Shown here: positions 1 to 64,000 of the stretch, one piece after another
How the letters are laid out: each line of letters starts with the position of its first letter
Position numbering within the stretch: the stretch's first letter is position 1
DNA from: a virus
Taxonomy: Duplodnaviria; Caudoviricetes
IMG/VR virus record: IMGVR_UViG_3300044984_000411
Span: 307 to 64,306 of that record
DNA: 64,000 nucleotides
Direction: 5' to 3' (one strand)
Position numbers and translations under genes: made by a program
Notes under the pieces: model-generated
What the model was told of the DNA's origin: nothing
Seen by the model: only the letters and a program-made list of their open reading frames with translations
Databases searched by the model: none

Positions 1-162
1 TTGTGCAGTACCTTTGCCAGATACAACATACCAAGTCTCACTACGATGCTTGTGTGTTTGTAGACTGATTCTTTTGCCAGCGTATATGTTTAATACTTTA
101 ACTTGGTAGCCTTCATCTGTTTTGACAACTTCATAGTTGCCCCATGGTCTGATGTTGTCCAT
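1..162 (-). CDS. Cupin, mannose-6-phosphate isomerase type II C-terminal-like (partial, runs off window)
   Basis: Manual translation from ATG at 162: MDNIRPWGNYEVVKTDEGYQVKVLNIYAGKRISLQTHKHRSETWYVVSGKGTAQ. RPWG and SLQxHxHRSExWxVVxG are ManC/PMI cupin motifs. Not in the ORF track. Confidence 0.8.
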   Translation of the reverse strand, partial: MDNIRPWGNYEVVKTDEGYQVKVLNIYAGKRISLQTHKHRSETWYVVSGKGTAQ

Positions 163-363
163 TTATACCAGCCATTTGACTACAGGGCAACAGGGGTCTC
201 CGCCCTCTTCCCAATCAGCCTCTTCTTCGGCTGTCATAAAGTTATCGCCATCGTGGGTCATACAGAATCCTTCTGTAATCCATCCTTTTTCAATACCAGT
301 TTGTAGCCAAGCAACGGCTTCTTCTGTTTGTTCATCTGTGAACACCTGACGTTCTATAGTCAT
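163..363 (-). CDS. Hypothetical acidic protein
   Basis: Track ORF 163..420. Likely start MTIERQ at 363, after an AGAGAGGG RBS and downstream of the promoter at 392-420. Confidence 0.65.
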   Translation of the reverse strand: MTIERQVFTDEQTEEAVAWLQTGIEKGWITEGFCMTHDGDNFMTAEEEADWEEGGDPCCPVVKWLV

Positions 364-391
364 AGTAAAACCCTCTCTAGGTAGTATATAC

Positions 392-420
392 ATTATACAC
401 CAACTAAAGAGGGCTGTCAA
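392..420 (-). promoter_or_regulatory. Consensus sigma70/SigA promoter
   Basis: TTGACA (420-415), 17-nt spacer, TATAAT (397-392) on the minus strand. Confidence 0.8.
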
Positions 421-693
421 CTACTTACCGTCGTTTTTGTCTACCTTGGCAAACGCTGCATTGATTTCATCCATGTCTAGTTTACCATCGTCAAGGAATG
501 CTCGTGCAAGTCTTTCAACCACAGTAGCAACACCGATGATACCTGCCATAGCAACTGCTGCGAGTAGGTCTACGCCAACTACAGCACCAGCACCAAGTAC
601 ACTTAGACCTGATGCAGCAAATACTGCAAGGATTCTCCAAAGAACGTTTTTAAGGGTGGACCATCCACCTGTTACGCCATAATCTTCTTCCAT
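421..693 (-). CDS. Small two-TM membrane protein (holin-like)
   Basis: MEEDYG start after an AGGAGG RBS, two hydrophobic segments, charged C-terminus. Confidence 0.6.
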   Translation of the reverse strand: MEEDYGVTGGWSTLKNVLWRILAVFAASGLSVLGAGAVVGVDLLAAVAMAGIIGVATVVERLARAFLDDGKLDMDEINAAFAKVDKNDGK

Positions 694-694
694 A

Positions 695-874
695 TTATTC
701 CTCCTCCTTATCTGCTGAATTTCTGAGTGGGTAGGATAGAACCCAGACACCCATTGTGCCAAGGATTGCCCATCCTACAATTTCTTTTGCCGAGCCTTCA
801 AGGACAAGCCAGGCAACAAACATACCAAGGAGTGTCCAAGCTTGACCAAGCATATCGTTTAAAAATTTCTTCAT
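695..874 (-). CDS. Small two-TM membrane protein
   Basis: MKKFLNDMLGQAWTLLGMFVAWLVL... with an AGGAGG RBS. Confidence 0.65.
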   Translation of the reverse strand: MKKFLNDMLGQAWTLLGMFVAWLVLEGSAKEIVGWAILGTMGVWVLSYPLRNSADKEEE

Positions 875-875
875 A

Positions 876-3317
876 TTATATCCTCCTTCTTGTTGTTCCG
901 CCTGAGCCACCTGATGGTGCTCCTGCTCCAGCTGCAGGGGCTGCTGCTGCTGTTAAAGCTGCTCCTGTTGCTGCGTTTACTGCTGCTCCAACTGCAACAA
1001 CTGCTGTAACAACTATCTTCTTAGATTCTTCACGCACCTGTGGTGACATATCTGAACCTACGTTACCCATAAAGTTAAGGGCTTCTGTAAGTGCTACAAC
1101 TGTTGCTCCAAGTACTGGAACAGCAGCCAATTCTTCATCTACTACGATGTCGTCAGCTTGGGCTACTAGGAATAAGGCATCAAGAGCCTGTTCATATTCT
1201 GGTGAGCCTTGTGTTGCTGTCTCAAATGTTTCCATTGCTGCTTCTGTTAGTTGCTCTACCTGAGTTTCTGTTAGTTCTTCTGGTTTAACTGCCTCAAGAT
1301 TTACGTCTGTAAGGTCTTCGATTACTTCTGGAATGTTTGGGTCTCCAATAGGTTCAGGGGTTGGTTCTGGCTCTGGTGTTGGAGTTGGTTCTGGGGTTGG
1401 GGTAGGCTTTGGCGGTTCTGTTGGTTCTGGGGTTGGTTCAATTACTGGCTCTTCATAAACTGGAATCTTCTTTAATTCCTCTTTTACTTTTTGTAGTAAT
1501 TCATATTTTTCTGTCACTGCTTGTTGCTTTACGAAAACTCTTTGCTCAACTGCCTGTAGTTCCAGCCTAATAGTATTTGTTAACTGTGTGTTGTTTGATA
1601 CTGCTATCTCTTGCTCTTCGACGGTAAGCTGTGTTTGCTCTTTAACTACCGCCTCTGCATCCAAAGTATCTTGAAGTTGATTTATAATCGTTGTACTATC
1701 TTCAATTATAGCAACCATATTATCTAAACTATCTTTTAGTTCATTTAATTCCGATTGTTGTGTAGTTAATTGTAATTGTTTTTGTGCAACTTCCAGCTGT
1801 TTTTGTGCGTATTCTGTTTGTAAAGTTTCTAGAACTGACTGGGCTACCACAAGAAGTGAATCCAGTGTTAGCACTGTTCCATTCTTATCTATTTTATTTT
1901 GTTCCTTTTGTTCAAGAATGTCTTGCTTGCTTTGCCAATCTTCAATTGCAGCATCGTATTCGTCAATAGCGTCAACGTAATTGTCATTAGCTACTGTCGA
2001 AGCTGTCATGGCAACGTCATACTCTTGCTGTGCATTTAAAAGTAGTGCTTGCTTTTGCTGCAAGATTGATAGTAGTGCTGGGTCATATTCATAAGTTGGC
2101 TGTGTAGGCTGATTCTGTGAAAGCCAGGCTGCAGGAACTACACCCCACCCTCTATCGGTATAGTAGTAAAGAATATTACAAGCTCCTCCACCCCACTCAA
2201 ACATCCATGCATCAATAGCGTATGATTGTCCTGCCTGTAGTGGCATAGGATTGCTCCAGTTACCGCCACACCCTTTTAGTGTCCAGTTATCATTTACGAC
2301 CGTTCCACCAATTGTCATGTGCCAGCCATCGTCAACCATAGCAAGAAATTCGTAGTTGTCTGTAGTTGGGACCGTGAGGTATCCTCTGTAGTGAATCATA
2401 ACGTAGTCAGCACCACAACCCTCAATGTCTCCGCCACCCCAATCTTTGTTGATTTGAGTAACTGTTATTGTTTTACAAAACGTGTAGGCTGTATCTGAGC
2501 GAATTGGATTTGGTGATGAAATTTGTTTATAAATATCTGCTTTTAACCCAGCAATGGTTGGCTGGGCGTTAGATGGATAAACTGCAATAAGGTTGTTGTT
2601 GTAGTTGTATTGTGCAGTATCTACAGCAGACTGTGCCTGTGTAAGATTGTTTAACTTAACTTGCAAGCTTGCTAGTGATTGATTGTATGCCACAGATGTG
2701 CTATCAACATTTGCACCCTTCTCGTGTACCGTTCCTACTGATAGGTTGTAGTTTAGCAATGCTACGTTATATTCGTTTACTGCTACGCTATAGTCTTGTT
2801 CTGACTGTTGTTTTTGGAGAGTTAAATCATTTAAAGATTCTTCAGAGTTTATCATGTCGGTAAATGCTTTGTCCATGTCTTGTGTGGCTTCATCTAGTTC
2901 TTGGGATGCTACAGTTACCTGCGAAGATTTTGCTAGGATGTCTTGAGAGATTTCTTCAAGTGCAGATTGCTTTTGTTCTACCAGGGCTTGTGCATTGGCA
3001 AGGCTTTGCTGTGCTTCTGCGACTCTCTGAGACTGTGTATTATTAGCCTCAATTGCTACGTTAAGTGACGCTTGAGCATCCTCTAAAGCCTTCTGAGCGT
3101 CTCCTAGTGACGTTTCTGTGGCTGTCTTTGAGTTATTTAGGGCTACTAAGTCTTGCTGCTGTTGCTCTAGTTCTGCTTGTGCTGCATCAACTTTTTGCTG
3201 TGCTTCAGCAAGCAGTGTCTCGTACTCTGCTTTGGTTATACCAAATGCAGGACTAGACATCATCAGTGGGGTTAAAGCTAGCATTATTACTAGCACTGTG
3301 TGTATAAGTTTTTTTAT
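876..3317 (-). CDS. Secreted or membrane-anchored coiled-coil protein with PA14 domain and PT/PE linker
   Basis: Signal peptide (...SSPAFG), long heptad coiled coils, PA14 motifs (YRGYLTVP, VDDG, WMFEWGGGA), PEPTP repeats, C-terminal TM followed by RRRI. Probable ATA start at 3317; track start is 3296. Confidence 0.75.
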   Translation of the reverse strand: MKKLIHTVLVIMLALTPLMMSSPAFGITKAEYETLLAEAQQKVDAAQAELEQQQQDLVALNNSKTATETSLGDAQKALEDAQASLNVAIEANNTQSQRVAEAQQSLANAQALVEQKQSALEEISQDILAKSSQVTVASQELDEATQDMDKAFTDMINSEESLNDLTLQKQQSEQDYSVAVNEYNVALLNYNLSVGTVHEKGANVDSTSVAYNQSLASLQVKLNNLTQAQSAVDTAQYNYNNNLIAVYPSNAQPTIAGLKADIYKQISSPNPIRSDTAYTFCKTITVTQINKDWGGGDIEGCGADYVMIHYRGYLTVPTTDNYEFLAMVDDGWHMTIGGTVVNDNWTLKGCGGNWSNPMPLQAGQSYAIDAWMFEWGGGACNILYYYTDRGWGVVPAAWLSQNQPTQPTYEYDPALLSILQQKQALLLNAQQEYDVAMTASTVANDNYVDAIDEYDAAIEDWQSKQDILEQKEQNKIDKNGTVLTLDSLLVVAQSVLETLQTEYAQKQLEVAQKQLQLTTQQSELNELKDSLDNMVAIIEDSTTIINQLQDTLDAEAVVKEQTQLTVEEQEIAVSNNTQLTNTIRLELQAVEQRVFVKQQAVTEKYELLQKVKEELKKIPVYEEPVIEPTPEPTEPPKPTPTPEPTPTPEPEPTPEPIGDPNIPEVIEDLTDVNLEAVKPEELTETQVEQLTEAAMETFETATQGSPEYEQALDALFLVAQADDIVVDEELAAVPVLGATVVALTEALNFMGNVGSDMSPQVREESKKIVVTAVVAVGAAVNAATGAALTAAAAPAAGAGAPSGGSGGTTRRRI

Positions 3318-3365
3318 TTTTCCGTTCTCCTAGTGGGGAAGTTCCCCAACAGTACCATTATACCA

Positions 3366-3533
3366 TCATTGGTAGGATAGATTTTGATTTTGATTGGTTG
3401 GAGGCATCTTACTTTGCCTATCGTATCTTGTAGGACTTATCTTTTGTTGGCTTTTGAGCAGGTTTCTAGGTCTTCTTAGGTGTAAATGTTGGCTTTCACG
3501 CATATGAAATGGTTGCCAGTTACGGTTGACCAT
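3366..3533 (-). CDS. Small basic hypothetical protein (55 aa)
   Basis: Manual ORF MVNRNWQPFHMRESQHLHLRRPR... with AGGAA RBS and a TATAAT at about 3550-3555. Fills the intergenic gap. Confidence 0.45.
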   Translation of the reverse strand: MVNRNWQPFHMRESQHLHLRRPRNLLKSQQKISPTRYDRQSKMPPTNQNQNLSYQ

Positions 3534-3550
3534 AGTTCCTCATGCTAATA

Positions 3551-5338
3551 TTATAGCACGTTGAATTGAGATAAATACTCTTTAGCCTCTTCTTGAAGCT
3601 TTGGTTCAAAGACAATTGTGTTTTCTGGCAATGTGTTTTTGTCTACCTTCGGTCTATCCCTAAATGTATGAATATCTACCTGTTGATTAACGTTTCTAGG
3701 GGTATGGGAGATAGCCCCAAACACTGCTCCACACACAGCATCCGCCAAGTCCTTAGAAGATTTGCGAGGGTGGTCTACACGATTGTTCTTAACAATCTTT
3801 AGCTCAGTTAACTCTTCAAACAGAAGTTCAATATTTGGCATAACTAAACGTTCTTCGTAAACTAGCATAGCCATATCTTCATAATGCTTCTTTGCAACAG
3901 AAACAGTATCAGTTCTAATTCCAACAGACTTAAGTTCATTTTGGATATCGAAGGAGTTCCATCGGTCAAAAGATACTAAGCCAATGTTAAATCCCAGTCT
4001 CCGTAGGTTTTGAATCCACTGTTTAACCTCTGATAGGTTTACAGGACCCTCTCTACGAGGCTCCCACCATGCTACAGCGTCTACTACAACTACTGGGACT
4101 ACTTGCTCATAATCTTTAATTACCTGAACAGACACCCACTTTTCTACGTGAGCAATAGCAACAGCACATTTGTCGTGTCGCTGTGCAAGGTCAGCATGAA
4201 CAAAGTAGGTCTTGTCTGGGTCTGGCACAAACGTTTCATCAAAGCGTCTGATGCTATCTAGTGGATTTCTAGTGGTCATACAGGCTCTAACCTTTTCCTG
4301 CTGCTTAAAGAATGCATCTGAAGCATAGGTTGGAATACAGGCAAAGCGTTGCATGGCATCGCCAAGGTCTGTATAGAATGCAAGCTTGAAGTCGTCAATC
4401 TTACGAGTAGGGTTTACAACCCAGGTTGGTCGCTTAAGTGCAAATACCCCTGGATACTTGTATGAAACAATCGTGTCTTCATCCCACTCAATATCTAGCG
4501 AGTTTCCTTCTGCATCTTCTGGCAAGTCTGGATTCATAATAAACTTGTGAGTCTTTGTTATAACATCTTTCTCAGCAATTACAGCATCGTATCTTTGAGA
4601 AATAAAGTCTCCTGGGTAACGAGGGAATGATAGCAGGGCTACTTTACCTAGGTCTGGAAAACGAGAGTCTACCGAAGCACGGAAGGCTTTGTAGATGTTG
4701 TCAGCAGTTTTACCTTGGTCATTTCCAGTATTTACTTCCTGAGCAAAACCAGAAATCTCGTCAAGCACTGCTAGAAGCAAGTTAAGACCCTCGTGAGATT
4801 CACGCTCTGAGTGACCAGAATAAACCGTAATGGAATGGTCAAACTCAATGCTGTCTGCCTTGGCATAAAACTTTCCAGCAAACCAAGGTGAGCGTTCAAT
4901 CTTAGATTTAAATCCCTTAAAGAAAACGTTCTTTGCCTGTTGTGCGTTAATAGCAACGTTGATGATGTCAATAGCGTCACCAGATGGCTTTCCAAAATAT
5001 CGTGCTGGGTCTTTAAGACAAAGTAGTTTGTAAACAATGTATGCACACGCTACTGTAGATGTAAAGTCTTTTCCAGAACCTTTACCAAGCTGTAGGATAA
5101 CCTCATTCTTTGTGTATTTCTTGTAGTACCTGCGACCTTCTGTGTCGCCCATAATGTCAATCAAATCTTCTAGCTTATAGATTTGACTCATTGCTTCAAC
5201 AATGTCATACTGAACTTCAGACAGCGGTGGCTGTCCTAGATAATCTGCACCCTCTACGAATGTGCGAGCATCTACTGGTGTTTCAGCAAAGTTATTGTTC
5301 TTTAGAACTTCAAAGAACTCATTAAACATTGTTGACAA
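3551..5338 (-). CDS. terL: Terminase large subunit
   Basis: Walker A LGKGSGKD, Walker B AVLDE, RNase H-like nuclease motifs HADLA, FDRW and KDLADA. Confidence 0.9.
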   Translation of the reverse strand: MSTMFNEFFEVLKNNNFAETPVDARTFVEGADYLGQPPLSEVQYDIVEAMSQIYKLEDLIDIMGDTEGRRYYKKYTKNEVILQLGKGSGKDFTSTVACAYIVYKLLCLKDPARYFGKPSGDAIDIINVAINAQQAKNVFFKGFKSKIERSPWFAGKFYAKADSIEFDHSITVYSGHSERESHEGLNLLLAVLDEISGFAQEVNTGNDQGKTADNIYKAFRASVDSRFPDLGKVALLSFPRYPGDFISQRYDAVIAEKDVITKTHKFIMNPDLPEDAEGNSLDIEWDEDTIVSYKYPGVFALKRPTWVVNPTRKIDDFKLAFYTDLGDAMQRFACIPTYASDAFFKQQEKVRACMTTRNPLDSIRRFDETFVPDPDKTYFVHADLAQRHDKCAVAIAHVEKWVSVQVIKDYEQVVPVVVVDAVAWWEPRREGPVNLSEVKQWIQNLRRLGFNIGLVSFDRWNSFDIQNELKSVGIRTDTVSVAKKHYEDMAMLVYEERLVMPNIELLFEELTELKIVKNNRVDHPRKSSKDLADAVCGAVFGAISHTPRNVNQQVDIHTFRDRPKVDKNTLPENTIVFEPKLQEEAKEYLSQFNVL

Positions 5339-5855
5339 TAGTTATGACCTCTTGTTCTTTAGATACCTGCGACAGCCTACGCATAATCTCGTCACGAATT
5401 TGTGGATATTCACTAGCAATATCACGAAGGATGTTTACTAGGATATCCTGCTTACGCTCAATCTCTAGCATCTCTTCTGCTAGCTCTTTGTTCTCAAGCA
5501 AACCAGCTTTCTGTAGCATATCAATACGAGTCTTCTCAAGGTCCATTACCAGCTTAATACCTGCAGTCTTAGCCCCTAGGTTTGCTGTGGTGGTTGCTTC
5601 GTCAATAACTTCGTACGCCTTGCTAATTAGCTTGCTGTAGTGTGTATCAGCACCTGCCAATGCCTCTTTAGCTCTAGCACGAATAGCAGCGTTGTCAGAA
5701 GCCAGGGTACGCCACTGAGTAATGTGTGCCATTACCTTTTGTCTTGGCAAGGCTAACGCTTTTGAAATTTGGGTAGGCTCTTCGCCCTGGAGATACTTCT
5801 CCACAACTTTGTTCATCTCATCTAGATGCTCAACTGTTAAGTCTTCAATCGACAC
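5322..5855 (-). CDS. Putative terminase small subunit (N-terminal HTH, helical)
   Basis: Directly upstream of terL with HTH-like PTQISKALALPRQKV. GTG start at about 5855. Confidence 0.55.
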   Translation of the reverse strand: MSIEDLTVEHLDEMNKVVEKYLQGEEPTQISKALALPRQKVMAHITQWRTLASDNAAIRARAKEALAGADTHYSKLISKAYEVIDEATTTANLGAKTAGIKLVMDLEKTRIDMLQKAGLLENKELAEEMLEIERKQDILVNILRDIASEYPQIRDEIMRRLSQVSKEQEVITIVNNV

Positions 5856-6135
5856 GCTTACTCCTCTTGCCCTTTGTTGGTACACGCTTTACACGCTCTA
5901 CCTTAAAAGAACGGAACACGGATGGTACCTTGTTGATAATTTCAAAACAGTCTACCCACTGAGCACCAGTCTCAGTATTAGTCACAAAGTATTCAAACTT
6001 AAACTTGCCACCGTATTCATCCTTTACTTTAATTGTATCACCACGATTGATTTCAAATCCATTAATTACAACAGAGTTTTCTCTACTAAACTTAGTAGCA
6101 ATAACTGGTGTGACATATTTTTTCCTGCGTCCCAT
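5845..6135 (-). CDS. Hypothetical basic beta-rich protein
   Basis: 96-aa ORF, translationally coupled to its neighbours. Confidence 0.65.
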   Translation of the reverse strand: MGRRKKYVTPVIATKFSRENSVVINGFEINRGDTIKVKDEYGGKFKFEYFVTNTETGAQWVDCFEIINKVPSVFRSFKVERVKRVPTKGKRSKRVD

Positions 6136-6374
6136 TACTTACTCTCTCCCTGTAGTCGTTTAATCTCGTCTTGGATGTAAAAGATAGCTTTCTCTAAATC
6201 TTGAATAGTCTTTTTCTCGTCTTTGAGTCCTGCTCGCCAAAGATATTTGAATGCGTTACCAACATTAAAGTTGCGGTGTCTAGTAATTTGAATACACTCA
6301 ACACCGCTGGGGTCAGAGGTATAGTGTGGTGGGTGGTTTACTTGGTCTACTGTAATCTTTAGGTTGTCGCTCAT
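6135..6374 (-). CDS. DUF3310 / SaV-like protein
   Basis: VNHPPHY...ECI...GNAFKYLWRAGLK...QDLEKAIFYI signature. Confidence 0.85.
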   Translation of the reverse strand: MSDNLKITVDQVNHPPHYTSDPSGVECIQITRHRNFNVGNAFKYLWRAGLKDEKKTIQDLEKAIFYIQDEIKRLQGESK

Positions 6375-6526
6375 CTTTTTGATTTCCTTAATCCGAACTT
6401 GGCTAGATAGACGTAGATTGTTTCCACGCTAGTACCGCATTCTTTTGCAATCTCTTGTGGTGTTTTTTTATCGGCATGGAAGCGTTTCTTTAACCATGCT
6501 TCACTAGTATACAGTTTATTTGCCAT
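6371..6526 (-). CDS. Small HTH DNA-binding protein
   Basis: MANKLYTSEAWL...TPQEIAKECGTSVETIYVYLAKFGL. Confidence 0.7.
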   Translation of the reverse strand: MANKLYTSEAWLKKRFHADKKTPQEIAKECGTSVETIYVYLAKFGLRKSKR

Positions 6527-6530
6527 AATG

Positions 6531-7106
6531 TCAATACCCAAATGCCTTTTCCCAGTTTGATAGTGCCCAGTGTCCGATTGCACAAGCATCCGCAACATCA
6601 TCATCTGTTAGTTCTTTGTCATAGTTTATATTAACAAAGTTGATTGTTCTCTGCTTACGAATGGAGCGTTCTTCATTTTTAAACCAAGACACAGACTTGC
6701 CAGGATTCTTCTTAGCAATCTCTGCCTTTTCTTCTTTGGTTAGTTTCTTGTTACCAATAAAGTTCTGCCATGTCATTGGAGATACGGAACCGATTCTCTT
6801 TACCCCAGCCATTCCTGCAGCCCCTAGCAATGCTCCCTGCAGCGTAGCAAGCTGTGCTGCTGTCTTAGGGCTGTTCATAAATACCGTGTGCTCAATAATA
6901 ACTGCATCAAAATCAAACTTATCAAAGAAGGCTTTTGTCTTCTTGGCAGCATCCATTACCTTATCGAAGGTTGTAACGCCAGCAAAGTTAATCTTGCCAC
7001 AAGCAATAATCTTTTTGCCATCAAATACAGCAAATGCCAGGCTATTTGTGCTAGCGTCAATAGCACAGAACTTCTTTGGTTTCTCTTTTAGCTTACTTAG
7101 ATTCAT
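6531..7106 (-). CDS. RuvC-like Holliday junction resolvase
   Basis: AIDASTNSLAFA, IIE and DDVADACAIG form the RNase H-fold catalytic pattern. Confidence 0.8.
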   Translation of the reverse strand: MNLSKLKEKPKKFCAIDASTNSLAFAVFDGKKIIACGKINFAGVTTFDKVMDAAKKTKAFFDKFDFDAVIIEHTVFMNSPKTAAQLATLQGALLGAAGMAGVKRIGSVSPMTWQNFIGNKKLTKEEKAEIAKKNPGKSVSWFKNEERSIRKQRTINFVNINYDKELTDDDVADACAIGHWALSNWEKAFGY

Positions 7107-7383
7107 CGTTGAGCATCCTTTTTATGTCTTTAAGTGCTTTAGAAACATCGCTTGGATTAACATCACAAAGCTCACACAACTGAGTATCATTATACATTGA
7201 CAAGAGGTTTCCACAAGACTTGCAGAACCTTTTTACCAATGCCCTCTTTTTTGTTCGCTCCTGTATGTAGCGTTGAGCAATCTTTTCTTTAGTTGCTAAC
7301 GCCCTACAGTCTGCAGAACAGTAAATCTGATACTTTACTTTTTGTGTGAACTTGTTGTCGCACCAATCACAATGCTTTATCAT
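7093..7383 (-). CDS. Zinc-finger protein
   Basis: CDWC, YCSADC, CKSC and CELC cysteine pairs. Confidence 0.65.
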   Translation of the reverse strand: MIKHCDWCDNKFTQKVKYQIYCSADCRALATKEKIAQRYIQERTKKRALVKRFCKSCGNLLSMYNDTQLCELCDVNPSDVSKALKDIKRMLNDESK

Positions 7384-8167
7384 CCAATGGCTCCAGAGAT
7401 TTGATTTTAATCACTCCAGAACCAGCATTGTTACACGCATCCTTGATAGGACAGGTCTTACAAATCTTAGAATTTGAGCGATAGTTTTTCTCTGGCAGGG
7501 TCTTGTCTTCCCAAGCCTTTCGAACATTTCTCATCCACTCAAAAGCGTTCTCTACCCACTTAAAATAGTATTCATTCAACTCAACAGGGAAGATTAGCAA
7601 CTCGTGATTGTTTTTGTTTTCATAAATCAGAATTGCTTTGCTTCTGTTAAGAATCTTCATATAGATAAGCAACTGGATAAGGTGTCCAGTCTTTGGCTTA
7701 CCTGCAATCTTGCGATACTCAAAGCCTTCGTTAGGCATGGTCTTGATTTCACCAAGCAGGTCCATACCTTCCCAGTCAAGAATAACGTCACCATATCCAA
7801 AGATTGGTGGGTCGTCATAGGTGACTTTGAACTCTGAGTCTTTTAGGATACCTGCGTTGCCCATAGCTTCCTGGATACGTTCGTGTGACTTTGTACCAGC
7901 AGTCATGTTTGCTCCGCCATAGGCATCTGCATTGTCAGTAAACACAGCACCCTCAAAGGCTAGATACCAGTAACGAGGACATTCTCCATGAGAGAACGCA
8001 ATTGTACTTGGTGCAAATGTTTTTTTAGTTTGAAACTTATCAACACGGTTTACAATATATCCGCTTTGAATCTTTTCAATTAGTCCCTGTTTGTCAAGGA
8101 ACGAAGGCTGTGAAGAAATCTTGTCTTCTACCTTAAGCATTACCTGTTGCAATAAACTTTTTGCCAT
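7367..8167 (-). CDS. Cas4-like PD-(D/E)XK exonuclease
   Basis: CPRY, GTKSHE, GYGD, EIKT, QLLIY and C-terminal CKTCPIKDAC (Fe-S-type cysteines). Confidence 0.8.
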   Translation of the reverse strand: MAKSLLQQVMLKVEDKISSQPSFLDKQGLIEKIQSGYIVNRVDKFQTKKTFAPSTIAFSHGECPRYWYLAFEGAVFTDNADAYGGANMTAGTKSHERIQEAMGNAGILKDSEFKVTYDDPPIFGYGDVILDWEGMDLLGEIKTMPNEGFEYRKIAGKPKTGHLIQLLIYMKILNRSKAILIYENKNNHELLIFPVELNEYYFKWVENAFEWMRNVRKAWEDKTLPEKNYRSNSKICKTCPIKDACNNAGSGVIKIKSLEPLDDKAL

Positions 8168-8174
8168 ATCAACA

Positions 8175-8483
8175 CTAGCGAGTGATATATTTAAGAGCCG
8201 ATACGAGGTTGTTGATAGCCTCAGCAGCGGTGTAATAAATATTCTTTTTCGCTCTGTCTCCTTTTTCTACGTTAGTTAGCCATGTGGCTTTGAAGGACAT
8301 TTTAGCTGCAATTGCTTGCAAGCGTACAATCTCCACGGTTGCAACATTTAGTGGAATATCTGGCTTGAGAATAAGCTTTGCAATGAAGGTAAGTGCTGTT
8401 GCAAGCTCTTCGTCTTCCATGTAATCAGCAATCTCTGACAAGCCATTGATTTGTTCAATCGTTGTTTTTGTTTCTGTTTCCAA
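8175..8483 (-). CDS. Hypothetical helical protein
   Basis: 102-aa ORF inside the recombination operon. Confidence 0.65.
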   Translation of the reverse strand: METETKTTIEQINGLSEIADYMEDEELATALTFIAKLILKPDIPLNVATVEIVRLQAIAAKMSFKATWLTNVEKGDRAKKNIYYTAAEAINNLVSALKYITR

Positions 8484-8510
8484 GTTAATTCCTTAATCGT
8501 TGTAGTTCTA

Positions 8511-8798
8511 TTATACACCATCAGATAGGATTTGTTCAAGTAGGGAAAGTTCTATTACTGCCAGTCTTGTTTTAATACCTGAGTCTCCAAGTACCACCAC
8601 AATAGCAGGGTCATTGCCATTACGGATAGCATCCGTAACAGCCTTAGCCCATACCTCTTTGTTTAGTGTAAAAGACTTGCCAACCTCTTTGAAATCAACT
8701 GTGAAGTTTTCCCAAGAAGCATCGCCCTTATGAGTTCCACGACCAGAGTTCTTGTGCTGTTTAGCACCAATACGCTTACTCTCGCTCTTCTCGCTCAA
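8511..8798 (-). CDS. PD-(D/E)XK nuclease, Hjc-like resolvase
   Basis: SE...SGRG..KGD...VDFKE pattern. TTG start at 8798 after AGGGAG. Confidence 0.6.
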   Translation of the reverse strand: MSEKSESKRIGAKQHKNSGRGTHKGDASWENFTVDFKEVGKSFTLNKEVWAKAVTDAIRNGNDPAIVVVLGDSGIKTRLAVIELSLLEQILSDGV

Positions 8799-8961
8799 AG
8801 TCTCCCTTTCTCTTTTTCTTTGCAAAGCTTACAACGCTAACGTGCTTTTCAGGACACATCCAGGTTAGCTCCTTAGTGCTTGGATAAGAGCGTAGGCTCT
8901 TCACCTCAGCCTTGCAGGTGTGACAAACAAACTTACCTTGGTAGATGTTATACTTCGCCAT
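8776..8961 (-). CDS. Zn-ribbon protein
   Basis: CHTC and CPEKH motifs. Confidence 0.55.
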   Translation of the reverse strand: MAKYNIYQGKFVCHTCKAEVKSLRSYPSTKELTWMCPEKHVSVVSFAKKKRKGDFEREERE

Positions 8962-9958
8962 TGACCTGTGCCTTAATAGAATCTTGCAAGTCTAGGTCCT
9001 CACGAACACGATTTACAAATGCTTCTCTACCCTGCAGCTTAGAGCCATCTGGTAGGATGTACCAGGCTCCTGTGCGACTTACAATACCCATCATTTCTGC
9101 AGTATCCACGAGGTCACCAATGCTATCAACACCAACGTCCCCACGGAAATAAAAATCGTACTCCCCAGACTGGAAGGCTGGCGATGTCTTGGAGAATTGG
9201 ACTTCCCAACGAACTTTGCGTCCAACTTTTTCCTCAATGAGTTTATCTCCAACAGCAATCTTTCCTTTAATAGCCTGATTGTCTGATTCGGAACTGAATA
9301 GTTTGATAACCGTCGATGAATAAAACTTAGTAGCTTGACCACCGCTAGGCTGCTGAGAAGTATACATAGCACTAATATTATTCCTAGACTGAGAAATAAG
9401 AACAAGCATAGTAGGCTTAACTTTGTTATTAGCATAGTTGAGCATCTTCCAAGCGTTGCTAAAGTCTCTTGACTCAGCACCGATTTGCTTAGTGTTTTCA
9501 AGTTCCTTAAGTTCATCTGTTCCCTTTTCAAAGTAGATTGCTGGTAGCAATGATGTGATTGAGTCAATTACAATCATGTCTACACCTGCATTCATTAGAG
9601 CAGTGCCAACGTCCACCATCTCATTGATAGTACGAGCTTGTGACACAATTAGGTTGTCTGTGTCTACCCCAAGTTTCTTAGCCCACTCTTCTGAGTAAGA
9701 CATCTCGGCATCAATCCAGGCACATAGCTTTCCCTCTTCTTGAGCCAAAGCAATCATCTGGAGGCAGAGAGACGACTTTGCAGACGACTTGCTGCCCCAG
9801 ATAAGTACCTGGCGACCATAAGGGAGTCCACCATTAAGAGCACGATTAAGACCATAGCTAGGTGTCTTCTGAAATGTTGTGGTAAACCCTACGCCATTGC
9901 TAAGACGCTTTCTAATCTTTGGGTCTAGCAAAGCTAGAGCCTCTTCCATAGTTGTCAT
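8948..9958 (-). CDS. recA: RecA/UvsX-like recombinase
   Basis: LNRALNGGLPYGR, variant P-loop GSKSSAKS, IDAE, VIDSI, SGGQATKFYSS, GAWY. Confidence 0.92.
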   Translation of the reverse strand: MTTMEEALALLDPKIRKRLSNGVGFTTTFQKTPSYGLNRALNGGLPYGRQVLIWGSKSSAKSSLCLQMIALAQEEGKLCAWIDAEMSYSEEWAKKLGVDTDNLIVSQARTINEMVDVGTALMNAGVDMIVIDSITSLLPAIYFEKGTDELKELENTKQIGAESRDFSNAWKMLNYANNKVKPTMLVLISQSRNNISAMYTSQQPSGGQATKFYSSTVIKLFSSESDNQAIKGKIAVGDKLIEEKVGRKVRWEVQFSKTSPAFQSGEYDFYFRGDVGVDSIGDLVDTAEMMGIVSRTGAWYILPDGSKLQGREAFVNRVREDLDLQDSIKAQVNGEV

Positions 9959-10293
9959 TAAAACTTTACCCCATGCTTCTGTGGTCGTGACTTATTAAAA
10001 GCAGTCTTCTTTTCAAATGCTTCATCAAGTGATACGTTTGTATATTCGTGTTCAAGCAATCCTGCATAGAGGTCAAGTGTGCGGATAAGAATATCTGCCA
10101 CTTCGTCTGCTACTGCTTCTGGACCGTGTGACTTACGGATAGCCTCCATGACCTCTGTAGCTTCTGATACAATCATCATTAGCTGCTTGGTCATAAAGAT
10201 GTCTACCTGCTCTTGCGGAGCATCCTTAATCACATCCCAGAAACCTTTTTCTACTGCAACCTCGTGCAGGTGTTGCGATACTTCATCAAACAT
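9958..10293 (-). CDS. MazG-like NTP pyrophosphohydrolase
   Basis: SEATEVMEAIRK...DEVADILIR (ExxE...EVAD). Confidence 0.8.
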   Translation of the reverse strand: MFDEVSQHLHEVAVEKGFWDVIKDAPQEQVDIFMTKQLMMIVSEATEVMEAIRKSHGPEAVADEVADILIRTLDLYAGLLEHEYTNVSLDEAFEKKTAFNKSRPQKHGVKF

Positions 10294-13200
10294 TAAATAC
10301 ATCCTCCATAATTGTTGTTCCGTCTTTAGTTTTACCCAAAGAGAATTTGTATACGTTTCCCTCGTCAATCTTCATGTAAGCCTTGGAGAAAGCCGTAGGG
10401 AATACTGTAACGCTGTGTAGCGTCCGTGTAGCGTCTGCTAGCACTAGGGAAGCCATCTTCTTACCTGTCTTGGTAATTCGTGGCTTGAATGATACCACAA
10501 AAAGTTCGTCCTCTTTGTATGGCAGCATACGGAAGTTAAGAATCTTAATCAATCCTGTTTGGTTTGCCTTGATTTCGTCTGCTGGAATTGCTGTAACAAT
10601 CCTGTTATCGCTTGCCAGCAAGATGTAAGTACGACCTGCCTCGATAGTTGACTGCTCTTCATCGAAGATACCAACACTACCAGTCTTATCTAGAATCTCA
10701 ACTCGTGACCAACCTTTGCCACGCTTGATACCCTTGACCATGCCCATTAGAATAAACGAACCTTTTTCCTCATACTCTTCTACGTCATTGATAAATGCGT
10801 GATAGTGCTGTGGAATTGATACGTTAAACTCTGGTAGGTTTAGGTATTCGTAAAGATTCTCTTTAACTTCTTCATCATTCCTAGGATTATCATCAAAAGT
10901 TGCAGCACCAATAAGACGAAGAGCTTGCAGGGCACGGCTATTAACACCATTGCCCTTGCCAAAACTAAACTCCTCAAGTTGTTTGTAGGAGCTAAAAGGG
11001 CGAGCAGCAATATACTTAGAAGCAATGTTGTCAGAAATGTATTTGATTGCTGAAAGTCCAAAGCGGATTCCCTTTCCTTCGATTGTAAAGTCAATGTCTG
11101 AGTCGTTGATGTGTGGTAGGCGGATAGGAATACCCATACGCTTTGCTTCGATTAGGTACTCTGTGCGAGCATCCTTATCACTTTCGTTCTTAAGCAATGA
11201 ATACATAAACTCAATTGGATAGTGATACTTCAACCATGCTGTCCAGTATGATAGCGTTGAGTATGCTACAGCGTGAGACTTGTTGAATGAGTACCCTGCG
11301 TGAGCCTCAAAGTCGTGCCACAAGTCTTCTGCAACGTTTGGAGATAGGAAGCGTGAAGCACCCTCAACAAACTTGTCTTGGAACTGCTTGAACTCTTTAG
11401 CATCCTTCTTCTTACCAATAATCTTGCGAACCTTGTCAGCCTCAGCCATTGTCATACCGCCAAGTTCAGTACAGGCAAGCATAACCTGTTCCTGATACAG
11501 AATGCATCCGTAGGTCTCTTCGGTAAACTTCTTCATGTTAACGTGCTTGTAGTCTAGGTTCTGCTTACCGTGCTTACGAGCAATGTAATCTTTACCAATG
11601 GTGTTCATAGCACCTGGGCGAACTAGAGCGTTGGATGCAGCAAGTTCGTTGAAGTTTTTGACACCCATTTTAACTAGCAAGTTGGTATATGGTGTAGCTT
11701 CACACTGGAACACGCCCTTAGTAAAACCGTCAGACAGCATAGCATAAACATTCTTGTCTTCCATATCAATCTTGTGTAAGTCAATCTTATCGTTGGTACG
11801 CTCCTCAACAATCTTGAGGGTGTCTTGAATAACAGATAGGGTCTTTAGACCTAGAGCATCAATCTTGATTAGACCAATACGCTCTGCTTCTTCCATGTCT
11901 ACCGCCACCACAGGGATACGCTCCTTATTGCCAGGACTAGTGCGTGTTTCTAGTGGTGCGAACTTAAAGATAGGCTCCTTGGACGTTACAACACCTGCAG
12001 CGTGGATACCAGTACCACGAATACGACCACGCAACTGCTCGCCATACTCTTCAATCTCTGGATATTTGTCACGGAACTCTGCAGTTGACTTAGATGTCAG
12101 ATACTCGTCCCAGTCGTCTACAAGTTTAAGTACCTTGTTAACGTCAGGTAGTGGAATGTTTAGAACACGAGCCACGTCACGAACGATACCCTTGCCCTTG
12201 AATTCAAGGAATGTTGCGATGGACGCAACGTGACGGTATTGACGAACTAGGTAGTCCTTAACTTCTTCACGGCGTGAGTCTTGGATATCTGTATCAATAT
12301 CTGGGAAGTCATTACGCTCTGGGTTAATGAAACGGAAAAACAGAAGACCATGCTGGATAGGGTCAACGTCTGTGATACCAAGAGAGTAGCAAAGCAGCGA
12401 ACCTGCAGCAGAACCACGTCCTGGTCCCACCATGATATCTTCTTTCTTAGCCCAGTTAATCATATTACGAACAACTAGAAAGTAAGGTCCAAACTTCTTG
12501 TCTTTGATAACAGAAAGCTCTTCATTAAGTCTGTCCAGATATTCTTTGTTGGTGTGTAGCCCACGCTTAGTAAGACCCTCAATGGCTAGTTCATATAGCT
12601 CTTGGTCTGGGTTAACATACTGTGCTGGAAGCAAATCTAGATTATCTTGAATCTCATAGTCTTCAATCTGGTCTGCAATGTCCTTGCTGTTCTGGTACAT
12701 ATCCTCACGGTCAATACCCTGAGCAAGCATAGCGTTACGCATCTCTTCGTCAGACAGTAGGTGAATTTCGAAGTCCTTAAACGACATCTGACGGTCTGCA
12801 CCATACAGGTAGTCTAGCTTATCCATAAGGTTGTCGTACTTCTGAGTGCCAGCGAAAGTTACTTCTTTCTCAGTTTTATTAGAGTATGAGTTTAGAATAA
12901 GCTTAAGTTCTTGGATATCACGCTGTGACTTGTCTGCGTGGTGGCAGTCTGGAGTTACGACAGGCTTAATTCCAAATTCATCTGCAAGGTCAAGCAGCAT
13001 CTTATTTACTTCTGCAGGGTTGTGTGGCATTACTTCGATGTAGTAGTCGTCACCAAAAGTATCCTTAGCCCACTTGATGTGCTCCTTAGCTACCGCCAGG
13101 TTGTCTGCTTCGATAGCCTTGCACAAGAATCCTGAAAGACATCCAGAAGTAATGACTAGACCTTCTTTGTACTGCTCTAGAATGTTCCAGTCCATACGAG

Positions 13201-13561
13201 GCTTCTTAAAGAAACCCTCTGTCCAAGCAAGCTCATTAAGCTTGTTAAGGTTCTCTAGACCTACTTTGTTCTTAGCAAGAATAACAAGGTGGTTGTAGTT
13301 TAGGTTTAGTAGGTCTGTCTTGTCCTTTTCTTCGTGGTCGAAGCGGTCTTTACAGATGTACCCTTCGACTCCAAGGATTGGCTTGATACCTGCTGCTTTG
13401 GCAGCACGATACATCTCACGGTGACCAGATAGAGAACCGTGGTCTGTGATTGAGATAGAAGTCATACCCACAGATACAGCACGGTCAACGTACTCTTGTG
13501 GTGTAGCAATGCCATCAAATAGGCTGTAGTGTGTGTGAACGTGAAGTGGAGCGTAGCTCAT
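10286..13561 (-). CDS. dnaE: DNA polymerase III alpha subunit (family C)
   Basis: PHP domain HVHTHYS/TDHG, GPGRGSAAGSL, FPDIDTD catalytic motif, KIDALGL, YSFNKSH. No intein seen. Confidence 0.95.
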   Translation of the reverse strand: MSYAPLHVHTHYSLFDGIATPQEYVDRAVSVGMTSISITDHGSLSGHREMYRAAKAAGIKPILGVEGYICKDRFDHEEKDKTDLLNLNYNHLVILAKNKVGLENLNKLNELAWTEGFFKKPRMDWNILEQYKEGLVITSGCLSGFLCKAIEADNLAVAKEHIKWAKDTFGDDYYIEVMPHNPAEVNKMLLDLADEFGIKPVVTPDCHHADKSQRDIQELKLILNSYSNKTEKEVTFAGTQKYDNLMDKLDYLYGADRQMSFKDFEIHLLSDEEMRNAMLAQGIDREDMYQNSKDIADQIEDYEIQDNLDLLPAQYVNPDQELYELAIEGLTKRGLHTNKEYLDRLNEELSVIKDKKFGPYFLVVRNMINWAKKEDIMVGPGRGSAAGSLLCYSLGITDVDPIQHGLLFFRFINPERNDFPDIDTDIQDSRREEVKDYLVRQYRHVASIATFLEFKGKGIVRDVARVLNIPLPDVNKVLKLVDDWDEYLTSKSTAEFRDKYPEIEEYGEQLRGRIRGTGIHAAGVVTSKEPIFKFAPLETRTSPGNKERIPVVAVDMEEAERIGLIKIDALGLKTLSVIQDTLKIVEERTNDKIDLHKIDMEDKNVYAMLSDGFTKGVFQCEATPYTNLLVKMGVKNFNELAASNALVRPGAMNTIGKDYIARKHGKQNLDYKHVNMKKFTEETYGCILYQEQVMLACTELGGMTMAEADKVRKIIGKKKDAKEFKQFQDKFVEGASRFLSPNVAEDLWHDFEAHAGYSFNKSHAVAYSTLSYWTAWLKYHYPIEFMYSLLKNESDKDARTEYLIEAKRMGIPIRLPHINDSDIDFTIEGKGIRFGLSAIKYISDNIASKYIAARPFSSYKQLEEFSFGKGNGVNSRALQALRLIGAATFDDNPRNDEEVKENLYEYLNLPEFNVSIPQHYHAFINDVEEYEEKGSFILMGMVKGIKRGKGWSRVEILDKTGSVGIFDEEQSTIEAGRTYILLASDNRIVTAIPADEIKANQTGLIKILNFRMLPYKEDELFVVSFKPRITKTGKKMASLVLADATRTLHSVTVFPTAFSKAYMKIDEGNVYKFSLGKTKDGTTIMEDVFNV

Positions 13562-13625
13562 TATTTCCTTCGTTAGTAATAAAAGTTTGTGTGGGGCAGT
13601 TTGTAGAGATGCCCAGCTCTATGTT

Positions 13626-14291
13626 TTACCAGTCGGTGTTGCTTGAAGTTACCGAAGCGGTCTGACCAAAGCCGAAGTAGAAATTCTCCTGCTCTGCGTA
13701 AGGAATTTCACGGACAACCTTCTCAAGGTCGAATGCTTCAACCTCTCCCCAGGTGTATGGCTCTGAGTCTGGCTTGGTTGGAAGCAAGGTGTAACTGGTC
13801 TCAGTTCCCTGACCATTACGCTTAATTTTCCACTCAAGGTTTGAAATAGAACCAGTCTCTAGAGCATACTCACGAATGGTGTTAAATGCTGACTGCTTGC
13901 TGATACCCTGTGACCAAACAGCCACATAAGGTGCTTCTGTGCTGTCGTCAATAATAACGTTGCAATAGAAGCGGAGGCGTGAACGCCAACCTGACTTTGG
14001 CTCCTTGCGAGCCATCTCACAACCGTAGCAACGACCCTCTGAGTCAATGGTACAGGCTGCCTTAAGCTTGTAATCCTTTGGATTAGTGTGTTCTGCGATT
14101 ACTACTGAAAGTCCACGACCCTCGTTGTAGTTCGCTGATTCGCTGTCTAGCTCTTCAACAAAACGAATCTTGGCAGACTGTCCATCGGCTAGTTTTACCC
14201 AGCGAATCTTCTGTCCACCGTTTGCAGTGCTGTCATATTTTGGCTTGTCAACTAGTGCGTTGATGTCTTTTAGCCCTCTAATTACGCTCAT
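13626..14291 (-). CDS. Single-stranded DNA-binding protein (phage gp32-like)
   Basis: Lies between primase and polymerase. KIRF, H/C Zn ligands, KIKRNGQGTETSY, acidic/aromatic C-terminus. Confidence 0.65.
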   Translation of the reverse strand: MSVIRGLKDINALVDKPKYDSTANGGQKIRWVKLADGQSAKIRFVEELDSESANYNEGRGLSVVIAEHTNPKDYKLKAACTIDSEGRCYGCEMARKEPKSGWRSRLRFYCNVIIDDSTEAPYVAVWSQGISKQSAFNTIREYALETGSISNLEWKIKRNGQGTETSYTLLPTKPDSEPYTWGEVEAFDLEKVVREIPYAEQENFYFGFGQTASVTSSNTDW

Positions 14292-14320
14292 AATATTCTC
14301 CTTATGTTTTTAGCGGATTA

Positions 14321-15262
14321 CTAGTTTAGCATACCAGCGATAGTATTGTCAAATGATTCTTCAAGATTCTTGATTGCTTCATCTGACATATCGCCAATAT
14401 CCTTATATTGTTTATCTAATTTGATAACGCTAACACGACTGCCAAGTCTTTCAATAAGCTTGTCTTTCATGTTACCGCCAGCTTCATCGTTATCTGCAAT
14501 GACATATATTTCATTGAAATACTTTTGAAGTAGGTCTGTTTGTATCTTGGATACATTTGCTCCAAGAGTTGCTACAGCAGGAAAGCCACACTGGTCAAGT
14601 CGAATAGCATCAAATGATGATTCAACTACATAGACTTTGCTAGATGCTTTTACTCTGTGTAGATTAAATAGGACTTTACTCTTTGGTAGTCCTGGTGTAT
14701 TCTTAAAGTCTTTACCCTCTACGGACCTGCCCACAAACCCCACTGAAACGCCTTCAGGGGACGCTACAGGGATTGTAACCATGTCTTGCTTCTCACTATA
14801 CCCCAAGTCGAATTTGCGGATTGAAGCCTCGTTTATGAGCCTTCCAGAGTAGTATCGCAATGCTCTAGGAGAGTCTAGTGCTTGCTGGTTTAGTCTCTTA
14901 ATCTGCAATTCATCGTATGGTGTATAGTCTGGTTTTACTACTAATGCTTGATTAATCTGATAAGAAAGGTCAGTCTCTGTTTCTTTGGACTTAATAAAAC
15001 GTACCGCCTCAAAGTAGGTACGGCTAGAAGTATGCATAACAAAAGCAGTTAGGTCACAAACGTGCTGACAGGAGAAGCAAAAGAAAAAGCCAGAACGCTT
15101 GTCAATTTCTCCAGCAGGTGAGCGATGGTTATTGTGGAAAGGGCAGAATATAATGTAGTCTGAATCTACTTCTGATTCGACGTTGATTCCTGACCCTGCA
15201 AGGATTCGCCTAATTTGTTCTGGCGTGTATACGCTACTGTTCCGTCTATTCCTGTAATCCAT
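14321..15262 (-). CDS. dnaG: DNA primase (CHC2 zinc finger plus TOPRIM)
   Basis: CPFH...CFSC, VVESSFDA, ADNDEAG, KDIGD. Confidence 0.9.
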   Translation of the reverse strand: MDYRNRRNSSVYTPEQIRRILAGSGINVESEVDSDYIIFCPFHNNHRSPAGEIDKRSGFFFCFSCQHVCDLTAFVMHTSSRTYFEAVRFIKSKETETDLSYQINQALVVKPDYTPYDELQIKRLNQQALDSPRALRYYSGRLINEASIRKFDLGYSEKQDMVTIPVASPEGVSVGFVGRSVEGKDFKNTPGLPKSKVLFNLHRVKASSKVYVVESSFDAIRLDQCGFPAVATLGANVSKIQTDLLQKYFNEIYVIADNDEAGGNMKDKLIERLGSRVSVIKLDKQYKDIGDMSDEAIKNLEESFDNTIAGMLN

Positions 15263-15507
15263 TCGCTCTTTCTTCTTCCTACATATGTTCCGTACATTGA
15301 TAATTGAAATGTAAAATATTCTGTTTTGCTATTAAATTCTATCGTAAAATCTGGGTCAATGTCAAGCCTTGGCACATATCCAGATAGACGCATTTCTGCG
15401 GTGACTAACCTAATATATTCAGTTTTAAGTCTACCGATAGTTGCTTCATCGTGGATTTGACCATCCAAGAAAAAATGTCTAATTGGTTTATGGTGTATGT
15501 TGCCCAT
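15166..15507 (-). CDS. Hypothetical protein
   Basis: 113-aa ORF, apparently leaderless (TATAAT 5 nt upstream of ATG). Confidence 0.65.
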   Translation of the reverse strand: MGNIHHKPIRHFFLDGQIHDEATIGRLKTEYIRLVTAEMRLSGYVPRLDIDPDFTIEFNSKTEYFTFQLSMYGTYVGRRKSEWITGIDGTVAYTRQNKLGESLQGQESTSNQK

Positions 15508-15519
15508 ACTCCATTATAA

Positions 15520-16740
15520 CTAGTTTTCTTCAAAGTCCTTGTATCGGTAGTAGCCCTTGTCAAAATCGGCTTGAACAATGAATTCACCCATAAAACCGTT
15601 ACGGTTCTTACGGAATACACACTCAATGATGTCAGAGTTGGTGGCACGACCTAGAGCAAGTACCCAGTCAGCATCGTATGCAATCTGACGTGACCATGCA
15701 GTCTGTCCAAGTGTAGGAACAGTATCAAGCTTATTAACGTCGTCAGGTGTTGCAGACGAAATAGCAATGATAGGCATCTCTTCGCTAATAGCCATGAGCT
15801 TTAGTTCACGAGATAAGTTCTTCATGCGTACCGTTTCGTTATCCGACTTCTGGTTAGGTGACATAAGTTGTAGGTAGTCTACGATAACTAGGTCTGGCTT
15901 ATATTGGTCAATCTTACCACGAATAACAGATGGTGTAACTTCACCACCAGAATCATTAGAGATAATGTGAAACTCTGGCTTCCCAGCAAGCTCCTTCTTG
16001 TGCCAACGCTTTAGGTCTTCAATCTCAACCTGACCATTGGACATCTTTCTGTGTGACCACAGACCCTCACCCATGATTGTAAATACACGGTTACGAACTT
16101 CTGTCTCCGACATTTCTAGAGAGATGATTAGTGGCGACTTGCCTTGTTTCCATGCTTGTACTGCAAAGTACAGAGCCATCCACGACTTACCGATACCTGG
16201 GTAGGCTAGGAACACTCCTAGCTGACCTGGAGTAATGCCAGCAGGTAGATAGTTGTCAAAGCCAGCCAAGCCAGTCTTGATGCCAATAGAGCCTAGTGCC
16301 TGTTGCTTTGCTAGATTCTCAAAGTATAGAACTGCTGAGTCAAGGTCTGTTGCGTCAATGTCACGAATGACCGCTGTGTTCTTCTTTAGCTCAGAGGTCT
16401 TTGTGATTAGGTCTTCTAATGCCTTGGTTCCCTGACCAGCCTGTACTTCTGCAGCAGTTGAGCGTAGGACATCTTTAAGGCTGTCGTTTAGAAACTCTGC
16501 CTGTAGTTCTTCTAGGTGATATTTGGTAGCACCAATGCCATCAACAGGAATAAAGTCACGAAACTTTTCTATGACCAATGAAGTTGGTGGGACAGTTCCA
16601 TTTGCTTCAGAGTAGTTGCGAATAAATGTCCAGATATCAGTATGAGTTCTAAGAATGTTCTCTACGTTTGCCTGTAGTAGTACGTGTACTTGCTTGTCTT
16701 GTAGTACCGCTGAAATTAGCTTTGATTCTGTATTAGTCAT
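15520..16740 (-). CDS. dnaB: Replicative DnaB-like helicase
   Basis: AYPGIGKS, SLEMS, IVDYLQLM, IAYDADWV, KNRNG. Confidence 0.92.
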   Translation of the reverse strand: MTNTESKLISAVLQDKQVHVLLQANVENILRTHTDIWTFIRNYSEANGTVPPTSLVIEKFRDFIPVDGIGATKYHLEELQAEFLNDSLKDVLRSTAAEVQAGQGTKALEDLITKTSELKKNTAVIRDIDATDLDSAVLYFENLAKQQALGSIGIKTGLAGFDNYLPAGITPGQLGVFLAYPGIGKSWMALYFAVQAWKQGKSPLIISLEMSETEVRNRVFTIMGEGLWSHRKMSNGQVEIEDLKRWHKKELAGKPEFHIISNDSGGEVTPSVIRGKIDQYKPDLVIVDYLQLMSPNQKSDNETVRMKNLSRELKLMAISEEMPIIAISSATPDDVNKLDTVPTLGQTAWSRQIAYDADWVLALGRATNSDIIECVFRKNRNGFMGEFIVQADFDKGYYRYKDFEEN

Positions 16741-17041
16741 TTAACCACTCCTTGGCTTTCGCCCTACGTTCTGCTCTTTCTTTCATGTCTTGCTGTAGTT
16801 GCTGTCTTGCATCTATAATTTTGTCTGCATAGTTAGCAAAGTATTTCCAGGTTGGAGTCTGGCTAACTGAAAAGTAATACTCTAACAGGTCATAGCACTC
16901 TGGTAGACCATAGGATTCAATCAGAGCGTCTGCAGCCCACTGCTCAACGTTAAGGTTGAGTGTTACTCGTTCTTCATAGTGTTTATTGTGAAGCTTTGCG
17001 TAACGAGAAAGCAAAGCCATTCGGTCTTTGCGTTCAGCCAT
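16733..17041 (-). CDS. Hypothetical protein (possible helicase partner)
   Basis: Its 3' end overlaps the dnaB start. Function inferred only from position. Confidence 0.6.
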   Translation of the reverse strand: MAERKDRMALLSRYAKLHNKHYEERVTLNLNVEQWAADALIESYGLPECYDLLEYYFSVSQTPTWKYFANYADKIIDARQQLQQDMKERAERRAKAKEWLND

Positions 17042-17250
17042 TATTTACCGTCAGTCTCTGACTGTGCTTCTGCTACCTTTTCTGTGAGCTTCTTCTCTAC
17101 AAATCCGTAGACACGCTCAAATGCGTCATTAGTGTTTTCACCATCACGCTTGTTATCAGTTACGCTAATGTCAATGCGTAGCGACTGGAAGTTGCCCAGG
17201 TTAAGCGTATAGCCTAGACCTACTGTTACTTTAGTTTCTTCGTTGTTCAT
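17041..17250 (-). CDS. Hypothetical phage protein
   Basis: 69 aa with a TLNLGNFQSLRID motif, coupled to the next gene. Confidence 0.65.
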   Translation of the reverse strand: MNNEETKVTVGLGYTLNLGNFQSLRIDISVTDNKRDGENTNDAFERVYGFVEKKLTEKVAEAQSETDGK

Positions 17251-17267
17251 ACCCTACTGCTCTCTCG

Positions 17268-17789
17268 TTAAATTTCTTCGTTCCAAACAGGAATGAAGCG
17301 ACCATCTTCGGTCCTTGTATAAGTAAGTATACCATCACCCATACGCCTTGTCAACTCCTGTTTAGTGGGAGTTATATCATTGGTAATCAGCTTATCTTTG
17401 CGTGGTTGTCCAATGTGGTAGGTAGCTAGTATATCACGAATTTCGTGAACCTGCAACTCAGAGTAATAGCTTCTGACTTGCCATCCAGTTGCCCCACCTT
17501 TTTGGCTTCCTGTTGGATGTGGAATAATACCACGTTTCATTAGACTTGGCATATACTTCTTATGTCGGTTTACTAGTATTGCTGTTTCCCCAACTGTATA
17601 GGCTTTCTTTCGATTGCGTTTAAAGTCTGTAACCAGACAGCTTTCAAGCCTATCTTTATTTATGTTATAAACTGACATAATTCCATTAGAACGGTTTAGA
17701 TGATGTATTCTCACTAGGTCTCCGTTTAAAAACCAAACCTTTTTGCTACCTGGAATTACTGGAGCATTGTTATATGCCTCTCTGTCCAT
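17268..17789 (-). CDS. MerR-like HTH DNA-binding protein
   Basis: YTVGETAILVNRH...RGIIP...RSYYSE. Confidence 0.6.
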   Translation of the reverse strand: MDREAYNNAPVIPGSKKVWFLNGDLVRIHHLNRSNGIMSVYNINKDRLESCLVTDFKRNRKKAYTVGETAILVNRHKKYMPSLMKRGIIPHPTGSQKGGATGWQVRSYYSELQVHEIRDILATYHIGQPRKDKLITNDITPTKQELTRRMGDGILTYTRTEDGRFIPVWNEEI

Positions 17790-17799
17790 TTTGGCAGCC

Positions 17800-18267
17800 T
17801 TAGTTTACACCAGCAGGAGCACCAACAGCAATAATGTTAATATACACACCAGTGTTTTTTGCTTCTGAATTAAACACTAGTACGCCAGTAACTTGCGATG
17901 TAGTTACATTTTGAATAATAACAGATACTGCAAGTGTTTTTCCCTTAATTCCAGCACCAATAACTTGTGGGGTGGCAGTAACAATTGGAACATATCTAAA
18001 GGTTCTTCCAAACTCAAAGATAAAAGGCTTAACATCTGTAGTTTTGCTACTGTTATCTGTTGTTACCAGTGTTCTTCCAGTCACAATGGATAGGTTTGAC
18101 GTAAGAAATGACTGTGTTGGCTTGTTTGTATTGTCACCTTTTGGAATTCTAGACTGTGTTAGTTTTGTTCCAAGGGTTCCGTTAAGGCTGTTAAGCTCTT
18201 TAACAATTTGGCTAATGTAGTTTACGTCTATAGCTTGACCAATTGACGGCTCGTTAATGATTCCCAT
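17800..18267 (-). CDS. Virion tail-associated protein (gp53/H-type lectin-like C-terminus)
   Basis: FGRTFRYVPIVTAT...INIIAVG beta pattern. Confidence 0.55.
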   Translation of the reverse strand: MGIINEPSIGQAIDVNYISQIVKELNSLNGTLGTKLTQSRIPKGDNTNKPTQSFLTSNLSIVTGRTLVTTDNSSKTTDVKPFIFEFGRTFRYVPIVTATPQVIGAGIKGKTLAVSVIIQNVTTSQVTGVLVFNSEAKNTGVYINIIAVGAPAGVN

Positions 18268-18286
18268 TGTTTAATTATACCATACC

Positions 18287-18814
18287 CTAGATTTCTCCGC
18301 CATCAATATTTGGTGAAGAATATGTTGTGTCTATTACAGATACATTTGCCACTTCCATAAAAGAATTTACCTCTTTTTCTTGTGTTGCAAGTTGAATAGA
18401 AAAATATCCAGATGTTGCTTTTTGACCAGTACCACCTTCATATGGAATTGTTACAAAATAATTAGTTGCAGAAACTGTTGCAACATAAAAATAATCTGCA
18501 TCATTAAACAATGGGTCTGGATACTCCCATTTAACAAAAATGTCAAATTTTGAGTTTTTCAAAACGTCTCCACCAAGAGCATCCCACTCTAAGTTAATTG
18601 AAAGACTGTCTACCGAGACCGTTGCTTTAGCTGTAGCTGCCCCAGAGTAGTACTCAAAGTTTGACGCTGTGTTTCCATCTAAATCTTTAATGTCTGACCA
18701 GGCAGAAACAGCAGCTCCATCTGGAGACTTTATTCTATATCTAAAATAAAATTTACCATCTTTTTTTGGAAGTGGTAAAAACTCTGGTGGGATAACGACT
18801 TTTTGGATAGCCAC
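18287..18814 (-). CDS. Putative tail protein (FN3-like)
   Basis: FRYRI...SAWS, beta-rich, C-terminal IDGGEI. Confidence 0.55.
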   Translation of the reverse strand: MAIQKVVIPPEFLPLPKKDGKFYFRYRIKSPDGAAVSAWSDIKDLDGNTASNFEYYSGAATAKATVSVDSLSINLEWDALGGDVLKNSKFDIFVKWEYPDPLFNDADYFYVATVSATNYFVTIPYEGGTGQKATSGYFSIQLATQEKEVNSFMEVANVSVIDTTYSSPNIDGGEI

Positions 18815-19923
18815 TATACCAGCCCTATTTTAAACTTAAACTCTATATATGAAGTTGTATTTTCAACCTTAACTACTGGTCTTTCATTCAAGCCGTTGGA
18901 GTCAGAGCTGACAATTACTGTGTAGCCAACAAGACCAAACTGATTATCTATGTCAGATAGATTTTCAAACCTAATGCCGTCTAAAACAATATAGTTATCT
19001 GTTGCATCATCGATATTTGCATAAACTTTAATGTGGGTTACATTTGACCACTTAAATGCAGAAGATGATTTTGTTAAATCTTTTAGCAATGATTCTTCAA
19101 CAATGTATCTATTTTCATTATCTACATTTGGGGTCATTTGAAACCTTGCGTATTCTCCACCAGTATCTGCAGTAGCAAACTCAATGGTAATAAATGTGTA
19201 AGTTGGCGTTACTGGTGAATCTACATCTGTTGGAACTATTGAAAAAGCAACTTTAATTTTGTCTAATACTTCATTAGCTTGGTCAAGTGCTGATAGGTCA
19301 ATGCCAGAATTTAACTCAATGTGATTTGCAGTATAGCTAAGTTCATAGTTTGGTGCTGACCCAGTTCTTGTAGTATAATCGCCTTTCATAGCCAATGCAT
19401 AATTTAAAAACCTTGGCTGCTCTTGCCTATTTAAGCGATAGTTGCTTCCAAAAATAGAATTGTCTGAGGCTAGCTTAAATGCTGTATCTGCAATGTCTAT
19501 GTTGCCATCTGTATCAGTTAGGTCATGTTTTATCTCTACTGCGGAAAATGTGGCTCCTGCAGTGTCGTGTTCTTGCCAATCTTCTGCATCCGAAAATGAA
19601 AATAAAATTTGGCTTGGGGTTGAGCCAGCAACATTATTTTCTTCTGCTGGGTAAATGCCAATTTCGGTAATTCCGTATCTATTTAAAGAAGGCAGCTCTG
19701 CTGTAAAAATAGCATAGGTTGTTCCATCATTTACAATAGTTCTAGATGTTACTGGAACTCTTGCCATCTCAAAAGTTAGTGAATTTCTTGATGAATAATC
19801 GTCTAGTTCTTCTGCTGTAAGAAGCGTTTGTTCTCCACAGCCAATAGCAATATGCGAAGCAAACGCTGGTATCTGACCAACAATGTATCTACCTAGTAGT
19901 TCAATCCCTTTATCTGTAATCAT
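18814..19923 (-). CDS. Putative tail/baseplate protein
   Basis: MITDKG...HIAIGCG...ITEIGIY, a fibre/baseplate N-terminal-like motif. Confidence 0.6.
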   Translation of the reverse strand: MITDKGIELLGRYIVGQIPAFASHIAIGCGEQTLLTAEELDDYSSRNSLTFEMARVPVTSRTIVNDGTTYAIFTAELPSLNRYGITEIGIYPAEENNVAGSTPSQILFSFSDAEDWQEHDTAGATFSAVEIKHDLTDTDGNIDIADTAFKLASDNSIFGSNYRLNRQEQPRFLNYALAMKGDYTTRTGSAPNYELSYTANHIELNSGIDLSALDQANEVLDKIKVAFSIVPTDVDSPVTPTYTFITIEFATADTGGEYARFQMTPNVDNENRYIVEESLLKDLTKSSSAFKWSNVTHIKVYANIDDATDNYIVLDGIRFENLSDIDNQFGLVGYTVIVSSDSNGLNERPVVKVENTTSYIEFKFKIGLV

Positions 19924-19935
19924 AGTTTTAACCTC

Positions 19936-20451
19936 TTAGTATATTGTATCATCTTTGACTTCACCAAATGATAGAAATTCAATTTCAACTTGCTCTCCAT
20001 TAAATGCATTTGCAACGTGAATTGTTATTGAGTTTGTCGTATTGTCAAAATAAACAGCCTTCCACTTAGAGTCGTCATTTGGGTAAAGCTGTTCTAGCTC
20101 TTCTATTGAAGGAATGTATTCATTAAAATTATAATAGAACAAGTCCAGAAAGTTATCAATTGAGTTTGGATTTTTTGATATTTCTGTTGGACTATAGTCT
20201 AACGCTAGTTCAGACATATTTTTGATTGGAGAGTAATCCTGAACAATACCGTTAATTTGGTCATTTCTAGTCAATGTAATAAGCTCTGTGCCACCAACAT
20301 CTTGAAGCAGGAGGCTTTGAACCTCTACCTCTGATATTTGATATCTGACATAATCTGCTTCCATATCGGTATTAATGCTTGGCACATTTACAGCTGGTTT
20401 AGCTTTGAATGGAACATAGCCTTCATCTGGAGTTGCGTTTATTTTAGCCAT
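19936..20451 (-). CDS. Putative tail protein
   Basis: 171-aa ORF in the tail operon. Confidence 0.55.
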   Translation of the reverse strand: MAKINATPDEGYVPFKAKPAVNVPSINTDMEADYVRYQISEVEVQSLLLQDVGGTELITLTRNDQINGIVQDYSPIKNMSELALDYSPTEISKNPNSIDNFLDLFYYNFNEYIPSIEELEQLYPNDDSKWKAVYFDNTTNSITIHVANAFNGEQVEIEFLSFGEVKDDTIY

Positions 20452-23400
20452 TACTGAACCTCACTTAAGTATAACGTAGTCTCTGGTCCTTCTGTCTTGT
20501 AGGAGTAGTCAATAGAGTATACGACATACCTTGAGTCTGTTAGGGATACTTGGTCAACAGAATCTTGTATGTAATCAACTTTAACAATGTCTCCTAGTTG
20601 TGCATATGGAACACCAAATGCTTCGATACCGACTGCATTTCTTGGTTTAGATATTTTTGATATTAGCCAACCCATAAGCTCATTAGCAGAATCTTGACTT
20701 TGAATAAATGTTGGACTAATCTCAAATGATTTTATTCCATAGGTAGTTCTGCTATTTTTAATATCTAAATACTCTTCATAAAGATTTTGAGTTATAAGAC
20801 TGTTTCCAGAAAATGTAGGATTTGAAAAGTCTGCTCGTTTATTATAGTAATCATCTACCGTCAATGTTTTATTTGATTCATCTGTCAGCGTGATTCCAGA
20901 AATCCTTAGCATATTTCCAACGCTTTGGTCAATCATAAGGACGTTATCTGTACAGTTAAATACTAAAAATTCTGCTCCATATGCATTTGAGTTAAATCCA
21001 GAAACAGCGTATCCCTTTTCTTTTGAGAATGTTGGCACTAGTTTAGCAAACAGTGCTGGATATGCCTTATCATACTTAATATCGAAGTATGCTGCTTCTC
21101 TCATAATAGTTCCAAATTCGTCATAATAAATCTTAAACTTAGACCCATCTGTTCCAATATTTGTAAGATATGTTTGTTGAATAATGCCGCTAATGGCATA
21201 CTTATGTAATGCTTCAGAAACAGAGATAGAGTTGTCGTCAAATATTGTTCTAGACTGCCCTGGTGCAACTTCAATTGATGCGTTACCTTCATCTTCATAG
21301 CTGTTTCTCATTGCATAAACATTTTCAAAAATTGCTTTTGTGCTAGCACGAACAAACATTGCAACATTTTTCTTTACTGGCAAAGCATCTTTATCGTCAA
21401 CAACAGCCAAAAGACTTCCATTTAGGTACAAATAAAATCTTAGCCACTTGCTTGATTTTTTCTCATACTCCACAGCAAGGTCATAAACTGTTGGCACTTC
21501 TTCTGTAGTAAGTCTTCCCTGTGTGGCAAAAGAACCAGAGTCTACAACAACCTGGGCTGTGCTTTTAAACAGGGTTACTGGAATTGCAGAATCCGTTTCT
21601 GCGTCACCAGACTCTTTTTGTATTTTATAGAAGAAAACGTTGTCTGCTTTGCCGAAGTCTTTTACGTTTTCAAACCCCAAGGCTGCAATTTCAAAATAAT
21701 ATCCATTGTTCTTGCTTGAGGTGGTATCTAGCATAAATGCTATACCAGCTGAACCACCAGCAATTTTATTAGCATTATAGTATGTGGTTGCATTTTCTAC
21801 TTCTTGAGTATAAAATTTATTGTTATTTTTAATTGAGCCAACTATTCTTAGTCTAGTTCCAAAGTGAACAAACTTGTTGTCTAGCTGTTTGTGAACATAA
21901 GTAATAAAGTTTTTGCCAGCAATACCCTTATCCGACAAGGCTTTTTTAGATGGTCCAGTTAAAACCATTGCCGATGCCTGTACAGAACCACCAAGAGATG
22001 ATTTAGTTTTTGAAATCCAATCGCTTTCGTCTGGAAACATTAGTAGGCTATTTTTTAATGAGTTAGACACTTTTGATGTTTTTACAATTGAAGCTGCAGA
22101 CGATGGGTTACCAATTGCTCCACCTGTTAGATTTGCTGGCAAGGTTTTTTCGTCAAAAATGTATTCTGAACTCATAACAAAGCCCTTTTTGTTTGATGCA
22201 TTTGTCCAGTGTGACGAAATGCCAGCAGTATGTGCGACAACCTCTGTTCCAAATTGACCACGACCATGACGAATTATACTTGGTGTAGAATCTAGTTTTG
22301 AGTAAATCCTTACTTTACCACTAGGAAAAATCTTTTTTCCAAAAGCTAGCTTTGAGAAATAGTTTTCATACTCTAGCTTGTTGGTTATCCAAACATTACC
22401 AATGCCCTGAACAACATACTCTACTGCATCGTATTTAATTACTTCTCCATTGGCATAAAGGTATCCATTATATCTTGGTAGCCAGTATACTGCATCGCCA
22501 AAATCAATTATGTTATTTTTTACAATTGCGTTGGTGCTAAATGTAATAGAGCCATTAGTCTGGTGTGGAACTGTTGTCTTAAAAACTGTTCCAGAAACAA
22601 TTTCTGCAACCTTTGCTCCAGATGCAAAAGCACCTGTGCCACTGGTTTTTATAAGCAACTGTCCAATAACTAGATTTGATGTTGACCCAGTTGTTAGGGT
22701 TACTGTCGTGCTACCAGAAGATAGTGTTGCGATAAGCCCAGTTGTTCCAGCAACATATTGCGGAACAGAACTTGATAGAGAAGAGTTTAGTGGTATTGCA
22801 GTTAGGGCATATCCTTCTGACATATTGCTAGCACCATTTGTAGATTTTGTGGTGTCTTCTCCAGTTGCCTCCCAAAGCAAAACTGGTTTATATGTCCAGG
22901 TTTTATCTGCATCAACCGCATAGGCTTGCCTTATTTCTGACGGAGACTTTTGAATATATCTAGCACTATAGTTTATCCTTCCATCATTATAAACGTCATG
23001 TACTTTTGATGCTATTTGAATTATGTTTGAAAGCTTTTTGCTATTGGTTTTTACCCCAAGCTCTCCAGCAACAGATGATTCTGTATAGTCTTGTGAGCCA
23101 TAAAGAACATAGTCAGTACTTCTTTGACTTTCTGTGGGCATTGCGTATTCTTTTGACATAACAACAAAGTTATTAAATTCATCAAAGAACATCATGCTCT
23201 GTGTTGATACAGCAATTTCTTGCAAGATTTCAGCAACACTTGTGTTTGGACCTACAAAGAAAAATGGAATTACTGGCTCTGCTATGCCATCAATTCTTTT
23301 AAAAACATAGTTAGAGAATCCAACTGAGTCAAGAATAACCGATACTGCATAGCTTAATGAGGCATTTGGAACAAATAGTTGTGGTGCCATCATTGACTCA

Positions 23401-25190
23401 AGCATAATGTATTGGTCTCTAAGCTCTAGCAATACACTTCTTGAGGCAGCGTCGTATTGTGGAAACCCCATGCAGTTCATAGTTTTAATCGGAATGTAGT
23501 AATCGCTATTGTTTACTCCACGAATAATTTCATACATCTTTACTTGAAGATTTTTAGAAATAAAACTGCTAATAATACTACCAGTATTTGACGCATAACT
23601 CCAAACATTGTTTGGATTAAATGCTTGGTCATAGTCAAACAGGTTCAAGGTTCCGCTGCCAGCTAACAATTTTCCTACTGGCATACCGCTAGAGCCAAGG
23701 TCAGAGCCATGTTTTTTAATTGAAAAGTTTTCAGTCTTTCCTGATAGGTCAACTGCTAGTCTTGGCGACAGCTCAATCAAGTCTAGTGTTGCATTTGGAT
23801 TTGTCATTTTTGAAACAACTATTCTCAATCCTTTAACAAATTGCAACTCTCTAAAAACTTTTATTGAAGATGATGTGTAGTAGCTTGGGCTAGTTAGGTC
23901 TGTTACAAATGGTGTAAATCTATCTATAGACTCATTGTGTATTTTCCAGCCATATACCGCTGGAAAGTCGTCATAGTTGTCTGTATTTGTGGTGCTAGTG
24001 CCACCATTATAAATATAATATGTTCCAGCGTTAGATGTATCTGCACCAACAAGATATGCATATCCAGTGGCTGGGGATAAAACTGGCAAGTCAGCTGCCG
24101 TTGAGTACTCACCTGCATAAAAAAATGTTTGTTCGTATCCTGTAAAGGAATCTGTATTTAGTCCATACTCTAGCTCAACATAGCCGTCTTCTGGAATGTC
24201 GGTGTCGGACAGGGCTATGTCCGAGCCATCACTATCTTTGAGAGTTTCCCAGGTGTTAGACAGGTTTAATCTTTGAATCTTCCAGTCACTTGGTGTAAGT
24301 TTGTTTGAGTCTCCATAAAATGGGTCTGTGGCATATGCTTGATACGTTCCAACGTGAGTTTGCATTTTAACTACTACTCTGTTTGCTGGAACTTCTGTTT
24401 CATAAACTACAAATGGTGCAGCATCATCAATATAGTTACCATTTTTATCATTTTTAGAGATGCCCCTGTCTTTTGCAACATCAGAGACGACTTCACTTCT
24501 ATATGAACACCAATATTTAAAGCTGTCATCTCTGCTTGCTACGTAATACCTTGGTCTAAGTGCCATATTTTCATTAGAAAAGTTTAAATTTCTGTCAGGA
24601 AAATTAATTAGCTTATTAATTCCTGAGCGTGGTCTGTTTTTTCCAAAGCAATCTTCAAGTGAGAATAGCAGTCTTTGCTTTTGGTTTTCTGATGTTGTAA
24701 AGTATGGTGTCCCATCGTCTTCTAGTCCACCATCAATTAGCACGTCTGCAAATGTAGCATTAGTATAATCATTATTTGTGTCAGATGAGTCATAAGTTGA
24801 TGCTATTGTGTAGTAGGCACTGCCAGAATCATCTGGTCTATATCTATAGTTTCCCACTTTTGCAATATTGTCTGCTGAGTTTAGATTCCATTCTGCAATT
24901 ACTGCCGTGTTTGTTCTAATAACAGAAGATGTTGCTGTATGATTTTTTAGTTCGTCATAGACTGCTATACCGCCAGAAACATACGTTCCAGTTTCTGTAT
25001 TAGCAATAGTAAAATTTGTTGAACTTCTTGCAGTAACTACTGCATCTGGAATGTTAAAGTTTGATGGACTAATTCCAGAAATATGAACAATATCTCCTAC
25101 CGCAAAAGTGTTAGCAGCAGTGTAAACAATATTTGTTCCGTTAGCCGATAGACCAGTAATTGTTGCAGACTCTGTTGCTGTTGTAAACAT
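20451..25190 (-). CDS. Large tail tip/hub protein
   Basis: 1579 aa, second gene after the tape measure. C-terminal GVPYAQLGDIVKV...YVVYSI hub-like motif. Confidence 0.7.
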   Translation of the reverse strand: MFTTATESATITGLSANGTNIVYTAANTFAVGDIVHISGISPSNFNIPDAVVTARSSTNFTIANTETGTYVSGGIAVYDELKNHTATSSVIRTNTAVIAEWNLNSADNIAKVGNYRYRPDDSGSAYYTIASTYDSSDTNNDYTNATFADVLIDGGLEDDGTPYFTTSENQKQRLLFSLEDCFGKNRPRSGINKLINFPDRNLNFSNENMALRPRYYVASRDDSFKYWCSYRSEVVSDVAKDRGISKNDKNGNYIDDAAPFVVYETEVPANRVVVKMQTHVGTYQAYATDPFYGDSNKLTPSDWKIQRLNLSNTWETLKDSDGSDIALSDTDIPEDGYVELEYGLNTDSFTGYEQTFFYAGEYSTAADLPVLSPATGYAYLVGADTSNAGTYYIYNGGTSTTNTDNYDDFPAVYGWKIHNESIDRFTPFVTDLTSPSYYTSSSIKVFRELQFVKGLRIVVSKMTNPNATLDLIELSPRLAVDLSGKTENFSIKKHGSDLGSSGMPVGKLLAGSGTLNLFDYDQAFNPNNVWSYASNTGSIISSFISKNLQVKMYEIIRGVNNSDYYIPIKTMNCMGFPQYDAASRSVLLELRDQYIMLESMMAPQLFVPNASLSYAVSVILDSVGFSNYVFKRIDGIAEPVIPFFFVGPNTSVAEILQEIAVSTQSMMFFDEFNNFVVMSKEYAMPTESQRSTDYVLYGSQDYTESSVAGELGVKTNSKKLSNIIQIASKVHDVYNDGRINYSARYIQKSPSEIRQAYAVDADKTWTYKPVLLWEATGEDTTKSTNGASNMSEGYALTAIPLNSSLSSSVPQYVAGTTGLIATLSSGSTTVTLTTGSTSNLVIGQLLIKTSGTGAFASGAKVAEIVSGTVFKTTVPHQTNGSITFSTNAIVKNNIIDFGDAVYWLPRYNGYLYANGEVIKYDAVEYVVQGIGNVWITNKLEYENYFSKLAFGKKIFPSGKVRIYSKLDSTPSIIRHGRGQFGTEVVAHTAGISSHWTNASNKKGFVMSSEYIFDEKTLPANLTGGAIGNPSSAASIVKTSKVSNSLKNSLLMFPDESDWISKTKSSLGGSVQASAMVLTGPSKKALSDKGIAGKNFITYVHKQLDNKFVHFGTRLRIVGSIKNNNKFYTQEVENATTYYNANKIAGGSAGIAFMLDTTSSKNNGYYFEIAALGFENVKDFGKADNVFFYKIQKESGDAETDSAIPVTLFKSTAQVVVDSGSFATQGRLTTEEVPTVYDLAVEYEKKSSKWLRFYLYLNGSLLAVVDDKDALPVKKNVAMFVRASTKAIFENVYAMRNSYEDEGNASIEVAPGQSRTIFDDNSISVSEALHKYAISGIIQQTYLTNIGTDGSKFKIYYDEFGTIMREAAYFDIKYDKAYPALFAKLVPTFSKEKGYAVSGFNSNAYGAEFLVFNCTDNVLMIDQSVGNMLRISGITLTDESNKTLTVDDYYNKRADFSNPTFSGNSLITQNLYEEYLDIKNSRTTYGIKSFEISPTFIQSQDSANELMGWLISKISKPRNAVGIEAFGVPYAQLGDIVKVDYIQDSVDQVSLTDSRYVVYSIDYSYKTEGPETTLYLSEVQ

Positions 25191-25861
25191 TATGCCTCTT
25201 CCAAGGTAACACTAATGTTCCAAAAGTCAAAATTAGTGCCTCCACGCTTTACAACAGAATAACTAAAGTCAGAAATAAACATCTCTACAACTTGGCTATA
25301 TTTTCCAAGGTTTGCATACTTGCCTTGTGCTACTCCTTCAAAATTTGGATATTTGTCGTAAGAAAGATATACCCAAAAAGAACCTTTATTGTTCTCATAC
25401 CAATCTAAAATTTCTGCACCGCCAGCACCGCCATCGGTTGTATATTGATAAAGGTAGTTTCCTGGTAGACTAGTTTTTTCTACACCAGAATATCCAGTAG
25501 TTGTTGGTTTTCCAGTTGTAGTATTAAAGTTTGGGTCATTAGAAAAAGAGCGTGACGGAAGCATGTCCCAAGAAACGGATATTTGTAGTTTGTCCGCAAT
25601 GTGGTATGAACGCATACGACCGTTAACAGTTCTTCTTCTGTTTTCAATTCTCTGTTGCGTAAAGTCAATTGGACCTCTGTTATCGTCTGATAAAACTAAA
25701 AAGTCTCCTGAGCCAGATGCTGCATTTACCTCATTACCTGTTGGGACATAATAGTTTTGTCCGTCATAGGCAGCTAGCGTACCTTTGTTGTCTGCCCAAA
25801 GCATAGCCTGTGGACGAGAATACCTTTTTCTACCTACTAGATAGTCTGCGTTATTTGGCAT
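25190..25861 (-). CDS. Distal tail protein-like
   Basis: Immediately after the tape measure. RRTVNGRMR...WNISVTLEEA. Confidence 0.65.
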   Translation of the reverse strand: MPNNADYLVGRKRYSRPQAMLWADNKGTLAAYDGQNYYVPTGNEVNAASGSGDFLVLSDDNRGPIDFTQQRIENRRRTVNGRMRSYHIADKLQISVSWDMLPSRSFSNDPNFNTTTGKPTTTGYSGVEKTSLPGNYLYQYTTDGGAGGAEILDWYENNKGSFWVYLSYDKYPNFEGVAQGKYANLGKYSQVVEMFISDFSYSVVKRGGTNFDFWNISVTLEEA

Positions 25862-28800
25862 TAAACTTTTGTACTCCTAATATTTTGTGAGTCTAGTCGC
25901 TTGATTTCTTTAATTACTGTTCTTGCAATATCATTTGCACTAGTATTAGAGCCATCAACGCTAATATTTACTCCATAACTATTATACACTGAACCACTGT
26001 TGTATGTACCGTTATTCATGGCTTTAAGCTTGTCAACGCCATATTCTTTAACTGCCCCAGGGTTCATAACAAATTCTTTATCGTGAAGCATAGCAAGACC
26101 GCCATTGGCGTATGGTGTGCGGAACATTCCACCAGATTTGTATTGAGGAATAAACATGGGTAATCCAGTAGGTCCGTGAACCTTATTCTTATAGAACATT
26201 TCATTTAGCTTTCCTAGAGGACTGAGCTTTGTTTGCCCTACAGGAATCTTTAGTCCAGCTTCTGCAAGTTTTTGCTGTAACAATGGAATCATTTCTGGAT
26301 TTTTGACAATAATCTTTTTAATGTCGGAGAATGGAAGTCCACCAAAAATTTGTGCTTCAACAAACTGCAAATCTGGTCTGCTCATGCCTGTTGCTGCACC
26401 AAGGATTTTTGATTGACTCATTGTCCCAAATGGTGCTGCAACTGTTTTCTTTGGTCCACCTGGAATATAAGAGTCTCTTTCTCTTGCACCAAAACTATCT
26501 CCAAGAGTAAAGGTAGAACGCTTCTTTACTCTATTCTTTAGCAGTAGCGAAATATCTCCGTATCGGTCAAAGTATTTTGAATTAATATTTGAAGCGTTAC
26601 TTCTTAAAGCCCAGCGTTCAAAAGCATTGTCATTTCTTGATGCTTTTCCTCTAATGCTCCATGGAGTATATGGGCTAACTCCTGCTCCATAGATTGGTCT
26701 AGAAGAAGGGTCAGCATCTTTTCCTAAACCAAAAAGAATCTTTTCAGCTTCTAGTCTAGGGTCTAGGTCGTCAACAACCATGCCTTCTTCAAATGCATTC
26801 CTATAGGCAAAATCTTTTTTAGCAAGTTTGTCGATAAGCTGCTCGCTTCTCATTCTTACAGAAATTGCTGGATTAGTTCTCATAAAGTTTAGATATGCTT
26901 GAGAGACTCTTGGGGTATCTATATAGTTAGCAAGCGTTACACGTGGTCCAGTATTTTTTGATGCAGAAAGACCCTTTAGTTTTGAAACACCCTTACCAGC
27001 CATACCAAGAGCCTTAATACCCATAGATGGTGCAAACATTGATGCATAGAACATTGGGTCTGTTGGGTCTACCCCCATGTTCTTGGCACCCTGGGTATAT
27101 GACTGAGCAAGCAATGACTTAGTGGCATCATTCTGCATAGCAGCAGATGGGTTGCCACCACCTAGAAGGTTTTGGATAAAGCTATTGAACCAGTCAAGAC
27201 CTGAATCGGAAGACTTCTTTGGTCCCTTGCCAACAAGTCCACCAGTTGCAAGACGTGAAATAAATGGGCTTTTATCTATTACTCCTCGCTCACCAAGTGG
27301 TGGTTTTTGAGCAGGTGGTCGAACGTTAAACCAATTTTCCATTTTAGGAAGTTTGTTTATAAGGCTTGGAACAAAGTTAACCATATCGTCTACGATTTTT
27401 GCAAACGACTTTGACATATTTGTTTTGCCAGAAATTCCTTGAACGTCTTTTAGCAACATACTCGTTAGCCATTTTTCTAGAGCTCGGTCTCCCATAGAAG
27501 CATCTTTGACAAAAGCTTCTAGTGGGTCTCCAGATTTATACAAACCTGACAGTCCTTTTAAGAAGTTATCTGGATTCATTGTTATTTTTCCAGCACCTAT
27601 GTTATCCATTATTTGTGGCAGTTCTGGTATTGTTCTGCTAGCGTCTAAAAGGAAACTCTGCAACCCTTGCTCTAACTTTAAAACATCAAAGCCTAGGTCG
27701 CCTGGGGTTGGATTTTCTAAAGGATTTTTGCTATAAAAATCATCAAGGTATGAGAACTTTGTGGGCAACTTAGAAAACTGACCACTAAGAAGGTCTGTAA
27801 AAAGCCCAGCGTGACCAAAGTCTAGCTGTGTAATTGCTTTTGAAGCAGTATCATACATAACATTCATGCCATGGATGTCAGTATTACTAAACAGTGTATT
27901 TAGTAGCGAGGTGCTGTCTGCATATTTTTGAATTGATGCTAGGTATTCCTGAATTGCTTTTTGCAGTGCTTCTGGACCACCTTGCTTGTATGCATCTAAA
28001 AATATTTTTTCCATTCGTGGAGAAGACATTAGTCCGCTAGTCCCTACCATTCCAGGTACTAGGTTTTTATTTATTTTTGATGCAACTAGTGTCGCACTAT
28101 CTTTTACCATTCCAAATGGACCAATAGTGTCTCCAGCACCCTTACCAAACTTTAGGAATTCGTATGGAACTACGTCAGAGCCAAGTTGTTGTGAAAGCCA
28201 ATAAGCAAGTGGTTCGTTAATTCCCTTATATGGCATTTGAACCGCTGTATCGCTCTTGTATGCTTTTAGGTAGTAGTCTGATTGTGTTGGAGTGTATTTA
28301 GCCATTTCGCCAATTTCTACACCCTGCCTTGTTAGTGGGCTAGAAAGACTAAAGCTATCTAGGGCTTTTAGCTTTGCTCCAGACTGAGCAGCCTTTGCCC
28401 CAGCAACTGTTCCAGTTTGCATAAAGCCCTTTGCTCCTGCACCAGCAATTTTAAGACTTTTCATTCCTGGAATAGGAACTATGTTCATTGCCATGGTTCC
28501 AGCATCTTCTAGGTCTGGTGCAGTTGGAGTTCCTTGCTTAGTCTTTACCGCCCATTTTCCAAACAGGCTTTCGTAAATACTGTTCATCACAAAGTTTAGA
28601 CCTGCACTTACTGCAGACATTGGATTATTTGGGTCAATCTCTACAGACTTATCATCAGAGTAAATGCTTGCTGTGCTTCCAGTCTTTGGCTTATTTACAA
28701 TTCCACCCTTAGCAAATTTCTCTGCATGGTTCATTTTGTCAAGGACATCTGTGCCTAGAGCGTCTACTGCCTTTGCTCTAATAACATATTCACCGTTTGA

Positions 28801-31800
28801 AAGTCTTGCAGGGATTGAATCACTTGTACCGCTACCTGGACCAGAAATATATCCACCAGCAGCCTTTTCTGTAACTGGGGTAACATATGCTCTATCTGGA
28901 ATGCCATCAGTGCCGAGGTCTTTTGCACTGGTTACCTTCCACTTTTTGCCATTCATGTCTGGGAATACAAAGCCCTTTTTTGTAGTAACGTTATATGGAT
29001 AATTTAAGAACTGGTCCATAAGATTTACTGGAAAATATTGTTTTCCCTTTTCATCTTTAAGAACTTTAAGACCCTGACCTTTTGGAACACCTGGTCTTAC
29101 TTCTGCTTCTGTAATTTCAGGAAGTGTGTAGTCAGCTTTATAGTCTTCTGGAGCTAAGTATGTGTCAATGGTAATATTTGCATTTTGAATCTGCAGAATT
29201 TGAGAATCAATGTTTTGAATTTGTTTTTGAATTCCACCAATTTTATCCTGTACAGCACCTGTCTCTTTTACTCTAGCATCTTCTAGAGCTTGCTTTTGCT
29301 GCTCTACTGCATACTGAGCGTCCTTGGCTCTGATATCTTGAACTGCTCTTGCAGCACCAAAAACATCTCCTCTTGAAAGTGCGTCTGCTAGGTCAAGTTG
29401 TGACTTCTGCTTTTCTGCAATTTGCTTTTGTAGGTCGTTGATTCTTTCAAGTGCTGTAATTCTTTCATCGTACTTGTCATTTATGTCGCCTTCCTTTTTT
29501 TCTAGCTGTTCTTGTGCATTTGTAAGTTCTTTTTGTTTTGCACTTAGGGAGGCAAGCTGTTTGTCTTTTGCTTTGAATGCTTTGTCAGCAGCTTCATTAA
29601 AAGCTTTTACATCTTTAGGGTCGTTGACTCTTAGGATATTTGCAGCTTCTTTGCTTATGCCAATTCCAGCAAGGGTAAGTTTTACAAGAAGTGCTGCACT
29701 GTCTAGATTATATAATCCCTGAGTTAGTGCAGCAATCTCTGGAGAAAGAAGTTTTAGCGACTCGTTAAGGAATTTAATCTTATCTTCTTTTGATGAAAGC
29801 GTATTTACTTTTTGAATAAACAGGTCATACTGCCTATTAAAGTCCTTTGAGCTAACTGCTGTTGATTGATATGCTGTACCCAAACCATTTAAGAAGTTTG
29901 TAACTTCTTGTAGCGATAGTTTTAGAGAATTAGCATTAAAGCCAAATGGGTCAAATTCGCTTACCTTGCTCTTGTAGTCACTAATTGCTGAAGCAATACC
30001 CTTTCTTAGTTGTTCTAGACCACCCTTTGTGTCAAGAGACAGGCTGTTTACATCAATTACCAGGTCTGTTCTTTTTGCCTCTTGCTTGATAGCGTCAATA
30101 ATAATTTGAACAACTTCTTTGTCTAGACCGCTTGCCATTAGCTCAACAGCTAGTGAGTTTAGTGCTAGAGTTATGTCTGAGCCACTACCCTCAATAATTT
30201 TTTCAACAAAGGGTTTATAGGTTTTTTGGAATTCTTCGCTAGCTCTAAACTGTTCTGCAAGAGATGCACCACCCTGAGTTTCGCCAATTCCAACTGGACC
30301 TGCCTCTCTAATGCTTGATAGTTTTGCTTCAGTTCCAAAGAAGTTATTGACAGCTTCTAGCTTGTCTTTTGTAACTAGTACTGTATCTAGCAATGCACCA
30401 GCAATTTCAGATTGCTTTCTTGCTTTTTCTGTAAGGATGTCAAATGCAATGGTTCCTCCAGTTACAACAAGACCAACTGGTCCAAGAACTCTTAGGATGC
30501 CTGGGGCAGCAACTTTAAGTGCTTTTGCAAGGTCATCTAGGTATGGTGTTATTTTTTTAGCAATAGTGCTGCCTTTAATTGCTGTTCCAATACGACCAGG
30601 AACCTTTTTCCCATCTGGACCAAGCGGTCTTTCTGGAAGCATTGACTTAGCAAATAGGGCTGTGCTTACTAGGTCCAATACATTTGCAACTTGGTTTGCT
30701 TCATCTCCACCAACCGAGCGAGCAATCATAGAGCCAATCATGCTGCCACCAAGAACTTTTCCAGAAGTTCCAGTTAAGAATTTCTTTACTCTTCCTCCAG
30801 GACTTGCAGTAGCACCAGAGCTATTGGCAATTATTGCTTTAGCTGCAGTTGCTGACAAGGCACCCCTACGACCTTGCTGGTAATAAGTTTCCTTTTGTTT
30901 TCCATTTGCATCAGTTGAAACAACTCTTCTAACTCCATTACCAAGGTCTTCGGTTGTGGTTACCTTTGGCACTGGAGTTACTTTTGACTGAGGCTCTTTA
31001 GGCTTTGCTTTAGGTTTTGCTTTAGGTTTTGCGTTTGTTGCCGCTTTTCTTGTTCTACGTTTAGTATTTTTAGTTTCAGTAACTGCTTCTTTAGACTGTG
31101 CTGCAGCTAGTGCTTCCTGGTCATTACGTGCTTGAATTTCTGCTACTGTGGCTCTTTTTGTAGCAGCCTCTAGTTTTTTTTCTTGGGTTCTATCGAAGGC
31201 TTCGTTCTTTTTCTTGTCATCTTTATATTCTCCTCTGCCAAGAAAAAATCCTCTTGGGTCGTTAGCCATAGATACTCTACGTGCAGCAACCTGTGCAACA
31301 GCTTGAGTTCTTGCAATTTCAGCGTTTGCTTTTCTACGTGCAGACTTACCCATCTTGTCTGTAACTTGAACACTGTCTTTGTGTGTTTCTGCAATTTTGC
31401 CAAGAACTGCAGTTTCTTGTGGACTTAGTGCTTCATTTCCAGCAAACAAATGTTTTGCGTGTCTTCTTACTTCTGCAACTGGAAGTTTTAGAGCTTTTGC
31501 AACTCTTTTTATATTGTCTTCTCGCAAGAAGTCTCTATAGAGAGCAACCTTTTTTCCTTTTTGCTTAGGGTCGGCTGCTTTTGTTTCCATATCTGGGTCA
31601 GAGATGTCTTGCATATACTTGTTCATAACGCCTAGTTGTGGAGTAATAAATTTAGCTGCCCAGTTTTTAAGCCATCTTGCAAATTTTCCGCCCTTTGTGT
31701 CTATCGTTACTGCACGGCTTGAGCCTTCTCCACCAATGTGTGCTGCATGAGGCTGCATATATCCGCTATAGCTTTTTCGGTCATCTTCATTTCCTATAAT

Positions 31801-34131
31801 GTCAAATCCTTGTGCTGCAAAAGCTTGTCTAACAATTTCTTGCTCGTTAGGAAAGTCTGGATGCATCAGAGCTGCAGTTTGGTTTGTAAGATGTGTTGGT
31901 TGGTCTGAACTCATCTTGCTAATTGCAGCTCCAAGTGTTACCACCTTTTTAGGGTTTTTAGGCTTTACTTCTTCTGTGCCATCGTTAAATCCTGGAATCT
32001 TTCCAGAAATCATGCCTTTTATAAAACCACGATATTTTTGTGCTGGTCCTGCAGGAATAACTGCTTCACCTGGAGAAAGCATTGCTGGAACAATGTCTCC
32101 AGCACCCTTTGGACCTGGAACGCTAAAGACACCAGCTGCATATTTCTTTGGTGCTCTAGCTTTTCCTGCTGGTGCTGGACCAGTAAAAGCTACTTGTGCA
32201 GCAATGGCTTTTTGATAAGCAGAAGCAAGCTTTCCAACAGCGGTAGCCTCTACTGTAAATGCTTGGGTTAGCTTATTGTGTACTTGCTCAAGAGATGCTG
32301 CTACTGATGCTGCCTCTAGCTGCTGCTGAGTCATGTAGTCGGTTGTCTCACCAAGAACGGTAGATGCTGAAGCAGCCTTATTAAACACATTTTTTACAAA
32401 AGTAAATCCCTTAATAATATTTGCTACACCGTTAGCAAGCAAACCAAATGTCATTAGGAATACTGGACCAATACCAGCAATTAGACCAGTAGCGTTTACA
32501 ATAAATTGCTTTACGCCACCATCAAGATTGTTGAATGCTTTTAGTACATCTGTTGCAAAATTAATGATAGGAGTTACTGCCTTGAGGAATTCTTCACCAA
32601 CTGGTGCAAGCTCTTTCTTAAAGTCAGCAACTGCTTTTTCAAATTTGTACATTGGTGATGCTGCAATTTTATTAAGCTCTCGCTGGGCAAGAATACCTAG
32701 CTCTGCAGATGATTGTCTGGTTAACTCTAGAACTCTTGCTGCCTGGCTACCGTCCTTAATTACGTTTTGAAACAGTGTAGATAGACGTGAAAACTGGAAC
32801 TTACCAAACAACTGCTCAATTGCACGAGCACGGTTTAGTGGGTCAAGGGTGTCAAGTGCTTTAGCAAAATCTGTTACAAGACCTTTTACATCGCCTTTAT
32901 TTCCTTCTACGATTCCATTGAGGTTGATGCCAAAACTTGCCATAAAGTCAGAGGCTTTTTTAGTTGGGTTAATAAGTGATGCAAGACCAGACTTTAGGGC
33001 GTTAGCACTTTCTGAAGCGTTAATGCCACCTTCACGCATAGCGGTGAGAAAGAACGTAAGGTCTTCTACATCTCCGCCAAGCTGCTGAATGACTGGTGCT
33101 GCTTTTGGAATGGCAATGGTCAAGTCTTCAATAGATGTTACAGTTTGGTTTTCAACTGCGTTTAGGAAGTTAATCTTTTTGCGTAGTTGGTCGCTAGCAG
33201 TTCCGAAAGCATTTGTAAGTGAGATTGTTGTTTCAAGTGCTTGTGCTTGTTCTACGTTACCCAATACAGATAGTCTTGTTGCTTCTGATACCTGGGCTAG
33301 TAGGTCTGCACCCATCTTGCCTGTAGCAGCAGCCTTGGCTGCTTGCTCCATTGTTTTTTCAACTGCTATGCCATATTTAGTGAATTCAGAAGCGAGCTGC
33401 TGAACTTGTTTGAGCATAGCGTCTGTTTCTTTTGTTGCTGTAAAAGTATCTCCATAAACACGCTTAAAAGCAATTGCTTGCTTTTCCATATCCATAAATG
33501 TTTTGGCAGCAGTGGTTCCCAAAATACCTAGTGGAATGGTAAAACCAACCATAAGCTGACGACCAGCCCACTGGGTGTTCTTACCAAAGTTTAGAAGGTT
33601 TGTAGAGCCTTGCTTTAGAAGCTGGTTTAGAAGCTGCTGTTTTTGTGCAGCAATTTGTGTTTTTGTTGACAGGTTTTCCATGTCAAGTGCCAGTGGTCGT
33701 ATAGCAATAGTTTTGATTGCTCCATTAGCATCACGCCCCATTTTGACGTACTGTGTTTGTAGGTCTTTAACTCTTTCAATGGCTACCTTCTGGATAGTGT
33801 CCATTTCTGTTCTAAAGAATTTTCCAAAGCTCTTAGATGCTCCACCAGCATATTTGAAGTACTGTCCCATTGACAGTTTGTTCTTTTCAAGTGCTGTAGT
33901 AAAAGTTTGTGTTGATGATGCAACAGTTTTCATTGATGCTGAATATTGACCAGTTGCATTAATTGTGTCAATTAGCGATTGCTGCATTTGTAGTGATTTT
34001 ATATTGGCTGTTGCACTACCTTTAGCCAAGGAGGTATGAAAGTCTGAAATCTGTCTTTGAAGTGTCTTAATTGCTGCTAGTGCTTGACCAGCATCAATAT
34101 TGATATCAATTTTAGACTCGAAATCAGACAT
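25861..34131 (-). CDS. Tape measure protein with inserted kinase-like and DUF3626-like domains
   Basis: 2756 aa after the tail chaperones. TP901-like core (AMREGGINASESANALKS, IEQLFGK), hydrophobic Gly/Ala segments, GPGSGTSDSIPARLSNGEYV motif, plus extra enzyme-like domains. Confidence 0.9.
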   Translation of the reverse strand: MSDFESKIDINIDAGQALAAIKTLQRQISDFHTSLAKGSATANIKSLQMQQSLIDTINATGQYSASMKTVASSTQTFTTALEKNKLSMGQYFKYAGGASKSFGKFFRTEMDTIQKVAIERVKDLQTQYVKMGRDANGAIKTIAIRPLALDMENLSTKTQIAAQKQQLLNQLLKQGSTNLLNFGKNTQWAGRQLMVGFTIPLGILGTTAAKTFMDMEKQAIAFKRVYGDTFTATKETDAMLKQVQQLASEFTKYGIAVEKTMEQAAKAAATGKMGADLLAQVSEATRLSVLGNVEQAQALETTISLTNAFGTASDQLRKKINFLNAVENQTVTSIEDLTIAIPKAAPVIQQLGGDVEDLTFFLTAMREGGINASESANALKSGLASLINPTKKASDFMASFGINLNGIVEGNKGDVKGLVTDFAKALDTLDPLNRARAIEQLFGKFQFSRLSTLFQNVIKDGSQAARVLELTRQSSAELGILAQRELNKIAASPMYKFEKAVADFKKELAPVGEEFLKAVTPIINFATDVLKAFNNLDGGVKQFIVNATGLIAGIGPVFLMTFGLLANGVANIIKGFTFVKNVFNKAASASTVLGETTDYMTQQQLEAASVAASLEQVHNKLTQAFTVEATAVGKLASAYQKAIAAQVAFTGPAPAGKARAPKKYAAGVFSVPGPKGAGDIVPAMLSPGEAVIPAGPAQKYRGFIKGMISGKIPGFNDGTEEVKPKNPKKVVTLGAAISKMSSDQPTHLTNQTAALMHPDFPNEQEIVRQAFAAQGFDIIGNEDDRKSYSGYMQPHAAHIGGEGSSRAVTIDTKGGKFARWLKNWAAKFITPQLGVMNKYMQDISDPDMETKAADPKQKGKKVALYRDFLREDNIKRVAKALKLPVAEVRRHAKHLFAGNEALSPQETAVLGKIAETHKDSVQVTDKMGKSARRKANAEIARTQAVAQVAARRVSMANDPRGFFLGRGEYKDDKKKNEAFDRTQEKKLEAATKRATVAEIQARNDQEALAAAQSKEAVTETKNTKRRTRKAATNAKPKAKPKAKPKEPQSKVTPVPKVTTTEDLGNGVRRVVSTDANGKQKETYYQQGRRGALSATAAKAIIANSSGATASPGGRVKKFLTGTSGKVLGGSMIGSMIARSVGGDEANQVANVLDLVSTALFAKSMLPERPLGPDGKKVPGRIGTAIKGSTIAKKITPYLDDLAKALKVAAPGILRVLGPVGLVVTGGTIAFDILTEKARKQSEIAGALLDTVLVTKDKLEAVNNFFGTEAKLSSIREAGPVGIGETQGGASLAEQFRASEEFQKTYKPFVEKIIEGSGSDITLALNSLAVELMASGLDKEVVQIIIDAIKQEAKRTDLVIDVNSLSLDTKGGLEQLRKGIASAISDYKSKVSEFDPFGFNANSLKLSLQEVTNFLNGLGTAYQSTAVSSKDFNRQYDLFIQKVNTLSSKEDKIKFLNESLKLLSPEIAALTQGLYNLDSAALLVKLTLAGIGISKEAANILRVNDPKDVKAFNEAADKAFKAKDKQLASLSAKQKELTNAQEQLEKKEGDINDKYDERITALERINDLQKQIAEKQKSQLDLADALSRGDVFGAARAVQDIRAKDAQYAVEQQKQALEDARVKETGAVQDKIGGIQKQIQNIDSQILQIQNANITIDTYLAPEDYKADYTLPEITEAEVRPGVPKGQGLKVLKDEKGKQYFPVNLMDQFLNYPYNVTTKKGFVFPDMNGKKWKVTSAKDLGTDGIPDRAYVTPVTEKAAGGYISGPGSGTSDSIPARLSNGEYVIRAKAVDALGTDVLDKMNHAEKFAKGGIVNKPKTGSTASIYSDDKSVEIDPNNPMSAVSAGLNFVMNSIYESLFGKWAVKTKQGTPTAPDLEDAGTMAMNIVPIPGMKSLKIAGAGAKGFMQTGTVAGAKAAQSGAKLKALDSFSLSSPLTRQGVEIGEMAKYTPTQSDYYLKAYKSDTAVQMPYKGINEPLAYWLSQQLGSDVVPYEFLKFGKGAGDTIGPFGMVKDSATLVASKINKNLVPGMVGTSGLMSSPRMEKIFLDAYKQGGPEALQKAIQEYLASIQKYADSTSLLNTLFSNTDIHGMNVMYDTASKAITQLDFGHAGLFTDLLSGQFSKLPTKFSYLDDFYSKNPLENPTPGDLGFDVLKLEQGLQSFLLDASRTIPELPQIMDNIGAGKITMNPDNFLKGLSGLYKSGDPLEAFVKDASMGDRALEKWLTSMLLKDVQGISGKTNMSKSFAKIVDDMVNFVPSLINKLPKMENWFNVRPPAQKPPLGERGVIDKSPFISRLATGGLVGKGPKKSSDSGLDWFNSFIQNLLGGGNPSAAMQNDATKSLLAQSYTQGAKNMGVDPTDPMFYASMFAPSMGIKALGMAGKGVSKLKGLSASKNTGPRVTLANYIDTPRVSQAYLNFMRTNPAISVRMRSEQLIDKLAKKDFAYRNAFEEGMVVDDLDPRLEAEKILFGLGKDADPSSRPIYGAGVSPYTPWSIRGKASRNDNAFERWALRSNASNINSKYFDRYGDISLLLKNRVKKRSTFTLGDSFGARERDSYIPGGPKKTVAAPFGTMSQSKILGAATGMSRPDLQFVEAQIFGGLPFSDIKKIIVKNPEMIPLLQQKLAEAGLKIPVGQTKLSPLGKLNEMFYKNKVHGPTGLPMFIPQYKSGGMFRTPYANGGLAMLHDKEFVMNPGAVKEYGVDKLKAMNNGTYNSGSVYNSYGVNISVDGSNTSANDIARTVIKEIKRLDSQNIRSTKV

Positions 34132-34155
34132 TCATCATTACCTCTTTTTTAGTTA

Positions 34156-34473
34156 TTAGCCTCTACCGCCAAGAAACTGGTTGCCCATGGCAGTTCCAGA
34201 TGCCTCTTCAATAATGCGGTATACGGTTGGCAAGTCTAGAAGGTCTTCTAGCTTTGCTGCGTCTTCTGCAAGCTCTGGCTTGTACTGACGCATGGCGATT
34301 CTAACACATTCGATTAGAAGGTCCATTGATTTATCGTTGTCTTCTGCAACTTCTTCGATGCTTGCAAAGGTCTTCATAAACTCACGAAGAATTGAGATTT
34401 TTAGTGGTCGTACTGCAAGAACGGTTCCGTCTGGCAGAGTGATTTCATTTGGTTCGTTAATGGTTGTTGCCAT
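34156..34473 (-). CDS. Tail assembly chaperone (short paralog)
   Basis: Directly upstream of the tape measure and similar to the N-terminal half of 34522-35214. Confidence 0.7.
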   Translation of the reverse strand: MATTINEPNEITLPDGTVLAVRPLKISILREFMKTFASIEEVAEDNDKSMDLLIECVRIAMRQYKPELAEDAAKLEDLLDLPTVYRIIEEASGTAMGNQFLGGRG

Positions 34474-34521
34474 TGTTCCTCCTATAGGTTGATAAATAAA
34501 TTATAACACAAAAGAGGTTTA

Positions 34522-35214
34522 TTAATCCCACTTTTCATAGCCAAGACCCATGCCAATACCAAAGCCAGCCTTTTGTGCATTTTGTCCTTGTAAAGATAGA
34601 ACATCGTCTGGATTATCTGTTGCTCCACCGCTAAACACCTTAGCCTTAATTTTTTCCCATGGGTCTTGTTCTTTTTTACCAGATTGTGCGTCAAGGTCTA
34701 CTCCTTGAATTGCAGCAAAAAACTTTTTTTCATTATAGTCTGCATCTCTTTTTGCATTCAGTGTGCTCATTAGTTCTGGTAGTGATAGAGAACGCTCTAG
34801 TTCTTCGTAGTCTTTCCAAATGCCCAGCAAGAATGCCTCTGACTCTAGTGTAGCCAGGTCCATAGAATCCCATCCAGGTGGATTGTCGGATACCTGTTTT
34901 TGTGGTGTATCTTCAGTTTGCTCTTTGTTTTTTAGCTTAATCCCTGCAGACAGGTCAAGAAGTTCGTACAGGGTGTCCATGTCTAAGCTATCTGCTAGTT
35001 CTTCTGCACTTGTAATTGACGGATAGTATTGCTTCATAGCAATTGCCCCACACTCAAGTAGCATATTTACAGTATCGTCTTCTGAGACAGCATCTTTAAA
35101 GTCGCTAAACACATCCATTAAATCTCTAAGATAAAGTATCTTTAATGGTGTTATGTGTAGTCTTGTTCCGTCTGTGAGTTCTATATACCCAGATTCATAT
35201 ATTTTAGTAGCCAT
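34522..35214 (-). CDS. Tail assembly chaperone (long form)
   Basis: Lies between the major tail and tape measure genes. WKDYEELERSLSLPEL segment. Confidence 0.7.
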   Translation of the reverse strand: MATKIYESGYIELTDGTRLHITPLKILYLRDLMDVFSDFKDAVSEDDTVNMLLECGAIAMKQYYPSITSAEELADSLDMDTLYELLDLSAGIKLKNKEQTEDTPQKQVSDNPPGWDSMDLATLESEAFLLGIWKDYEELERSLSLPELMSTLNAKRDADYNEKKFFAAIQGVDLDAQSGKKEQDPWEKIKAKVFSGGATDNPDDVLSLQGQNAQKAGFGIGMGLGYEKWD

Positions 35215-35228
35215 CTATATAGTATACC

Positions 35229-35265
35229 AAAAAGAAACTCCCCCTACCGAAGTAAGGGGAGTCTC
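35229..35265 (-). terminator. Intrinsic terminator after major tail gene
   Basis: ACTCCCC..GGGGAGT stem followed by a U-tract on the minus strand. Confidence 0.7.
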
Positions 35266-35285
35266 ATCTATTAAGTTATATTTTG

Positions 35286-35972
35286 TTAGAACGATTCGCT
35301 CACTGCTGTTGTGTTTGGAGACGATGTTTTGTTTCCATCTGCTAGTGTGCGGTCAACGATTCTACCGTACGATGCTGTGTTGTTTGGAAGTAGACGGAAT
35401 GAAACGTCAAACATTGTCGCTTCATCACGCTTTGCCGATACTGTAACGCTATCGATAGAGATAGCACGGTATGCAACATAGATACGCTCAATTGAGCTAC
35501 CTACTGCACAGTCACCAGTACCTGGACCAACTGCCACCAAGCCTCGTTCGATTGGACATTCTCCAAGCTCTCCTGCGGAAAGCTGTAGTGTGTCTTCTCC
35601 ACCGAGTCTAGTTGTGCCAGACGATACAAAAGCATCGGTTGATGGACGAGCTAGAGCTAGAACTAGGTTTTCTAGTGTAGCCTCTGCAAAGCTGGTATTC
35701 ATGTTAACTGTCATACCCTGCTTGTAAAGTTTTGCTACGTCAAGAACCTGGTCTACCGACACCTCACCAAAATCTGGAGCAAATGTTAGCTCTAGACCGT
35801 TGCTGGTGTAACCAACGTTACGGAAGTCCGCATCGTTTGACAGAGTTTCCTTGTAAGAAAGTGCTCCTTGTGCGTTAGGTAGGTCGTCGTAACCCATTTC
35901 GCCACCTTCGAATGCGAAGAGAGCTGCTGCACCAACGATAATGTTAGTGCTTGAACCACGTGTATATGCCAT
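35286..35972 (-). CDS. Major tail (tube) protein
   Basis: NIIVGAA...VGYTSNGLEL...FAEATLENL, at the expected position in the tail module. Confidence 0.8.
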   Translation of the reverse strand: MAYTRGSSTNIIVGAAALFAFEGGEMGYDDLPNAQGALSYKETLSNDADFRNVGYTSNGLELTFAPDFGEVSVDQVLDVAKLYKQGMTVNMNTSFAEATLENLVLALARPSTDAFVSSGTTRLGGEDTLQLSAGELGECPIERGLVAVGPGTGDCAVGSSIERIYVAYRAISIDSVTVSAKRDEATMFDVSFRLLPNNTASYGRIVDRTLADGNKTSSPNTTAVSESF

Positions 35973-36045
35973 AATTTTTTCACCTCTTATTCTTATGGAA
36001 TTATGGGGGGTGTTTCCTCAGTATAAGTATACATACCGTTTATGA

Positions 36046-36576
36046 TTAAATTGATTCTTGGTCAACCATATGGTAGTCATACTCAATAATAATCTTGTTA
36101 CCGCCATATGTTCTAGCAGTACCAAAGTCAATGATGTCTCGCACTTCTTCAAGCTGATATACCTTAAAATTGTGGAAGTAGAAATTTGGCTCAATGGTGA
36201 TACCCTCTACGTTAATTGAGCCTTTTGCTTTTTGCCATTTATTTATTTCTTCTGCTGTTTCATCTTCACGGTCCATAAGTCTAAGAATCTTTTCAGTAAT
36301 CTTGACCATGTTTACAACTGAGTTTTCTGCTGTAGCATAAAAGTAATAAACTGCTTGCTCGCACTTAATGTGTGGAAATGGCTTTCTACGCATACGAATA
36401 AGCCTATCGTATGTACACATAACCCCACCTTCTGGAAAACTTGATGTTAGGTTGTCGATGGTTGATGGTGTGCTTGGAAAGAATGGCACTGTGTCAAACC
36501 CTAGAGTCTCTAGCTTTTCTTTTAGGTAGTGGTTAACCCATAGCATTGGCGTGTTTAAGATTGATGTTGTTGTCAT
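36046..36576 (-). CDS. Putative tail terminator/completion protein
   Basis: Position just before the major tail gene. Confidence 0.5.
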   Translation of the reverse strand: MTTTSILNTPMLWVNHYLKEKLETLGFDTVPFFPSTPSTIDNLTSSFPEGGVMCTYDRLIRMRRKPFPHIKCEQAVYYFYATAENSVVNMVKITEKILRLMDREDETAEEINKWQKAKGSINVEGITIEPNFYFHNFKVYQLEEVRDIIDFGTARTYGGNKIIIEYDYHMVDQESI

Positions 36577-37235
36577 TTAACTGCTCCTACTATCCAATTA
36601 TACCCTGCTTTGATTCCTTCTGCACGACCACTACGTTTTTTAAGGTTTCTGTGGAATTCTGCTGGATTTTCTAGGTTAAAGGCAATTCCAGATGAACGCA
36701 AAAATGCTTGAGTAAAGTATTGGTTAAAAAATATGTCTAGAACTTTATTAAACTGACCTTGTACTTGACCGCCAGGATTGTCTACCTTGATTGGTCCTGG
36801 TCTAAAGTATGTTTCTCCATCAACATCAAATACCAAAACATTCGCAGACTTTGGTTTAATTGTAACAGGAACACCACTTTCCATTACTTCTGCCTTGTTG
36901 TAGAATGGTACTGTAGAGCCTCTGCTGACAGACTGAGACTGTTTGAATGAATATGTAAATGCAACCATGCCACCAGCTACGGTATAGTCAATATCGTACA
37001 ATCTTGCGTCTGGACTTCCTGTTCTGTACCACTCGTAAACGTGGTGAAGTCTTTGTGGGTCAAGTCTGGCATTTGTGTCGATAAATTCTTTTGCCATTTC
37101 AACAGTAACTACGCCTAGCTCTTGTAAAAACTTTGGTTTGCCCTTTTTAGCACCTTCAATAAATCCGTCTGAGTACTTTACAACATTTAGTATGTCGTTT
37201 AAAAAATCTTTGTCGTTAAACTTTACAGCTATCAT
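36573..37235 (-). CDS. Putative neck/tail completion protein
   Basis: Position in the module, LHHVYEW motif. Confidence 0.5.
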   Translation of the reverse strand: MIAVKFNDKDFLNDILNVVKYSDGFIEGAKKGKPKFLQELGVVTVEMAKEFIDTNARLDPQRLHHVYEWYRTGSPDARLYDIDYTVAGGMVAFTYSFKQSQSVSRGSTVPFYNKAEVMESGVPVTIKPKSANVLVFDVDGETYFRPGPIKVDNPGGQVQGQFNKVLDIFFNQYFTQAFLRSSGIAFNLENPAEFHRNLKKRSGRAEGIKAGYNWIVGAVK

Positions 37236-37681
37236 AGGTCTACCGCCTGGTTCTCTGAACGCTTTAAAATTAGTTTATAAAATTCTATGTTTCCAAATGG
37301 ACCAAGGAATGGGTCAAATGTAGCTACTTCAAAAAGTGTTGACTGTCCTGCACGAGTTCCAGATGTTTCTAGATAAATAAGATTACCATTCTTATCTGTA
37401 ATATTTGTAACAAGGATATTAGTTAGACCGTTTCTTTGATTCTCACTAGAAAAACGAATATCACTTTTGACTCTACCTATAAGTGCTGAGTCTTGCAAAA
37501 GCTTTATTTCTGGTCTAATCTCTTCTTTGTTTGCTGTTCCTGCTGTGTTTAGTTGACAGGCAATTGTTTTGTCTAGTACCCAGTTTTTCTTAACGTCTCC
37601 ATAAGCACCCTGCTCAACAATTGGATAGTAGATGTCTGCAAGCATTGGAAAAACAAAGTCTGTAGTTTCGCATATGACCAC
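37232..37681 (-). CDS. Putative head closure protein
   Basis: Position in the module, 149 aa beta-rich. Confidence 0.5.
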   Translation of the reverse strand: MVICETTDFVFPMLADIYYPIVEQGAYGDVKKNWVLDKTIACQLNTAGTANKEEIRPEIKLLQDSALIGRVKSDIRFSSENQRNGLTNILVTNITDKNGNLIYLETSGTRAGQSTLFEVATFDPFLGPFGNIEFYKLILKRSENQAVDL

Positions 37682-37682
37682 G

Positions 37683-38606
37683 TTACAGCACTCCTGGGCG
37701 TGTCACTGGCTTCTTGTATTTTTCTAGAATTTTATCTACTAGAATATTTCCAGTTCCCTCAAACACTGCTTTATCAAATTGAATTCTAAACTGGTCTGTA
37801 TTATATGAACCAACATAACGTTTGTAGTAGTCTAGTTTTCCACAGCTAATATCGTCAATGAGCAATTCGGTTGCTTTCTTTATGTCTGCTGGAACATTTA
37901 GGTATCCAACTTCAGCAATAATTTTGTAGTCATATTCTCTTGGGAAACCAGTATATCCATAAATTAGTTCGGTATAGTCTGAGCTAGATGCTGGTAGCAA
38001 TACTGGTGCTGACTCACTTCTATTTAGTTCTCCTGTATATGTTTGTGTAATTGCAGAACCATCTACCGTAAGCTCAAATGTTCTTGTTGTCATAAGAACG
38101 TTATTCTCATAAACAGAAATAATATTCTTTACGTTATCCCATACTGGAATAAAGTCGCTACCGTTTCCAATTGCAAGAATAGCTTTTTTGCTATAGTAAA
38201 ATCCATCTACAACAATTGAGTCAATGATTGCTCTGGCTAGTTGTTCGTTAGCTGCGTAAGTTGCAATGTCTGTAGCAGTGGTAGCCTTGGTGTTTGGGTC
38301 TACATAAGGTCTACGGACCTCATAAAAGTCTTCGTAGATTAGGTTGGCTGCTGCAGGTGTTGCACTAGTATTATAGACTTGAATTTTGTAATCAGCGTCG
38401 TACTTGAGTGGTACTGAGATGGTTAGTTTTGATGCAGAAGTAGTGGTAGCCTGTACAGCATCCATAACAAGAGTAGAGTCTGAAAGGTCTGTAACGTTTA
38501 CTCTTACTACTGTACTAACATATCCATCAACAACAATTGAAAACTCAAACTTTTGGGTTCCAAGTTGAAATGGTGTTGTTGTTGTGTCTACTCTAAGAAT
38601 CTCCAC
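37683..38606 (-). CDS. Head-tail adaptor protein
   Basis: VGYLNVPADIKKATELL...VDKILEKY, a gp15/gp6-like C-terminus. Confidence 0.65.
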   Translation of the reverse strand: MEILRVDTTTTPFQLGTQKFEFSIVVDGYVSTVVRVNVTDLSDSTLVMDAVQATTTSASKLTISVPLKYDADYKIQVYNTSATPAAANLIYEDFYEVRRPYVDPNTKATTATDIATYAANEQLARAIIDSIVVDGFYYSKKAILAIGNGSDFIPVWDNVKNIISVYENNVLMTTRTFELTVDGSAITQTYTGELNRSESAPVLLPASSSDYTELIYGYTGFPREYDYKIIAEVGYLNVPADIKKATELLIDDISCGKLDYYKRYVGSYNTDQFRIQFDKAVFEGTGNILVDKILEKYKKPVTRPGVL

Positions 38607-39016
38607 TAATTATCAAACGCCTCTTTAATTTCTGCTGGTGTTGCTAGTCTAGTGTGAACTCTTGTCAACCACTTCTCTGCTTGCACTGGTGTCAGGAAGT
38701 TGTAGCCACGCTTTACTTCTCCAACGCCTTCCCACATAACATTTCTAGTTGAGTATACTGCAACTGTTTCTTTTTTCTTTGGCTCTGCCACAATCTTTGG
38801 CTTGTCTTGTCTTTCTGCTCCTGGCGAACCAATAGCTCCGTTAACTACCATAACTGATGGGGCTGGTTTGCCACGCTTCTTTGCTGGTGTTGTAATTACA
38901 CCATTTTCGTTTGTTTCAATTCCTGCCTTTGTACCCGACGAGGTTACTTCTAGGCTTACTTGTACATCATCTACAACAATATCGGTTGTAGTTTCATTTA
39001 GTGTTTCATCTGACAT
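38606..39016 (-). CDS. Hypothetical virion-associated protein
   Basis: 136-aa ORF after the major capsid gene. Confidence 0.6.
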   Translation of the reverse strand: MSDETLNETTTDIVVDDVQVSLEVTSSGTKAGIETNENGVITTPAKKRGKPAPSVMVVNGAIGSPGAERQDKPKIVAEPKKKETVAVYSTRNVMWEGVGEVKRGYNFLTPVQAEKWLTRVHTRLATPAEIKEAFDN

Positions 39017-39049
39017 GATTTCCTCCAGTTTACATTATAGCAGATAATA

Positions 39050-39088
39050 AAGTAGAAAGGGGTAGAAGCCGAAGCTCCTACCCCCTCC
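39050..39088 (-). terminator. Intrinsic terminator after major capsid gene
   Basis: GGGGTAG..CTACCCC stem with downstream U-rich tail. Confidence 0.65.
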
Positions 39089-39106
39089 AAGTTGGGCAAC
39101 TCAAGA

Positions 39107-40201
39107 TTATAGGCTTGAGTCAACAGAATCGCTGTCAACGTATGCGATAGCGTCCTGCTCTTCCCACTGAATACCGAAACGTACGAATACGGTGTACTCA
39201 ATGGTGTCCTTCTTGGCAACGTACTCACGGTTTACAGTGATGTCTCGCTGGAAACCCCAAATGCGGTTGCTTGGGAAGGTTAGGTCTACGAAGCCTTCTG
39301 GGTAGTAAGGTACTTCCATAACAGGAATACCTAGTACACGTGTAGCACGAGCCTGACCGATAACCTGGTCAGTACCTGCAAGGTAAGCGTTACGGTAGTC
39401 TTCAGTCCAGATGTTTCCAGAAAGAGTTCCGTGGTTTCTTACGATGCCCTGGAATGCTGAGGTTCCTGCGTAGAACTTCAGACCATTCTTTAGAGCACGG
39501 TACTTACGAGGTAGACGGTCTACAACTTGCTGTAGAACCTCTGGTGTAAATGCGTTGTTAGCGATAGTAGCAACGTATTCGTGTGCATAGCCATCGGTCT
39601 TGGTACGGCTTACGAAACCTTCCATAATGTTAAGGAAGTTGTTCACCCCTGTACCAGTACCGTTGATTGCTAGGTCCTCAATGTCATTCGCAAATGCGTT
39701 TGTCATTAGACGGACTAGGTGGTCTTCAAGAGCCGCACCTTCAACGTTGTCTTCTAGAGCTTCAGCTGATACTTCCCAGTCAAGACGAATCTTCTTTGTA
39801 GTAAGTTCGACCTTTGAGAATGTAGCACCAGCGTTAGTGTATGTTGCATCACCCTGGTTAGCAGCACGGATAACACGCTCACCAACGTTAACTTTTTCAA
39901 GTTCCATTGTATTAGCTCGCATTGTTACACGGCGACCGTCCTTGGCTAGGACTGTACCATCCCAGACATAATCGATAAATCTACGTGCCTGTTCAGGACG
40001 TAGGATACCGCTTGCAGCAGAACCACTAGGGGTTACAGCGTTAGGACCAGTTAGTACACCAAATTCAGCAGTTGGGACGTTTCCGAGAGTTGAAGCTCCT
40101 GGGTTAGTAACGCCACCAATGCCACCTGAAGCGAAAGCACCTTCTGAGTTTGTCTCATTGGCACCAGCTCCTGGATAGTTTTTAATAATTTCTTCCGACA
40201 T
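39107..40201 (-). CDS. Major capsid protein (HK97 fold)
   Basis: GILRPEQARRFID, KKIRLDWEVSAEALEDN, DIEDLAING. Follows the protease/scaffold gene and has an AGGAGG RBS. Confidence 0.88.
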   Translation of the reverse strand: MSEEIIKNYPGAGANETNSEGAFASGGIGGVTNPGASTLGNVPTAEFGVLTGPNAVTPSGSAASGILRPEQARRFIDYVWDGTVLAKDGRRVTMRANTMELEKVNVGERVIRAANQGDATYTNAGATFSKVELTTKKIRLDWEVSAEALEDNVEGAALEDHLVRLMTNAFANDIEDLAINGTGTGVNNFLNIMEGFVSRTKTDGYAHEYVATIANNAFTPEVLQQVVDRLPRKYRALKNGLKFYAGTSAFQGIVRNHGTLSGNIWTEDYRNAYLAGTDQVIGQARATRVLGIPVMEVPYYPEGFVDLTFPSNRIWGFQRDITVNREYVAKKDTIEYTVFVRFGIQWEEQDAIAYVDSDSVDSSL

Positions 40202-40223
40202 AATTGTCACCTCCTAGTGATTT

Positions 40224-41486
40224 TTATTTGAATAAATCGGTTGTTTTGAGGAAACGACCGTCCCATAGGGATTTCTGAACCTGTTCTGGTTCAAACTGTA
40301 CGACATCACCGATGTCGCCAGACTTGCGGAAAGCGGTGTCAGCTTCAACAGCGTCTACTCTCTTTCCAAATTCGTTAAATACATCCTTTGATTCCTTTAC
40401 CTCAGTTTTTACGGAATCAATTGATTTGTTGAGTTCATCAACCTGAGCCTGTAGGCTCTTTACGATTGATGCAAGGTCGCTAAAGGCTGATGTTAGAGTA
40501 TCCTTGATTTCTGAAACTGCATTAACAACTAGTGTCTTTTCAGTTTCGTCGTCTGCTGGAGATACCTCTTCAGCTTCTTCTGCAGGAGCTTCTTCTGTTA
40601 CTTCTTCGACTACTGGAGCCTCTTCTGTAACCTCTTCTGATACTGCTTCTTCAACTACGGCATCTGCCTCTGGAGCAACCTCTACTGTCTCAACTGTGGT
40701 CTCTTCGACCACTTCATTTGTTGCGTCAGTCATAGGACTTTCCTCCTTTGTTATCTTAGAAGTTTTAATGCCTTTAGCACTATCAACTAAGAACTTTAGC
40801 ATTTCTGTTTTTTCGTTATCTGATTTTTCAACGAAACCAATGTTTTGCATAGGTACTCCTGAAGTTGGGCTAACCTCTGTTTCATTTTCAGAAAGCAGAA
40901 CTAGTCCAGACTCAGAGTCCCAGAACACATTTTCGATAACAGTGTCCATGCCTTTAACAACATCAACACCATCAACTTTTTCAACAGAAAGAATATTTGC
41001 AAATTGGTTGGCTGGGGTGTCTACAAGAGAAAGCTCAACAAGGTCATAGTCTTTAATAATTCTAACCTTGGAGTCCATGCTCTCATCGTAGCCATCATCC
41101 CACTTGTTCATCTTACCACCAATTGAGAAACCCGAAAGGGTTCCATCCAAAACCTTTTCCCAAGTGTCTTGAGCACCCTTGGATACGTAGGCTGAAACGT
41201 AAATGCCAGAGTACATCTTTTTTGTCTCTGGGTCGAAGAACTTGTCTTCTTTAAAGGAAACCATTTTGCCAACAGCAAGAGGCTGGTGCATTTCACGAAT
41301 GTTTCCACGGAACTTTTGGAAAGCCTGTAGAGAGGCTTCTGGAGTGACAATATCATTTTGCTTATCTAGGTTATCAAGTGTAGCAAAGCCAGAGACGATG
41401 CGTCTCTCTTTATCTACCTTGTTGAATGGCATCGACAGACGAACGTTGTCGCCATCGGTATTCCAATGAGCCTTTTGAATAGTCAT
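40224..41486 (-). CDS. Prohead protease fused to acidic scaffold-like domain
   Basis: VSGFAT, REMH, GFSIGG, ELSLVDTPAN (HK97-type protease), then an E-rich linker and coiled coil. Confidence 0.88.
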   Translation of the reverse strand: MTIQKAHWNTDGDNVRLSMPFNKVDKERRIVSGFATLDNLDKQNDIVTPEASLQAFQKFRGNIREMHQPLAVGKMVSFKEDKFFDPETKKMYSGIYVSAYVSKGAQDTWEKVLDGTLSGFSIGGKMNKWDDGYDESMDSKVRIIKDYDLVELSLVDTPANQFANILSVEKVDGVDVVKGMDTVIENVFWDSESGLVLLSENETEVSPTSGVPMQNIGFVEKSDNEKTEMLKFLVDSAKGIKTSKITKEESPMTDATNEVVEETTVETVEVAPEADAVVEEAVSEEVTEEAPVVEEVTEEAPAEEAEEVSPADDETEKTLVVNAVSEIKDTLTSAFSDLASIVKSLQAQVDELNKSIDSVKTEVKESKDVFNEFGKRVDAVEADTAFRKSGDIGDVVQFEPEQVQKSLWDGRFLKTTDLFK

Positions 41487-41543
41487 ATTACCTTAATTAT
41501 ATACCCTTTTTATAAGTATTGTTACTATATTGTAACATACTTT

Positions 41544-43142
41544 TTATTGTACTGCTCTACCCTCACCCTGGGCGTTTCGTCCAGTGGTGGTTGCAGTGCT
41601 GTCAGACGCATTGTTTGCTCGCTCTGCGTCACGCTGTCTGTTGCCAGCGAGGTTAGCACGAGCATCTGTAGCCTGTCTAGATGTCATTTGAAAAGGCTCA
41701 TCTGCATCTGGTCTTTGTGGTAGACCAAGAATTTCACGAGCTTCGTTTGGAACCATAATCTGGGTCTTCACGTAACGCTCAAGAATCTGAGACTGTGCAA
41801 TTTCATCTGTAAGAGTCAGCTCGTTAAACTTGAGTTCAAGAATGTCTGTCTTTTCTTTTACAAGTCTGTTAATAAGCTTTTCAATGTTACGTTGTGCTGG
41901 TCTTGCTACCTGCTCCTTAAACGTACGGTCTTGTGCTAGGGCAGCTGCAATAGATGCTGCATCACCGCCACCAATCTTGGAGAGTGGAACTTGGTGAGCA
42001 ACTAAGATATCGTCACGGTTACGGACTCTGTATTCATTAAATGATGCCTCCTGTACGCCATTTTCAATCGGTTCCATTTTAAACTCAACCTTATTAGTGT
42101 CTGAGTCTCCTGGAAGTGGGATGTAAAGAGTTCTGTGCGACTGCCCCTTTAGGCTAGTCTGCAAGAACCTAAACATCTTGTCTTCTGCATCTGACGATAG
42201 CTTTGCACCTTTTAGCGTTACAACATAGCGTGGCACAGCCTTGTTGCCAAAGTAGTCGATGTTATATTGCGATGCTAGCTGGTCTCCCTGCAATGCTGTA
42301 ATTGCTGAGATAATGTCTGGCACACCATAGTAAGTGTTTAGTGGTGAGTATTCTTTAAAGTGAATAATCTCGTTTGGTCTCTGGTCAGAGGTGATTGGAT
42401 TTGGATTCTTTGCACCAAAGTTGCGGAAGTAAACAACCTTTTCTCCAATAATCTGAACGTATCCATCCTTTAGTCTGCGTACACGCATTGTGGTTGTAGG
42501 GATGTGACCAACATAACCAATCTCTCCAGTAACAGTTCTACCAATTTCCATGTAGCCATTACCAGTTGCCTGAAGGTCTGTGTAAATTTTCATCATTGTG
42601 TGTGTAAACGAGTCTTCGTCGTTCATACTTTCTAGCCAGTCTTTTAGCTCTACCTTGGCACGTTCTACTCTGCTACGTGCTCTTTTAACTGCTGCCTGGT
42701 CTTCCATACCTTCTAGACGCATTGCAGTTCTATCTGTAACGTGGAAGTCATAGCCAAGACCAACAATGTTTTCTACCTTAGCATCGATGGCAGCGTGGTT
42801 AGCAAATGAGGTGTCATAGTAATTGGCAAGTTCATATAGATTCCATGGTGGAGTAATTACATCAAACAGACCATAACCATTCTTAAACACCTTGCCAGGA
42901 TTTAGCTCTTTTGACTTTGCCCCACCAATACCTGCACTAACAGCCATAGCACTGTCAAGATATGCCTCGCTGTTTACATCTGCCTTAGATAGCTGACGTG
43001 TAGAACGTCTCTTAAAGTTTAGGTCAAGACCGTTTAGACCTTTTAGGTCGTCCCACGATTTTACAAATGGGTCTTGCTTTTTAAACAGGTCTTCTTCTGC
43101 ATCAAATTCTGGCAGAGAAGCACCAATAATATATTCTTCCAT
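41544..43142 (-). CDS. Portal protein
   Basis: TGNGYMEI, EIIHFK..SP...YYGVP, YFGNKAVP, PNEAREILGLP. Confidence 0.9.
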   Translation of the reverse strand: MEEYIIGASLPEFDAEEDLFKKQDPFVKSWDDLKGLNGLDLNFKRRSTRQLSKADVNSEAYLDSAMAVSAGIGGAKSKELNPGKVFKNGYGLFDVITPPWNLYELANYYDTSFANHAAIDAKVENIVGLGYDFHVTDRTAMRLEGMEDQAAVKRARSRVERAKVELKDWLESMNDEDSFTHTMMKIYTDLQATGNGYMEIGRTVTGEIGYVGHIPTTTMRVRRLKDGYVQIIGEKVVYFRNFGAKNPNPITSDQRPNEIIHFKEYSPLNTYYGVPDIISAITALQGDQLASQYNIDYFGNKAVPRYVVTLKGAKLSSDAEDKMFRFLQTSLKGQSHRTLYIPLPGDSDTNKVEFKMEPIENGVQEASFNEYRVRNRDDILVAHQVPLSKIGGGDAASIAAALAQDRTFKEQVARPAQRNIEKLINRLVKEKTDILELKFNELTLTDEIAQSQILERYVKTQIMVPNEAREILGLPQRPDADEPFQMTSRQATDARANLAGNRQRDAERANNASDSTATTTGRNAQGEGRAVQ

Positions 43143-43522
43143 TACTCTTCATCTCCATAAAGTGCGATTGTCTGCTTGGCAGCGTGAACAGCACCCAGGT
43201 CGTTAAGGTTAGGAATAAGACCTTGCTTCATTCTGTCAATTTGCTCGCTGTGTTCCTCGTCTGTGATTCTTCCAAGACCAGGGTAAAAAATTGGGTGACC
43301 GTTAGGTTCTCCGTAATATGTTGCAGCATCTTTAAGTTTTGCAATCTGAGATTCGTCATTTTTCTTCGATGGAATATTTAAAATGTTGCCGTCGTCGTCA
43401 GTAAATGGCTTTCCATTTTCACGAATCCAAACATAAAGTCCCCAATCGTAATGCTTTTCAATTACTTGAATACGAGCTTTGCTCAGGGCTTGCTCAACTG
43501 GGTCTAGTTTTTCTTGTTTCAT
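43142..43522 (-). CDS. Hypothetical protein
   Basis: ORF upstream of the portal, with an apparently leaderless start at 43522. Confidence 0.6.
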   Translation of the reverse strand: MKQEKLDPVEQALSKARIQVIEKHYDWGLYVWIRENGKPFTDDDGNILNIPSKKNDESQIAKLKDAATYYGEPNGHPIFYPGLGRITDEEHSEQIDRMKQGLIPNLNDLGAVHAAKQTIALYGDEE

Positions 43523-43540
43523 AACCACTAGTATACCACA

Positions 43541-46500
43541 TTATGCAGGTTCAATGGTTATTTGTGACGACTTTACGTCTGTATAGATTGTATAGTTAAA
43601 GCTATCGACACCAACATATGACTCTGACGCATATCCACCAGCTGAATTTCTTGATGTTCCAGTAAATGTCTTGTAGATTTCTTCTGACGATAGTCCACGA
43701 ATCTCTGTACCAGATGATTGAGATATAATATCCGACCAAACACCTGTTGTGTAGTCGTTCCATGTTTGAAGCGAGTTTGTGTCATAAAGAACATTAATCC
43801 AAATATTTTCTACCAACACAAGACCATGTTCGTCTCCAGACTTTAGCTGTGCATAAACAAAGTTATTCATGAGCATTGGTCCAGAAATATTTATTGTCCC
43901 AGCTTCACTTGTAAAGGCGTAAACTGTTTTAAACTTTATTCCAAGAGTAAACCATTCGTCTAAAGATACTACTGGATACTCTGTCTTTATTCCATTGATA
44001 TAATATTCAACGTCAGTATAATCAGTACCGCTTTCATTCTTGGCAAAGATTCTTGCTCTTGTATTTGCTGTATTTACTGAGTCTATATAGAATCTTATTT
44101 TTGTATCTGGATTATCTGTTATGTTTACTGTTTCAAAAATAAGAACGTCGCTTGTAGAAAATTGTTCAAGATTAAACTTTGCAACCATCTGCAAGAATCC
44201 TATTTCAAAAGTGTCGGAGAGTTCAGTGTTTATATTAATATAGTATCCGTTTGAGGCTGACGGTGTTCCTGTTATTTGCATACCAGAGTTTGACGATAGA
44301 TAATAATATGGCAAAGTAAATTTAGGCAATACTGCTGCAGATACGTTTCCATAAGGAATTAAGTTTGTTACAGTAGACGTTCCAAATTCTGTTGGATTGG
44401 AAGAGTCTGTATTTAGCCCCTGTCCAGTAATTTGCAAATGCCTAATACCAATTGGCTTCATGACTAGGCTATCTGCATTAACTTCAATATGTGCAACTAC
44501 AGCTAGCGTTTCTAGGTCAGCAGTAGTGGGTATATAAATAGCTGTTCCGTCTACCATCTCATATTTTGTATTTGCATATCCAGATGATGATGAGATTACA
44601 TTTGAGCTTGTTACTCTTGAAGATGTGTTGTAAGTCAGTACGTCTGCTTCTGCACCAGATGCAAGTGTTTGGAATGTTAGATAAGTTCTTGCTAAAGATG
44701 ATGATGTGTTGTATTCATTCGAAGAAAATGATATTGGCTTTGGATAATCTACATTAAACTGTAGATAGTCTAGGGCGTATTTTGTTCCAGTTGGGGCTTC
44801 AACATACTTTGCAAAAAATGACAATGGAATAGATTCTTGCCAATACATATTAGTAGCAATGTCCAAAAATATTTTAGAGTCAAACTTGTTTAAAAATAAC
44901 GTGTAGCTTGCTGTGTGAGAATCTAGAGTTGCTGCTGTTCCAGTAAAAAATCCATCGGAATCAAATTCTGCTGACACTTTAGACAAGTTTCTTTTATCCA
45001 TAAATCCAAACTTATAGATTTTTCCAGTAAATGTCGTGTCTGTTGTAAACGCTTCATCACCACCAATATACAAAATTAGATTTTTGTGGTTACCAAAAAA
45101 CTCAGAGAAGTTTGGGTCTACATTATCGATTAGGTCTTGAAATACAACACCTGCTGCAAACTTTGTTCCAATCACATTTCCAGTCGCTGTATACAATGCA
45201 CTACTTACTGTGCCATTGTAGCTAAACTTATAAATAATTTTATCTGTAGTAGACTCCCTTATTGTGTATGCTTCTAGATAGTCTCCATTAATCTTATTAA
45301 ATATTTTAAACAAAATTTGCTTAGTTGTATTGTTTTCTGAACGTGTAGCAACAATATAAATACCCTGAGTTTTATTAATTGTTGGATTTATATTGTCAAA
45401 AAGAATATGGCTTTCTGTGGAATTCCATCCTGCTGTTGGTTGTAGGTCAATATGGTCATATGGTGAATTTTGAGCCAATAGCAAGTCTTCATCTGTAAAC
45501 GTTGCTGATGGAGCCAGAACAATTGTTGGGACAGTATATTTAGGTGACTTTAGAATGTTTGTTTCTGAAATACAGTTGCTTAAAATTCCTTCAGTCCACT
45601 GGTATTTTTGATTGTTTCCGTATGCTCTGTTACTTCCATAGTTTGCAAAAGAATAGTCTGGAAAAATAGAGTCACCGTCATATCCAGATACGAGTTCATC
45701 TTGAAAATGTTTTGTTCCCTGACCATAAACAAATCTTTTTTGTGCCAAAACTTTATCGATAGCATAGGCATAAATTGCAACACAGCTAACTTCTATTCTT
45801 GGAATATCTGTGTAACAGTAAAACCCTATCCAGTCTTGAATATCGCTACTTCCGTCAAAGTATTCTTCTAAGGCAACGTCTTCAATGTCGTAGTTTATTG
45901 CTCCAATAAAATCTCCGTTAATAAACATTTGTGCTCCAGATATTGAAGTAACTACCTGTAGCAACATTGGTCTATCCCACTCTCCAACATAGTGCGACAA
46001 TGTATTTCCAGCAATATTTAAAATTAGATGTGGTCCGTCAGCATAGATTCCATCGTTGCCAACAATTGGTCCAATGATTTTCTTTGCTTCTGATGTACCA
46101 GCTTTTATTCTTAACCATGTTTCAAATGTTCTTGTTTTTGTCTTTTGCGATTCATTTAAAAATCCATTTCCTGGAACTATTAGGGATGGCAGTCCATCGT
46201 TATAAGAAAGAACTGTTGAATTTGAGGAACCATAAACAAGTGGAAAAGAAGAACTTCTTGCTCCAGCAACTGCATCGCTAATAACGTAATATCCAGCATT
46301 TGTTGTAGAAGAATAGGCTGGAGCTTCAACAGCTGTTACGTTAGTTCCTGTTAGTGGAATTGTTGCTGGAATAGTCGAAGAAACTGAACCAAGACTTTCC
46401 ATATTTGCATCTTCTGCCCACTTGCCAACAGATAGTCCATTTATTAAAATAGAAACTGAATCTGAAACTGTTGGAAGATTGTAGGTAAATCTAATTACTA

Positions 46501-46966
46501 TGTTTGCTCCAGTTGGTTGTGCATTAAATGTTGCCGAAGCAAACTCCCAAGAATAAAAATCTGATGTTAAAATTTCGTCTGACCACTGAACTGCTCCAGC
46601 TCCAATCTTATATCCAATTTCAAGTTTTGATATATATGGAGTTGTTTTAAAATAATAAAATCCAATTGTAAAGGTATCTTCACTTGAAGAAAATGTAAAG
46701 TTGCTTGTTGCTGTAAAGCTGCTACTACCAGTACCAACAACTCCAGTCTTAGACACTTCTGTTACAGTTGTTCCAAGTTTATAGTATGGTGGCGTTGTTT
46801 GGTCAAACGGTGCTCCTGCTGCACTGCTTGTGTATGTCCAAGAAACTAGGCTTCTGTTTGTATCTGAAATTAACGACAGATATTTTAGGTCATTGTCTAG
46901 TGTCCATAGAGCGATTGGGTGCTCTGCAAAAATTTTTTCTGCATAAAGATTAGAAGGATTAGCCAT
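43541..46966 (-). CDS. Large virion structural protein (LamG/concanavalin-like domains)
   Basis: AEHPIALWTLD N-terminus, TFETWLR, beta-rich, 1141 aa. Confidence 0.6.
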   Translation of the reverse strand: MANPSNLYAEKIFAEHPIALWTLDNDLKYLSLISDTNRSLVSWTYTSSAAGAPFDQTTPPYYKLGTTVTEVSKTGVVGTGSSSFTATSNFTFSSSEDTFTIGFYYFKTTPYISKLEIGYKIGAGAVQWSDEILTSDFYSWEFASATFNAQPTGANIVIRFTYNLPTVSDSVSILINGLSVGKWAEDANMESLGSVSSTIPATIPLTGTNVTAVEAPAYSSTTNAGYYVISDAVAGARSSSFPLVYGSSNSTVLSYNDGLPSLIVPGNGFLNESQKTKTRTFETWLRIKAGTSEAKKIIGPIVGNDGIYADGPHLILNIAGNTLSHYVGEWDRPMLLQVVTSISGAQMFINGDFIGAINYDIEDVALEEYFDGSSDIQDWIGFYCYTDIPRIEVSCVAIYAYAIDKVLAQKRFVYGQGTKHFQDELVSGYDGDSIFPDYSFANYGSNRAYGNNQKYQWTEGILSNCISETNILKSPKYTVPTIVLAPSATFTDEDLLLAQNSPYDHIDLQPTAGWNSTESHILFDNINPTINKTQGIYIVATRSENNTTKQILFKIFNKINGDYLEAYTIRESTTDKIIYKFSYNGTVSSALYTATGNVIGTKFAAGVVFQDLIDNVDPNFSEFFGNHKNLILYIGGDEAFTTDTTFTGKIYKFGFMDKRNLSKVSAEFDSDGFFTGTAATLDSHTASYTLFLNKFDSKIFLDIATNMYWQESIPLSFFAKYVEAPTGTKYALDYLQFNVDYPKPISFSSNEYNTSSSLARTYLTFQTLASGAEADVLTYNTSSRVTSSNVISSSSGYANTKYEMVDGTAIYIPTTADLETLAVVAHIEVNADSLVMKPIGIRHLQITGQGLNTDSSNPTEFGTSTVTNLIPYGNVSAAVLPKFTLPYYYLSSNSGMQITGTPSASNGYYININTELSDTFEIGFLQMVAKFNLEQFSTSDVLIFETVNITDNPDTKIRFYIDSVNTANTRARIFAKNESGTDYTDVEYYINGIKTEYPVVSLDEWFTLGIKFKTVYAFTSEAGTINISGPMLMNNFVYAQLKSGDEHGLVLVENIWINVLYDTNSLQTWNDYTTGVWSDIISQSSGTEIRGLSSEEIYKTFTGTSRNSAGGYASESYVGVDSFNYTIYTDVKSSQITIEPA

Positions 46967-46984
46967 GATATTAATTCTACCACA

Positions 46985-47020
46985 TAAAGAAATGCCCTGC
47001 CGAATTAACGACAGGGCATA
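46985..47020 (-). terminator. Intrinsic terminator after RNR gene
   Basis: ATGCCCTG..CAGGGCAT stem followed by TTCTTT on the minus strand. Confidence 0.7.
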
Positions 47021-47032
47021 ACTCTATTTTGA

Positions 47033-49051
47033 CTAGTTCTTGTCTGGAATCTTAATCTCACAGTAGTCGGTGGTGCAATATGCCTCACCCTGTGCCTCAA
47101 GATTATCCACACCGTCATAGATTGCAGAGAAGTCAATCTTAGCAATTCTACCAATGTAGTAGTCGTACTCTTCTTCTGTGATTTCTGTATATGGCTGTTG
47201 CTCATAAACATCGTTTCCCATTGGAAGGAATGACACAGCCTTTAGCTGACCCTCGTACATATTTAGTACTGAGGCAACGTGCTGCTTTTCAGTCTCCTTG
47301 TCAAATGACAGGGTTACTGATACACCATTGTCTGACCAGTACTTCTGAGCAGTAGCAGCAAGTGCCATCTTCTCAAAGATAGTCACATCTTTCTCTGAAC
47401 GCTTAATCCCTGAAGAGATTGGGAAGTATACTACCGAAGTGCTGTCTGAGTATAGTGCTGGCTCTACCTTGTACCCTGCTGCCTTGAAAAGGTGAAGCAT
47501 TGGGTCCGTGTTTCCGAAACGGATAGAACGTAGGTAGAACTTGCCTCCTGGCATCCAGTGGACACCTGGAGTTGCTCCAGACAAGATTGATACTGAGCCA
47601 GATGGCTTAACTGTGGTTACACGAATTGATTCACGAACACATAGCCACTCTGAGTATTTTCTGTCATAGAAGCGAATCTTGTTGTAGCCTTCATCCATCC
47701 ATTCACGAGTTGCAGGTAGACCATGTGCGTCAGCGAATGATGCGATGCCAGTTAGCGAAGTTCCGATACGACGGTTACGCTGCATGATACCGTTAGTCTG
47801 TTGCCAGTGAGTTGGAAGAAGAGTTACAGTCTTTCCATAGAGGTAAGCAAACTTTAGAGTGCGTAGGAAGTCTTCCTTGCTCTCGTGACGGTTTAGGTGA
47901 ACCTCAACTAGAGTACATAGTTCGTATGATTCTAGTGGCTGTTCTGCACATGGGTTAAATCCCATAACACGGTAGTCTTTGCCATCTGCAGGGTCTGCTA
48001 GGCGACCATAGTTACGAGCAACATCTAGCCAGATAAAGCCTGGCTCTCCGTTGTCTGCAATGCGGTCAACATACTGTGTGTAGTCCATACCAACCTTAGC
48101 AGAAATAGAGTTGTTCGACATCCATGCCCAAGGAGCACGTTCTGGGAACTTGTCATAATTCTTTAGATTGATAAACTCTTCGTCTTCTGCACCACCCAAA
48201 GCAAGGGTAGCAGAACGACGAACGTTACCTGCAACAACACAAGTACCAATAAGGTTAATAATGTCTACGATTGCACGAGAATCTAGTTTCTCTCCTGCAC
48301 GTCCACCAATGACCTCACGAAGCTGTTCGTGTAGTTTGATAAGAGGAGCTGGTCCAGATGCTGTTCCACCAAAACCCTTAATTGGAGCACCTTCTGGTCT
48401 AACTAGCGAATAGTCAAACTTCTGGATGTTCTGGTTTGGTCTTAGCAAAGAGTTCAGGAGCAGTCTGATTGACTCTACCCAGCCCTCACGAGTATCTGGG
48501 ATTTCGTAAGTTACTTCTGGCTCTACTGGTGCATAGATTGGGAAGTTCTTTTCTGCACCAAGAGTGTCAAAACCTACACCAATACCTAGCATTAGGGCAT
48601 CCATTACCCAAGCAAATAGAGCACCTGGGTCATTCTTATCTAGGTCCTTGGTTGATACCATTGCACAGTTCTGGAGTGCTGCTGAGTTACGCTTCTCCAT
48701 AGTAAGAGGTGTTCCAAATGTCCACATACCACGACCTGGTGGAGTCCACTTTAGAGTAAACATTCTATCGAATGCTTCCTGTGCTGACTTCTGTGCCTTA
48801 TAGTCATTCCATGGGAGACGGTTCTCCTTTGCATGGTTTTTCTGGACAGAGTACATACCTTCGATAACTCTGCGTACTACTTCGTACCAGCGTTCTTTGG
48901 TTCCGTCTTCTTTGACTCGTGAGTAGGTTCTGACGAAGGTGATTTCACCTAGCGAGTTACCTCCTGCATCCACGAATCCAAAGGGTGATTCCGCTGTTTT
49001 GTACTTTTCGACAAAATCATTGGGAAGGGTAAATGAGAAAAATTCCGACAT
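47033..49051 (-). CDS. nrdJ: Class II (adenosylcobalamin-dependent) ribonucleotide reductase
   Basis: PPGRG, QNC, GVGFD, GNVRRSA, FNPCAEQ.L...ELCTL, TTVKPSG, C-terminal CTTDYC. No small-subunit gene nearby. Confidence 0.9.
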   Translation of the reverse strand: MSEFFSFTLPNDFVEKYKTAESPFGFVDAGGNSLGEITFVRTYSRVKEDGTKERWYEVVRRVIEGMYSVQKNHAKENRLPWNDYKAQKSAQEAFDRMFTLKWTPPGRGMWTFGTPLTMEKRNSAALQNCAMVSTKDLDKNDPGALFAWVMDALMLGIGVGFDTLGAEKNFPIYAPVEPEVTYEIPDTREGWVESIRLLLNSLLRPNQNIQKFDYSLVRPEGAPIKGFGGTASGPAPLIKLHEQLREVIGGRAGEKLDSRAIVDIINLIGTCVVAGNVRRSATLALGGAEDEEFINLKNYDKFPERAPWAWMSNNSISAKVGMDYTQYVDRIADNGEPGFIWLDVARNYGRLADPADGKDYRVMGFNPCAEQPLESYELCTLVEVHLNRHESKEDFLRTLKFAYLYGKTVTLLPTHWQQTNGIMQRNRRIGTSLTGIASFADAHGLPATREWMDEGYNKIRFYDRKYSEWLCVRESIRVTTVKPSGSVSILSGATPGVHWMPGGKFYLRSIRFGNTDPMLHLFKAAGYKVEPALYSDSTSVVYFPISSGIKRSEKDVTIFEKMALAATAQKYWSDNGVSVTLSFDKETEKQHVASVLNMYEGQLKAVSFLPMGNDVYEQQPYTEITEEEYDYYIGRIAKIDFSAIYDGVDNLEAQGEAYCTTDYCEIKIPDKN

Positions 49052-49116
49052 AGTGTTTCCACCTTTCTATAACTGTAATGTATTTATTATAGCACAGTTT
49101 TAGAAAAAGTAAAACA

Positions 49117-52077
49117 CTATGCCCAAGTGCCAATATCTGTAATGTCTTCTGTTCCTAGTTCTGTTATCTTTAGATAAGAGCCAGCAAGGACTGTTGCAAC
49201 CATAGAGCCACCAGCACCTGGAGTATATGCAAGTCTAATTGTAAAGTTACCTGCAACATCAACGTCAACGATACCCTTCATAAATGCTCTGAAGTAGTTG
49301 GTCGTTCCAGTTGCTACAGTAATTGTATTTAGTGCTGGGAAGGTTGTTGTTCCAGTTCTTCGTACTCCAGAAAGTGCAGCAGCGTTAGTCATTACGGTAG
49401 TGCTTGACGAATAGTCGTAGTATAGTTCTGTTGAAGATGGTGTTGCAGGACTAGACGGTGAGCCAGGAGTAATGATTAGTGTGCAAGAGTTGCTGCTTGC
49501 TACGCTTTCAATAAACAATACCATTTCTACTTCATAGGCTGTTCCAGCTTTTAGAGCAACACCATTTGTTCCAAAAGCACTAACGGTTCCAGCAGTACCG
49601 CCAGCAAGGTTTGCAACCTGTGTGCTACTTTGGATAAGTTTCATGTACATTGGTGGTCTAATGTTTGTTGATGCTGAACCACCGCCTTCAGTTATATCCA
49701 GATAGTATCCTCTTGCTGAACCACCCTGTTCGAAGAAACGCAATCTATTCTGATAAACATCTACCGTTACTCCATTAGTAATTGTAGTATTTGTTGCTGG
49801 ACTAGCAAGGAATACTTCTCCACCCTCATCGCCAGATGATGCAGTTACGCTAATTTTTCCAGGGAATGAAACAGTGCTTCCTGTTGCTCCAATAGCCATT
49901 GTTGTTGCTGCTCCACCAATGTTTAGTGTAGTTGCAGTGGTATTAATGAGATTAAAGGTTGTTTGGTTTGTGAGAAGGTCTCCACCATTAACGCTAATAT
50001 CTCCACCAGTAGAAAGTTGATTTGTAGAGGGGTTATAAATTAGACCAGCGTCTGTGTATAGTGCTTCTGCTGTTGCAGTTCCATTATTAGCATCCACAAA
50101 TACTGGGTAGAACGATGCATTTGTTGCCGTAGATACTGTTTTTGCTGTATCTGCAGATGTGGCGTTTGCAGCAGTTCCACCTACCGCCAAATAAGTTCCA
50201 GAAAGGTCTGGAATATCTGCAGAAACTAGAGCACGAAACGAAGGTGCAGCACTTGGACCACCTGCTGGACCAGCAAGAACATAGTTAGTTGTTTTTGAGC
50301 CATATGGATTTGTTGTGTCACCATACCCAACAGACGCTGCAGAAATTGCTGTTCCATTACCAGAAAGAAGTCCTGTAACGCTTGTAGATATTGTAATTGC
50401 TGGAGTAGTTGTTGCGTTTGCTACTGTTCCAGCAAAACCATTAGCAGATACCACAGATGCAGTAGTTACTGTTCCACTACCAGTACCTGCTCCAATAGCA
50501 GTTCTAAAGTTTGTATCTGATAATGCAGATACCGTATTATCTGCATTAATTCTTATAAATCTAATTGCAGATGGATTTGTTAGCTCTAAAAGATTTTCTC
50601 CAACAGTTGTAGCTCCTAGTGATGCCAAGTGCGTAGAAGCATTTTCTGTTGTAATACTATTATCTGTATTTACTTTTAGGAATGTTGTTGCTGATGGATT
50701 TGTAAGGGTAAAAAGATTTGAGCCAACAGTAGTAGCTCCAAGAGTTGTTCTTGCGGTTCCTGCAGTTGTGTCGTCAAGGATTGTTCTAGCAAATGAAGTT
50801 AGAGTAGTTGTGCTTGCGGTTCCAGAACCAGTAAAATATGGAAGAGCGTCTGCTGCTGAAGTTACTCCAGCAAGTGCTGTCAGCTCTGTATCTAATGGCT
50901 GTGCGTCTGTAATTCCATATCCAGAAAGCGTTGTTGGTTCACCAGAAATCTTTGACCAAGCCAATTCAGTAATCCAAGATGGATTTGCATAACTACCATT
51001 TGTATAAACACCATTTGTAACAGTTCCAGCATTTCCTGTTACGTTGCCATCAAAGGTTCCTGTACTGCCAGAAATAACTTCTGATGTAATTGTTGCATCT
51101 GGAACAAAAGTAAAGTATTGTGTTGAATCATCAAATCCAAAAAAGCCAATTTTTGCTGTAGAGCCATTGTGCCATCTAAATGCAATACCACGGTCTTTGT
51201 TGTCGTCGCTACCTGGAGCAGTGTCTCCACCAAGGGTAAATATTGGGTCGTCAACTGTAACAATTGTAGAATTAATTGTTGTAGTTGTTCCATTTACAGT
51301 TAAATCTTTTACTGTCAGGTCTCCAGTTACAATAACGTTACCGCCAACATTTAGATTTTCCTGAATACCTACGCCACCAGTTACTTTCAAAGCACCAGTA
51401 GTTGTAGATGTTGATGTTGTTGAGTTTGTAATAGAAATAGCGGTATTTGTTGTGGCTCCACGTCCAGTTACATCAGATAGGGTGCTTGTTTCAGTATAAG
51501 ATGTTAGATATCCAGCGGACGCATGGTTACCCCAGCCATAAGCCGTATTCCAGTTAGAAGAGTTGTCCGTAACTGTTGAATATACTCCAGAACCATTTGT
51601 TTTTAAAAATCCTGCACTAGACAATGTAGCAGATGCAATACCTGCTAGGTCAGCATCGTATGCCTGAACATTTGTTCCGATAACCAAACCTAAAGATGTT
51701 CTAGCTGTTGCTGAATCTAGACCAGTTGAGCCACCATCCCACTTAAGTCTGTCTGTATAGGCAGTGTCCCACTCAGTCTGCTTTGCTGTTGTTGGAATTG
51801 CGTATCCTGCTGAAAGACTAATTGCAAGAGTTCCAGATGTAGTTACTGGGTTTCCAGATACACTAAGTCCTGTTGGAACAGAAAGGTCTACAGAAGTTAC
51901 AGTTCCAGAGCCACCAGCTGAAGTTGAAAAGTATGGCAAAGCTGACCAAGCAGAAGCTCCATCCCCAATTTTAAACTTACCTGTGTTTGTCTCGTAGCCA
52001 ATTTCTCCAACTGCTAGAGTTGGGTTTGATGATGTCCAGTTAGTAGATATGCCTCTTTTGTGCTGAATTATGGTCAT
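49117..52077 (-). CDS. Tail fibre protein (Mtd/hyaluronidase-like N-terminal anchor)
   Basis: IQHKRG...[23 protein letters not shown]...LPY, followed by Thr/Gly-rich fibre modules. Confidence 0.8.
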
Positions 52078-52156
52078 GGTAATAAATATTATATCATAAT
52101 AAGGCTGTGAACTTATTGTTAAAAATCTTAAGATTTTGGATTTTGGGTCTAAATCA

Positions 52157-52165
52157 TGGTATAAT
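52157..52165 (+). promoter_or_regulatory. Extended -10 promoter for the NlpC/P60 gene
   Basis: TGGTATAAT about 130 nt upstream of the ATG. Confidence 0.6.
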
Positions 52166-52293
52166 TTACTAAAGCTTCCCCTTAAAAGGAAGTTTTTGCT
52201 TTATCGGATTCTACTTCATAAAGAATAGTGTCTGCCAGAATACCGTGCAGTATGGCGGTAGAGTAACAACATAAAAAATAAGGAGGTAGCAAA

Positions 52294-52851
52294 ATGATTA
52301 AAAAATTTGCTGCAGTAGGCGTGATGGTTTTATCGCTTACAATGTGTTCGACTTCTGTTTCAGCAGTTGAACAAAAACCAATTGTTTCAAATGTAATACA
52401 AAATAATAACTTTGCTATTGAGACTGCACTTAGTTTTCAAGAACAAATGCTTATTGACCGCAATACCCAAATAGTAAAAAATGCAATTGCTAAATTAAAG
52501 CAATATGTAGGAAAAACCTGGTATGTATTCTCAGGTAGCACTCCCAGTGGATGGGACTGCTCAGGTCTAACAATGTGGACCTACCAGCAAGTTGGAATTG
52601 AACTAAAACACAGTGCAAGCATCCAAAAAAATGCTGGTAAAAAATATAAAACCCCAAAAATTGGTGACGTGGTTGCTTTCGGATGGAAAAACTATTCTGG
52701 AGCACAGCACGTTGGAATCTATATTGGTAATGGAAAAATGATTCATGCTCCTGCTCCTGGACAAAGGACTGCAATTATTTCTGTAAAGAAATGGGCTAAA
52801 ATGAATTGGAATACCAAAGTTACTTATACGAGGTTTATAGAAACTAACTAA
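52294..52851 (+). CDS. Secreted NlpC/P60 peptidoglycan endopeptidase
   Basis: Signal peptide, YVFSG..PSGWDCSGL, GDVVAF, HVGIYIGNGKMIHA. AGGAGG RBS. Confidence 0.92.
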   Translation: MIKKFAAVGVMVLSLTMCSTSVSAVEQKPIVSNVIQNNNFAIETALSFQEQMLIDRNTQIVKNAIAKLKQYVGKTWYVFSGSTPSGWDCSGLTMWTYQQVGIELKHSASIQKNAGKKYKTPKIGDVVAFGWKNYSGAQHVGIYIGNGKMIHAPAPGQRTAIISVKKWAKMNWNTKVTYTRFIETN

Positions 52852-52886
52852 AAAAATACCCTGGCTCAAAAGGTCAGGGTATTTTT
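52850..52886. terminator. Bidirectional intrinsic terminator
   Basis: AAAAATACCCTG..CAGGGTATTTTT between convergent genes. Confidence 0.8.
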
Positions 52887-53904
52887 ATGTCCAGGCTCCA
52901 GTTACAATGTTTGCGTTAGCAGCACCAACCTTGTTTACGGTCACATATGCTCCTGCAGATAGCGTTAGTGACGATAAGGCATTTGAAGCGTTAGCAATCA
53001 CAATGTTTGGAGTAAATGCTCCGCTAGAGGACGTTCTAATGATTCCCTTAACGTGATACTGTCCAGTTGCCGTAGAAGATGTTCCAGAATAAGTAACAGT
53101 TCCAGATGTAAGTGGTGTTCCAGTAATGCTTGCGAAAGTTGTTGTTGGTGAAGCTGAAGTTGTGCTAGAAGAGTAGCTTGCTTCATAGCTTCCAGTTGAG
53201 CTTGTTGGCAAAGCAATTGATGTTAGGATGGTTGTATTTGAACCAGAACCAGATGTTTGCGATGTAAGTGCAAACCAAAGGTCAAACTCATAAACAGTGT
53301 TTGCTTCAAGTGCTAGAGACACACCAAATAGTGACTGGCTTCCTGCTGTAGTTGTTAAGCTTCTTGTTGACGTAAGCGAGTATACGTGTTTTGGTGAAAC
53401 TAGTCCACGTTTTGTAGTTGTATTATTTGTCATAAAGAATAGACCATTGTATTCGACTACACCAGCTAAAGGTGTGTCTAGAACTGTTCCAGATGAAAAT
53501 GTTACTGGTGCCAAAGTATTTGTTCCAGTTCTTACTCGCAGTTCTGATAAAAGTGGAACCTCTGATACCCATCTATCATTTGTTCCGTCGTAGTAAAATT
53601 CTGAGCTAGACATTGCTGTTCCAGCAAGAATTGGTCTAAATCTAATTGGAAAACCAGTAGCGTCTGTAGCAATAATCGACATACCATTTCTAGATGCATT
53701 TACAGTAGAAATTTCTAAACTTCCACCTGATGCTGTTTTTAATGTTTGAGTTCTTCCAGATGCTCCGCCAAAAGTATTTGCCTTATTAAGAATTGCAACC
53801 CCTGCCTCAATATCTGTGTGGTAGTTGGTGAATGCTGTTACAATATTTGCACTGTCTCCAAGTGCTGGAATCGTTGCAACAAGGTCTGTTCCTATTTCAG
53901 TCAT
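52885..53904 (-). CDS. Tail fibre/receptor-binding-like protein
   Basis: Ser/Thr-rich, with a C-terminal domain resembling that of 49117-52077. Confidence 0.6.
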   Translation of the reverse strand: MTEIGTDLVATIPALGDSANIVTAFTNYHTDIEAGVAILNKANTFGGASGRTQTLKTASGGSLEISTVNASRNGMSIIATDATGFPIRFRPILAGTAMSSSEFYYDGTNDRWVSEVPLLSELRVRTGTNTLAPVTFSSGTVLDTPLAGVVEYNGLFFMTNNTTTKRGLVSPKHVYSLTSTRSLTTTAGSQSLFGVSLALEANTVYEFDLWFALTSQTSGSGSNTTILTSIALPTSSTGSYEASYSSSTTSASPTTTFASITGTPLTSGTVTYSGTSSTATGQYHVKGIIRTSSSGAFTPNIVIANASNALSSLTLSAGAYVTVNKVGAANANIVTGAWT

Positions 53905-53911
53905 ATGTAAA

Positions 53912-54967
53912 TTATATCACAATCTTGCTTTTGAAGAATGCTAAGTTGTTTAAGAATCTTTCGTTATCTGGCTCAAACTCTAGTGCCTTAGTTATGTGTT
54001 GAACTGCTTTGGAATACTTCTTTAGATGCCACGCAGAAATTGCTGCTAGGTCATGTGGCAATGCTCCCCAAGCAAAATCTTCACAAAGATATTCTAGTGG
54101 CTTCTCTTTTATCTTTAATGCTGTCAATGCATAGTTGTAGCAGTCACTCCACATTTCGTTATCGTAACACCACTTAGAAAAGTCTACATATGGCTCTCGT
54201 CTATCTCCTGCTTCTCTAATTGCCCCAACTAGATATGTATCTGCAATTTCTGGATTACACTTTGCAAGAAATCTATATGCTGCTGAACGCTCTGGTCCCC
54301 AAACCGCTTTTGGCAATTCTAAGTATCGTCTAAACTCTTTTGTTGCACTTGCGTAAGCATCGTGATAAAAAAGCTCTCTTGCATAATAAAAGGCATTTCT
54401 ATCATCTGTTGGGTCTTCCTTTATGGCAAGCTCAAGCAATGGAAAATATTGTCCACGAGATTTTGTGCTATCTGGATAGTGATGAATTTGTAGTTCTGTC
54501 CACTCCTGAATTTCATCAGTCCTGTCTGTTATTAGTACTTCGTGTACTGGATGCTTCCAGCGGTATCCATGACGAGCATGAATTTTATCTCCACCATATT
54601 CTAATCCTGGAGTACCGTCCTGATTCCATGACCAAGTATATTTGTATCTTGGTCTAGTAGTTTCTGAATTAATTTTTTCAAGGTGCTCACGCCAACCTGG
54701 GACAAGAACTTCATCCATGTCAAGGGAGATGCAGATGTCAATATCGTCAGGTATTAGGGCAAGAGATGCGTTGCGAGCATCGTCAAATCTCCATGGTTTA
54801 ATTGATGCAGAGAATACTTCTACGCCATTTTCATATGCCTTGTCTACCGTGCTATCTGTAGAGCCAGTATCAAGAATCAGGCGATAATCGGCATCCTTGC
54901 AAGACTCTGCCCATCGTTCTACAAACTTTTCTTCATTAAGTGCAATTGTATAAACTGCTATCTTCAC
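53912..54967 (-). CDS. Glycosyltransferase family 2 with TPR-like C-terminus
   Basis: IALNEE, LDTGSTD, FDDARN, LDMDE, HEVL, then helical repeats. Confidence 0.88.
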   Translation of the reverse strand: MKIAVYTIALNEEKFVERWAESCKDADYRLILDTGSTDSTVDKAYENGVEVFSASIKPWRFDDARNASLALIPDDIDICISLDMDEVLVPGWREHLEKINSETTRPRYKYTWSWNQDGTPGLEYGGDKIHARHGYRWKHPVHEVLITDRTDEIQEWTELQIHHYPDSTKSRGQYFPLLELAIKEDPTDDRNAFYYARELFYHDAYASATKEFRRYLELPKAVWGPERSAAYRFLAKCNPEIADTYLVGAIREAGDRREPYVDFSKWCYDNEMWSDCYNYALTALKIKEKPLEYLCEDFAWGALPHDLAAISAWHLKKYSKAVQHITKALEFEPDNERFLNNLAFFKSKIVI

Positions 54968-54990
54968 ATCTCTCCTATGTTCAAATACTA

Positions 54991-57411
54991 TTATACAGTA
55001 CCGCCATCGATTGATGGCAAAGAAATTGTTTTTGTAGTTGGGTCATATGATAATGGTGGACTAGCCACAAGAATTCCAGACGGTCCTGTTGGACCAGTTG
55101 CTCCAGTAGGTCCTGTTACTGTGCTTGCTGCTCCTGTTGGTCCTGTGGGACCAGTATTACCATTTGGACCTGTGGGTCCAATTGCTCCTGTAGGTCCCAG
55201 CTGGGTGTACATAACCTGTACTGCGGTAAGAATAATTGAAGGTGTTGCTGGAGATGTTGGGGACGTTCTTGCTGGCAAAGACTCTACCCTAAGTTGTGTG
55301 CTTGAGCCAGACCAGTAAACTTGCACTTGCTGTCCTGCTGTTGCAGTTGCAACATAGTTAATTGTTACTATTTGTCGGTTAGGCTCATCTGATGACTTAC
55401 GTGGCTGCATATCTATTTCAGTAGCAGAATCGGGATAGTCGACGTTATTTGTTTTTAGCCAGAAAATTCCTTTTTCAACAGAGTTAGCATAGTTGGTAAG
55501 TTGGATAGAAAATGTAAGGCTATAGGTTCCAGCATAAGCAAAGGTAACTTCGTCACCGTTTTGAATACTCACACCGCTTGATTCGGATGTGGACCCAATT
55601 GCAATAACTTGAGCTACAGAAGTAGATACGAGTGGTTGGTCGGTCATGTCGTAGAACGAACCGTAATAGCCTAGTGTTCCACCTGCCCCAGTAGTTCCTT
55701 GTGGACCTGTTGGTCCAGTTGCACCTGTAGGACCAGTAGGACCAGTAGGTCCTGTGACTGTAGAGGCAGCTCCTGTAGCACCTGTAGGTCCTGTTGCTCC
55801 AGTTGGACCAGTTGGTCCTTGTGAGCCAGTAGAACCTGTAGAGCCAGTAGGTCCAGTTGCACCAATTGAGCCTTGTGGACCTGTAGGTCCTGTTGCTCCA
55901 GTAGCTCCAATAGGTCCTGTGGGACCAGTGGCACCGTCTAATCCGTTAGTTCCATTTGTTCCTGCTGGACCTGTCGGTCCTGTAACAGTTGATGCAGAAC
56001 CTTGTGGACCTGTTGGACCCAATGGACCTGTAGGTCCTGTGGGACCAGTAGGTCCTGTGGGACCAGTAGGACCTGTAACAGTTGACGCTGCTCCTGTGGG
56101 TCCTGTTGGACCTGTTGGACCTATAGAGCCTTGTGAGCCTGTGCTACCTGTAGGACCTGTTGGTCCTTGTGCTCCTGTAGTTCCTGTGCTACCAGTTGGT
56201 CCTGTCGCACCTTGAGACCCTGTAGGTCCAGTTATGGTTGAGGCAGCTCCTTGTGGTCCTGTAGCTCCTGTAGGACCTGTAGGTCCCTGAATTCCAGTAG
56301 GTCCAGTAACAGTTGACGCTGCTCCCTGTGGACCAGTTGGACCAGTTGGACCTAGCGGTCCTGTTGGACCAGTAACTGTAGATGCAGCACCTGTAGGACC
56401 AGTGAGACCGATGTCTCCAGTTCTAGCAAAGTCAAGAACGATGCCAGAGCCAGGGGTAAGTCCAGAAATACTTCCAGAAACATAGTTAACAGGAATCTTA
56501 TAATACCCACTATCGGCAATTACAGTTCCGCTAATTGCAAATACTAAAATCTGTCCAGAAGAACCAGAGGCTGATTGAAAAATTAAGTTTCCTTTGATTG
56601 CTGAAGAAGAATCATCAAATGTGTCGTACCATCCAGTCATAGATACGCTATTTGCATTTGTATTGTCAATAAAAATTTGAGAGATAGATGCTGGAACTGA
56701 ATTGTTAAATCTTACATACCCTGTTCCTGGGTCAGCATCTACTGTGTTATTTGAATAAAAATATGGGACACCTGCACGTTTACCTTCTGGTCCAGTGCTT
56801 CCTGTTGGACCCTGAAATCCTTCTGGTCCTGTTGGTCCTTGTGGACCTGTACTGCCAGTAGGTCCTGTTACTGTGCTTGCTGCTCCTTGAGGTCCAGTAG
56901 AACCAGTTGGACCCAGACTTCCTGTAGGACCTAGCGGTCCTGTAGGACCTTGGATGCCTTGTGGACCTGTAGGTCCTGTAGGACCAGTAGGTCCTGTCAC
57001 AGTAGAAGCAGGACCAGTTGAGCCTGTAGGTCCTGTAGGACCAGCCACACCTGTAGGACCAAGGTTTCCCTGTGGACCTGTTGAGCCTGTGGCTCCAGTT
57101 GGACCTATGGGTCCTTGGCTTCCTGTTGGTCCTGTGACTGTGGACGCAGGTCCTGTTGAACCAGTTGGTCCAGTTGGTCCTTGCGGTCCAGTTGGTCCAC
57201 TAAGAACCATACCAGGTGCTGGAATGATTTTGATTGTGTCAGATGTTTGGGTTTGATTGATTATCTTAATGGTGGGGGCATCAGGAGCAATTGCTTTGAC
57301 AACCACCTCTATATTATTTACAGGAACTATCTTAACAACCTCTGCAGGGTTTGTAGTTGCAATTACTTCTACAGTACCTGCTGGGCTACTGGTTACTTTT
57401 ACTGTTGACAT
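54991..57411 (-). CDS. Collagen-like (GPT repeat) fibre protein
   Basis: Long G-P-T triplet runs interrupted by two globular domains, C-terminal IDGGTV. Confidence 0.9.
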
Positions 57412-57800
57412 TAAGGATTATCGGTTACATCTGGCAAAACTGTTATTGTTCCAATTACTGGAGTCCAAATAACTCCACCAGATAGTGTAACCTGTAAGTC
57501 AAAAGCGAGTTCAGCAACAATGTTTGAATATCCTAATCCCCATGTTGCTGTAACTGCTGGTAGGGCGGTAATCTCAACATATCCAGCTCCAGCAGTAGTT
57601 TGCAATGTGTCTAGAGAGTCACCCTTGTAATCATATGCTGTAGAAGCATATGTCCAGCCAGTAGTGTTCTGTGCTGTTGTTTCATCATTCTCGTAGAACT
57701 CAATACGGAGTTTGGCGGTATCGCCACGAACAATTTTCCATTTAATGTTAGCTGGGTCAGCACCATAGGATGATGTGCTTGGAGGACATGATGAAGTCAT
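57411..57800 (-). CDS. Hypothetical virion protein (BppU-N-like)
   Basis: IVRGDT...FDLQV...GTITV pattern. Confidence 0.55.
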
Positions 57801-57827
57801 AGTAGTATTATTATACACCATATAATC

Positions 57828-57886
57828 AAAGAAAAAGCTAGTATCCTCGGCGGTGGGTATGTGAGAGAGTCACCAAGAATACTAGC
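57828..57886 (-). ncRNA. Candidate small hairpin RNA (~55 nt)
   Basis: TGA-TATAAT 6 nt upstream, 16-bp stem with 3 G-U pairs, 18-nt loop, then UUUUUCUUU. Confidence 0.5.
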
Positions 57887-57906
57887 AAATATATTATATC
57901 ACAACC

Positions 57907-58080
57907 TGTGGATAACCCTGTGTATAAAATCGTTATCTAAAAGTTATCATAAAATATGCTAAAAAGGGCTTGACAAACGTTCGGCGTATGGTACTATATA
58001 TATTAATAGATAGATAGATGATATATATAATATATAAATATATTAAACTATAAGATATATATTAAATATATAATAATAAT
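57907..58080. other. Putative replication origin (DnaA boxes plus AT-rich unwinding element)
   Basis: TGTGGATAA at 57907, TGTGTATAA at 57919, GTTAT-N6-GTTAT at 57932, near-pure A/T tract 57995-58083, close to the strand switch. Confidence 0.55.
57970..57997 (+). promoter_or_regulatory. Sigma70-type promoter pointing into the AT-rich tract
   Basis: TTGACA-N16-TACTAT with a TG extension. Confidence 0.55.
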
Positions 58081-58352
58081 TAATCGTCGGATTTCTTAGT
58101 TCTTGATGAAATTGTTCTTACACCTTGCGTAATTAACAAATCATATAGTTTATCTAGCTTTTCTTCTACAGCTTCAGTTCTTGATTCTAATCTAGTTACT
58201 TGGTCTTTCATAGAAGAACCACTATTAGGTTTCATTTCTTTCTTGATTTCATCGAAGTAGTGTTTGACTAACCATTTAACTCCTAGTCCTAGAGTTGTTA
58301 TGATTGTTGAAATACTTATGGTTAAAGCCAGGATTGATTCTATCATTGTCAT
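58080..58352 (-). CDS. Single-TM membrane protein (holin-like)
   Basis: N-terminal TM, PNSGSSMKDQVTRLE motif, coiled coil. Confidence 0.6.
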   Translation of the reverse strand: MTMIESILALTISISTIITTLGLGVKWLVKHYFDEIKKEMKPNSGSSMKDQVTRLESRTEAVEEKLDKLYDLLITQGVRTISSRTKKSDD

Positions 58353-58492
58353 ACTCTCAATTATATATGATTATTTAGTTATCTGAATATAAAAACGGCG
58401 GTAAAAAGCTCGGCGTAAGTTTTTCGGCGTGAAAATAGAGTAACCAAACACCACCAGGGCTTAACAGCCCCAAATGTGTTATAATATTAAGT

Positions 58493-58699
58493 ATGAAAGA
58501 TAACGGCGATGTCGAATTTTTAGACCTTTTTGACCCTAACCAACAAAAAGCAGACAGAGAACTAGTAGAGTCTCGTTTAGCAATTTGTAATACGTGTCCC
58601 TGGTTTGCCAAAAATTTGAAAAGATGTCGCAAATGTGGTTGTTTTATGAGATTGAAGACTACCCTTGTTCAAGCTAAGTGTCCTGTAGGACATTGGTAA
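58493..58699 (+). CDS. Cys-rich Zn-binding protein (DUF6171-like)
   Basis: RLAICNTC...CRKCGCFM..KT.L....CPVGHW, leaderless start. Confidence 0.7.
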   Translation: MKDNGDVEFLDLFDPNQQKADRELVESRLAICNTCPWFAKNLKRCRKCGCFMRLKTTLVQAKCPVGHW

Positions 58700-58748
58700 A
58701 TCAAGACAGGCTGTGCCTGTTGTGTACCCCAAACATTTTAGGAAACAT

Positions 58749-58862
58749 ATGAAGAAAAAGATTGACTGGGCTGAAGTCTTTGCACTTATCGTATCAGGAA
58801 TAGGTTTTATTTGTCTATATGCAGCTATTGCTATATGGCTTGGAGCAGAAGTAGTTCTGTAA
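58749..58862 (+). CDS. Small membrane peptide (37 aa)
   Basis: MKKKIDWAEVFALIVSGIGFICLYAAIAIWLGAEVVL with an AGGA RBS. Confidence 0.5.
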   Translation: MKKKIDWAEVFALIVSGIGFICLYAAIAIWLGAEVVL

Positions 58863-59088
58863 TACCCCCAAATCTGAAAATCTGAAAAATTTTATATTTG
58901 GCAAAATCTGAATATTTTGTAGAGATGAATGATACGAACCTACACTCATACGTATCCCAATTTTAGTGAGCACACATCCCCCTACGTACCTTTATAACGA
59001 ATTGGTAACATTGCAAAAATGTTTGTTGAAATGAACCAAAATGTCTCCCCTATCGTATAGACTTTAGATAACAAAGAAGGAGCAACAA

Positions 59089-59313
59089 ATGACCAGCATC
59101 GAGATTCTAATCGCAAGTTACTCAGTAGTATTCGTAGGCTTCGCTCTACTGTATGCAATCGCTTTGCCTATCTCTCTAGCACTTGAGTCAGTCGGCAAGC
59201 GTATCGCTAACAAGCGTTCAGTTGCATACCGCCTAGCAAACCAGTGTAAAGGTATCACCAAAAAGGGTGAGCAATGCCTAAACTGGTTAGACTGCCCTCA
59301 CCACAGCAACTAA
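59089..59313 (+). CDS. Membrane protein with C-terminal Cys/His Zn motif
   Basis: N-terminal TM, CKGITKKGEQC...CPHH, AAGGAG RBS. Confidence 0.7.
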   Translation: MTSIEILIASYSVVFVGFALLYAIALPISLALESVGKRIANKRSVAYRLANQCKGITKKGEQCLNWLDCPHHSN

Positions 59314-59441
59314 GCGACACGCCCAATGAATGGACTTGACAAATCCAGGATTTTGGGGGCACCCATTTTGTTACCAAACTGTTACATAAGATATACGTCA
59401 AAACTTCCCTAAATGTCTGTCCTATCCTGTAGACTATAGCC

Positions 59442-59510
59442 ATGAACGAAAACGAAGACTACTCAGCAGAAAACCCTTGTGACGACATCGATTGCCTATG
59501 GTGTAACTAA
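59442..59510 (+). CDS. Leaderless 22-aa acidic Cys peptide
   Basis: MNENEDYSAENPCDDIDCLWCN, ATG 6 nt after TAGACT. Confidence 0.5.
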   Translation: MNENEDYSAENPCDDIDCLWCN

Positions 59511-59620
59511 TGCGTAACCTAATGGATGACTTGACCATTGTGATAATGGTTACCCTCGCTAGTGTGCTAGTGCTAGGCAGCGTTAGCCTACTACTATGGG
59601 CAGCAGGGCTTATCCCCTAG
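59510..59620 (+). CDS. Small TM peptide (36 aa)
   Basis: MRNLMDDLTIVIMVTLASVLVLGSVSLLLWAAGLIP, TAATG coupling to the previous ORF. Confidence 0.55.
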   Translation: MRNLMDDLTIVIMVTLASVLVLGSVSLLLWAAGLIP

Positions 59621-59805
59621 GGCTACCAGGGCGACACGCCCGACAGCGTGGGGGTGCCCCAAAATCTGGGCTTTTGTCAATACGACACGCCGTTAAGTTT
59701 GATAACAATTTTCCCCCAAATCGTTACATTTATTTGGCGTGTTTGGTAATAAATGTCTGTGCTATGGTATAGACTGATAACAACAAGGAAGCAAAGGACA
59801 GAAAA

Positions 59806-59976
59806 ATGACAGTAGACCTAGAGTATGTAGCAAACCTAGTAGCACAGTTGAACGCAGACAAGATTGAGCGTGATAACATAGCACTTGCCGATGCAATGAC
59901 TCCTGAGCAATACCCAGACTGCAACCAGTGTGGAGCGGTTATCGATGACTCATTCGGTTGCTACTTTTGTGACTAA
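59806..59976 (+). CDS. Small Zn-finger protein (56 aa)
   Basis: CNQC...CYFC, AAGGA RBS, own promoter at 59751. Confidence 0.65.
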   Translation: MTVDLEYVANLVAQLNADKIERDNIALADAMTPEQYPDCNQCGAVIDDSFGCYFCD

Positions 59977-60023
59977 ATGTCCGTGGCTAATGCTAAACTA
60001 AAAACATCAAGAAAGGATAACTA

Positions 60024-60161
60024 ATGTTTGTTTGTGTATTTTGTGAGAGAACCTTCAACCTCGCTCCACACTCTTGCCCTAACTGCAATGACTACAAAGG
60101 GCTAATGACTATTGCTGATGCGGTTGCTGAGTATGACTGGTTAGACTACTTAGTAGCCTAG
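60024..60161 (+). CDS. Small Zn-ribbon protein (45 aa)
   Basis: CVFC...CPNCNDYKG, AAAGGA RBS. Confidence 0.65.
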   Translation: MFVCVFCERTFNLAPHSCPNCNDYKGLMTIADAVAEYDWLDYLVA

Positions 60162-60314
60162 CCTATCCGCTACCCTGGCGACACGCCCGACAGCGTGGGG
60201 GCACCGCCTGTGGATAACTCTGTGGATAACTGCGTTATGTAACTGTTATAAAAACCCCCAACTTTTTGGCGTGTCGTGTAGATAAATGTCTGGCGTGTGT
60301 GATAGGTTATAGGT

Positions 60315-60428
60315 ATGGAAAGAAAAGCAGAAATGGGTTGGGCAGGGCTAGCCCTTGCTCTATCTATCGTTATCGTAATCGCTACCGCTGTAGTCTCAGG
60401 CTTGGCTTGGGCTAGCGGTCTAATCTAA
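60315..60428 (+). CDS. Leaderless small TM peptide (37 aa)
   Basis: MERKAEMGWAGLALALSIVIVIATAVVSGLAWASGLI. Confidence 0.55.
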   Translation: MERKAEMGWAGLALALSIVIVIATAVVSGLAWASGLI

Positions 60429-60437
60429 GGAAACAAA

Positions 60438-60581
60438 ATGAACGCTGTAATCAACGCAACCCTAACCCTTTCTCTAGCGAAAGAAAACCTAGAGAAACTA
60501 ATCGCTATGGGTCTTGATACTGATGAAGACTATGACCAAGTGTATTGGGCAGAGCAAGAGCTAAAGCGTCTCTCTCGCTAA
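60438..60581 (+). CDS. Small helical protein (47 aa), paralog of 61876-62019
   Basis: MNAVINATLTLSLAKENLEKLIAMGLDTDEDYDQVYWAEQELKRLSR. Confidence 0.7.
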   Translation: MNAVINATLTLSLAKENLEKLIAMGLDTDEDYDQVYWAEQELKRLSR

Positions 60582-60622
60582 TACCCCACCAGGGCGACAC
60601 GCCCGACAGCGTGGGGTGCCCT

Positions 60623-60638
60623 TCGAACAGAATTTCGA
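60623..60638. promoter_or_regulatory. Actinobacterial-type SOS (LexA) box, 1 mismatch
   Basis: TCGAAC-AGAA-TTTCGA versus consensus TCGAAC-N4-GTTCGA. Confidence 0.45.
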
Positions 60639-60716
60639 ATGTAACACTTACGTAACGAATTAAATTTCTCCCAAATTTTTTGCCAAAATGTCTGTGCAAA
60701 CTGATAGTCTATACCT

Positions 60717-61073
60717 ATGAAAACCTGCAAAGAATGCCTAGCCACCAAGCCCCTCGCTGACTTCTCTAAGGCTAGTGGTGGCAACTACTACCGAACCGAG
60801 TGCAAGGCTTGCTCTAACGCTATGACCAAAGAGCGTAATGCTCTACGCAAGCAGTATGGTATGCCTAACGCTGGCTACGCTTGCCCTATCTGCCAGAGAG
60901 TAGAGAACGAGATTGTTGGTGAGGGCGGTAACGCTGGTGCTTGGGTTCTTGACCACGACCACGCTTCTGGTGAGTTTCGTGGTTGGCTATGCCACAAGTG
61001 CAATCGTGGTCTGGGAGCATTTGAAGACCAACTGCCACGCCTATTGCGAGCAATCGAATACTTATCAAAGTAG
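60717..61073 (+). CDS. Recombination endonuclease VII-family (His-Me) nuclease
   Basis: CKEC/CKAC N-terminus, CPIC...LDHDH..GEFRGWLCHKCNRGLG. Leaderless start. Confidence 0.88.
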   Translation: MKTCKECLATKPLADFSKASGGNYYRTECKACSNAMTKERNALRKQYGMPNAGYACPICQRVENEIVGEGGNAGAWVLDHDHASGEFRGWLCHKCNRGLGAFEDQLPRLLRAIEYLSK

Positions 61074-61203
61074 CGACACGCCGATGCCAGAGCTTGACAA
61101 ACCTGGCAAAATCGGGGCACCCCAAAAATAACGAAATGGTAACGATTTACGTAACACGATTATTTTCTCCCAAAATGTCTGACCTGTCTGATAGACTGCA
61201 GGT

Positions 61204-61329
61204 ATGCAAATCGAAATCATCACCCCAGAGGGTCGCTCCGCTATCATCCCTAACACCGAAGCCAACTTGCGTTGGGCAAAGAAACTTTTTGCTCAGGGCT
61301 TTCTTCAGTCTTGGGAAATCCTAAAGTAA
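61204..61329 (+). CDS. Leaderless small protein (41 aa)
   Basis: MQIEIITPEGRSAIIPNTEANLRWAKKLFAQGFLQSWEILK. Confidence 0.6.
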   Translation: MQIEIITPEGRSAIIPNTEANLRWAKKLFAQGFLQSWEILK

Positions 61330-61376
61330 AATGTCCGCCCCCTATGCTAAACTCAAACCAATCGAAAGGTAACAAA

Positions 61377-61535
61377 ATGGAAACAGCACTAGCAGACTTG
61401 ACCCTAAAGCAAGCAAAACTAAAACTCAACTCACTCGTTCGTGAAGCCGAGAACCTTGACTACCTCTCACACGCAGAACTAGATTTTATGCTAGCCCTCG
61501 TTCGCCACATCCAGAAACTAGGGGGAACGGTCTAA
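61377..61535 (+). CDS. Small helical protein (52 aa)
   Basis: METALADLTLKQ... with a GAAAGGT RBS. Confidence 0.65.
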   Translation: METALADLTLKQAKLKLNSLVREAENLDYLSHAELDFMLALVRHIQKLGGTV

Positions 61536-61604
61536 ATGTCTGTGGTCATTGGTAGCCTAATCCTAATCGCTCTTATCGCTCTCTTCAATCAGTAAAGGAA
61601 AAAA

Positions 61605-61727
61605 ATGTCACCTACACTTTCTTGGATTCTATTCCTCTCAATGGGCTGGGCTACTTATGCTTGGTATAAGTCAATGGTCATCAAGTCACTAGAGGAGGAG
61701 TTGGAACGGAATAAGCCACCGTTCTAG
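61605..61727 (+). CDS. Small TM protein ending in PPF (40 aa)
   Basis: MSPTLSWILFLSMGWATYAWYKSMVIKSLEEELERNKPPF with an AAAGGA RBS. Confidence 0.6.
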   Translation: MSPTLSWILFLSMGWATYAWYKSMVIKSLEEELERNKPPF

Positions 61728-61875
61728 CTCTACCCTGGCGACACGCCCGACAGCGTGGGGTGCCCCCGATAACGTTTTGGTAACGGTTTAAGTAACAAGC
61801 CAAAAAACCCCCTGTTTTGGTAAATAAATGTCCGTGGTTCGTGTTACCTTATAGGTAGACAGAAAGAAGGAATAA

Positions 61876-62019
61876 ATGAAGAAAGCACTTGACGCAAAAC
61901 TAGCCCTAGACCTAGCCATTGAGAACCTAGGCAAACTAATCGCCCTAGGCATTGACACGCCTGAAGACTATGACGAGGTTCACTGGCTTCAGTTTCAGTT
62001 TGACAAACTAAATAAATAA
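61876..62019 (+). CDS. Small helical protein (47 aa), paralog of 60438-60581
   Basis: MKKALDAKLALDLAIENLGKLIALGIDTPEDYDEVHWLQFQFDKLNK. Confidence 0.7.
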   Translation: MKKALDAKLALDLAIENLGKLIALGIDTPEDYDEVHWLQFQFDKLNK

Positions 62020-62071
62020 ATGTCTGTGGCATCCGCTAAACTGTAAGTAACCAAAAGAAATGAGAAATGAA

Positions 62072-62227
62072 ATGACCGAAACCCCAACTCTAACCCAACT
62101 CGTTGAATACGCAATGGAACGCTATGGCTTCAACATCGATACCGCTTACATTTATGTTGCTGGTTCGTTGTTTGCCGTAGCGGACGATGAGGGTAAGCAG
62201 TTGGTTGCCAGAGCAATGGGCAAATAA
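62072..62227 (+). CDS. Small protein (51 aa)
   Basis: MTETPTLTQLVEYAMERYGFNIDTAYIYVAGSLFAV..., own promoter at 62018. Confidence 0.6.
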   Translation: MTETPTLTQLVEYAMERYGFNIDTAYIYVAGSLFAVADDEGKQLVARAMGK

Positions 62228-62334
62228 GTTTTAGGGGTAGCAAGAGCCTAGCAAATAATCCGTAATGGTGAGCCTAGCAAATAAATGTCTGCCCCTAATG
62301 GTAACCTGTAACTACAAACAAGAAAGGGCAACTA

Positions 62335-62502
62335 ATGCCAAAACCAAGAATGACCAAAAGCGAAAAGGTTTTTATGGATGAACTTCACCCTATAATCTGG
62401 CACAAGGGAGCAACTACCCTTGCCGAAAGCGAAACCTATAAGCAACTGCCTGAAGCGGTTAGACAGGCTTACCTTCAGTTGCTAATCACCAAGACACGAT
62501 AG
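62335..62502 (+). CDS. Small protein (55 aa)
   Basis: MPKPRMTKSEKVFMDELHPIIWHKG... with a GAAAGGG RBS. Confidence 0.6.
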   Translation: MPKPRMTKSEKVFMDELHPIIWHKGATTLAESETYKQLPEAVRQAYLQLLITKTR

Positions 62503-62656
62503 TTATCCACAGGGTAGCGAAAGTTATCCACAGGGGGCACCCCAGGTAACGATTTGGTAACAGTTTACGTTACCGATTAAAAATGTCCCGAAATGTCTCC
62601 CAAAATAATAATAAATGTCTGAGGTGGCTGTTAGACTTACTTCGTAAGTTGATTGA

Positions 62657-62902
62657 TTGGAGTTCCCCTTGACCCTTAGCCCAAACCTGCTCTTTGTGAG
62701 CCAGACCATCCAGACCTACCCCACCTTTGCCCAAGCCTACGCAGACGGCAAGAACATCAAAAACTTTGGCTTATGCGAACACTTTCAGGTTGCTCGCCGT
62801 TTTTCTAACTCTGGCATTGTCTATCGCCTGACCCTGCTGAACAAGAATGAAGCAACCTACAACACCCTTGACCTATCACCAAACTACCCAAACGCTAACT
62901 AA
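62657..62902 (+). CDS. Hypothetical protein
   Basis: Track ORF. TTG start at 62657, or at 62669 after GGAG. Confidence 0.55.
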   Translation: MEFPLTLSPNLLFVSQTIQTYPTFAQAYADGKNIKNFGLCEHFQVARRFSNSGIVYRLTLLNKNEATYNTLDLSPNYPNAN

Positions 62903-62911
62903 GGAGAACCT

Positions 62912-63049
62912 ATGCCAAGCATCAAACTAACCAAAGACGAGAGCCGTATTCACGAGTGCCAACTCTGTGGCGGTTCTGCCAAGTTTTATCTTGTTCGCAA
63001 GATTGCTCCCTCAATGTTTTTGTGTGGACTTTGCGTTCGCCCTGCCTAG
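62912..63049 (+). CDS. Small Zn-finger protein (45 aa)
   Basis: CQLC...CGLC, AAGGAG RBS. Confidence 0.65.
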   Translation: MPSIKLTKDESRIHECQLCGGSAKFYLVRKIAPSMFLCGLCVRPA

Positions 63050-63176
63050 CAGGTAGCGACACGCCAGGGGGGGCACCCCGATTCGTTACCAAAACGTTAT
63101 TAAATAGGTTTAAGACTATTCCCCAAAATGTCTGTGGGTCTTGTTATACTTGGGGTATTCACGAAAGGACATCTCT

Positions 63177-63335
63177 ATGGACACCTCTAACCTTTACTAC
63201 GGCGACGACTTCGGCTACTTTGAGGAGGAAGAACTCACTCCAGAGGAACGCAAAGCCGAAGACAAGGCTTGGATGCAACAGCAGTTGCAAGAAGCCTACG
63301 CAGAGTTCCTAGACGCTCCTAACTGCTTCGACTGA
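63177..63335 (+). CDS. Small acidic protein (52 aa)
   Basis: MDTSNLYYGDDFGYFEEEELTPEE... with a GAAAGGA RBS. Confidence 0.6.
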   Translation: MDTSNLYYGDDFGYFEEEELTPEERKAEDKAWMQQQLQEAYAEFLDAPNCFD

Positions 63336-63455
63336 GGCAGGGAGCTGGGGGCACCCCGAATAACGGTTTGATAACACTTTACGTAGTGTATTAAAAAGCA
63401 CCCGAATAAATGTCTGTGGCTAATGCTAAAATGTAACTACAACGAAAGGATAACT

Positions 63456-63629
63456 ATGCGAAACACAATGAACATTTATGTAGTCGAAATGGACAACGGC
63501 TCTACCCTTGAGATTGAGGCTCCACTAGAGAACGAGGTTCAACTAGATTGGCTCATTGACGCATACTACAAAGGTCGTATCGCTCGCTTTTGGGTAAATG
63601 GCGTTGAGTGGCAAGAGCCTACAGAATAA
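63456..63629 (+). CDS. Small acidic protein (57 aa)
   Basis: MRNTMNIYVVEMDNG... with a GAAAGGA RBS. Confidence 0.6.
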   Translation: MRNTMNIYVVEMDNGSTLEIEAPLENEVQLDWLIDAYYKGRIARFWVNGVEWQEPTE

Positions 63630-63678
63630 ATGTCTGTAGGTATTGGTAAACTGTAATCACGATGAAAGGTAAAAACTA

Positions 63679-63843
63679 ATGGAACCGCTATTTAGAACCA
63701 GTGAACTAATCAAAAACCTAATGGCTAACAGGGACTTCAGCAACAGCGAAGCCTATGCCTATGCGTTTGGCTATGCTTGGGCTATGCTAACAGACGCAGA
63801 CAGACTAAAACTAATCGAAGTATCAAAAAGGGAGCAAAACTAA
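63679..63843 (+). CDS. Small protein (54 aa)
   Basis: MEPLFRTSELIKNLM...AYAYAFGYAWAML... with a GAAAGGT RBS. Confidence 0.6.
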   Translation: MEPLFRTSELIKNLMANRDFSNSEAYAYAFGYAWAMLTDADRLKLIEVSKREQN

Positions 63844-64000
63844 TGATGACTCGCAAAGACTATGTAGTTACCGCAGAAATCCTGCGTGGACACCTAGACA
63901 ACATTGACGAAACAACTTTCGACAGCCTAGTGGAAAGTTTTGCGGTTATGTTTCGTGAAGACAATGACCGCTTTCTAACTGAAAAGTTTGTAGACGCTTG
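63843..64000 (+). CDS. Small phage protein, MTRKDY family (partial)
   Basis: MMTRKDYVVTAEIL...FREDNDRF..EKFVDA, runs off the window end. Confidence 0.6.
   Translation, partial: MMTRKDYVVTAEILRGHLDNIDETTFDSLVESFAVMFREDNDRFLTEKFVDA

Follow-up and report, generated by a model that had tools for sequence, protein, structure and literature searches.

The window, by which we mean the whole stretch of 64,000 nucleotides of viral DNA analysed here, carries on its minus strand a tape measure protein (TMP) gene, a single uninterrupted open reading frame (ORF) of 2756 aa in a neighbourhood of portal, capsid, major tail, chaperone pair and minor tail genes, flanked by the tail chaperone genes on one side and by the distal or minor tail genes on the other, with both chaperone-like genes matching phrog_10504. 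Pfam finds PF10145 (PhageMin_Tail) on aa 249–443 with an E-value of 2.4e-24 (86.8 bits, the cut-off being 33.2), and tape measure PHROGs match the same ORF, the best at 2e-99; on both the PF10145 domain and its gene position, this ORF is the TMP of an ordinary siphovirus structural module. In a search of the whole protein against Pfam at E ≤ 1, nothing was found besides PF10145 and a weak DUF.

The conserved N-terminal region of this TMP (Table 1) contains a first hydrophobic segment at aa 543–572, detected by a hydropathy scan, and both hydrophobic segments lie N-terminal to the kinase-like module described below. A regular-expression scan of the window TMP and 88 relatives located the junction motif D-x-I-P-A-x-L-S-x-G-E-x-V-I, whose first copy in the TMP stands at aa 679–692, and the PHROG tape measure matches recur at aa 1753–1817, over its internal copy. 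Downstream of the kinase-like module there is a separate one, which blastp places elsewhere at aa ~730–1070 of the TMPs of L015–L020, L043, L063 and L074 and at aa 2757–3044 of that of L023, and for which only a weak DUF3626 match (E 0.0069) and phrog_8314 were obtained. Pfam searches with the flanks at aa 700–1150, 1810–1930 and 2290–2670 gave nothing except this weak DUF3626, and aa 2290–2670 had no match among PDB sequences. At the nucleotide level, megablast of 20 kb returned just 50–60-base matches, in TMP genes of Streptomyces and Rhodococcus phages.

Table 1. Features of the tape measure gene, in window coordinates
Feature	Protein position (aa)	Window coordinates	Strand	Basis
Tape measure protein gene	2756-aa ORF	25861..34131	−	ORF, PF10145, PHROGs
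Conserved N-terminal region	1–700	32032..34131	−	common to 87–88 of 88 related TMPs
Second hydrophobic segment	1205–1233	30433..30519	−	Kyte-Doolittle, window 19, score ≥1.5
Junction motif, internal copy	1771–1784	28777..28818	−	regex scan
Kinase-like module	~1915–2312	27196..28389	−	blastp map, alignments, hhalign, AF2/fold search, dN/dS
Candidate ATP-anchoring β3 Lys (YYLK)	K1956	28264..28266	−	invariant K32 in 35-sequence alignment
Candidate helix-C Glu (INEPLAYW)	E1973	28213..28215	−	invariant E74 (5-sequence); ≥90% E49 (35-sequence)
Candidate catalytic loop	N2083-T-D2085-I-H2087-G-M-N2090	27862..27885	−	N159, D161, N166 invariant (35-sequence); H188 invariant (5-sequence)
Candidate metal-binding motif	D2104-F-G	27814..27822	−	D180 invariant (35-sequence); D205, F206, G207 invariant (5-sequence)
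Separate downstream module	~2414–2697	26041..26892	−	blastp to other TMPs

The original prediction had read four short motifs as a kinase domain inside the tape measure, and all four are found within the 2756-aa ORF, read from the minus strand in a single frame and following the order it gave: YYLKAYK (aa 1953–1959, window 28255–28275), INEPLAYWLSQQLG (aa 1971–1984, window 28180–28221), FSNTDIHGMNVMYD (aa 2081–2094, window 27850–27891) and ITQLDFGHAGLF (aa 2100–2111, window 27799–27834), with a spacing of 14 between N2090 and D2104. The extent first assigned to the domain, 27350–28350, spans its core and had to be widened to about 27196–28389 on the evidence of homology, the left edge (~aa 1915–1931) being where the relative L008, collinear with the window TMP in blastp until aa 1915 and divergent from there on, ceases to match, and the right edge being the end of the match to P0005. 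The composite pattern N.D.H..N.{8,20}D[FH]G has a single match in the six-frame translation, which totals 127,996 residues, and none in 200 residue shuffles, and the shorter D.H..N.{8,20}D[FH]G has a mean of 0.01 matches per shuffle. The motifs are therefore not random, given this expectation and given that the residues are kept in homologues of only 21–30% identity.

These homologues are few. Over 1.84 billion representatives, phmmer returned 5 matching proteins, and one of these, P0004, was judged a spurious module homologue, being a repeat protein. A word-index protein search with TMP residues 1920–2280 gave the close relatives P0002 and P0003, each 87% identical, while a family profile search at the “near” and “longer” length settings gave only P0006 and a fragment of 1052 aa that matches the window's own TMP at 100% identity, the “longer” setting having spanned 703–2005 aa, so that giant TMPs could not appear there. 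Pattern scans, which demand exact motif patterns and may therefore miss members, found with the module alone and with the 5-sequence family L002 and L003 (one contig, the 87% relative) and L004 in IMG/VR, one locus on the same contig as L004 among metagenome contigs, and none among genome contigs. In the phage GenBank collection, tblastn with the module found no match. The fusion to the tape measure is in frame and uninterrupted in two close relatives, 2771 aa and 2872 aa long, whose modules are 87% identical to that of the window, the frame of the 2771-aa protein being likewise open in locus L002, and the same continuous fusion is seen in two distant TMPs, one of 3122 aa and the other of 3698 aa. 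It is absent from the 88 related TMP loci, 69 of them with a complete TMP ORF, where the family HMM found nothing in their ORFs at E ≤ 10. Judged from these searches, the module is very rare, and its known occurrences are confined to three deep lineages of giant TMPs; with this rarity and its absence from 88 of 88 related loci, it is dispensable for TMP function.

In the 5-sequence family alignment (the window module with homologues at 86, 30, 21 and 22% identity to it), 25 columns are invariant, 10 of them within positions 178–207, which run from the catalytic loop to the DFG, and K1956, E1973, N2083, D2085, H2087, N2090 and D2104-F-G are all kept in the homologues merely 21–30% identical. 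When the 5 family members were aligned by MAFFT with 30 HipA_2 proteins, the sole invariant columns of the joint 35-sequence alignment were K1956, N2083, D2085, N2090 and D2104, so that the predicted Lys, Glu, catalytic-loop and DFG assignments were borne out by conserved columns common to the HipA_2 proteins (E1973 in at least 90%, the others invariant). The module keeps a full candidate catalytic set, with K1956, E1973, the N-x-D-x-H-x-x-N loop (D2085 as the base, N2090 as a metal ligand) and D2104 of the DFG. Measured against the 87% identical relative, dN/dS is 0.159 for the module, 0.114 for its core and 0.182 for the entire TMP, values that place the module under purifying selection.

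The curated kinase families do not claim the module by their own HMM cut-offs: in the HMM search that the original prediction had put forward as a check, it does not qualify as a member of HipA_C, HipA_2 or PI3_PI4_kinase. For PI3_PI4_kinase (PF00454; cut-off 27.1 bits), the window module scores 13.1 bits (13.5 in six frames) and the whole P0005 protein 21.5 bits, the highest among the relatives and also below threshold; for HipA_C (PF07804; cut-off 30.5 bits), there is one match among the 5 members, at E 0.062, which is not that of the window copy; and for HipA_2 (PF20613; cut-off 27 bits), a six-frame search of the record yielded no match at E ≤ 10, and none of the 5 members matched. Searched member by member, every Pfam match is to a kinase-fold family and below its cut-off, with PI3_PI4_kinase in 5/5 (best E 4.8e-4), APH and Choline_kinase in 2/5 each, and ABC1 and HipA_C in 1/5 each; PF00454 is the best family in all five and spans the catalytic loop to the DFG. 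The module has D-I-H-G-M-N and DFG, and lacks the Arg of what we take to be the PI3_PI4_kinase consensus, D-R-H-x-x-N followed by DFG. Against NCBIfam the module had no meaningful match, and among PDB sequences phmmer met nothing beyond spurious matches to MS2 coat, at E 0.04 and above; the 5-sequence profile against PDB sequences met mostly protein kinases over the loop–DFG stretch, at E 0.17–2.8.

Profile-to-profile comparison reaches further, with moderate probabilities (62–83%) from a query profile of just 5 sequences (Neff 2.0). Against 25 HipA_C proteins, hhalign aligned 113 columns with a probability of 83.3%, an E-value of 8.7e-6 and a score of 49.2, the 25 shuffles reaching at most 16.7 and the reversed alignment 0.2%, and the positive control of HipA_2 against HipA_C giving 95.5%. 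This set holds 25 of 27 sequences, the antisense ORFs L127 and L142 having been left out; L135, L141 and L153 had been excluded by a length and overlap filter. A value of 99.6% obtained with L127 and L142 included was rejected as an artefact, the shuffles and the reversed alignment giving ~99% as well. Against 30 HipA_2 proteins, the probability is a moderate 61.5–65.5% (E 5.9e-5 to 7.8e-5, 172–182 columns), with the Lys, the Glu, the catalytic loop and the DFG all falling in register and an observed score of 41.4 against a maximum of 19.4 in 40 column shuffles (mean 14.0, sd 1.9) and a reversed alignment at 0.4%. In both comparisons the scores stand 14–19 sd over the shuffles, and shuffled and reversed controls have probabilities of at most 0.6%. 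The catalytic loop aligns with the D-x-H-x-K-N loop of HipA_C and the N-V-D-R-T-x-x-N loop of HipA_2, and D2104-F-G with the D-H-G of the latter. By these profiles, the module appears to share homology with the HipA_C kinase core. Among 30 matches to named ESM Atlas clusters (scores 0.92–0.96), the HipA_2 set is the commonest neighbour with 16, followed by PI3_PI4_kinase (4), LepB_N (2) and the HipA family (1).

The predicted structure points the same way and was partly built to do so. From the 5-sequence family alignment alone, AF2 produced a mostly helical model of pLDDT 35.1, which was rejected as unusable. From the 35-sequence alignment it reached pLDDT 57.7 and pTM 0.59, with helix C, the catalytic loop and the DFG in blocks of 70–84, in a model whose kinase fold is partly built in because 30 of the 35 rows are HipA_2. 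With this seeded model, Foldseek returned at least 100 PDB matches at E ≤ 1e-3, all kinases among the matches listed, at low TM-scores of 0.24–0.35. VIA-align against 48,161 chains placed PI4KII-alpha at the top (Z 12.0 with 229 residues aligned at rmsd 5.2, and again at Z 11.7), followed by CtkA (Z 11.0), actin-fragmin kinase (Z 10.1) and the MavQ lipid kinase (Z 8.4), and the best 50 rows are kinase or pseudokinase folds throughout, with IRAK3, MLKL and ULK4 among the pseudokinases. A kinase fold was thus predicted with the HipA_2-seeded alignment, whose model matches kinase folds only, and not with the unseeded one; a bilobal protein-kinase-like fold is well supported as the prediction of a moderate-confidence seeded model.

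Weak Pfam matches in all five members, the hhalign comparisons, the ESM Atlas neighbours and the PI4KII-alpha and CtkA fold matches uphold the central claim of a HipA/CtkA/PI4K-like atypical kinase-fold domain in the tape measure. The module is very probably a kinase-fold homologue, and it is well supported as a new, very divergent family of that fold, related to HipA, HipA_2 and the type II PI4K/CtkA-type atypical kinases.

With HipA and HipA_C it shares the D-x-H-x-x-N loop with its His, a Y-x-x-K strand that bears the Lys, and N-E-x-L...L-G as the motif of helix C. It differs from them in having DFG where HipA has a lone Asp motif and in being without the Lys of the D-x-H-x-K-N loop of HipA_C; moreover, no HipA N-terminal domain was found on the TMP by Pfam at E ≤ 1, no antitoxin-like partner of the HipB type is apparent among the neighbours, which are tail genes, and, whereas HipA is the toxin kinase of a two-gene toxin–antitoxin module, the present module is embedded in a virion protein. 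The HipA_2 proteins, which are small stand-alone HipA-like kinases, are similar in size (about 265 aa against about 330 aa) and have N-x-D...N and D-[FH]-G in register with the module, with only catalytic columns jointly invariant; they differ in the loop (N-V-D-R-T-x-x-N-x-N against N-T-D-I-H-G-M-N) and in the metal motif (DHG against DFG), and in the module an extra insert separates helix C from the hinge. PI4KII-alpha, Helicobacter CtkA and actin-fragmin kinase, the best structural matches of the seeded model over 207–229 residues, are only 11–15% identical in sequence, and whereas PI4K is a eukaryotic lipid kinase and CtkA a secreted bacterial effector, the module is part of a phage tail protein.

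Taking all this together, we favour, with a probability of roughly 0.55, the reading that a divergent kinase cassette in the TMP is delivered and phosphorylates a host target at entry. The module is probably catalytically active, and that it acts in the newly infected cell is a tentative proposal, at somewhat less than even odds. The further idea of the original prediction, that defence or translation proteins of the host are phosphorylated at entry, stays at the level of inference. Mechanistically, the TMP would be held extended in the tail lumen, where a folded domain of ~40 kDa is unlikely to fit, so that storage in an unfolded state and later refolding would be required. At infection the TMP would exit the tail with its C-terminal end leading, its hydrophobic segments would insert into the membrane, and the C-terminal modules would arrive in the cytoplasm, where the kinase-like module would refold and, with host ATP, phosphorylate a host target ahead of any phage gene expression. 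A kinase requires ATP, and since there is none outside the cytoplasm, the module could work solely inside it. HipA and CtkA are both protein kinases, and by analogy with them the target may be a protein, a lipid or small molecule also being possible.

The alternative that survives best, which we consider fairly unlikely, is that the kinase acts in the virion-producing cell on phage or host proteins or on the TMP itself, during the late synthesis of the TMP, when chaperones would hold it in a cytoplasm rich in ATP, and is later a mere passenger of the tail. Presumably it is in the producing cell alone that the module is surely folded beside ATP, the two chaperone-like genes that share phrog_10504 accompany the TMP gene, and the catalytic residues and purifying selection fit this equally well as they fit delivery; however, TMPs are late and low in amount and would be an odd vehicle for a late enzyme, and the module resembles exchangeable C-terminal cargo, of which LysM and CW_7 are sensible only at entry. 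A further step down in likelihood stands a lipid or small-molecule kinase like PI4K, LepB, MavQ or the APH/choline kinases, whose substrate, where the phage enters, would be a membrane lipid, a metabolite or a signal. The rank of PI3_PI4_kinase as best Pfam family, the APH and Choline_kinase matches, the fold matches to PI4KII-alpha and MavQ and the LepB_N clusters all lean towards it, and a membrane-inserted TMP would put the module at the inner leaflet; but all these Pfam matches are below cut-off, the strongest profile–profile link is that to HipA_C (83%), and CtkA, a protein kinase, lies within one Z-unit of PI4KII-alpha.

We think it improbable that the module is a pseudokinase, that is, a nucleotide- or ligand-binding or structural module, such as a tail-tip or envelope plug or adaptor, that performs no phosphotransfer. 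The envelope has no ATP and the sister modules look directed to it, pseudokinases occur among the fold matches, and the module is dispensable, being missing in 88/88 relatives; yet pseudokinases have usually lost the Lys, the catalytic Asp or the DFG Asp, if not more than one of these, whereas here K, E, D, N and D, together with the H and F-G, are invariant across lineages 21–30% identical, and the core dN/dS of 0.114 likewise speaks against this reading. Very improbable is an internal start at M1904, which would yield a free cytoplasmic protein running to the C-terminus, with no need of the virion: ATG codon 1904 has an AGGAG ending 11 nt upstream, and similar Shine-Dalgarno-like motifs stand at many genes of the window, but the spacing is long, this is a single short match within coding sequence, and the left homology edge of the module is explained without it. 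Chance likeness of short motifs in an ordinary helical TMP segment, to which the sub-threshold curated HMMs and the unconfident, mostly helical unseeded model might point, is hardly credible against the shuffle expectation, the conservation in distant homologues, the hhalign margins of 14–19 sd and the kinase neighbours in three independent kinds of search (Pfam, ESM Atlas and fold).

If the kinase cassette is delivered at entry as we propose, its closest analogues in role alone would be T7 gp0.7 and T4 Alt, which covalently modify host targets at the outset of infection. The gp0.7 kinase is expressed early and made after entry, whereas the module would be carried in the virion; the Alt ADP-ribosyltransferase, packaged in the head and injected, is a precedent for a pre-made, virion-delivered enzyme that rides in the head and not within the TMP, and N4 RNA polymerase is another pre-made phage enzyme delivered by the virion. 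Beside these two, the module would be a new kind of pre-made host-modifying enzyme. Should it be active, part of the TMP would have to cross the inner membrane and refold into an enzyme, and the module would then serve as a built-in biochemical reporter of the depth of TMP penetration in siphovirus DNA delivery. It also adds a new, very divergent branch to the HipA/PI4K-like kinases.

TMPs are known for cell-wall-degrading motifs, and those that bear enzymes include T5 pb2, with a peptidase domain, and that of mycobacteriophage TM4, with an Rpf-like motif; to our knowledge, the enzyme domains of TMPs work on peptidoglycan, outside the cytoplasm. The likeness of the module to these lies in a TMP scaffold with an exchangeable functional domain, ejected along with the tail contents, and it extends to Sle1, a TMP-related modular effector described as having structurally and functionally diverse domains on a TMP-like platform (PMC13277306), which belongs to a contractile injection system (CIS) and not, as here, to a phage. 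In the open-access PMC and bioRxiv literature, we found no report of a kinase domain or kinase-fold cargo inside a TMP, and in the accessible parts of the candidate papers the mentions of kinases are unrelated to TMPs.

The distance from the module to the C-terminus differs between P0005 and P0007, and other TMPs of the same family bear HAD phosphatase, LysM, CW_7, GNAT and class B acid phosphatase domains. From these comparisons, the end of collinearity with L008 and the shifted position of the downstream module in other TMPs, the module is a rare mobile cassette, one among the exchangeable cargo modules that a large family of giant siphovirus TMPs carries in its variable C-terminal half, and this mosaic family, with at least 506 relatives in IMG/VR, is a natural library of cargo modules mostly beyond Pfam. 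We regard as doubtful the broader idea that this TMP family is a protein-injection platform, whose cassettes (a new HipA/PI4K-like kinase here, HAD phosphatases, GNAT and others in relatives) would be threaded unfolded through the tail ahead of the DNA and, once refolded in the cytoplasm of the host, would rewire or disarm it before phage transcription; if true, phages would have in this platform their own equivalent of polymorphic toxin and CIS effector systems. As separate observations, some of the sister modules (LysM, CW_7 and the class B acid phosphatase) point to the cell envelope and not to the cytoplasm, and the TMP relatives occur in MAG bins carrying several unrelated taxon labels, which we take to be binning noise.

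All kinase-like motifs lie in a single minus-strand ORF of 2756 aa, which its matches to PF10145 (aa 249-443, E 2.4e-24) and to tape-measure PHROGs (aa 14-1086, best 2e-99) identify as a tape measure protein (TMP), and the genes around it read as a standard siphovirus module, in an IMG/VR virus record of 64,306 bases with an estimated completeness of ~60%. The phrog_10504 gene couple upstream of the TMP may reflect duplication of a chaperone gene or form a pair of G/GT type.

Features of the window TMP and of the window, with the sharing of TMP regions among 88 mapped subjects
Feature	TMP aa	Window nt	Strand	Remark
TMP ORF	1-2756	25861-34131	-	
Shared N-terminal region	1-700			87-88/88 subjects
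Hydrophobic segments	543-572; 1205-1233			N-terminal to kinase-like module
Junction motif, copy	679-692	32056-32097	-	
Coiled-coil stretch	1550-1650			68-74/88 subjects
Junction motif, copy	1771-1784	28777-28818	-	
Kinase-like module	1900-2300			only P0005 and P0007 (<=2 per 50-aa bin)
In-frame ATG	1904	28420-28422	-	just before the module
YYLKAYK	1953-1959			
INEPLAYWLSQQLG	1971-1984			
FSNTDIHGMNVMYD	2081-2094			
ITQLDFGHAGLF	2100-2111			
Downstream cargo module	~2414-2697	26041-26892	-	next after kinase-like module
C-terminal region	2650-2756			50-64/88 subjects
Two chaperone-like genes		34156-34473; 34522-35214	-	adjacent, just upstream of TMP; phrog_10504 at both N-termini
Ig-like major tail protein		35286-35972		neighbour of TMP
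Capsid		39107-40210		neighbour of TMP
Portal		41544-43142		neighbour of TMP
223-aa protein and 1579-aa minor tail protein				downstream of TMP
PA14-domain protein		876-3296	-	
DnaE-type DNA polymerase III alpha		10286-13561	-	phage-encoded
Class II (B12) ribonucleotide reductase		47033-49051	-	phage-encoded
986-aa protein with Mtd_N domain		49117-52077	-	
806-aa collagen-repeat protein		54991-57411	-	

The four strings on which the original prediction of a HipA/PI3-4-kinase-like domain inside the TMP relied (candidate ATP-binding Lys, helix-C Glu, catalytic loop and DFG motif) were all found in one frame of this ORF, in the order and at the places described, and the composite pattern N.D.H..N.{8,20}D[FH]G had a single match in the six-frame translation (127,996 residues) and none in 200 residue shuffles (a mean of 0.01 matches per shuffle without the first Asn). 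A1 aligns the window module with four others that are 86, 30, 21 and 22% identical to it; of its 25 invariant columns, ten lie within positions 178-207 (L, N, N-x-D-x-H-x-x-N, D and D-F-G), and the helix-C Glu is also invariant. When these five were aligned by plain MAFFT with 30 HipA_2 proteins (A4, 35 sequences), the only invariant columns were K1956, N2083, D2085, N2090 and D2104, with G, Y, E1973 and P conserved at 90% or more.

The family names in that prediction fared less well, given that the HipA_C, HipA_2 and PI3_PI4_kinase HMM check returned weak kinase-fold matches but none at a cut-off. For the isolated aa 1900-2300, the best Pfam match was PI3_PI4_kinase (13.1 bits, E 0.09, cut-off 27.1), spanning the catalytic loop to DFG, and NCBIfam and phmmer against PDB sequences gave nothing meaningful. 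Across the record, PF00454 reached 13.5 bits and the HipA_2 HMM had no match at E<=10; PHROGs had no family over TMP aa 1925-2260. Pfam placed PI3_PI4_kinase on all five module members (best E 4.8e-4; PF00454 at 21.5 bits on the whole of P0005, a distant TMP with the module), together with APH on two, Choline_kinase on two, and ABC1 and HipA_C on one each, all kinase-fold families, besides the non-kinase Cyclase (two), MRP-S26 and DUF6645 (one each). Against PDB sequences the A1 profile matched mostly protein kinases over loop-DFG, at a non-significant E of 0.17-2.8, and two myosin light chains outranked them on an unrelated C-terminal stretch. Judged by the families' own HMM thresholds, the module therefore belongs to none of HipA_C, HipA_2 and PI3_PI4_kinase.

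Aligned by hhalign with a HipA_2 reference set (30 proteins, 301 genomes), A1 gave a probability of 61.5-65.5% (E 5.9e-5 to 7.8e-5, 172-182 columns), pairing YYLK with YVLK, NEPLAYWLSQQLG with AELIGG.LAR.LG, NTDIHGMN with NVDRTxxN and LDFG with IDHG; the observed score was 41.4 against a maximum of 19.4 (mean 14.0, sd 1.9) over 40 column shuffles, and the reversed alignment reached 0.4%. A value of 99.6% with a HipA_C set drawn from 30 loci in 151 genomes was discarded, as shuffles also scored ~99%, an inflation due to long antisense ORFs from two high-GC HipA loci (L127 and L142); after their removal, with 25 sequences in the final comparison, the probability was 83.3% (E 8.7e-6, score 49.2), with shuffles at 16.7 or less, the reversed alignment at 0.2%, and the positive control, HipA_2 against HipA_C, at 95.5%. 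Of 30 language-model neighbours of aa 1925-2260 among named clusters (scores 0.92-0.96), 16 belonged to the HipA_2 set, four to PI3_PI4_kinase, two to LepB_N and one to the HipA family; an untrimmed query gave weaker scores (0.87-0.90).

AF2 on A1 alone gave no usable model (pLDDT 35.1); on A4 it reached a pLDDT of 57.7 and pTM of 0.59. The A4 model has N-lobe strands, a helix C and a pair of short strands flanking the loop and DFG, elements for which the block means are 70-84. With this model, Foldseek returned at least 100 PDB matches at E<=1e-3 with TM-scores of just 0.24-0.35, only kinases appearing among the matches listed, and VIA-align against 48,161 chains ranked PI4KII-alpha on top (Z 12.0 over 229 residues at rmsd 5.2, and next Z 11.7), followed by CtkA (11.0), BRAF (10.6), Rio1 (10.4) and actin-fragmin kinase (10.1), with kinase or pseudokinase folds in all 50 of the matches listed. 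As HipA_2 proteins make up 30 of the 35 aligned rows, the model mainly shows threadability on that fold and is no independent proof. Weak HMM matches, hhalign, language-model neighbours and predicted structure all agree, and we regard the kinase-fold assignment as well supported (probability about 0.85). The module, predicted to work like a HipA/PI4K-type atypical kinase, failed the three HMM tests and is for this reason treated as a new family of its own with a kinase-like fold.

Using the module, phmmer matched five proteins among 1.84 billion representatives: an 87% relative, two giant TMPs (3122 and 3698 aa), a 643-aa fragment, and a repeat protein that was judged a spurious homologue. Pattern scans yielded no new proteins, just further contigs of those already found, and no match in 185,579 species genomes; profile searches of A1 at other lengths (the "longer" one covering up to 2005 aa) gave no further members. 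By these searches the module is known from six sequences of three deep lineages, every one in a giant TMP, with the architecture of the window TMP in two 87% relatives. Compared with the 87% relative, the module has a dN/dS of 0.159 and its core one of 0.114, as against 0.182 for the whole TMP and 0.071 for the N-terminal 700 aa, which define a large TMP family (at least 506 relatives in IMG/VR). The module was absent at E<=10 from 88 related TMP loci (80 IMG/VR loci kept and 8 in MAG contigs; 69 with a complete TMP ORF). Related TMP contigs L087-L094 were binned with MAGs assigned to Bifidobacterium, Flavobacterium, Acidimicrobiaceae, Methylococcus, Chitinophagia and Flavipsychrobacter, of little use for inferring a host because viral contigs were probably swept into bins.

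Mapped on 88 subjects (86 loci, L007-L092, plus the distant TMPs P0005 and P0007), the window TMP reads as a mosaic, its N-terminal 700 aa and last ~100 aa mostly shared and its middle made of recurring modules. L008 is collinear with it to aa 1915 and divergent beyond, which therefore sets the left edge of the kinase-like module, and the P0005 match stops at aa 2312. The downstream cargo module, also conserved, with weak DUF3626 (E 0.0069) and phrog_8314 matches and none among PDB sequences, recurs in ~10 relatives, in most cases around aa ~730-1070 of the relative (e.g., L015-L020); as the same modules occupy different positions in relatives, they move within the TMP scaffold. Module borders carry a junction motif, D-x-[IV]-P-A-x-L-S-x-G-E-x-V after a G-G...G-P-G stretch. 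Most relatives have it near aa 680 and again ~80 aa before the C-terminus, plus 0-2 internal copies (the window TMP has a degenerate copy near its C-terminus), and it might serve in processing or docking. Pfam on 27 of 52 non-redundant variable regions (A5) found HAD class B acid phosphatase in two (best E 2.5e-16), LysM, CW_7, HAD_PNKP and GNAT in one each, and glycine zippers in four, most of the variable sequence scanned having no Pfam family. Inspection by eye showed, in P0007 (3698 aa), an H-E-N-A-H string that fits the zinc-protease pattern HExxH, a few hundred residues ahead of the module; Pfam found no protease family at that string.

As read from its sequence, the module is an in-frame, selected, exchangeable and kinase-homologous cargo of the TMP with intact catalytic residues. 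Siphovirus TMPs lie extended in the tail lumen and exit first, the distal C-terminal end leading; their hydrophobic parts enter the membrane at infection, and ATP for a kinase is found only in the cytoplasm. On the favoured reading, the two hydrophobic segments would lodge in the membrane upon ejection, the modules C-terminal of them would be the likeliest to reach the cytoplasm, and the pre-made kinase-like module would refold and phosphorylate a host target at entry. A protein substrate is favoured by the resemblance to HipA and CtkA, a lipid or small molecule may be envisaged by analogy with PI4KII, LepB and APH, and defence or translation proteins, the targets originally proposed, are speculation. 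Such delivery and action at entry is plausible, at somewhat less than even odds; against it, a folded ~40-kDa domain should not fit the tail lumen, some sister modules look envelope-directed, and the module is rare and dispensable. The module might instead act in the virion-producing cell. It might also be a pseudokinase or binding module; catalytic competence is probable. Translation might also begin internally, at M1904, and yield a free product, with AGGAG ending 11 nt upstream of this ATG. Chance origin of the motifs is very unlikely, with both the motif-shuffle and hhalign controls against it.

TMPs with embedded cell-wall enzymes exist, and the window TMP with its module resembles them; its proposed role also resembles that of T4 Alt and T7 gp0.7. 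The module would fall among kinds already known, cargo-bearing TMPs and virion-delivered enzymes. Searches of open-access full texts (PMC and bioRxiv) turned up no TMP described as containing a kinase domain, and the kinase passages checked were unrelated to TMPs. The kinase-like module would offer a direct test of whether the TMP enters the cytoplasm. The window TMP likewise resembles Sle1, a TMP-like modular CIS effector (PMC13277306). Shine-Dalgarno-like motifs were seen at many window genes.

Follow-up and report, generated by a model that had tools for sequence, protein, structure and literature searches.

The window, by which we mean the whole stretch of 64,000 nucleotides that was analysed, comes from an uncultured lake siphovirus, probably an actinophage. 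All genes in 1-58350 lie on one strand, which encodes terminase, DnaE, DnaB, primase, RecA, tape measure, major capsid protein and portal; on the opposite strand follows an array of very small genes. In its replication and head modules the window is 97-100% identical at the protein level to relative G002 (92.9 kb, rated complete). By comparison with this genome, the 5-kb array is the opening part of a highly variable early-gene region that is 11-14 kb long in G002. The original prediction had let the array extend to 64000, where it is the contig that ends and not the array.

The stretch contains about 21 micro-ORFs of 19-118 aa (Table 1), which are under purifying selection: in 11 ORFs compared with G002, the window differs 36/25/86 times at codon positions 1/2/3. 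Pfam and PHROG searches assigned no family to nine of the 10 ORFs tested. The micro-ORFs are grouped by nine composite junctions, each located 13-43 nt past a stop codon and composed, in this order, of a left arm, a G/C core of 9-13 nt, a right arm and the next promoter. Three kinds of left arm occur, namely the GCGACACGCC block, the TTGACA arm and a pair of TTATCCACA boxes; on the right stand TAAC/TTACG boxes or a left arm in inverted copy.

In the 64-kb window GGGGYRCCC gives 14 strand-matches at 8 sites (0.37 expected; 14 reached in none of 100 shuffles), and the looser GGGG(CA|TG)CC adds 60198. The resulting nine cores (59356, 59651, 60198, 60613, 61114, 61757, 62534, 63070 and 63348; six CA, three TG) agree within 1 nt with those predicted, in both orientations, and their spacing of 278-777 nt with the predicted unit size of about 280-780 bp. 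The 24-nt block GGCGACACGCCCGACAGCGTGGGG, said to be identical in four units, is indeed found at 59630, 60177, 60593 and 61737. There are seven copies of GCGACACGCC (0.05 expected in the window) and 18 of AAATGTCYS (59039-63636; 2.59 expected), all on the + strand; every copy of these two motifs and of the core in the window lies within 59039-63636, far above chance.

Sixteen promoter-like sites in the array are built alike, with the AAATGTC box located at about −31 to −25, then 12 nt and an extended −10 of the form TGnTAnnnT. Across relatives the consensus is aaaTAAATGTCtG.gg....tg.TA.acT; of 322 distinct instances, 270 have TAnnnT exactly 12 nt past the box and four have it displaced by ±1 nt. 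Each site precedes one or two micro-ORFs, and four ORFs begin 6 nt past the −10, as in leaderless transcripts. Simple scans were not enriched, neither for sigma-70 promoters (12 vs. 9.9) nor for terminators (8 vs. 5.3); we infer promoters and unit ends from sequence only. The predicted AAATGTC promoter of each unit holds insofar as the cassettes have their own promoter-like site, but TAnnnT stands at the fixed distance in only 16 of the array's 19 AAATGTC sites.

Table 1. Features of the array and its junctions (positions in the window).
Feature	Position	Strand	Remarks
TAAC-box pair (TAACGAATTGGTAACA)	58995-59010	+	Repeat search; before first array promoter, without preceding core
Unit 1 ORF, 74 aa, N-terminal hydrophobic	59089-59313	+	No family; homologues in L154, L181, L170
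Junction 1	59314-59364	+	GCGACACGCC right at stop, TTGACA arm 59336-59354, core GGGGGCACCC 59355-59364
Inverted TAAC-box pair, right arm of junction 1	59369-59385	+	Repeat search
Two overlapping micro-ORFs	59443-59620	+	94% nt identity to G002
ORF, 22 aa	59443-59511	+	Leaderless-like start 6 nt past −10
ORF, 36 aa, membrane-like	59510-59620	+	
Junction 2	59630-59680	+	24-nt block, core GGGGGTGCCCC 59650-59660, inverted TTGACA arm 59661-59680
ORF, 56 aa	59806-59976	+	Promoter 59975 internal to 59806-60161
ORF, 45 aa, CxxC..CxxC zinc-ribbon-like	60024-60161	+	
Junction 3	60177-60231	+	Block, core GGGGGCACC 60197-60205, two inverted TTATCCACA boxes 60209-60229
ORF, 37 aa, membrane-like	60315-60428	+	Leaderless-like
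ORF, 47 aa	60438-60581	+	Paralogue of 61876-62019
Junction 4	60593-60621	+	Block and core GGGGTGCCC; right arm TTCGAACAGAATTTCGAA
Endonuclease VII-family (HNH-like) gene, 118 aa	60717-61073	+	Pfam PF02945 2.1e-16; phrog_2633 9.9e-27; forms a cassette between cores 60613 and 61114 and also between promoters 60686 and 61173
Junction 5	61073-61160	+	GCGACACGCC, TTGACA arm 61094-61113, core GGGGCACCCC 61114-61123, TAAC/GTAAC boxes 61127-61160
Four micro-ORFs	61204-61329, 61377-61535, 61536-61595, 61605-61727	+	Internal promoters 61329, 61534; differences from G002 mostly at third codon positions
Junction 6	61737-61797	+	Block, core GGGGTGCCCCC 61757-61767, TAAC boxes
ORF, 47 aa	61876-62019	+	Promoters 62018, 62283 within 61876-62502
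ORF, 51 aa	62072-62227	+	
ORF, 55 aa	62335-62502	+	
Junction 7	62502-62576	+	Two TTATCCACA boxes 62503-62532, core GGGGGCACCCC 62533-62543, TAAC boxes 62546-62576
ORF, 81 aa	62657-62902	+	
ORF, 45 aa, second CxxC..CxxC protein	62912-63049	+	
Junction 8	63056-63100	+	GCGACACGCC, core GGGGGGGCACCCC 63067-63079, inverted TAAC boxes 63084-63100 (17 nt, 100% complementary to 61769-61785)
ORF, 52 aa, acidic	63177-63335	+	
Junction 9	63347-63390	+	Core GGGGGCACCCC 63347-63357 and TAAC boxes
Three ORFs	63456-63629, 63679-63843, 63843-64000	+	Promoter 63628; last ORF cut by contig end
Promoter-like site 1	59039-59063	+	AAATGTC, 12 nt, TAGACT
Promoter-like sites 2-9	59411, 59751, 59975, 60284, 60686, 61173, 61329, 61534		Same geometry as site 1
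Promoter-like sites 10-16	61826, 62018, 62283, 62613, 63126, 63408, 63628		Same geometry as site 1

The cassette architecture is real, and so is the predicted variation of left and right flanks around the core, which is seen within the window in repeat families and inverted pairs: four right flanks, all different, follow the block and two follow the TTGACA arm, and inverted copies of the TTGACA arm and of the double TTATCCACA arm are found across a core as well. Among relatives the flank assortment recurs as four-combination squares, eight at the core vs. 0-1 at eight shifted controls (none at promoters and none at three shifted promoter controls). The junction of the 61757 type combines in relatives one left flank with at least five right arms and two core types.

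Gain, loss and reordering of units were all found when relatives were compared. The order C-D-E in the window is E-C-D in G002, and the EndoVII cassette is missing in L104, where the joint lies inside the core, and in G002, L166 and L119, where it lies in the promoter; the promoter-joined form recurs in one contig of run X12. Lake-metagenome contigs contain promoter-to-promoter joints (59033>59410, 59033>59749 and 60696>61187) and a joint from core to core region (59359>59673). A core-to-core event has about 7-10 nt of identity only, which is short for RecA. The expectation that breakpoints lie at the core was borne out in part: several indels end exactly in cores, but promoter boxes and RBS/start or stop overlaps hold at least as many. 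Relative to contigs of the same core type, homology breaks at five of the nine window cores, and 5 of 56 breakpoint clusters are at cores vs. 3.6% of positions, a modest enrichment; 30% of the alignment ends fall inside ORFs, mostly through divergence.

Could the variable orders and mixed core types be chimeric joins made by metagenome assemblers at short repeats? All relatives are short-read metagenome assemblies, many contigs of the region are only 1-3 kb long, the window contig itself ends inside the array, and the five contigs with mixed core types have one switch point apiece. We nevertheless give this explanation hardly any credence: the repeats of 10-45 nt are below read length and usual assembly k-mers, the same rearranged forms occur in separate contigs and collections (G002, L166, L119, X12), and modular flank combinations are visible in the window itself.

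The original prediction saw in the array an integron-like bank, in which a site-specific recombinase would insert and excise cassettes by crossover in an attC/attI-like core. Indels ending exactly in cores (window vs. L104, and the joint 59359>59673), the assortment of flanks about the core, and the inverted pair GCCCGAC..GTCGGGC formed by block and core of type 2 are in its favour. This reading is nonetheless very unlikely. Screening of G000, G001 and the complete G002 with PF00589, PF00239 and PF00665 yielded no recombinase of the tyrosine or serine class and no rve transposase; each of the cassettes comes with its own promoter; the cores of 9-13 nt have no consistent imperfect palindrome and no attC-like structure; many endpoints are at promoters and start/stop codons; and homologous cassettes bear different cores in different genomes, which a crossover site carried by the cassette would not predict. 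RecA, suggested as the responsible enzyme, is encoded at 8948-9958.

The new point is the core itself, which, as the genome comparisons indicate, is uniform within a genome and swapped as a set between near-identical phages. At least five core types are known among relatives. All cores of the window are of one type (9/9) and all those of G002 of another (15/15), its 15 GGGTCGGGC sites all falling in the array. Counts per contig are 15 type 2 and no other in G002, 9 type 1 and no other in G001, 11 type 2 in L170, 10 type 1 in L104, 6 type 3 in L172, and 7 type 4 plus 1 type 1 in L136. In the alignment of window and G002 the identity is 100% in the left arm, 55% in the core, 73% in the right arm, 98% in the promoter and 93-97% in the ORFs, and the junction block..CTGTGGATAAC is found with five different cores. 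Since gene families are spread evenly over core types (e.g., 13:10, 12:11 and 8:8), the cores stand out as islands of divergence. Type 1 requires at least two origins on the gene tree; core type is incongruent with the tree of flanking genes and changes independently of them.

Our best guess is that a type-specific factor marking the ends of early units recognises the core in double-stranded form. We hold only tentatively that this would be a phage or host protein that binds to the core and marks or blocks the ends of early transcription units. In that case the core types would stand for compatibility or immunity, and selection would keep them uniform. Uniform cores of at least five types on otherwise constant flanks, replacement of the type on a 97-100% identical backbone in conflict with the gene tree, and cores that stand out by their divergence agree with such a site. 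Cores that are asymmetric are present in either orientation (57 forward and 14 reverse among distinct junctions), which is easier to reconcile with a double-strand site than with an RNA signal. Also, the window is closer to G001, which has the same core type, than to G002 only in host-recognition-like proteins (67% vs. 50% for 36573-37235 and 41% vs. 34% for 43541-46966). Against this, a trans factor for the core did not turn up and the early ORFs scanned in G002 contain no DNA-binding family; the 45-aa zinc-ribbon ORF occurs in no contigs but those of types 1 and 3, yet G001 and L182, both type 1, lack it; and the distance from core to promoter is variable (47 to 100 nt). An immunity repressor of the classical kind is unlikely because no integrase was found.

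The main alternative, which we judge somewhat doubtful, is that the core supplies no more than the G-tract/C-tract stem of a small hairpin acting as terminator or attenuator, for which any G/C sequence would suffice, uniformity being due to neutral gene conversion. Types 1 and 3 have the form GGGG-N2-4-CCCC, within type-2 genomes block and core pair and many junctions read ACCCC-GAAA-GGGGT, 18% of 145 distinct junctions fold with z below −2 where about 2% are expected, and the four identical 24-nt blocks in the window show homogenisation of copies. RNA hairpins at the junctions are, however, inconsistent: over the 145 junctions z has a median of −0.96, with no more than these 18% below −2, and in the window only two of nine are below −2, leaving seven without significant fold. 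The type-1 mini-hairpin has only 3-4 base pairs, the type-1 core in the window breaks the 7-bp pairing of the same block with a type-2 core, and junctions with a TTGACA arm lack a pairing partner. Neutral conversion also fails to account for a core that diverges most next to a left arm that stays at 100%.

An unlikely source of the replacement is a nuclease, the EndoVII/HNH gene product or another, which would cut cores of foreign type in co-infected cells, repair from the cutter's genome then converting them. In the window the backbone of type-2 G002 bears type-1 cores, replaced in short patches of about 10 to 65 nt, and the EndoVII cassette is flanked by two cores and 93% shared with L182, a type-1 phage of other backbone. 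But among typed contigs only the window and L182 have the gene; it is missing at the locus in type-1 L104, L119, L174 and L188 and missing from G001.

Taken as a whole, we consider it fairly probable that the array consists of self-contained early expression cassettes on one strand with a type-uniform core, shuffled at repeats in a PeSL-like manner. Recombination between the dispersed regulatory repeats would carry genes along with their own expression signals, with endpoints in cores, promoter boxes and RBS/start-stop overlaps and without a dedicated site-specific recombinase. The RecA of the phage probably participates, together with short-patch gene conversion in co-infection, and conversion or selection would uphold core uniformity.

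The protein proposed to bind the core would act like those of stoperators, which mark or block the ends of transcription units; nuclease-driven conversion of cores would have its model in marker exclusion by homing endonucleases. A hairpin stem in the core would be likened to the PeSL stem-loop. With PeSL cassettes defined as in PMC2839356, the gain, loss and reordering of cassettes in the array match the shuffling of PeSL regulatory cassettes in T4-type phages.

The nine junctions that the original prediction had placed in the array (58990-64000) were all borne out. Each carries a G/C element of 9-13 nt, the core, which reads CA in six of the nine and TG in three, and a repeat search confirmed that a 24-nt block in the left flank is the same in four units. 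The core pattern GGGGYRCCC gave 14 strand-matches (0.37 expected), GCGACACGCC seven copies (0.05 expected) and AAATGTCYS 18 copies (2.59 expected), the latter two exclusively on the plus strand; every core, GCGACACGCC and AAATGTCYS match lies inside the array.

At 16 of 19 AAATGTC sites in the array the sequence TAnnnT follows at exactly 12 nt, and across relatives 270 of 322 distinct instances keep this distance, vs 4 at +/-1 nt. The promoter-like consensus, aaaTAAATGTCtG.gg....tg.TA.acT, corresponds to an extended -10 preceded, at about -31 to -25, by a box, and 16 such putative promoters are found for about 21 ORFs. The ORFs at 59443, 60315, 60717 and 61204 start 6 nt past TAnnnT, so that leaderless mRNAs are predicted for them; after the internal promoters there is RBS-like AAGGA/GAAAGG instead. 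Scans for consensus sigma-70 promoters and for terminators gave nothing above shuffles, Rfam gave no match at E up to 0.1, and a tRNA search found no gene.

The core lies 13-43 nt past a stop codon and 47-100 nt ahead of the next box. Its left arm takes one of three forms: a GCGACACGCC block, an arm with TTGACA (17 nt from the core's second half in several lineages) or two TTATCCACA boxes; its right arm consists of TAAC/GTAAC/TTACG boxes in either orientation or of TTGACA or TTATCCACA arms in inverted copy. TTATCCACA, which we take to be the consensus DnaA box, occurs six times in the window (0.67 expected). The copy at 57907 directly precedes an extended -10 (TGTGATATAAT) pointing leftward, to the structural genes, a layout kept in four contigs of relatives (L019, L020, L087 and L127). 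The post-stop motif in reverse, GGCGTGTCG, which the window has at 60265-60273, stands in two G002-specific cassettes (G002 array copy 3596-3640 and 3840-3880) 2-3 nt upstream of a canonical promoter (TTGACA/TTGACT, 17-18 nt, TATAAT/TATACT); the post-stop motif is thus found in two orientations and two contexts.

Coordinates of features in the window
Feature	Position	Strand	Remark
Large terminase, DnaE-type polymerase, DnaB helicase, ribonucleotide reductase, portal, protease, major capsid protein	within 1-58350	minus	
Primase; tape measure protein (2756 aa, PF10145)	within 1-58350	minus	
RecA	8948-9958	minus	
Host-recognition-like ORFs	36573-37235, 43541-46966		nearer to G001 (same core type) than to G002
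806-aa ORF, long collagen-like GPTGPTG repeats	54991-57411	minus	adjoins array; other genes there in G001
TTATCCACA copies	47103, 57907-57915, 60209, 60221, 62503, 62524	minus (57907-57915)	
TGTGTTATAAT	58476-58490		upstream of DUF6171 ORF
DUF6171 ORF (PF19668, 6.7e-9)	58493-58699	plus	
Membrane-like 49-aa ORF	58713-58862		after DUF6171 ORF
Junction cores	59356, 59651, 60198, 60613, 61114, 61757, 62534, 63070, 63348		
Zinc-ribbon-like ORF (45 aa, CxxC..CxxC)	60024-60161		
GGCGTGTCG	60265-60273		
47-aa paralogous ORFs	60438-60581, 61876-62019		different units; motif ENL.KLIA.G.DT.EDYD.V.W

A megablast search with the 5-kb region against 50,697 phage records found no match. Searching IMG/VR for the junction pattern led to G001, a related sequence of 33 kb. 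The exact 23-nt block was found in no IMG/VR stretch; a 22-nt form of it occurs in three, two of them in the contig of G002, and in 88 metagenome stretches. Via an anchor protein adjoining the array, 209 related IMG/VR stretches were confirmed, 80 of which were retrieved; the relatives are metagenome assemblies throughout. The nearest array-bearing relative is G002 (92,924 b, rated complete, 127-b end overlap), the plus-strand early region of which spans about 14.5 kb and has 28 AAATGTC sites.

The source contig in IMG/VR has 64,306 bases (the window being 307-64306), is rated linear and about 60% complete, and stops at the end of the window, so that the array continues past the contig end. 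All genes from 1 to about 58350 are on the minus strand. The tape measure protein and the DnaE-type polymerase make this, by its gene content, a siphovirus-type genome outside the T4 superfamily. The host is probably an actinobacterium, because the top matches of the polymerase are Streptomyces phages (56% identity) and because G002 encodes a WhiB-family protein (PF02467, 44.9 bits, over the cut-off; C1:77527-77700, plus strand) in a part of the genome missing from the window's contig; among 14 control genomes Corynebacterium was the sole match to PF02467. At least half of the window's sampled words were contained in 17 lake-water runs (five possible source samples excluded), which may all stem from one campaign. 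Replication and head proteins of the window are 97-100% identical to those of G002, but the proteins of its tail module (17800-35214), which looks like a swapped host-range module, only 30-66%.

The 11 ORFs in which window and G002 were compared differ 36, 25 and 86 times at codon positions 1, 2 and 3; judged by their sequence, the micro-ORFs are real genes. Nine of the ten ORFs tested belong to no Pfam or PHROG family, the sole family being that of a 118-aa Endonuclease VII-family ORF. Three contigs of an RNA-library run (X24) map to 61439-61597, 62098-62342 and 63748-63910, which does not demonstrate transcription. G001 has a single copy of the 47-aa paralogue, near the start of its array. 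The plus-strand region begins, with the DUF6171 ORF, ahead of the interval originally delimited.

Most array genes are common to the window and G002, at 93-100% protein identity, each of the two has private cassettes, and the units ordered C-D-E in the window are ordered E-C-D in G002. The motifs are confined to the array, the content of which varies among relatives, and the region is rich in ORFans. Gain, loss and reordering of units, as originally predicted, were found when the relatives were compared; breakpoints do fall at the core, as had also been claimed, but at promoters and at start and stop codons as well. Between window and G002 the endpoints lie at cores (59652, 61759), at the stop codon beside GCGACACGCC (59314), at a promoter or ATG (59438/59442, 60026, 60723/61162) and at AAATAA and CTAATG overlaps (62019/62221, 62337). 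The cassette of the Endonuclease VII-family gene (60717-61073) is missing from contig L104, where the left flank of core 60613 passes, within the core, into the right flank of core 61114; it is also missing from G002, L166 and L119, where promoter 60686 is joined to promoter 61173. Contigs from lake metagenomes contain promoter-promoter joints (59033>59410, 59033>59749, 60696>61187) and a joint of a core to a core region (59359>59673). Larger joints (58936>60232, 60014>63263, 60231>63409, 60278>62340) have short sides and were set aside; they may derive from repeats.

In comparison with contigs whose cores are of the window's type, five of the nine window cores are homology breakpoints. Five of 56 breakpoint clusters lie at cores, which make up 3.6% of positions, a modest excess, and 30% of the alignment ends are inside ORFs. 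Among 175 cores of 38 contigs, all four combinations of left and right flank families were met eight times at the core, as compared with 0-1 times at eight shifted sites and never at promoters or three shifted promoter controls. The junction after the gene block 61204-61727 has at least five right arms and two core types among relatives. To judge from the 93% protein identity between the window, which has a G002-like backbone, and L182 (10191-10544), a close relative of G001, the Endonuclease VII cassette has been transferred between these backbones.

The core itself differs between close relatives: it is GGGG(CA/TG)CCCC (type 1) in the window and GGG(G)TCGGGC (type 2) in G002, where all 15 cores are inside the array, 12 forward and 3 reverse, and none is of another type. 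Type 1 is also found in G001 (nine cores) and L104 (ten), type 2 in L170 (11) and L140 (nine), and type 3 (GGGGCTAGCCCC) in L172 (six), whereas L136 has seven cores of type 4 (GGGGTCGGC) and one of type 1; type 5 is GGGCGCGGC, and other G/C cores occur in more distant relatives. At the junction block..core..CTGTGGATAAC five different cores stand between constant flanks. In the alignment of window and G002 over 62332-64000 the left arm is 100%, the core 55%, the right arm 73%, the promoter region 98% and the ORFs 93-97% identical. Such a set-wise swap of a 10-nt core on near-identical backbones was unexpected. The asymmetric cores (types 2, 4 and 5) are forward at 57 and reverse at 14 distinct junctions; those of types 1 and 3 are nearly palindromic.

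In a tree built from the 524-nt gene block at least two origins are needed for type 1, the type-1 window and L188 being nested among type-2 contigs. The block of most relatives pairs with GTCGG(G) downstream of it, as CCCGAC-AGCGTGG-GTCGGG; since the type-1 core of the window disrupts this pairing, it looks derived. Most gene families are evenly common to types 1 and 2. When a core-type factor was sought by incongruent similarity, all window genes shared with G001 proved nearer to G002, except for 60438-60581, which is confused by its paralogue, and the two host-recognition-like ORFs. Five contigs are of mixed type, each with a single switch point, and may be recombinants or chimeras.

Junction RNA has some structure excess without a general hairpin: the folding z values of the nine window junctions were -0.43, -0.78, 0.05, -2.88, -1.75, 0.46, -2.24, -0.30 and 0.35, and 145 distinct junctions had a median z of -0.96 with 18% below -2. 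A possible, though rather doubtful, explanation of the core types is that the G/C core is a specificity determinant, the recognition site of a fast-evolving phage or host factor, with one core type per lineage. All early-unit boundaries of a phage lineage would be of one core type, genes would pass freely between types, and the cores would stay matched per genome via selection or nuclease-driven conversion, which would leave islands of divergence on backbones 97-100% identical. If true, this phage, which has no integrase, would possess a new kind of compatibility or immunity system, its sites doubling as joints for cassette exchange. The core swap is a clean test case for whether short intergenic repeats of phages owe their uniformity to neutral conversion or to selection for a matching factor.

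Among the 10 early ORFs of G002 scanned none belongs to a DNA-binding family, and no gene family was found that tracks the core type cleanly. A weak lead to a candidate factor linked to core type is the zinc-ribbon-like ORF, conserved in nine type-1 contigs (82-100% identity) and in three of three type-3 contigs (45-48%); it is in no type-2 contig, including the complete G002, and is missing from the type-1 sequences G001 and L182. Endonuclease VII was rejected as driver of core change, just two contigs carrying the gene. The idea of the cores as virion RNA polymerase promoters was likewise dropped: the 2756-aa ORF is the tape measure protein, and a 1141-aa ORF is without a match in Pfam, PHROG or PDB (the ESM-Atlas clusters closest to it are lectin-like, a lead only).

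In integrons most cassettes lack a promoter and depend on a shared one, Pc; they recombine attC x attI via IntI, a tyrosine recombinase encoded next to the array. An attC site is an imperfect inverted repeat, about 57-141 nt long, in which a core and an inverse core are conserved. The phage array resembles an integron in being a one-way array of small cassettes with a recurring site between them that are gained, lost and reordered. The proposal of an integron-like bank nevertheless did not hold, for no integrase was found, the cassettes have their own predicted promoters, and the 9-13-nt site lacks attC architecture. The absence of a site-specific recombinase from the window, already noticed in the original prediction, extends to the complete G002: PF00589 (tyrosine recombinases) had no match in the sequences G000, G001 and G002 while matching all 14 control genomes, and PF00239 (serine recombinases) and PF00665 (rve transposases) had none in the same three. 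A fold with z below -2 is predicted at two of nine window junctions, and an inverted pair is present only at the block-type junction of type-2 genomes. The core is uniform per genome, whereas the integron site is cassette-specific, and the endpoints, unlike those of integrons, also lie at promoters and start and stop codons.

Stoperator systems have a cognate repressor, a temperate life style and an asymmetric site oriented with transcription. As the stoperators of Cluster A mycobacteriophages are described in the portions of the papers drawn on here (Mavrich and Hatfull, 2019, PMC6550527; PMC9283540), the array resembles them in that a short site recurs many times between closely spaced genes of a probable actinophage and in the change of this site as a set between related phages. 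No immunity repressor, among the 10 scanned early ORFs of G002, and no integrase was found here, however, the sites are confined to the early array rather than spread genome-wide, and their orientation does not strictly follow transcription (12:3 in G002); binding to the core is putative.

The Bacillus phage SPO1 reportedly has a host-takeover module in its terminal redundancy, with many small early genes and close promoters and terminators. Halovirus HF2 has intergenic repeats carrying promoters, according to the part of its description used here (PMC8707807). The array is like the former in its small early genes with many close putative promoters and terminators, or like the latter in its promoter-bearing intergenic repeats; neither phage is related to it in sequence. 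We know of no report of a type-specific core or of cassette shuffling for SPO1 or HF2.

The nearest known system is that of the PeSLs (promoter-early stem-loops), regulatory cassettes composed of a stem-loop and an early promoter in hyperplastic ORFan regions of T4-type myoviruses, as portrayed in the sections considered here (Arbiol et al., 2010, PMC2839356; Comeau et al., 2014, PMC4122927). Both have dense intergenic composites of stop codon, G/C-tract element, promoter (predicted in the array), RBS and start amid small early ORFan genes, the indel and replacement endpoints of close relatives lie in the motifs, and genes travel with their own expression signals without a dedicated recombinase. 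PeSLs also give excised mini-circles with one chimeric motif; among the joints listed here for assembled contigs none is of circle type. Their host genome is a T4-like myovirus, whereas the phage here has a tape measure protein, is a siphovirus and probably an actinophage; their promoter has the sigma-70 -35/-10 consensus, whereas the one predicted here is an extended -10 with an AAATGTC box. They have a terminator stem-loop; here a stable stem-loop is predicted inconsistently, at a minority of junctions. Unlike in PeSLs, 47-100 nt of operator-like boxes stand here between G/C element and promoter, and a genome-type-specific core replaced as a set has no counterpart in the parts of the PeSL descriptions drawn on (PMC2839356, PMC4122927). 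Since the genome is of siphovirus type, the array would work like PeSLs in a separate lineage. The micro-ORFs are a pool of conserved, functionally unassigned early proteins on self-contained expression cassettes, and because one 22-nt block retrieves 88 metagenome stretches, their shuffling is directly countable on a population scale. The PeSL principle, that regulatory repeats are the joints for shuffling small early genes, would extend from T4-type myoviruses to abundant siphoviruses of lakes.

Follow-up and report, generated by a model that had tools for sequence, protein, structure and literature searches.

Regulator-like boxes upstream of presumed early promoters in a lake-water actinophage: possible sites of host sensing

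The window analysed here is a 64-kb stretch that makes up 60% of the genome of a lytic lake-water actinophage, distantly related to the Streptomyces cluster BE phages. It carries ~10 repeated cassettes of small genes, and the junctions between them hold boxes resembling the binding sites of bacterial regulators. A first-pass annotation had likened these boxes to sites of host cell-cycle regulators and proposed that the phage either wires its early cassettes to the state of the host or titrates these regulators.

The junction module of the window

All the boxes previously noted in the window are present (Table 1) and, the SOS-like box aside, well above chance, and their likeness to DnaA, MtrA, WhiA and LexA sites holds for all four when compared with published consensus sequences. 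They are parts of one recurring junction module in which each box type keeps a fixed slot: a stop codon comes first, then either CGACACGCC or a pair of DnaA boxes, next a GC box, after it RTAAC units (two or three, at a spacing of 11-12 bp) and finally a promoter. The promoter has the form AAATGTCYG-N10/11-TAnnnT and is leaderless in 4 of 16 cases. The GC box, GGGG(C/T)(A/G)CCC(C), was found at eight window junctions; it and the AAATGTCYG motif are two junction parts that the first-pass annotation had not listed. No terminator-like site was found within a junction, and five of nine 5' junction parts folded no better than shuffles.

Table 1. Junctions of the window and further RTAAC pairs (window coordinates; gaps are from RTAAC pair to promoter unless noted).
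Junction	Span	Strand	CGACACGCC, 21-mer or DnaA boxes	GC box	RTAAC units	Promoter	Other features
J0	57907..57997	+	DnaA boxes 57907-57915 (exact) and 57919-27 (one mismatch), both -, 3-bp gap		57932-57947 (-), intergenic beside the DnaA box	57970-57997, canonical TTGACA-16-TACTAT	divergent region
J1	58994..59063	+			58994-59009 (+)	59039-59063, AAATGTCT...TAGACT, 31 nt beyond pair	
J2	59315..59435	+	CGACACGCC 59315-23	59355-64; its GCACCC begins 17 bp past TTGACA	59370-85 (-), 27-nt gap	59411-35; ATG 6 nt later, leaderless	TTGACA 59336-41
J3	59632..59775	+	21-mer CGACACGCCCGACAGCGTGGG 59632-52; second CGACACGCC 59683-91	59650-60	lone ATAAC/GTTAC units 59702, 59723	59751-75	inverted TTGACA 59675-80, 2 nt from second CGACACGCC
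J4	60179..60308	+	21-mer CGACACGCCCGACAGCGTGGG 60179-99; DnaA boxes 60209-17, 60221-29 (-), 3-bp gap		60234-49 (-)	60284-308, leaderless	reversed box GGCGTGTCG 60268-76; ATGTC begins 9 nt after
J5	60595..60710	+	21-mer CGACACGCCCGACAGCGTGGG 60595-615	60613-21	60641-56 (+), 31-nt gap	60686-710, leaderless	SOS-like box 60623-38, 1 mismatch
J6	61074..61197	+	CGACACGCC 61074-82	61114-23	three: 61128, 61139, 61151	61173-97, leaderless	TTGACA 61094-99
J7	61739..61850	+	21-mer CGACACGCCCGACAGCGTGGG 61739-59	61757-67	three: 61769, 61780, 61792	61826-50	
J8	62503..62637	+	DnaA boxes 62503-11, 62524-32 (+)	62533-43	62546, 62557; inverted GTTAC 62569	62613-37	two partial AATGTC motifs
J9	63057..63150	+	CGACACGCC 63057-65	63067-79	63085-100 (-), 27-nt gap	63126-50	
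J10	63347..63432	+		63347-57	63360-75 (+), 34-nt gap	63408-32	
					59503		gene overlap
					51326		coding

Chance expectation was estimated from 100 dinucleotide shuffles of the window. The nine RTAAC-N6-RTAAC pairs noted earlier were all recovered (J1, J2 and J4 to J10), and the window holds 12 such pairs on both strands, where the 100 shuffles averaged 0.63, peaked at 4 and in no case reached 12. Exact copies of CGACACGCC were likewise found at all nine positions, every one inside 59315-63057, and the remaining 57.8 kb of the window contained none; at up to one mismatch there were 14 copies in the window (shuffle mean 3.31, maximum 8). For the DnaA box, TTATCCACA, six exact copies occur in 64 kb, three on the minus strand (57907, 60209 and 60221) and three on the plus strand (47103, 62503 and 62524), where arithmetic from base composition predicts ~0.7. 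Both perfect pairs were confirmed (60209/60221 with a 3-bp gap and 62503/62524 with a 12-bp gap), and the one-mismatch partner of 57907 also lies at a 3-bp gap.

The SOS-like box of J5, TCGAACAGAATTTCGA, differs at one position from TCGAAC-N4-GTTCGA. It is present, and the same box occupies the same slot in the nearest relative (L004), but its mismatch falls on a conserved G of the LexA site, tCGAAC-N4-GNNCGa (PMC9380542), and LexA-type matches at up to two mismatches are not significant window-wide (3 against a mean of 0.90, with 9 of 100 shuffles reaching 3). It overlaps no recognisable promoter.

Recurrence in related viruses and placement relative to promoters

The corresponding region of 80 related virus contigs or loci (1,176,758 bases) contains these boxes too; reversed patterns served as control. 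RTAAC-N6-RTAAC was found 289 times (control 23; 73 of 80 loci), CGACACGCC 205 times (control 2; 65 of 80) and TTATCCACA 142 times (control 8; 49 of 80), with 16 DnaA-box pairs at a 3-bp gap (control 0). Measured from the anchor gene, positions -3 kb to +10 kb make up 62% of the family sequence and contained 277/289 RTAAC pairs, 201/202 CGACACGCC and 138/142 TTATCCACA. At up to one mismatch, ten LexA-type boxes occur in these loci where ~2 are expected by arithmetic; two are perfect, eight lie in non-coding junction regions and five stand directly before RTAAC units. Streptomyces phage Wakanda showed no RTAAC arrays (1 match, control 1).

These non-coding boxes are exact between relatives whose common proteins have identities of just 37-67%. 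J0 has ~89% nucleotide identity to L004, which also has a junction orthologous to J8, and two further relatives (L001 and L002) have ATAACgttttgGTAAC of J7 unchanged at the orthologous junction. The order of the cassettes differs between the window and L004, with the breaks at junctions, and assemblies break there as well. Contigs from lake water fuse promoter to promoter and drop whole cassettes; the fusion 60696>61187, which deletes the endonuclease VII gene, was seen in two of four runs and 59033>59410 in one of four.

Promoter-like matches lie within 130 nt downstream of 146/270 sites, against 208/1303 random nearby positions, and a promoter within 130 nt upstream was found for only 3/273 RTAAC, 1/188 CGACACGCC and 1/126 DnaA sites. 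An RTAAC pair stands up to 140 nt upstream of 101 of the 486 unique ATGTC-type family promoters (reversed control 0). With promoters defined by a regular expression, the RTAAC-promoter distances are helix-phased: gaps in the related loci are quantised at 21-23, 31-34, 43 and 53-56 nt in one orientation and at 15-16, 25-27, 36-37, 47 and 58 nt in the opposite one. The nine window pairs have gaps of 31, 31, 31, 43, 53 and 34 nt, and of 27, 36 and 27 nt. These counts establish the existence, the conservation and the promoter-relative placement of the boxes.

Putative binders and the candidate host

The identity of the binders and the sign of their effect are proposed here from likeness to known sites. 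We consider the chances about even that the early promoters are wired to host regulators, so that the boxes serve as sensors and not as decoys. On this reading, the boxes would be the upstream regulatory regions of the ~10 cassettes of small, presumed early genes; in each large junction, proteins would bind a series of sites that precedes a promoter recognised by host RNA polymerase. A host response regulator of the OmpR family (GlnR/MtrA type) would bind the RTAAC units as head-to-tail dimers on one helix face in an upstream-activator position. Host DnaA would bind the pairs of TTATCCACA, WhiA together with WhiB may bind CGACACGCC, and LexA may bind the occasional TCGAAC-N4-GTTCGA; the GC box probably has a phage protein as its reader. 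With such regulators reading the arrays, early transcription would be coupled to the nitrogen or envelope, replication and DNA-damage states of the host. The RTAAC box suits not only MtrA but also GlnR, a nitrogen regulator, which makes the label "cell-cycle" too narrow. Counting against this reading, RTAAC arrays accompany only the 101 of 486 family promoters given above.

The WhiA assignment is weak for this window. The resemblance to GACAC, a motif lying upstream of -35 (PMC10243135), stands, but the conserved unit is a 9-mer and not a 5-mer, so that the WhiA motif leaves the conserved 9-mer and 21-mer unexplained. Copies in the window are mostly far upstream, right behind the stop codon, and one of nine occupies the promoter-adjacent slot.

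An actinobacterial host had also been implied. WhiB is encoded in 5/5 complete relatives, which makes a low-GC actinobacterium the probable host. The link to one candidate clade, represented by a 1.3-Mb Actinomycetota MAG of 44-48% G+C (G006), rests on WhiB, similar G+C, the lake as habitat and a single mis-binned relative contig; of the four MAG hits, the remaining three are in non-actinobacterial bins. G006 encodes four regulators of OmpR type, structurally closest to RegX3, PhoP/PrrA, MtrA and GlnR, and within its clade WhiA was found in 16/16 genomes and LexA in 14/16 (15/15 and 13/15 without the unpublished G030). GTAAC-N6-GTAAC is a conserved glnA-upstream box of small freshwater Actinomycetota genomes: it occurs at 9/25 loci of G006 and its relatives, with one-mismatch forms in further close relatives and GTAAC-N6-GAAAC in more distant ones. 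A triple ATAAC array precedes a glycine-betaine binding-protein gene in the candidate clade, and the rpmH-dnaA spacer of G006 has TTATCCACAtgGTTATCCACAGG; the phage has GTTATCCACAgaGTTATCCACAGG. Counting against the proposed wiring, RTAAC-N6-RTAAC was not enriched genome-wide in G006 (12, control 15; most in coding sequence), and no more than 2 of 31 clade genomes carry the exact double DnaA-box pair.

Alternative readings and known systems

Possible, though unlikely, is that DNA-binding proteins encoded by the phage or delivered by its virion use the boxes as operators to time the early-to-middle switch, with no part for host regulators and the likeness being coincidence or non-binding mimicry. 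Cluster A mycobacteriophages offer a precedent in their stoperators; the majority of early proteins belong to no known family, arrays occur at only part of the promoters, and a novel phage protein could read any box. The GC box fits this picture, being lineage-specific and repeated within each genome as co-evolution with a phage protein predicts: it is GGGGCACCC in the window, GCCCGACCC in L004, GGGGCGACC in L002 and of other forms elsewhere, with an own repeated GC-rich 9-mer in 26/82 loci. These differences between lineages point to a phage-encoded protein as a further binder, probably of the GC box. RTAAC, TTATCCACA and CGACACGCC however stay constant across lineages in which the GC box and the proteins vary, which would be the outcome if their reader were a host protein that evolves slowly. 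They also match published host consensus sequences beyond the positions demanded by the original search pattern, and the same boxes occur at glnA and dnaA in the candidate host clade. No OmpR-, DnaA- or WhiA-type DNA-binding domain was found in four complete relatives and this record (Trans_reg_C, Bac_DnaA_C, HTH_WhiA and sigma regions 2 or 4, 0/5 records), nor a phage homologue of DnaA, GlnR/MtrA, WhiA or LexA. Among 17 small proteins of the early region and its flanks, Pfam detected no DNA-binding domain; small phage regulators are frequently missed by Pfam. Furthermore, the arrays stand at presumed first promoters, which would fire before any phage protein is made.

We regard it as improbable that the boxes serve replication or DNA handling, with the DnaA boxes and 11-bp iterons acting either as origins for lytic replication or, in a terminal region, as a T5-like complex for injection stop or anchoring. 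Iteron origins have DnaA boxes adjoining phased direct repeats, a plan that the junctions resemble, and the phage encodes a DnaB-like helicase and a DnaG-like primase with no recognised initiator. One complete relative (G001) has a separate non-coding cluster of three exact and one near DnaA box. Cluster BE relatives have ~11-kb terminal repeats packed with small genes (PMC5764925), and in T5-like phages, according to bioRxiv 10.1101/866236, DnaA boxes are always paired 3 bp apart in the first-injected terminal repeat, the spacing of 60209/60221 and of the 16 family pairs. The T5 model is itself a proposal, and an origin or stop signal would be a single locus, whereas promoter-phased arrays stand at at least nine junctions, most of which have RTAAC arrays and no DnaA boxes.

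Titration, the other half of the original proposal, we think very doubtful. Multicopy junctions would bind up DnaA, MtrA/GlnR, WhiA and LexA and stall the host cell cycle, with promoter control secondary. The sites are many (nine arrays of two or three units, five exact early-region DnaA boxes and nine CGACACGCC), their copy number would climb with phage replication, and E. coli datA, a DnaA-box cluster able to titrate DnaA, is a precedent. A decoy needs neither helix-phased spacing nor placement upstream of promoters only, nor the confinement of boxes, seen in G001, to the ~5 kb at the start of the early region. The phage also encodes its own DnaE and RecA besides the helicase and primase, which suggests limited dependence on the host cycle, and at high copy the host would already be committed. 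Wiring fits better than titration because of the helix-phased placement and the near absence of boxes downstream of promoters.

Least probable of all is that the repeats chiefly act as substrates for recombination or are scars left by mobile, PeSL-like regulatory cassettes with no factor-specific meaning beyond promoter and terminator, since shuffling, evident in the cassette order, promoter fusions and assembly breaks described above, accounts for the likeness of the modules but not for the match to host consensus sites, the exact boxes across diverged lineages or the promoter phasing, and the PeSLs of T4-type phages are defined by a stem-loop terminator that these junctions lack.

The RTAAC units match a described site. 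Among 244 dereplicated sites of the family, the eight free positions are most often A,A,T,T,T and A,A,T, and the resulting consensus is that of the C. glutamicum MtrA site, (A/G)TAACAATttn(A/G)TAACAAT, as given in PMC3353115, where MtrA is described as activating when its site lies upstream of -35.

Gene content and probable host

The IMG/VR record to which the window belongs has 64,306 bases and was rated 60% complete by CheckV, and the window takes in nearly all of it. The minus strand carries genes for a DnaE-like polymerase, a DnaB-like helicase, a DnaG-like primase, RecA and ribonucleotide reductase, together with virion genes (portal, protease, capsid, a 2,756-residue tape-measure-like protein and collagen-like tail fibres). 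The polymerase is 56% and the capsid protein ~41% identical to those of Streptomyces phages of cluster BE, which are siphoviruses of 127–134 kb with terminal repeats of ~11 kb packed with small genes (PMC5764925). DNA of the phage was found in lake water, in 23 metagenome runs of which two may be its source. The small genes of the presumed early region lie on the plus strand (see table). This DNA had no nucleotide similarity in the phage collection, and among 17 small proteins encoded in the region or flanking it, only endonuclease VII and DUF6171 scored above the Pfam cut-off. Distant relatives of the cysteine-rich DUF6171 protein (35–50% identity) occur in T4-like cyanophages and in phages of Rhizobium and Stenotrophomonas. 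No signs of lysogeny were found in the parts of the genome seen.

A WhiB-family protein was identified above the Pfam cut-off in all five complete relatives (93–116 kb), and this family is reported to be restricted to Actinobacteria and their phages (PMC6282962). The whiB gene of the complete relative G001 (locus L092) is far from its early region, and a tblastn search of the window found no WhiB (best E 2.2). Given WhiB in the complete relatives and the G+C content of the window (35–47%), we infer that the host is an actinobacterium of low G+C. A search of genome bins for the capsid protein was uninformative as to the host, its four matches being four differently named MAGs of which one was Actinomycetota.

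A repeated junction module upstream of predicted promoters

The first-pass annotation had described the junctions between the small genes as loaded with boxes resembling the sites of host regulators, and every box that it reported was matched at its position in the window. There are 12 matches to the direct repeat RTAAC-N6-RTAAC, where shuffles give 0.63 on average, as well as nine copies of the GACAC-containing 9-mer CGACACGCC and six of the DnaA box TTATCCACA, including both of the DnaA-box pairs noted earlier; a third pair, whose second box has one mismatch, was also found. These boxes occupy fixed slots in one junction module that is repeated ten times. From 5' to 3' the module consists of the stop codon of the upstream gene; CGACACGCC, or a DnaA-box pair in its stead; a GC box, GGGG(C/T)(A/G)CCC(C); two to three RTAAC units of either orientation, at intervals of 11–12 bp; a T-rich run with CCC(C)AAA at its end; and AAATGTCYG, with TAnnnT 10–11 nt further on. 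In four junctions CGACACGCC is part of the 21-mer CGACACGCCCGACAGCGTGGG, and in two it stands 11–12 nt before a TTGACA. Nine junction arrays of the window have RTAAC at 11-bp spacing, three of them with a third unit at 12 bp.

Features of the window and of related sequences, with their positions
Feature	Position	Strand or location	Remark
Related junction module	57907-57997		
Exact TTATCCACA boxes	57907-62532	non-coding	5 copies; near copy at 57919
DnaA-box pairs, 3-bp gap	57907/57919, 60209/60221		
DnaA-box pair	62503/62524		
(TA)n-like DNA	57985-58080	between virion genes and the next gene	~95 bp, near-pure; directly 3' of canonical TTGACA-16-TACTAT promoter
Membrane/coiled-coil protein gene	58080-58352	minus	90 residues
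Block of small genes	58.4 kb to record end	plus	~22 genes
DUF6171 gene	58493-58699	plus	68 residues; first gene of the early block
Junction module	58994-63432		10 occurrences
AAATGTCYG/TAnnnT motif	59039-63652	plus	16 copies
CGACACGCC	59315-63057		all 9 copies
GC box	59355-63357		8 junctions
Motif copies with ATG 6 nt later	59411, 60284, 60686, 61173	plus	
47-residue paralogues	60438-60581, 61876-62019		contain ENLEKLIAMGLDTDEDYDQVYW and ENLGKLIALGIDTPEDYDEVHW, respectively
SOS-like box	60623		
Endonuclease VII gene	60717-61073		
Direct repeat GAGCCTAGCAAATAA	62244-62290	just 5' of promoter	2 copies, 23 bp apart
Promoter-to-promoter joins in lake contigs	60696>61187, 59033>59410, 60014>63263		whole cassettes missing
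GAGCCTAGCAAATAA repeat in relatives	~11340-11400 (L016), ~12900-12960 (L045)		flanks a LexA-type box
Part of G001 rich in boxes	10.7-16.0 kb		
DnaA boxes of G001 outside that part	310-351	non-coding	3 boxes
G001 (L092) DnaA cluster with surroundings	300-900	non-coding, beside AT-rich DNA	in a 45-bp span, three exact TTATCCACA plus one ATATCCACA
DnaA boxes of phage Wakanda (NC_070785.1)	119039-119315		three TTATCCACA within 270 bp, two as a head-to-head pair 3 bp apart
MtrA-like gene of MAG G006	1151-1648 (L110)		165 residues

The last slot, in full A(A/T)ATGTC(T/C)-N10-12-TAnnnT, stands ahead of almost each small gene or gene pair, and we read it as a predicted promoter. The corresponding promoters of relatives have a good -35 in which TTGACA abuts ATGTC, followed by the spacer and a TAnnnT -10, whereas in the window the -35 has been lost and ATGTCYG has been kept, at about -29 to -23. 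Canonical sigma-70-type promoters were not enriched in the region (13 vs 11.0). Messages from the four promoters with a closely following ATG would be leaderless. Such messages are common in Actinobacteria; a leaderless transcript is reported for sepX, a target of WhiA and WhiB (PMC10243135).

A terminator in the part holding CGACACGCC and the GC box was also considered and discarded: five of nine folds had z-scores of -0.4 to +0.3, only junctions J5 (z -3.7) and J8 (z -3.0) stood out, with structures that differ from each other, and none of the junctions had a terminator-like site. As there is neither a common hairpin nor such a site, the boxes were treated as DNA sites for proteins.

The GC box differs from lineage to lineage: it is GGGGCACCC(C) or GGGGCACCCC in the window, GGGGTCGGGC in the nearest related locus (L004), GGTCGCCCC in L001–L003 and different elsewhere, and 26 of 82 loci have a GC-rich 9-mer of their own repeated at least three times. 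Where TTGACA precedes the box, its GCACCC starts exactly 17 bp after, in place of the -10 hexamer, so that the box would be a pseudo-promoter or, alternatively, a target of some phage-specific factor. Within a genome a single version is found at many junctions, which points to a phage-encoded reader or to concerted evolution, and we prefer the reading in which a phage-encoded protein recognizes it.

The junctions are also places of rearrangement. Relative to L004 (80–97% nucleotide identity), the window has its cassettes in another order, with the break points at junctions, and lake contigs were found to be joined promoter-to-promoter. Logan contigs from four runs end at junction repeats and the endonuclease VII gene was dropped in two of the four, a comparison made on contigs only, in which stretches without cover are not informative. 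The two 47-residue paralogues each lie behind a promoter of their own, which indicates a duplicated cassette.

Conservation, phasing and candidate readers of the boxes

The DUF6171 gene, used as an anchor, had 192 relatives in IMG/VR, and 80 of these loci (1.18 Mb) were analysed. The three main boxes exceeded the reversed-pattern control 12- to 100-fold, with TTATCCACA occurring in 49, CGACACGCC in 65 and RTAAC-N6-RTAAC in 73 of the 80 loci, nearly always within -3 kb to +10 kb of the anchor gene. In G001 (92,924 bases) all seven CGACACGCC, eight of nine RTAAC pairs and three of six DnaA boxes fall in one part, the opening ~5 kb of a block of 15 kb with 25 AATGTCYG motifs on one strand. An exact 22-mer of the window is common to three relatives, whose shared proteins are only 37–67% identical.

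The main new result is the helix-phased position of the boxes relative to the promoters. An RTAAC pair lies no more than 140 nt upstream of 101 of 486 dereplicated ATGTC-type promoters, and the reversed pattern of none. Across the family, the gap between pair and ATGTC is 21–23, 31–34, 43 or 53–56 nt in one orientation and 15–16, 25–27, 36–37, 47 or 58 nt in the other, and the nine junction pairs of the window fit these classes (31, 31, 31, 34, 43 and 53 nt; 27, 27 and 36 nt). With steps of ~10.5–11 bp, the array would always be presented on the promoter's helix face, and this phasing is the mark of a putative upstream activator site. The converse arrangement, a box preceded by a promoter at no more than 130 nt, was rare (RTAAC 3/273, CGACACGCC 1/188, DnaA 1/126).

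The RTAAC units resemble the sites of two OmpR-type regulators, and from sequence GlnR and MtrA cannot be separated as candidate readers. The GlnR box, gTnAc-n6-GaAAc, is of the same type. For MtrA, a Corynebacterium glutamicum study gives the site (A/G)TAACAATttn(A/G)TAACAAT, with activation where it is upstream of -35, repression where it is near -10, and betaine and proline carriers among the targets (PMC3353115); the site in Streptomyces coelicolor is (G/T)T(G/A)ACC-N5-GT(G/T)AC (PMC5650626), and GlnR and MtrA are reported to share sites in mycobacteria (PMC13718301). Among 244 dereplicated sites of the family, the commonest base equals the C. glutamicum MtrA consensus at eight of eight free positions, with an A/G tie at one position and, in the window, often a G at position 6.

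G006, a 1.3-Mb Actinomycetota MAG of 44–48% G+C, was chosen as a plausible host group and contains a mis-binned relative of the phage. The nearest counterparts of its four OmpR-type regulators are RegX3, PhoP/PrrA, MtrA and GlnR, and a histidine kinase follows the MtrA-like one. Strict RTAAC-N6-RTAAC was not enriched over the genome of G006 (12 vs 15 for the control). Its intergenic copies include GTAAC-N6-GTAAC directly upstream of glutamine synthetase (glnA), an array of three ATAAC units ahead of a glycine-betaine binding-protein (OpuAC) gene and one copy adjoining a branched-chain amino-acid permease. In G006 and its relatives, which are small freshwater Actinomycetota, the strict form precedes glnA at 9 of 25 loci, while other close relatives have forms with one mismatch and four that are more distant have GTAAC-N6-GAAAC; GTAAC-N6-GTAAC would thus be the glnA box of this group. 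The MtrA-like gene of G006 aligns in two stretches to M. tuberculosis MtrA and is without ~60 residues between the receiver and DNA-binding domains, owing to misassembly or, alternatively, to a linker that is shorter.

For the DnaA boxes (consensus TT(A/T)TNCACA), 142 copies of TTATCCACA were counted in the family against eight for the control, and 16 pairs with a 3-bp gap against none; close pairing of the boxes is also typical of chromosomal origins and dnaA promoters. The phage pair GTTATCCACAgaGTTATCCACAGG, at junction J4 and in L001–L003, almost equals the pair TTATCCACAtgGTTATCCACAGG that G006 has between rpmH and dnaA; exact double pairs were found in only two of 31 genomes of the G006 clade. 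Wakanda, a cultured relative that infects Streptomyces, has no RTAAC arrays (1 vs 1 for the control), and TTRTCCACA occurs in it seven times against zero. In G001 the separate DnaA cluster is at the far end of the early block, the equivalent of which in the present phage is outside the window, and it is a candidate for a lytic origin or a DNA-end-related site. The junction arrays do not match an iteron-type origin, in which iterons, DnaA boxes and an AT-rich stretch share a single locus: they occur at nine or more promoter-tied junctions, most of which lack DnaA boxes.

The site of WhiA is GACAC, located upstream of the -35 and on either strand, and WhiB connects WhiA with region 4 of sigma (PMC10243135). 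All nine CGACACGCC of the window have the GACAC core, which is trivial for a 5-mer present 90 times in the window. In the family, 22 of 39 promoter-near cases of reversed CGACACGCC lie 7–10 nt before ATGTC, directly upstream of -35, and 13 of 43 promoter-near forward cases lie 15–17 nt before it; in relatives a -35-like hexamer follows within 5 nt in 79 of 191 unique contexts. Within the window, one of nine copies is beside a working promoter and three are beside a TTGACA with the GC box in the -10 place. A WhiA reading would fit the promoter-proximal boxes of relatives together with the phage WhiB, but it does not explain the conserved 9-mer and 21-mer or the distal position in the window. 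All 16 genomes examined in the G006 clade have WhiA, and 14 of them have LexA (15 of 15 and 13 of 15 without the unpublished G030).

The LexA motif of Streptomyces venezuelae is a 16-bp imperfect palindrome, tCGAAC-N4-GNNCGa (PMC9380542). The single SOS-like box pointed out in the first pass does differ from TCGAAC-N4-GTTCGA at one position only, having T where the LexA motif has a conserved G, but its occurrence has no significance when only the window is considered. Unlike a LexA box that overlaps the promoter it represses, it stops ~50 nt short of AAATGTCT, the motif downstream of it in the junction. The 80 loci have ten LexA-type boxes with at most one mismatch, two of them perfect and eight in non-coding junction regions; five of the junction boxes are directly before RTAAC units. 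One of the LexA-type boxes is the L004 orthologue of the box in the window.

Proposed reading of host state and comparison with known systems

The earlier annotation had offered two interpretations, a wiring of each cassette to the state of the host and a titration decoy for its regulators. The likeness to host sites on which both were founded is real and extends beyond the patterns first noticed; the sites are conserved and have the geometry of promoter-upstream regulatory sites. This conservation and geometry favour the sensor over the decoy, and the earlier interpretation is supported in part.

The boxes might instead have a phage-encoded protein as their sole binder, as we prefer to assume for the GC box. 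We think this rather improbable for the whole set. Trans_reg_C, Bac_DnaA_C, HTH_WhiA and sigma r2/r4 domains were absent from all five phage records searched. Were a phage protein the binder, the family would be a case of operators mimicking host sites.

Returning to the host sensor, we tentatively propose, as a possibility which we ourselves regard as rather unlikely in this full form, that the first promoters of a lytic clade of freshwater actinophages are multi-input enhancers that read four conserved host regulators and later drain them; here, as in the sensor reading in general, we infer binding, the sign of regulation and early timing as well as the identity of the host. GlnR or MtrA would report nitrogen and envelope state, DnaA the state of replication, WhiA with the phage WhiB division, and LexA DNA damage, and the GC box would be the target of a phage factor specific to the lineage. 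How strongly infection starts would then depend on the physiology of a host that grows slowly and is limited by nutrients, and the arrays would draw the regulators from the host chromosome as the phage DNA multiplies.

Phage promoters under single host regulators are known, such as those under LexA in temperate phages and under DnaA at lambda pR. What is new here is the combination, a repeated, conserved and helix-phased arrangement of sites resembling those of several global actinobacterial regulators, located at the presumed first promoters of a lytic phage clade abundant in lakes. A literature search returned no paper linking actinophage promoters with MtrA, and a search on freshwater actinophages gave no pointer to such work either. 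If host factors bind, the arrangement would offer a testable mechanism by which the state of slow-growing, streamlined freshwater actinobacteria is sensed by their phages, a means of inferring from sequence the hosts of uncultured phages, and natural promoter parts responsive to GlnR or MtrA.

With GlnR and MtrA promoters the RTAAC arrays share direct repeats with an 11-bp period, the half-site (A/G)TAAC and a place upstream of -35. They differ in being in a lytic phage, at about ten consecutive promoters and in either orientation, often with three units, the third at N7. With WhiA/WhiB promoters such as sepX of S. venezuelae, CGACACGCC may have in common a GACAC box upstream of -35 on either strand, predicted leaderless transcripts and the presence of WhiB, here phage-encoded in five of five complete relatives (PMC10243135), whereas the conserved unit is a 9-mer, or a 21-mer in four junctions, and eight of nine copies in the window are off a working promoter.

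The DnaA-box pairs recall the injection-stop region of T5-like phages, which also has paired TTATCCACA boxes 3 bp apart, non-coding and conserved in the family, in the first-expressed and first-injected end of a large lytic siphovirus (bioRxiv 10.1101/866236). In T5 eight boxes are found in one large untranslated region of inverted repeats whose function is itself only proposed, whereas the pairs described here are in short gene junctions upstream of promoters, beside RTAAC arrays, and the two sets of hosts are not related.

In cluster A mycobacteriophages, stoperators are short asymmetric boxes at many gene junctions that differ by lineage. The GC box is likewise repeated at many junctions with a lineage-specific sequence; it differs in occupying, at several junctions, the -10 place exactly 17 bp after TTGACA, and in having a putative phage-encoded reader rather than a known repressor, and the parts of the genome seen bear no sign of lysogeny.

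As in the PeSL cassettes of T4-type phages (PMC2839356, PMC4122927), repeated promoter modules flank small variable genes and are break points for cassette gain, loss and reordering. The module departs from that class, which joins an early promoter to a stem-loop terminator: the promoter is present, but there is no consistent hairpin or terminator-like site at the junctions. The phage module differs further in belonging to another phage lineage and host phylum, and in carrying extra boxes that match the sites of host regulators.
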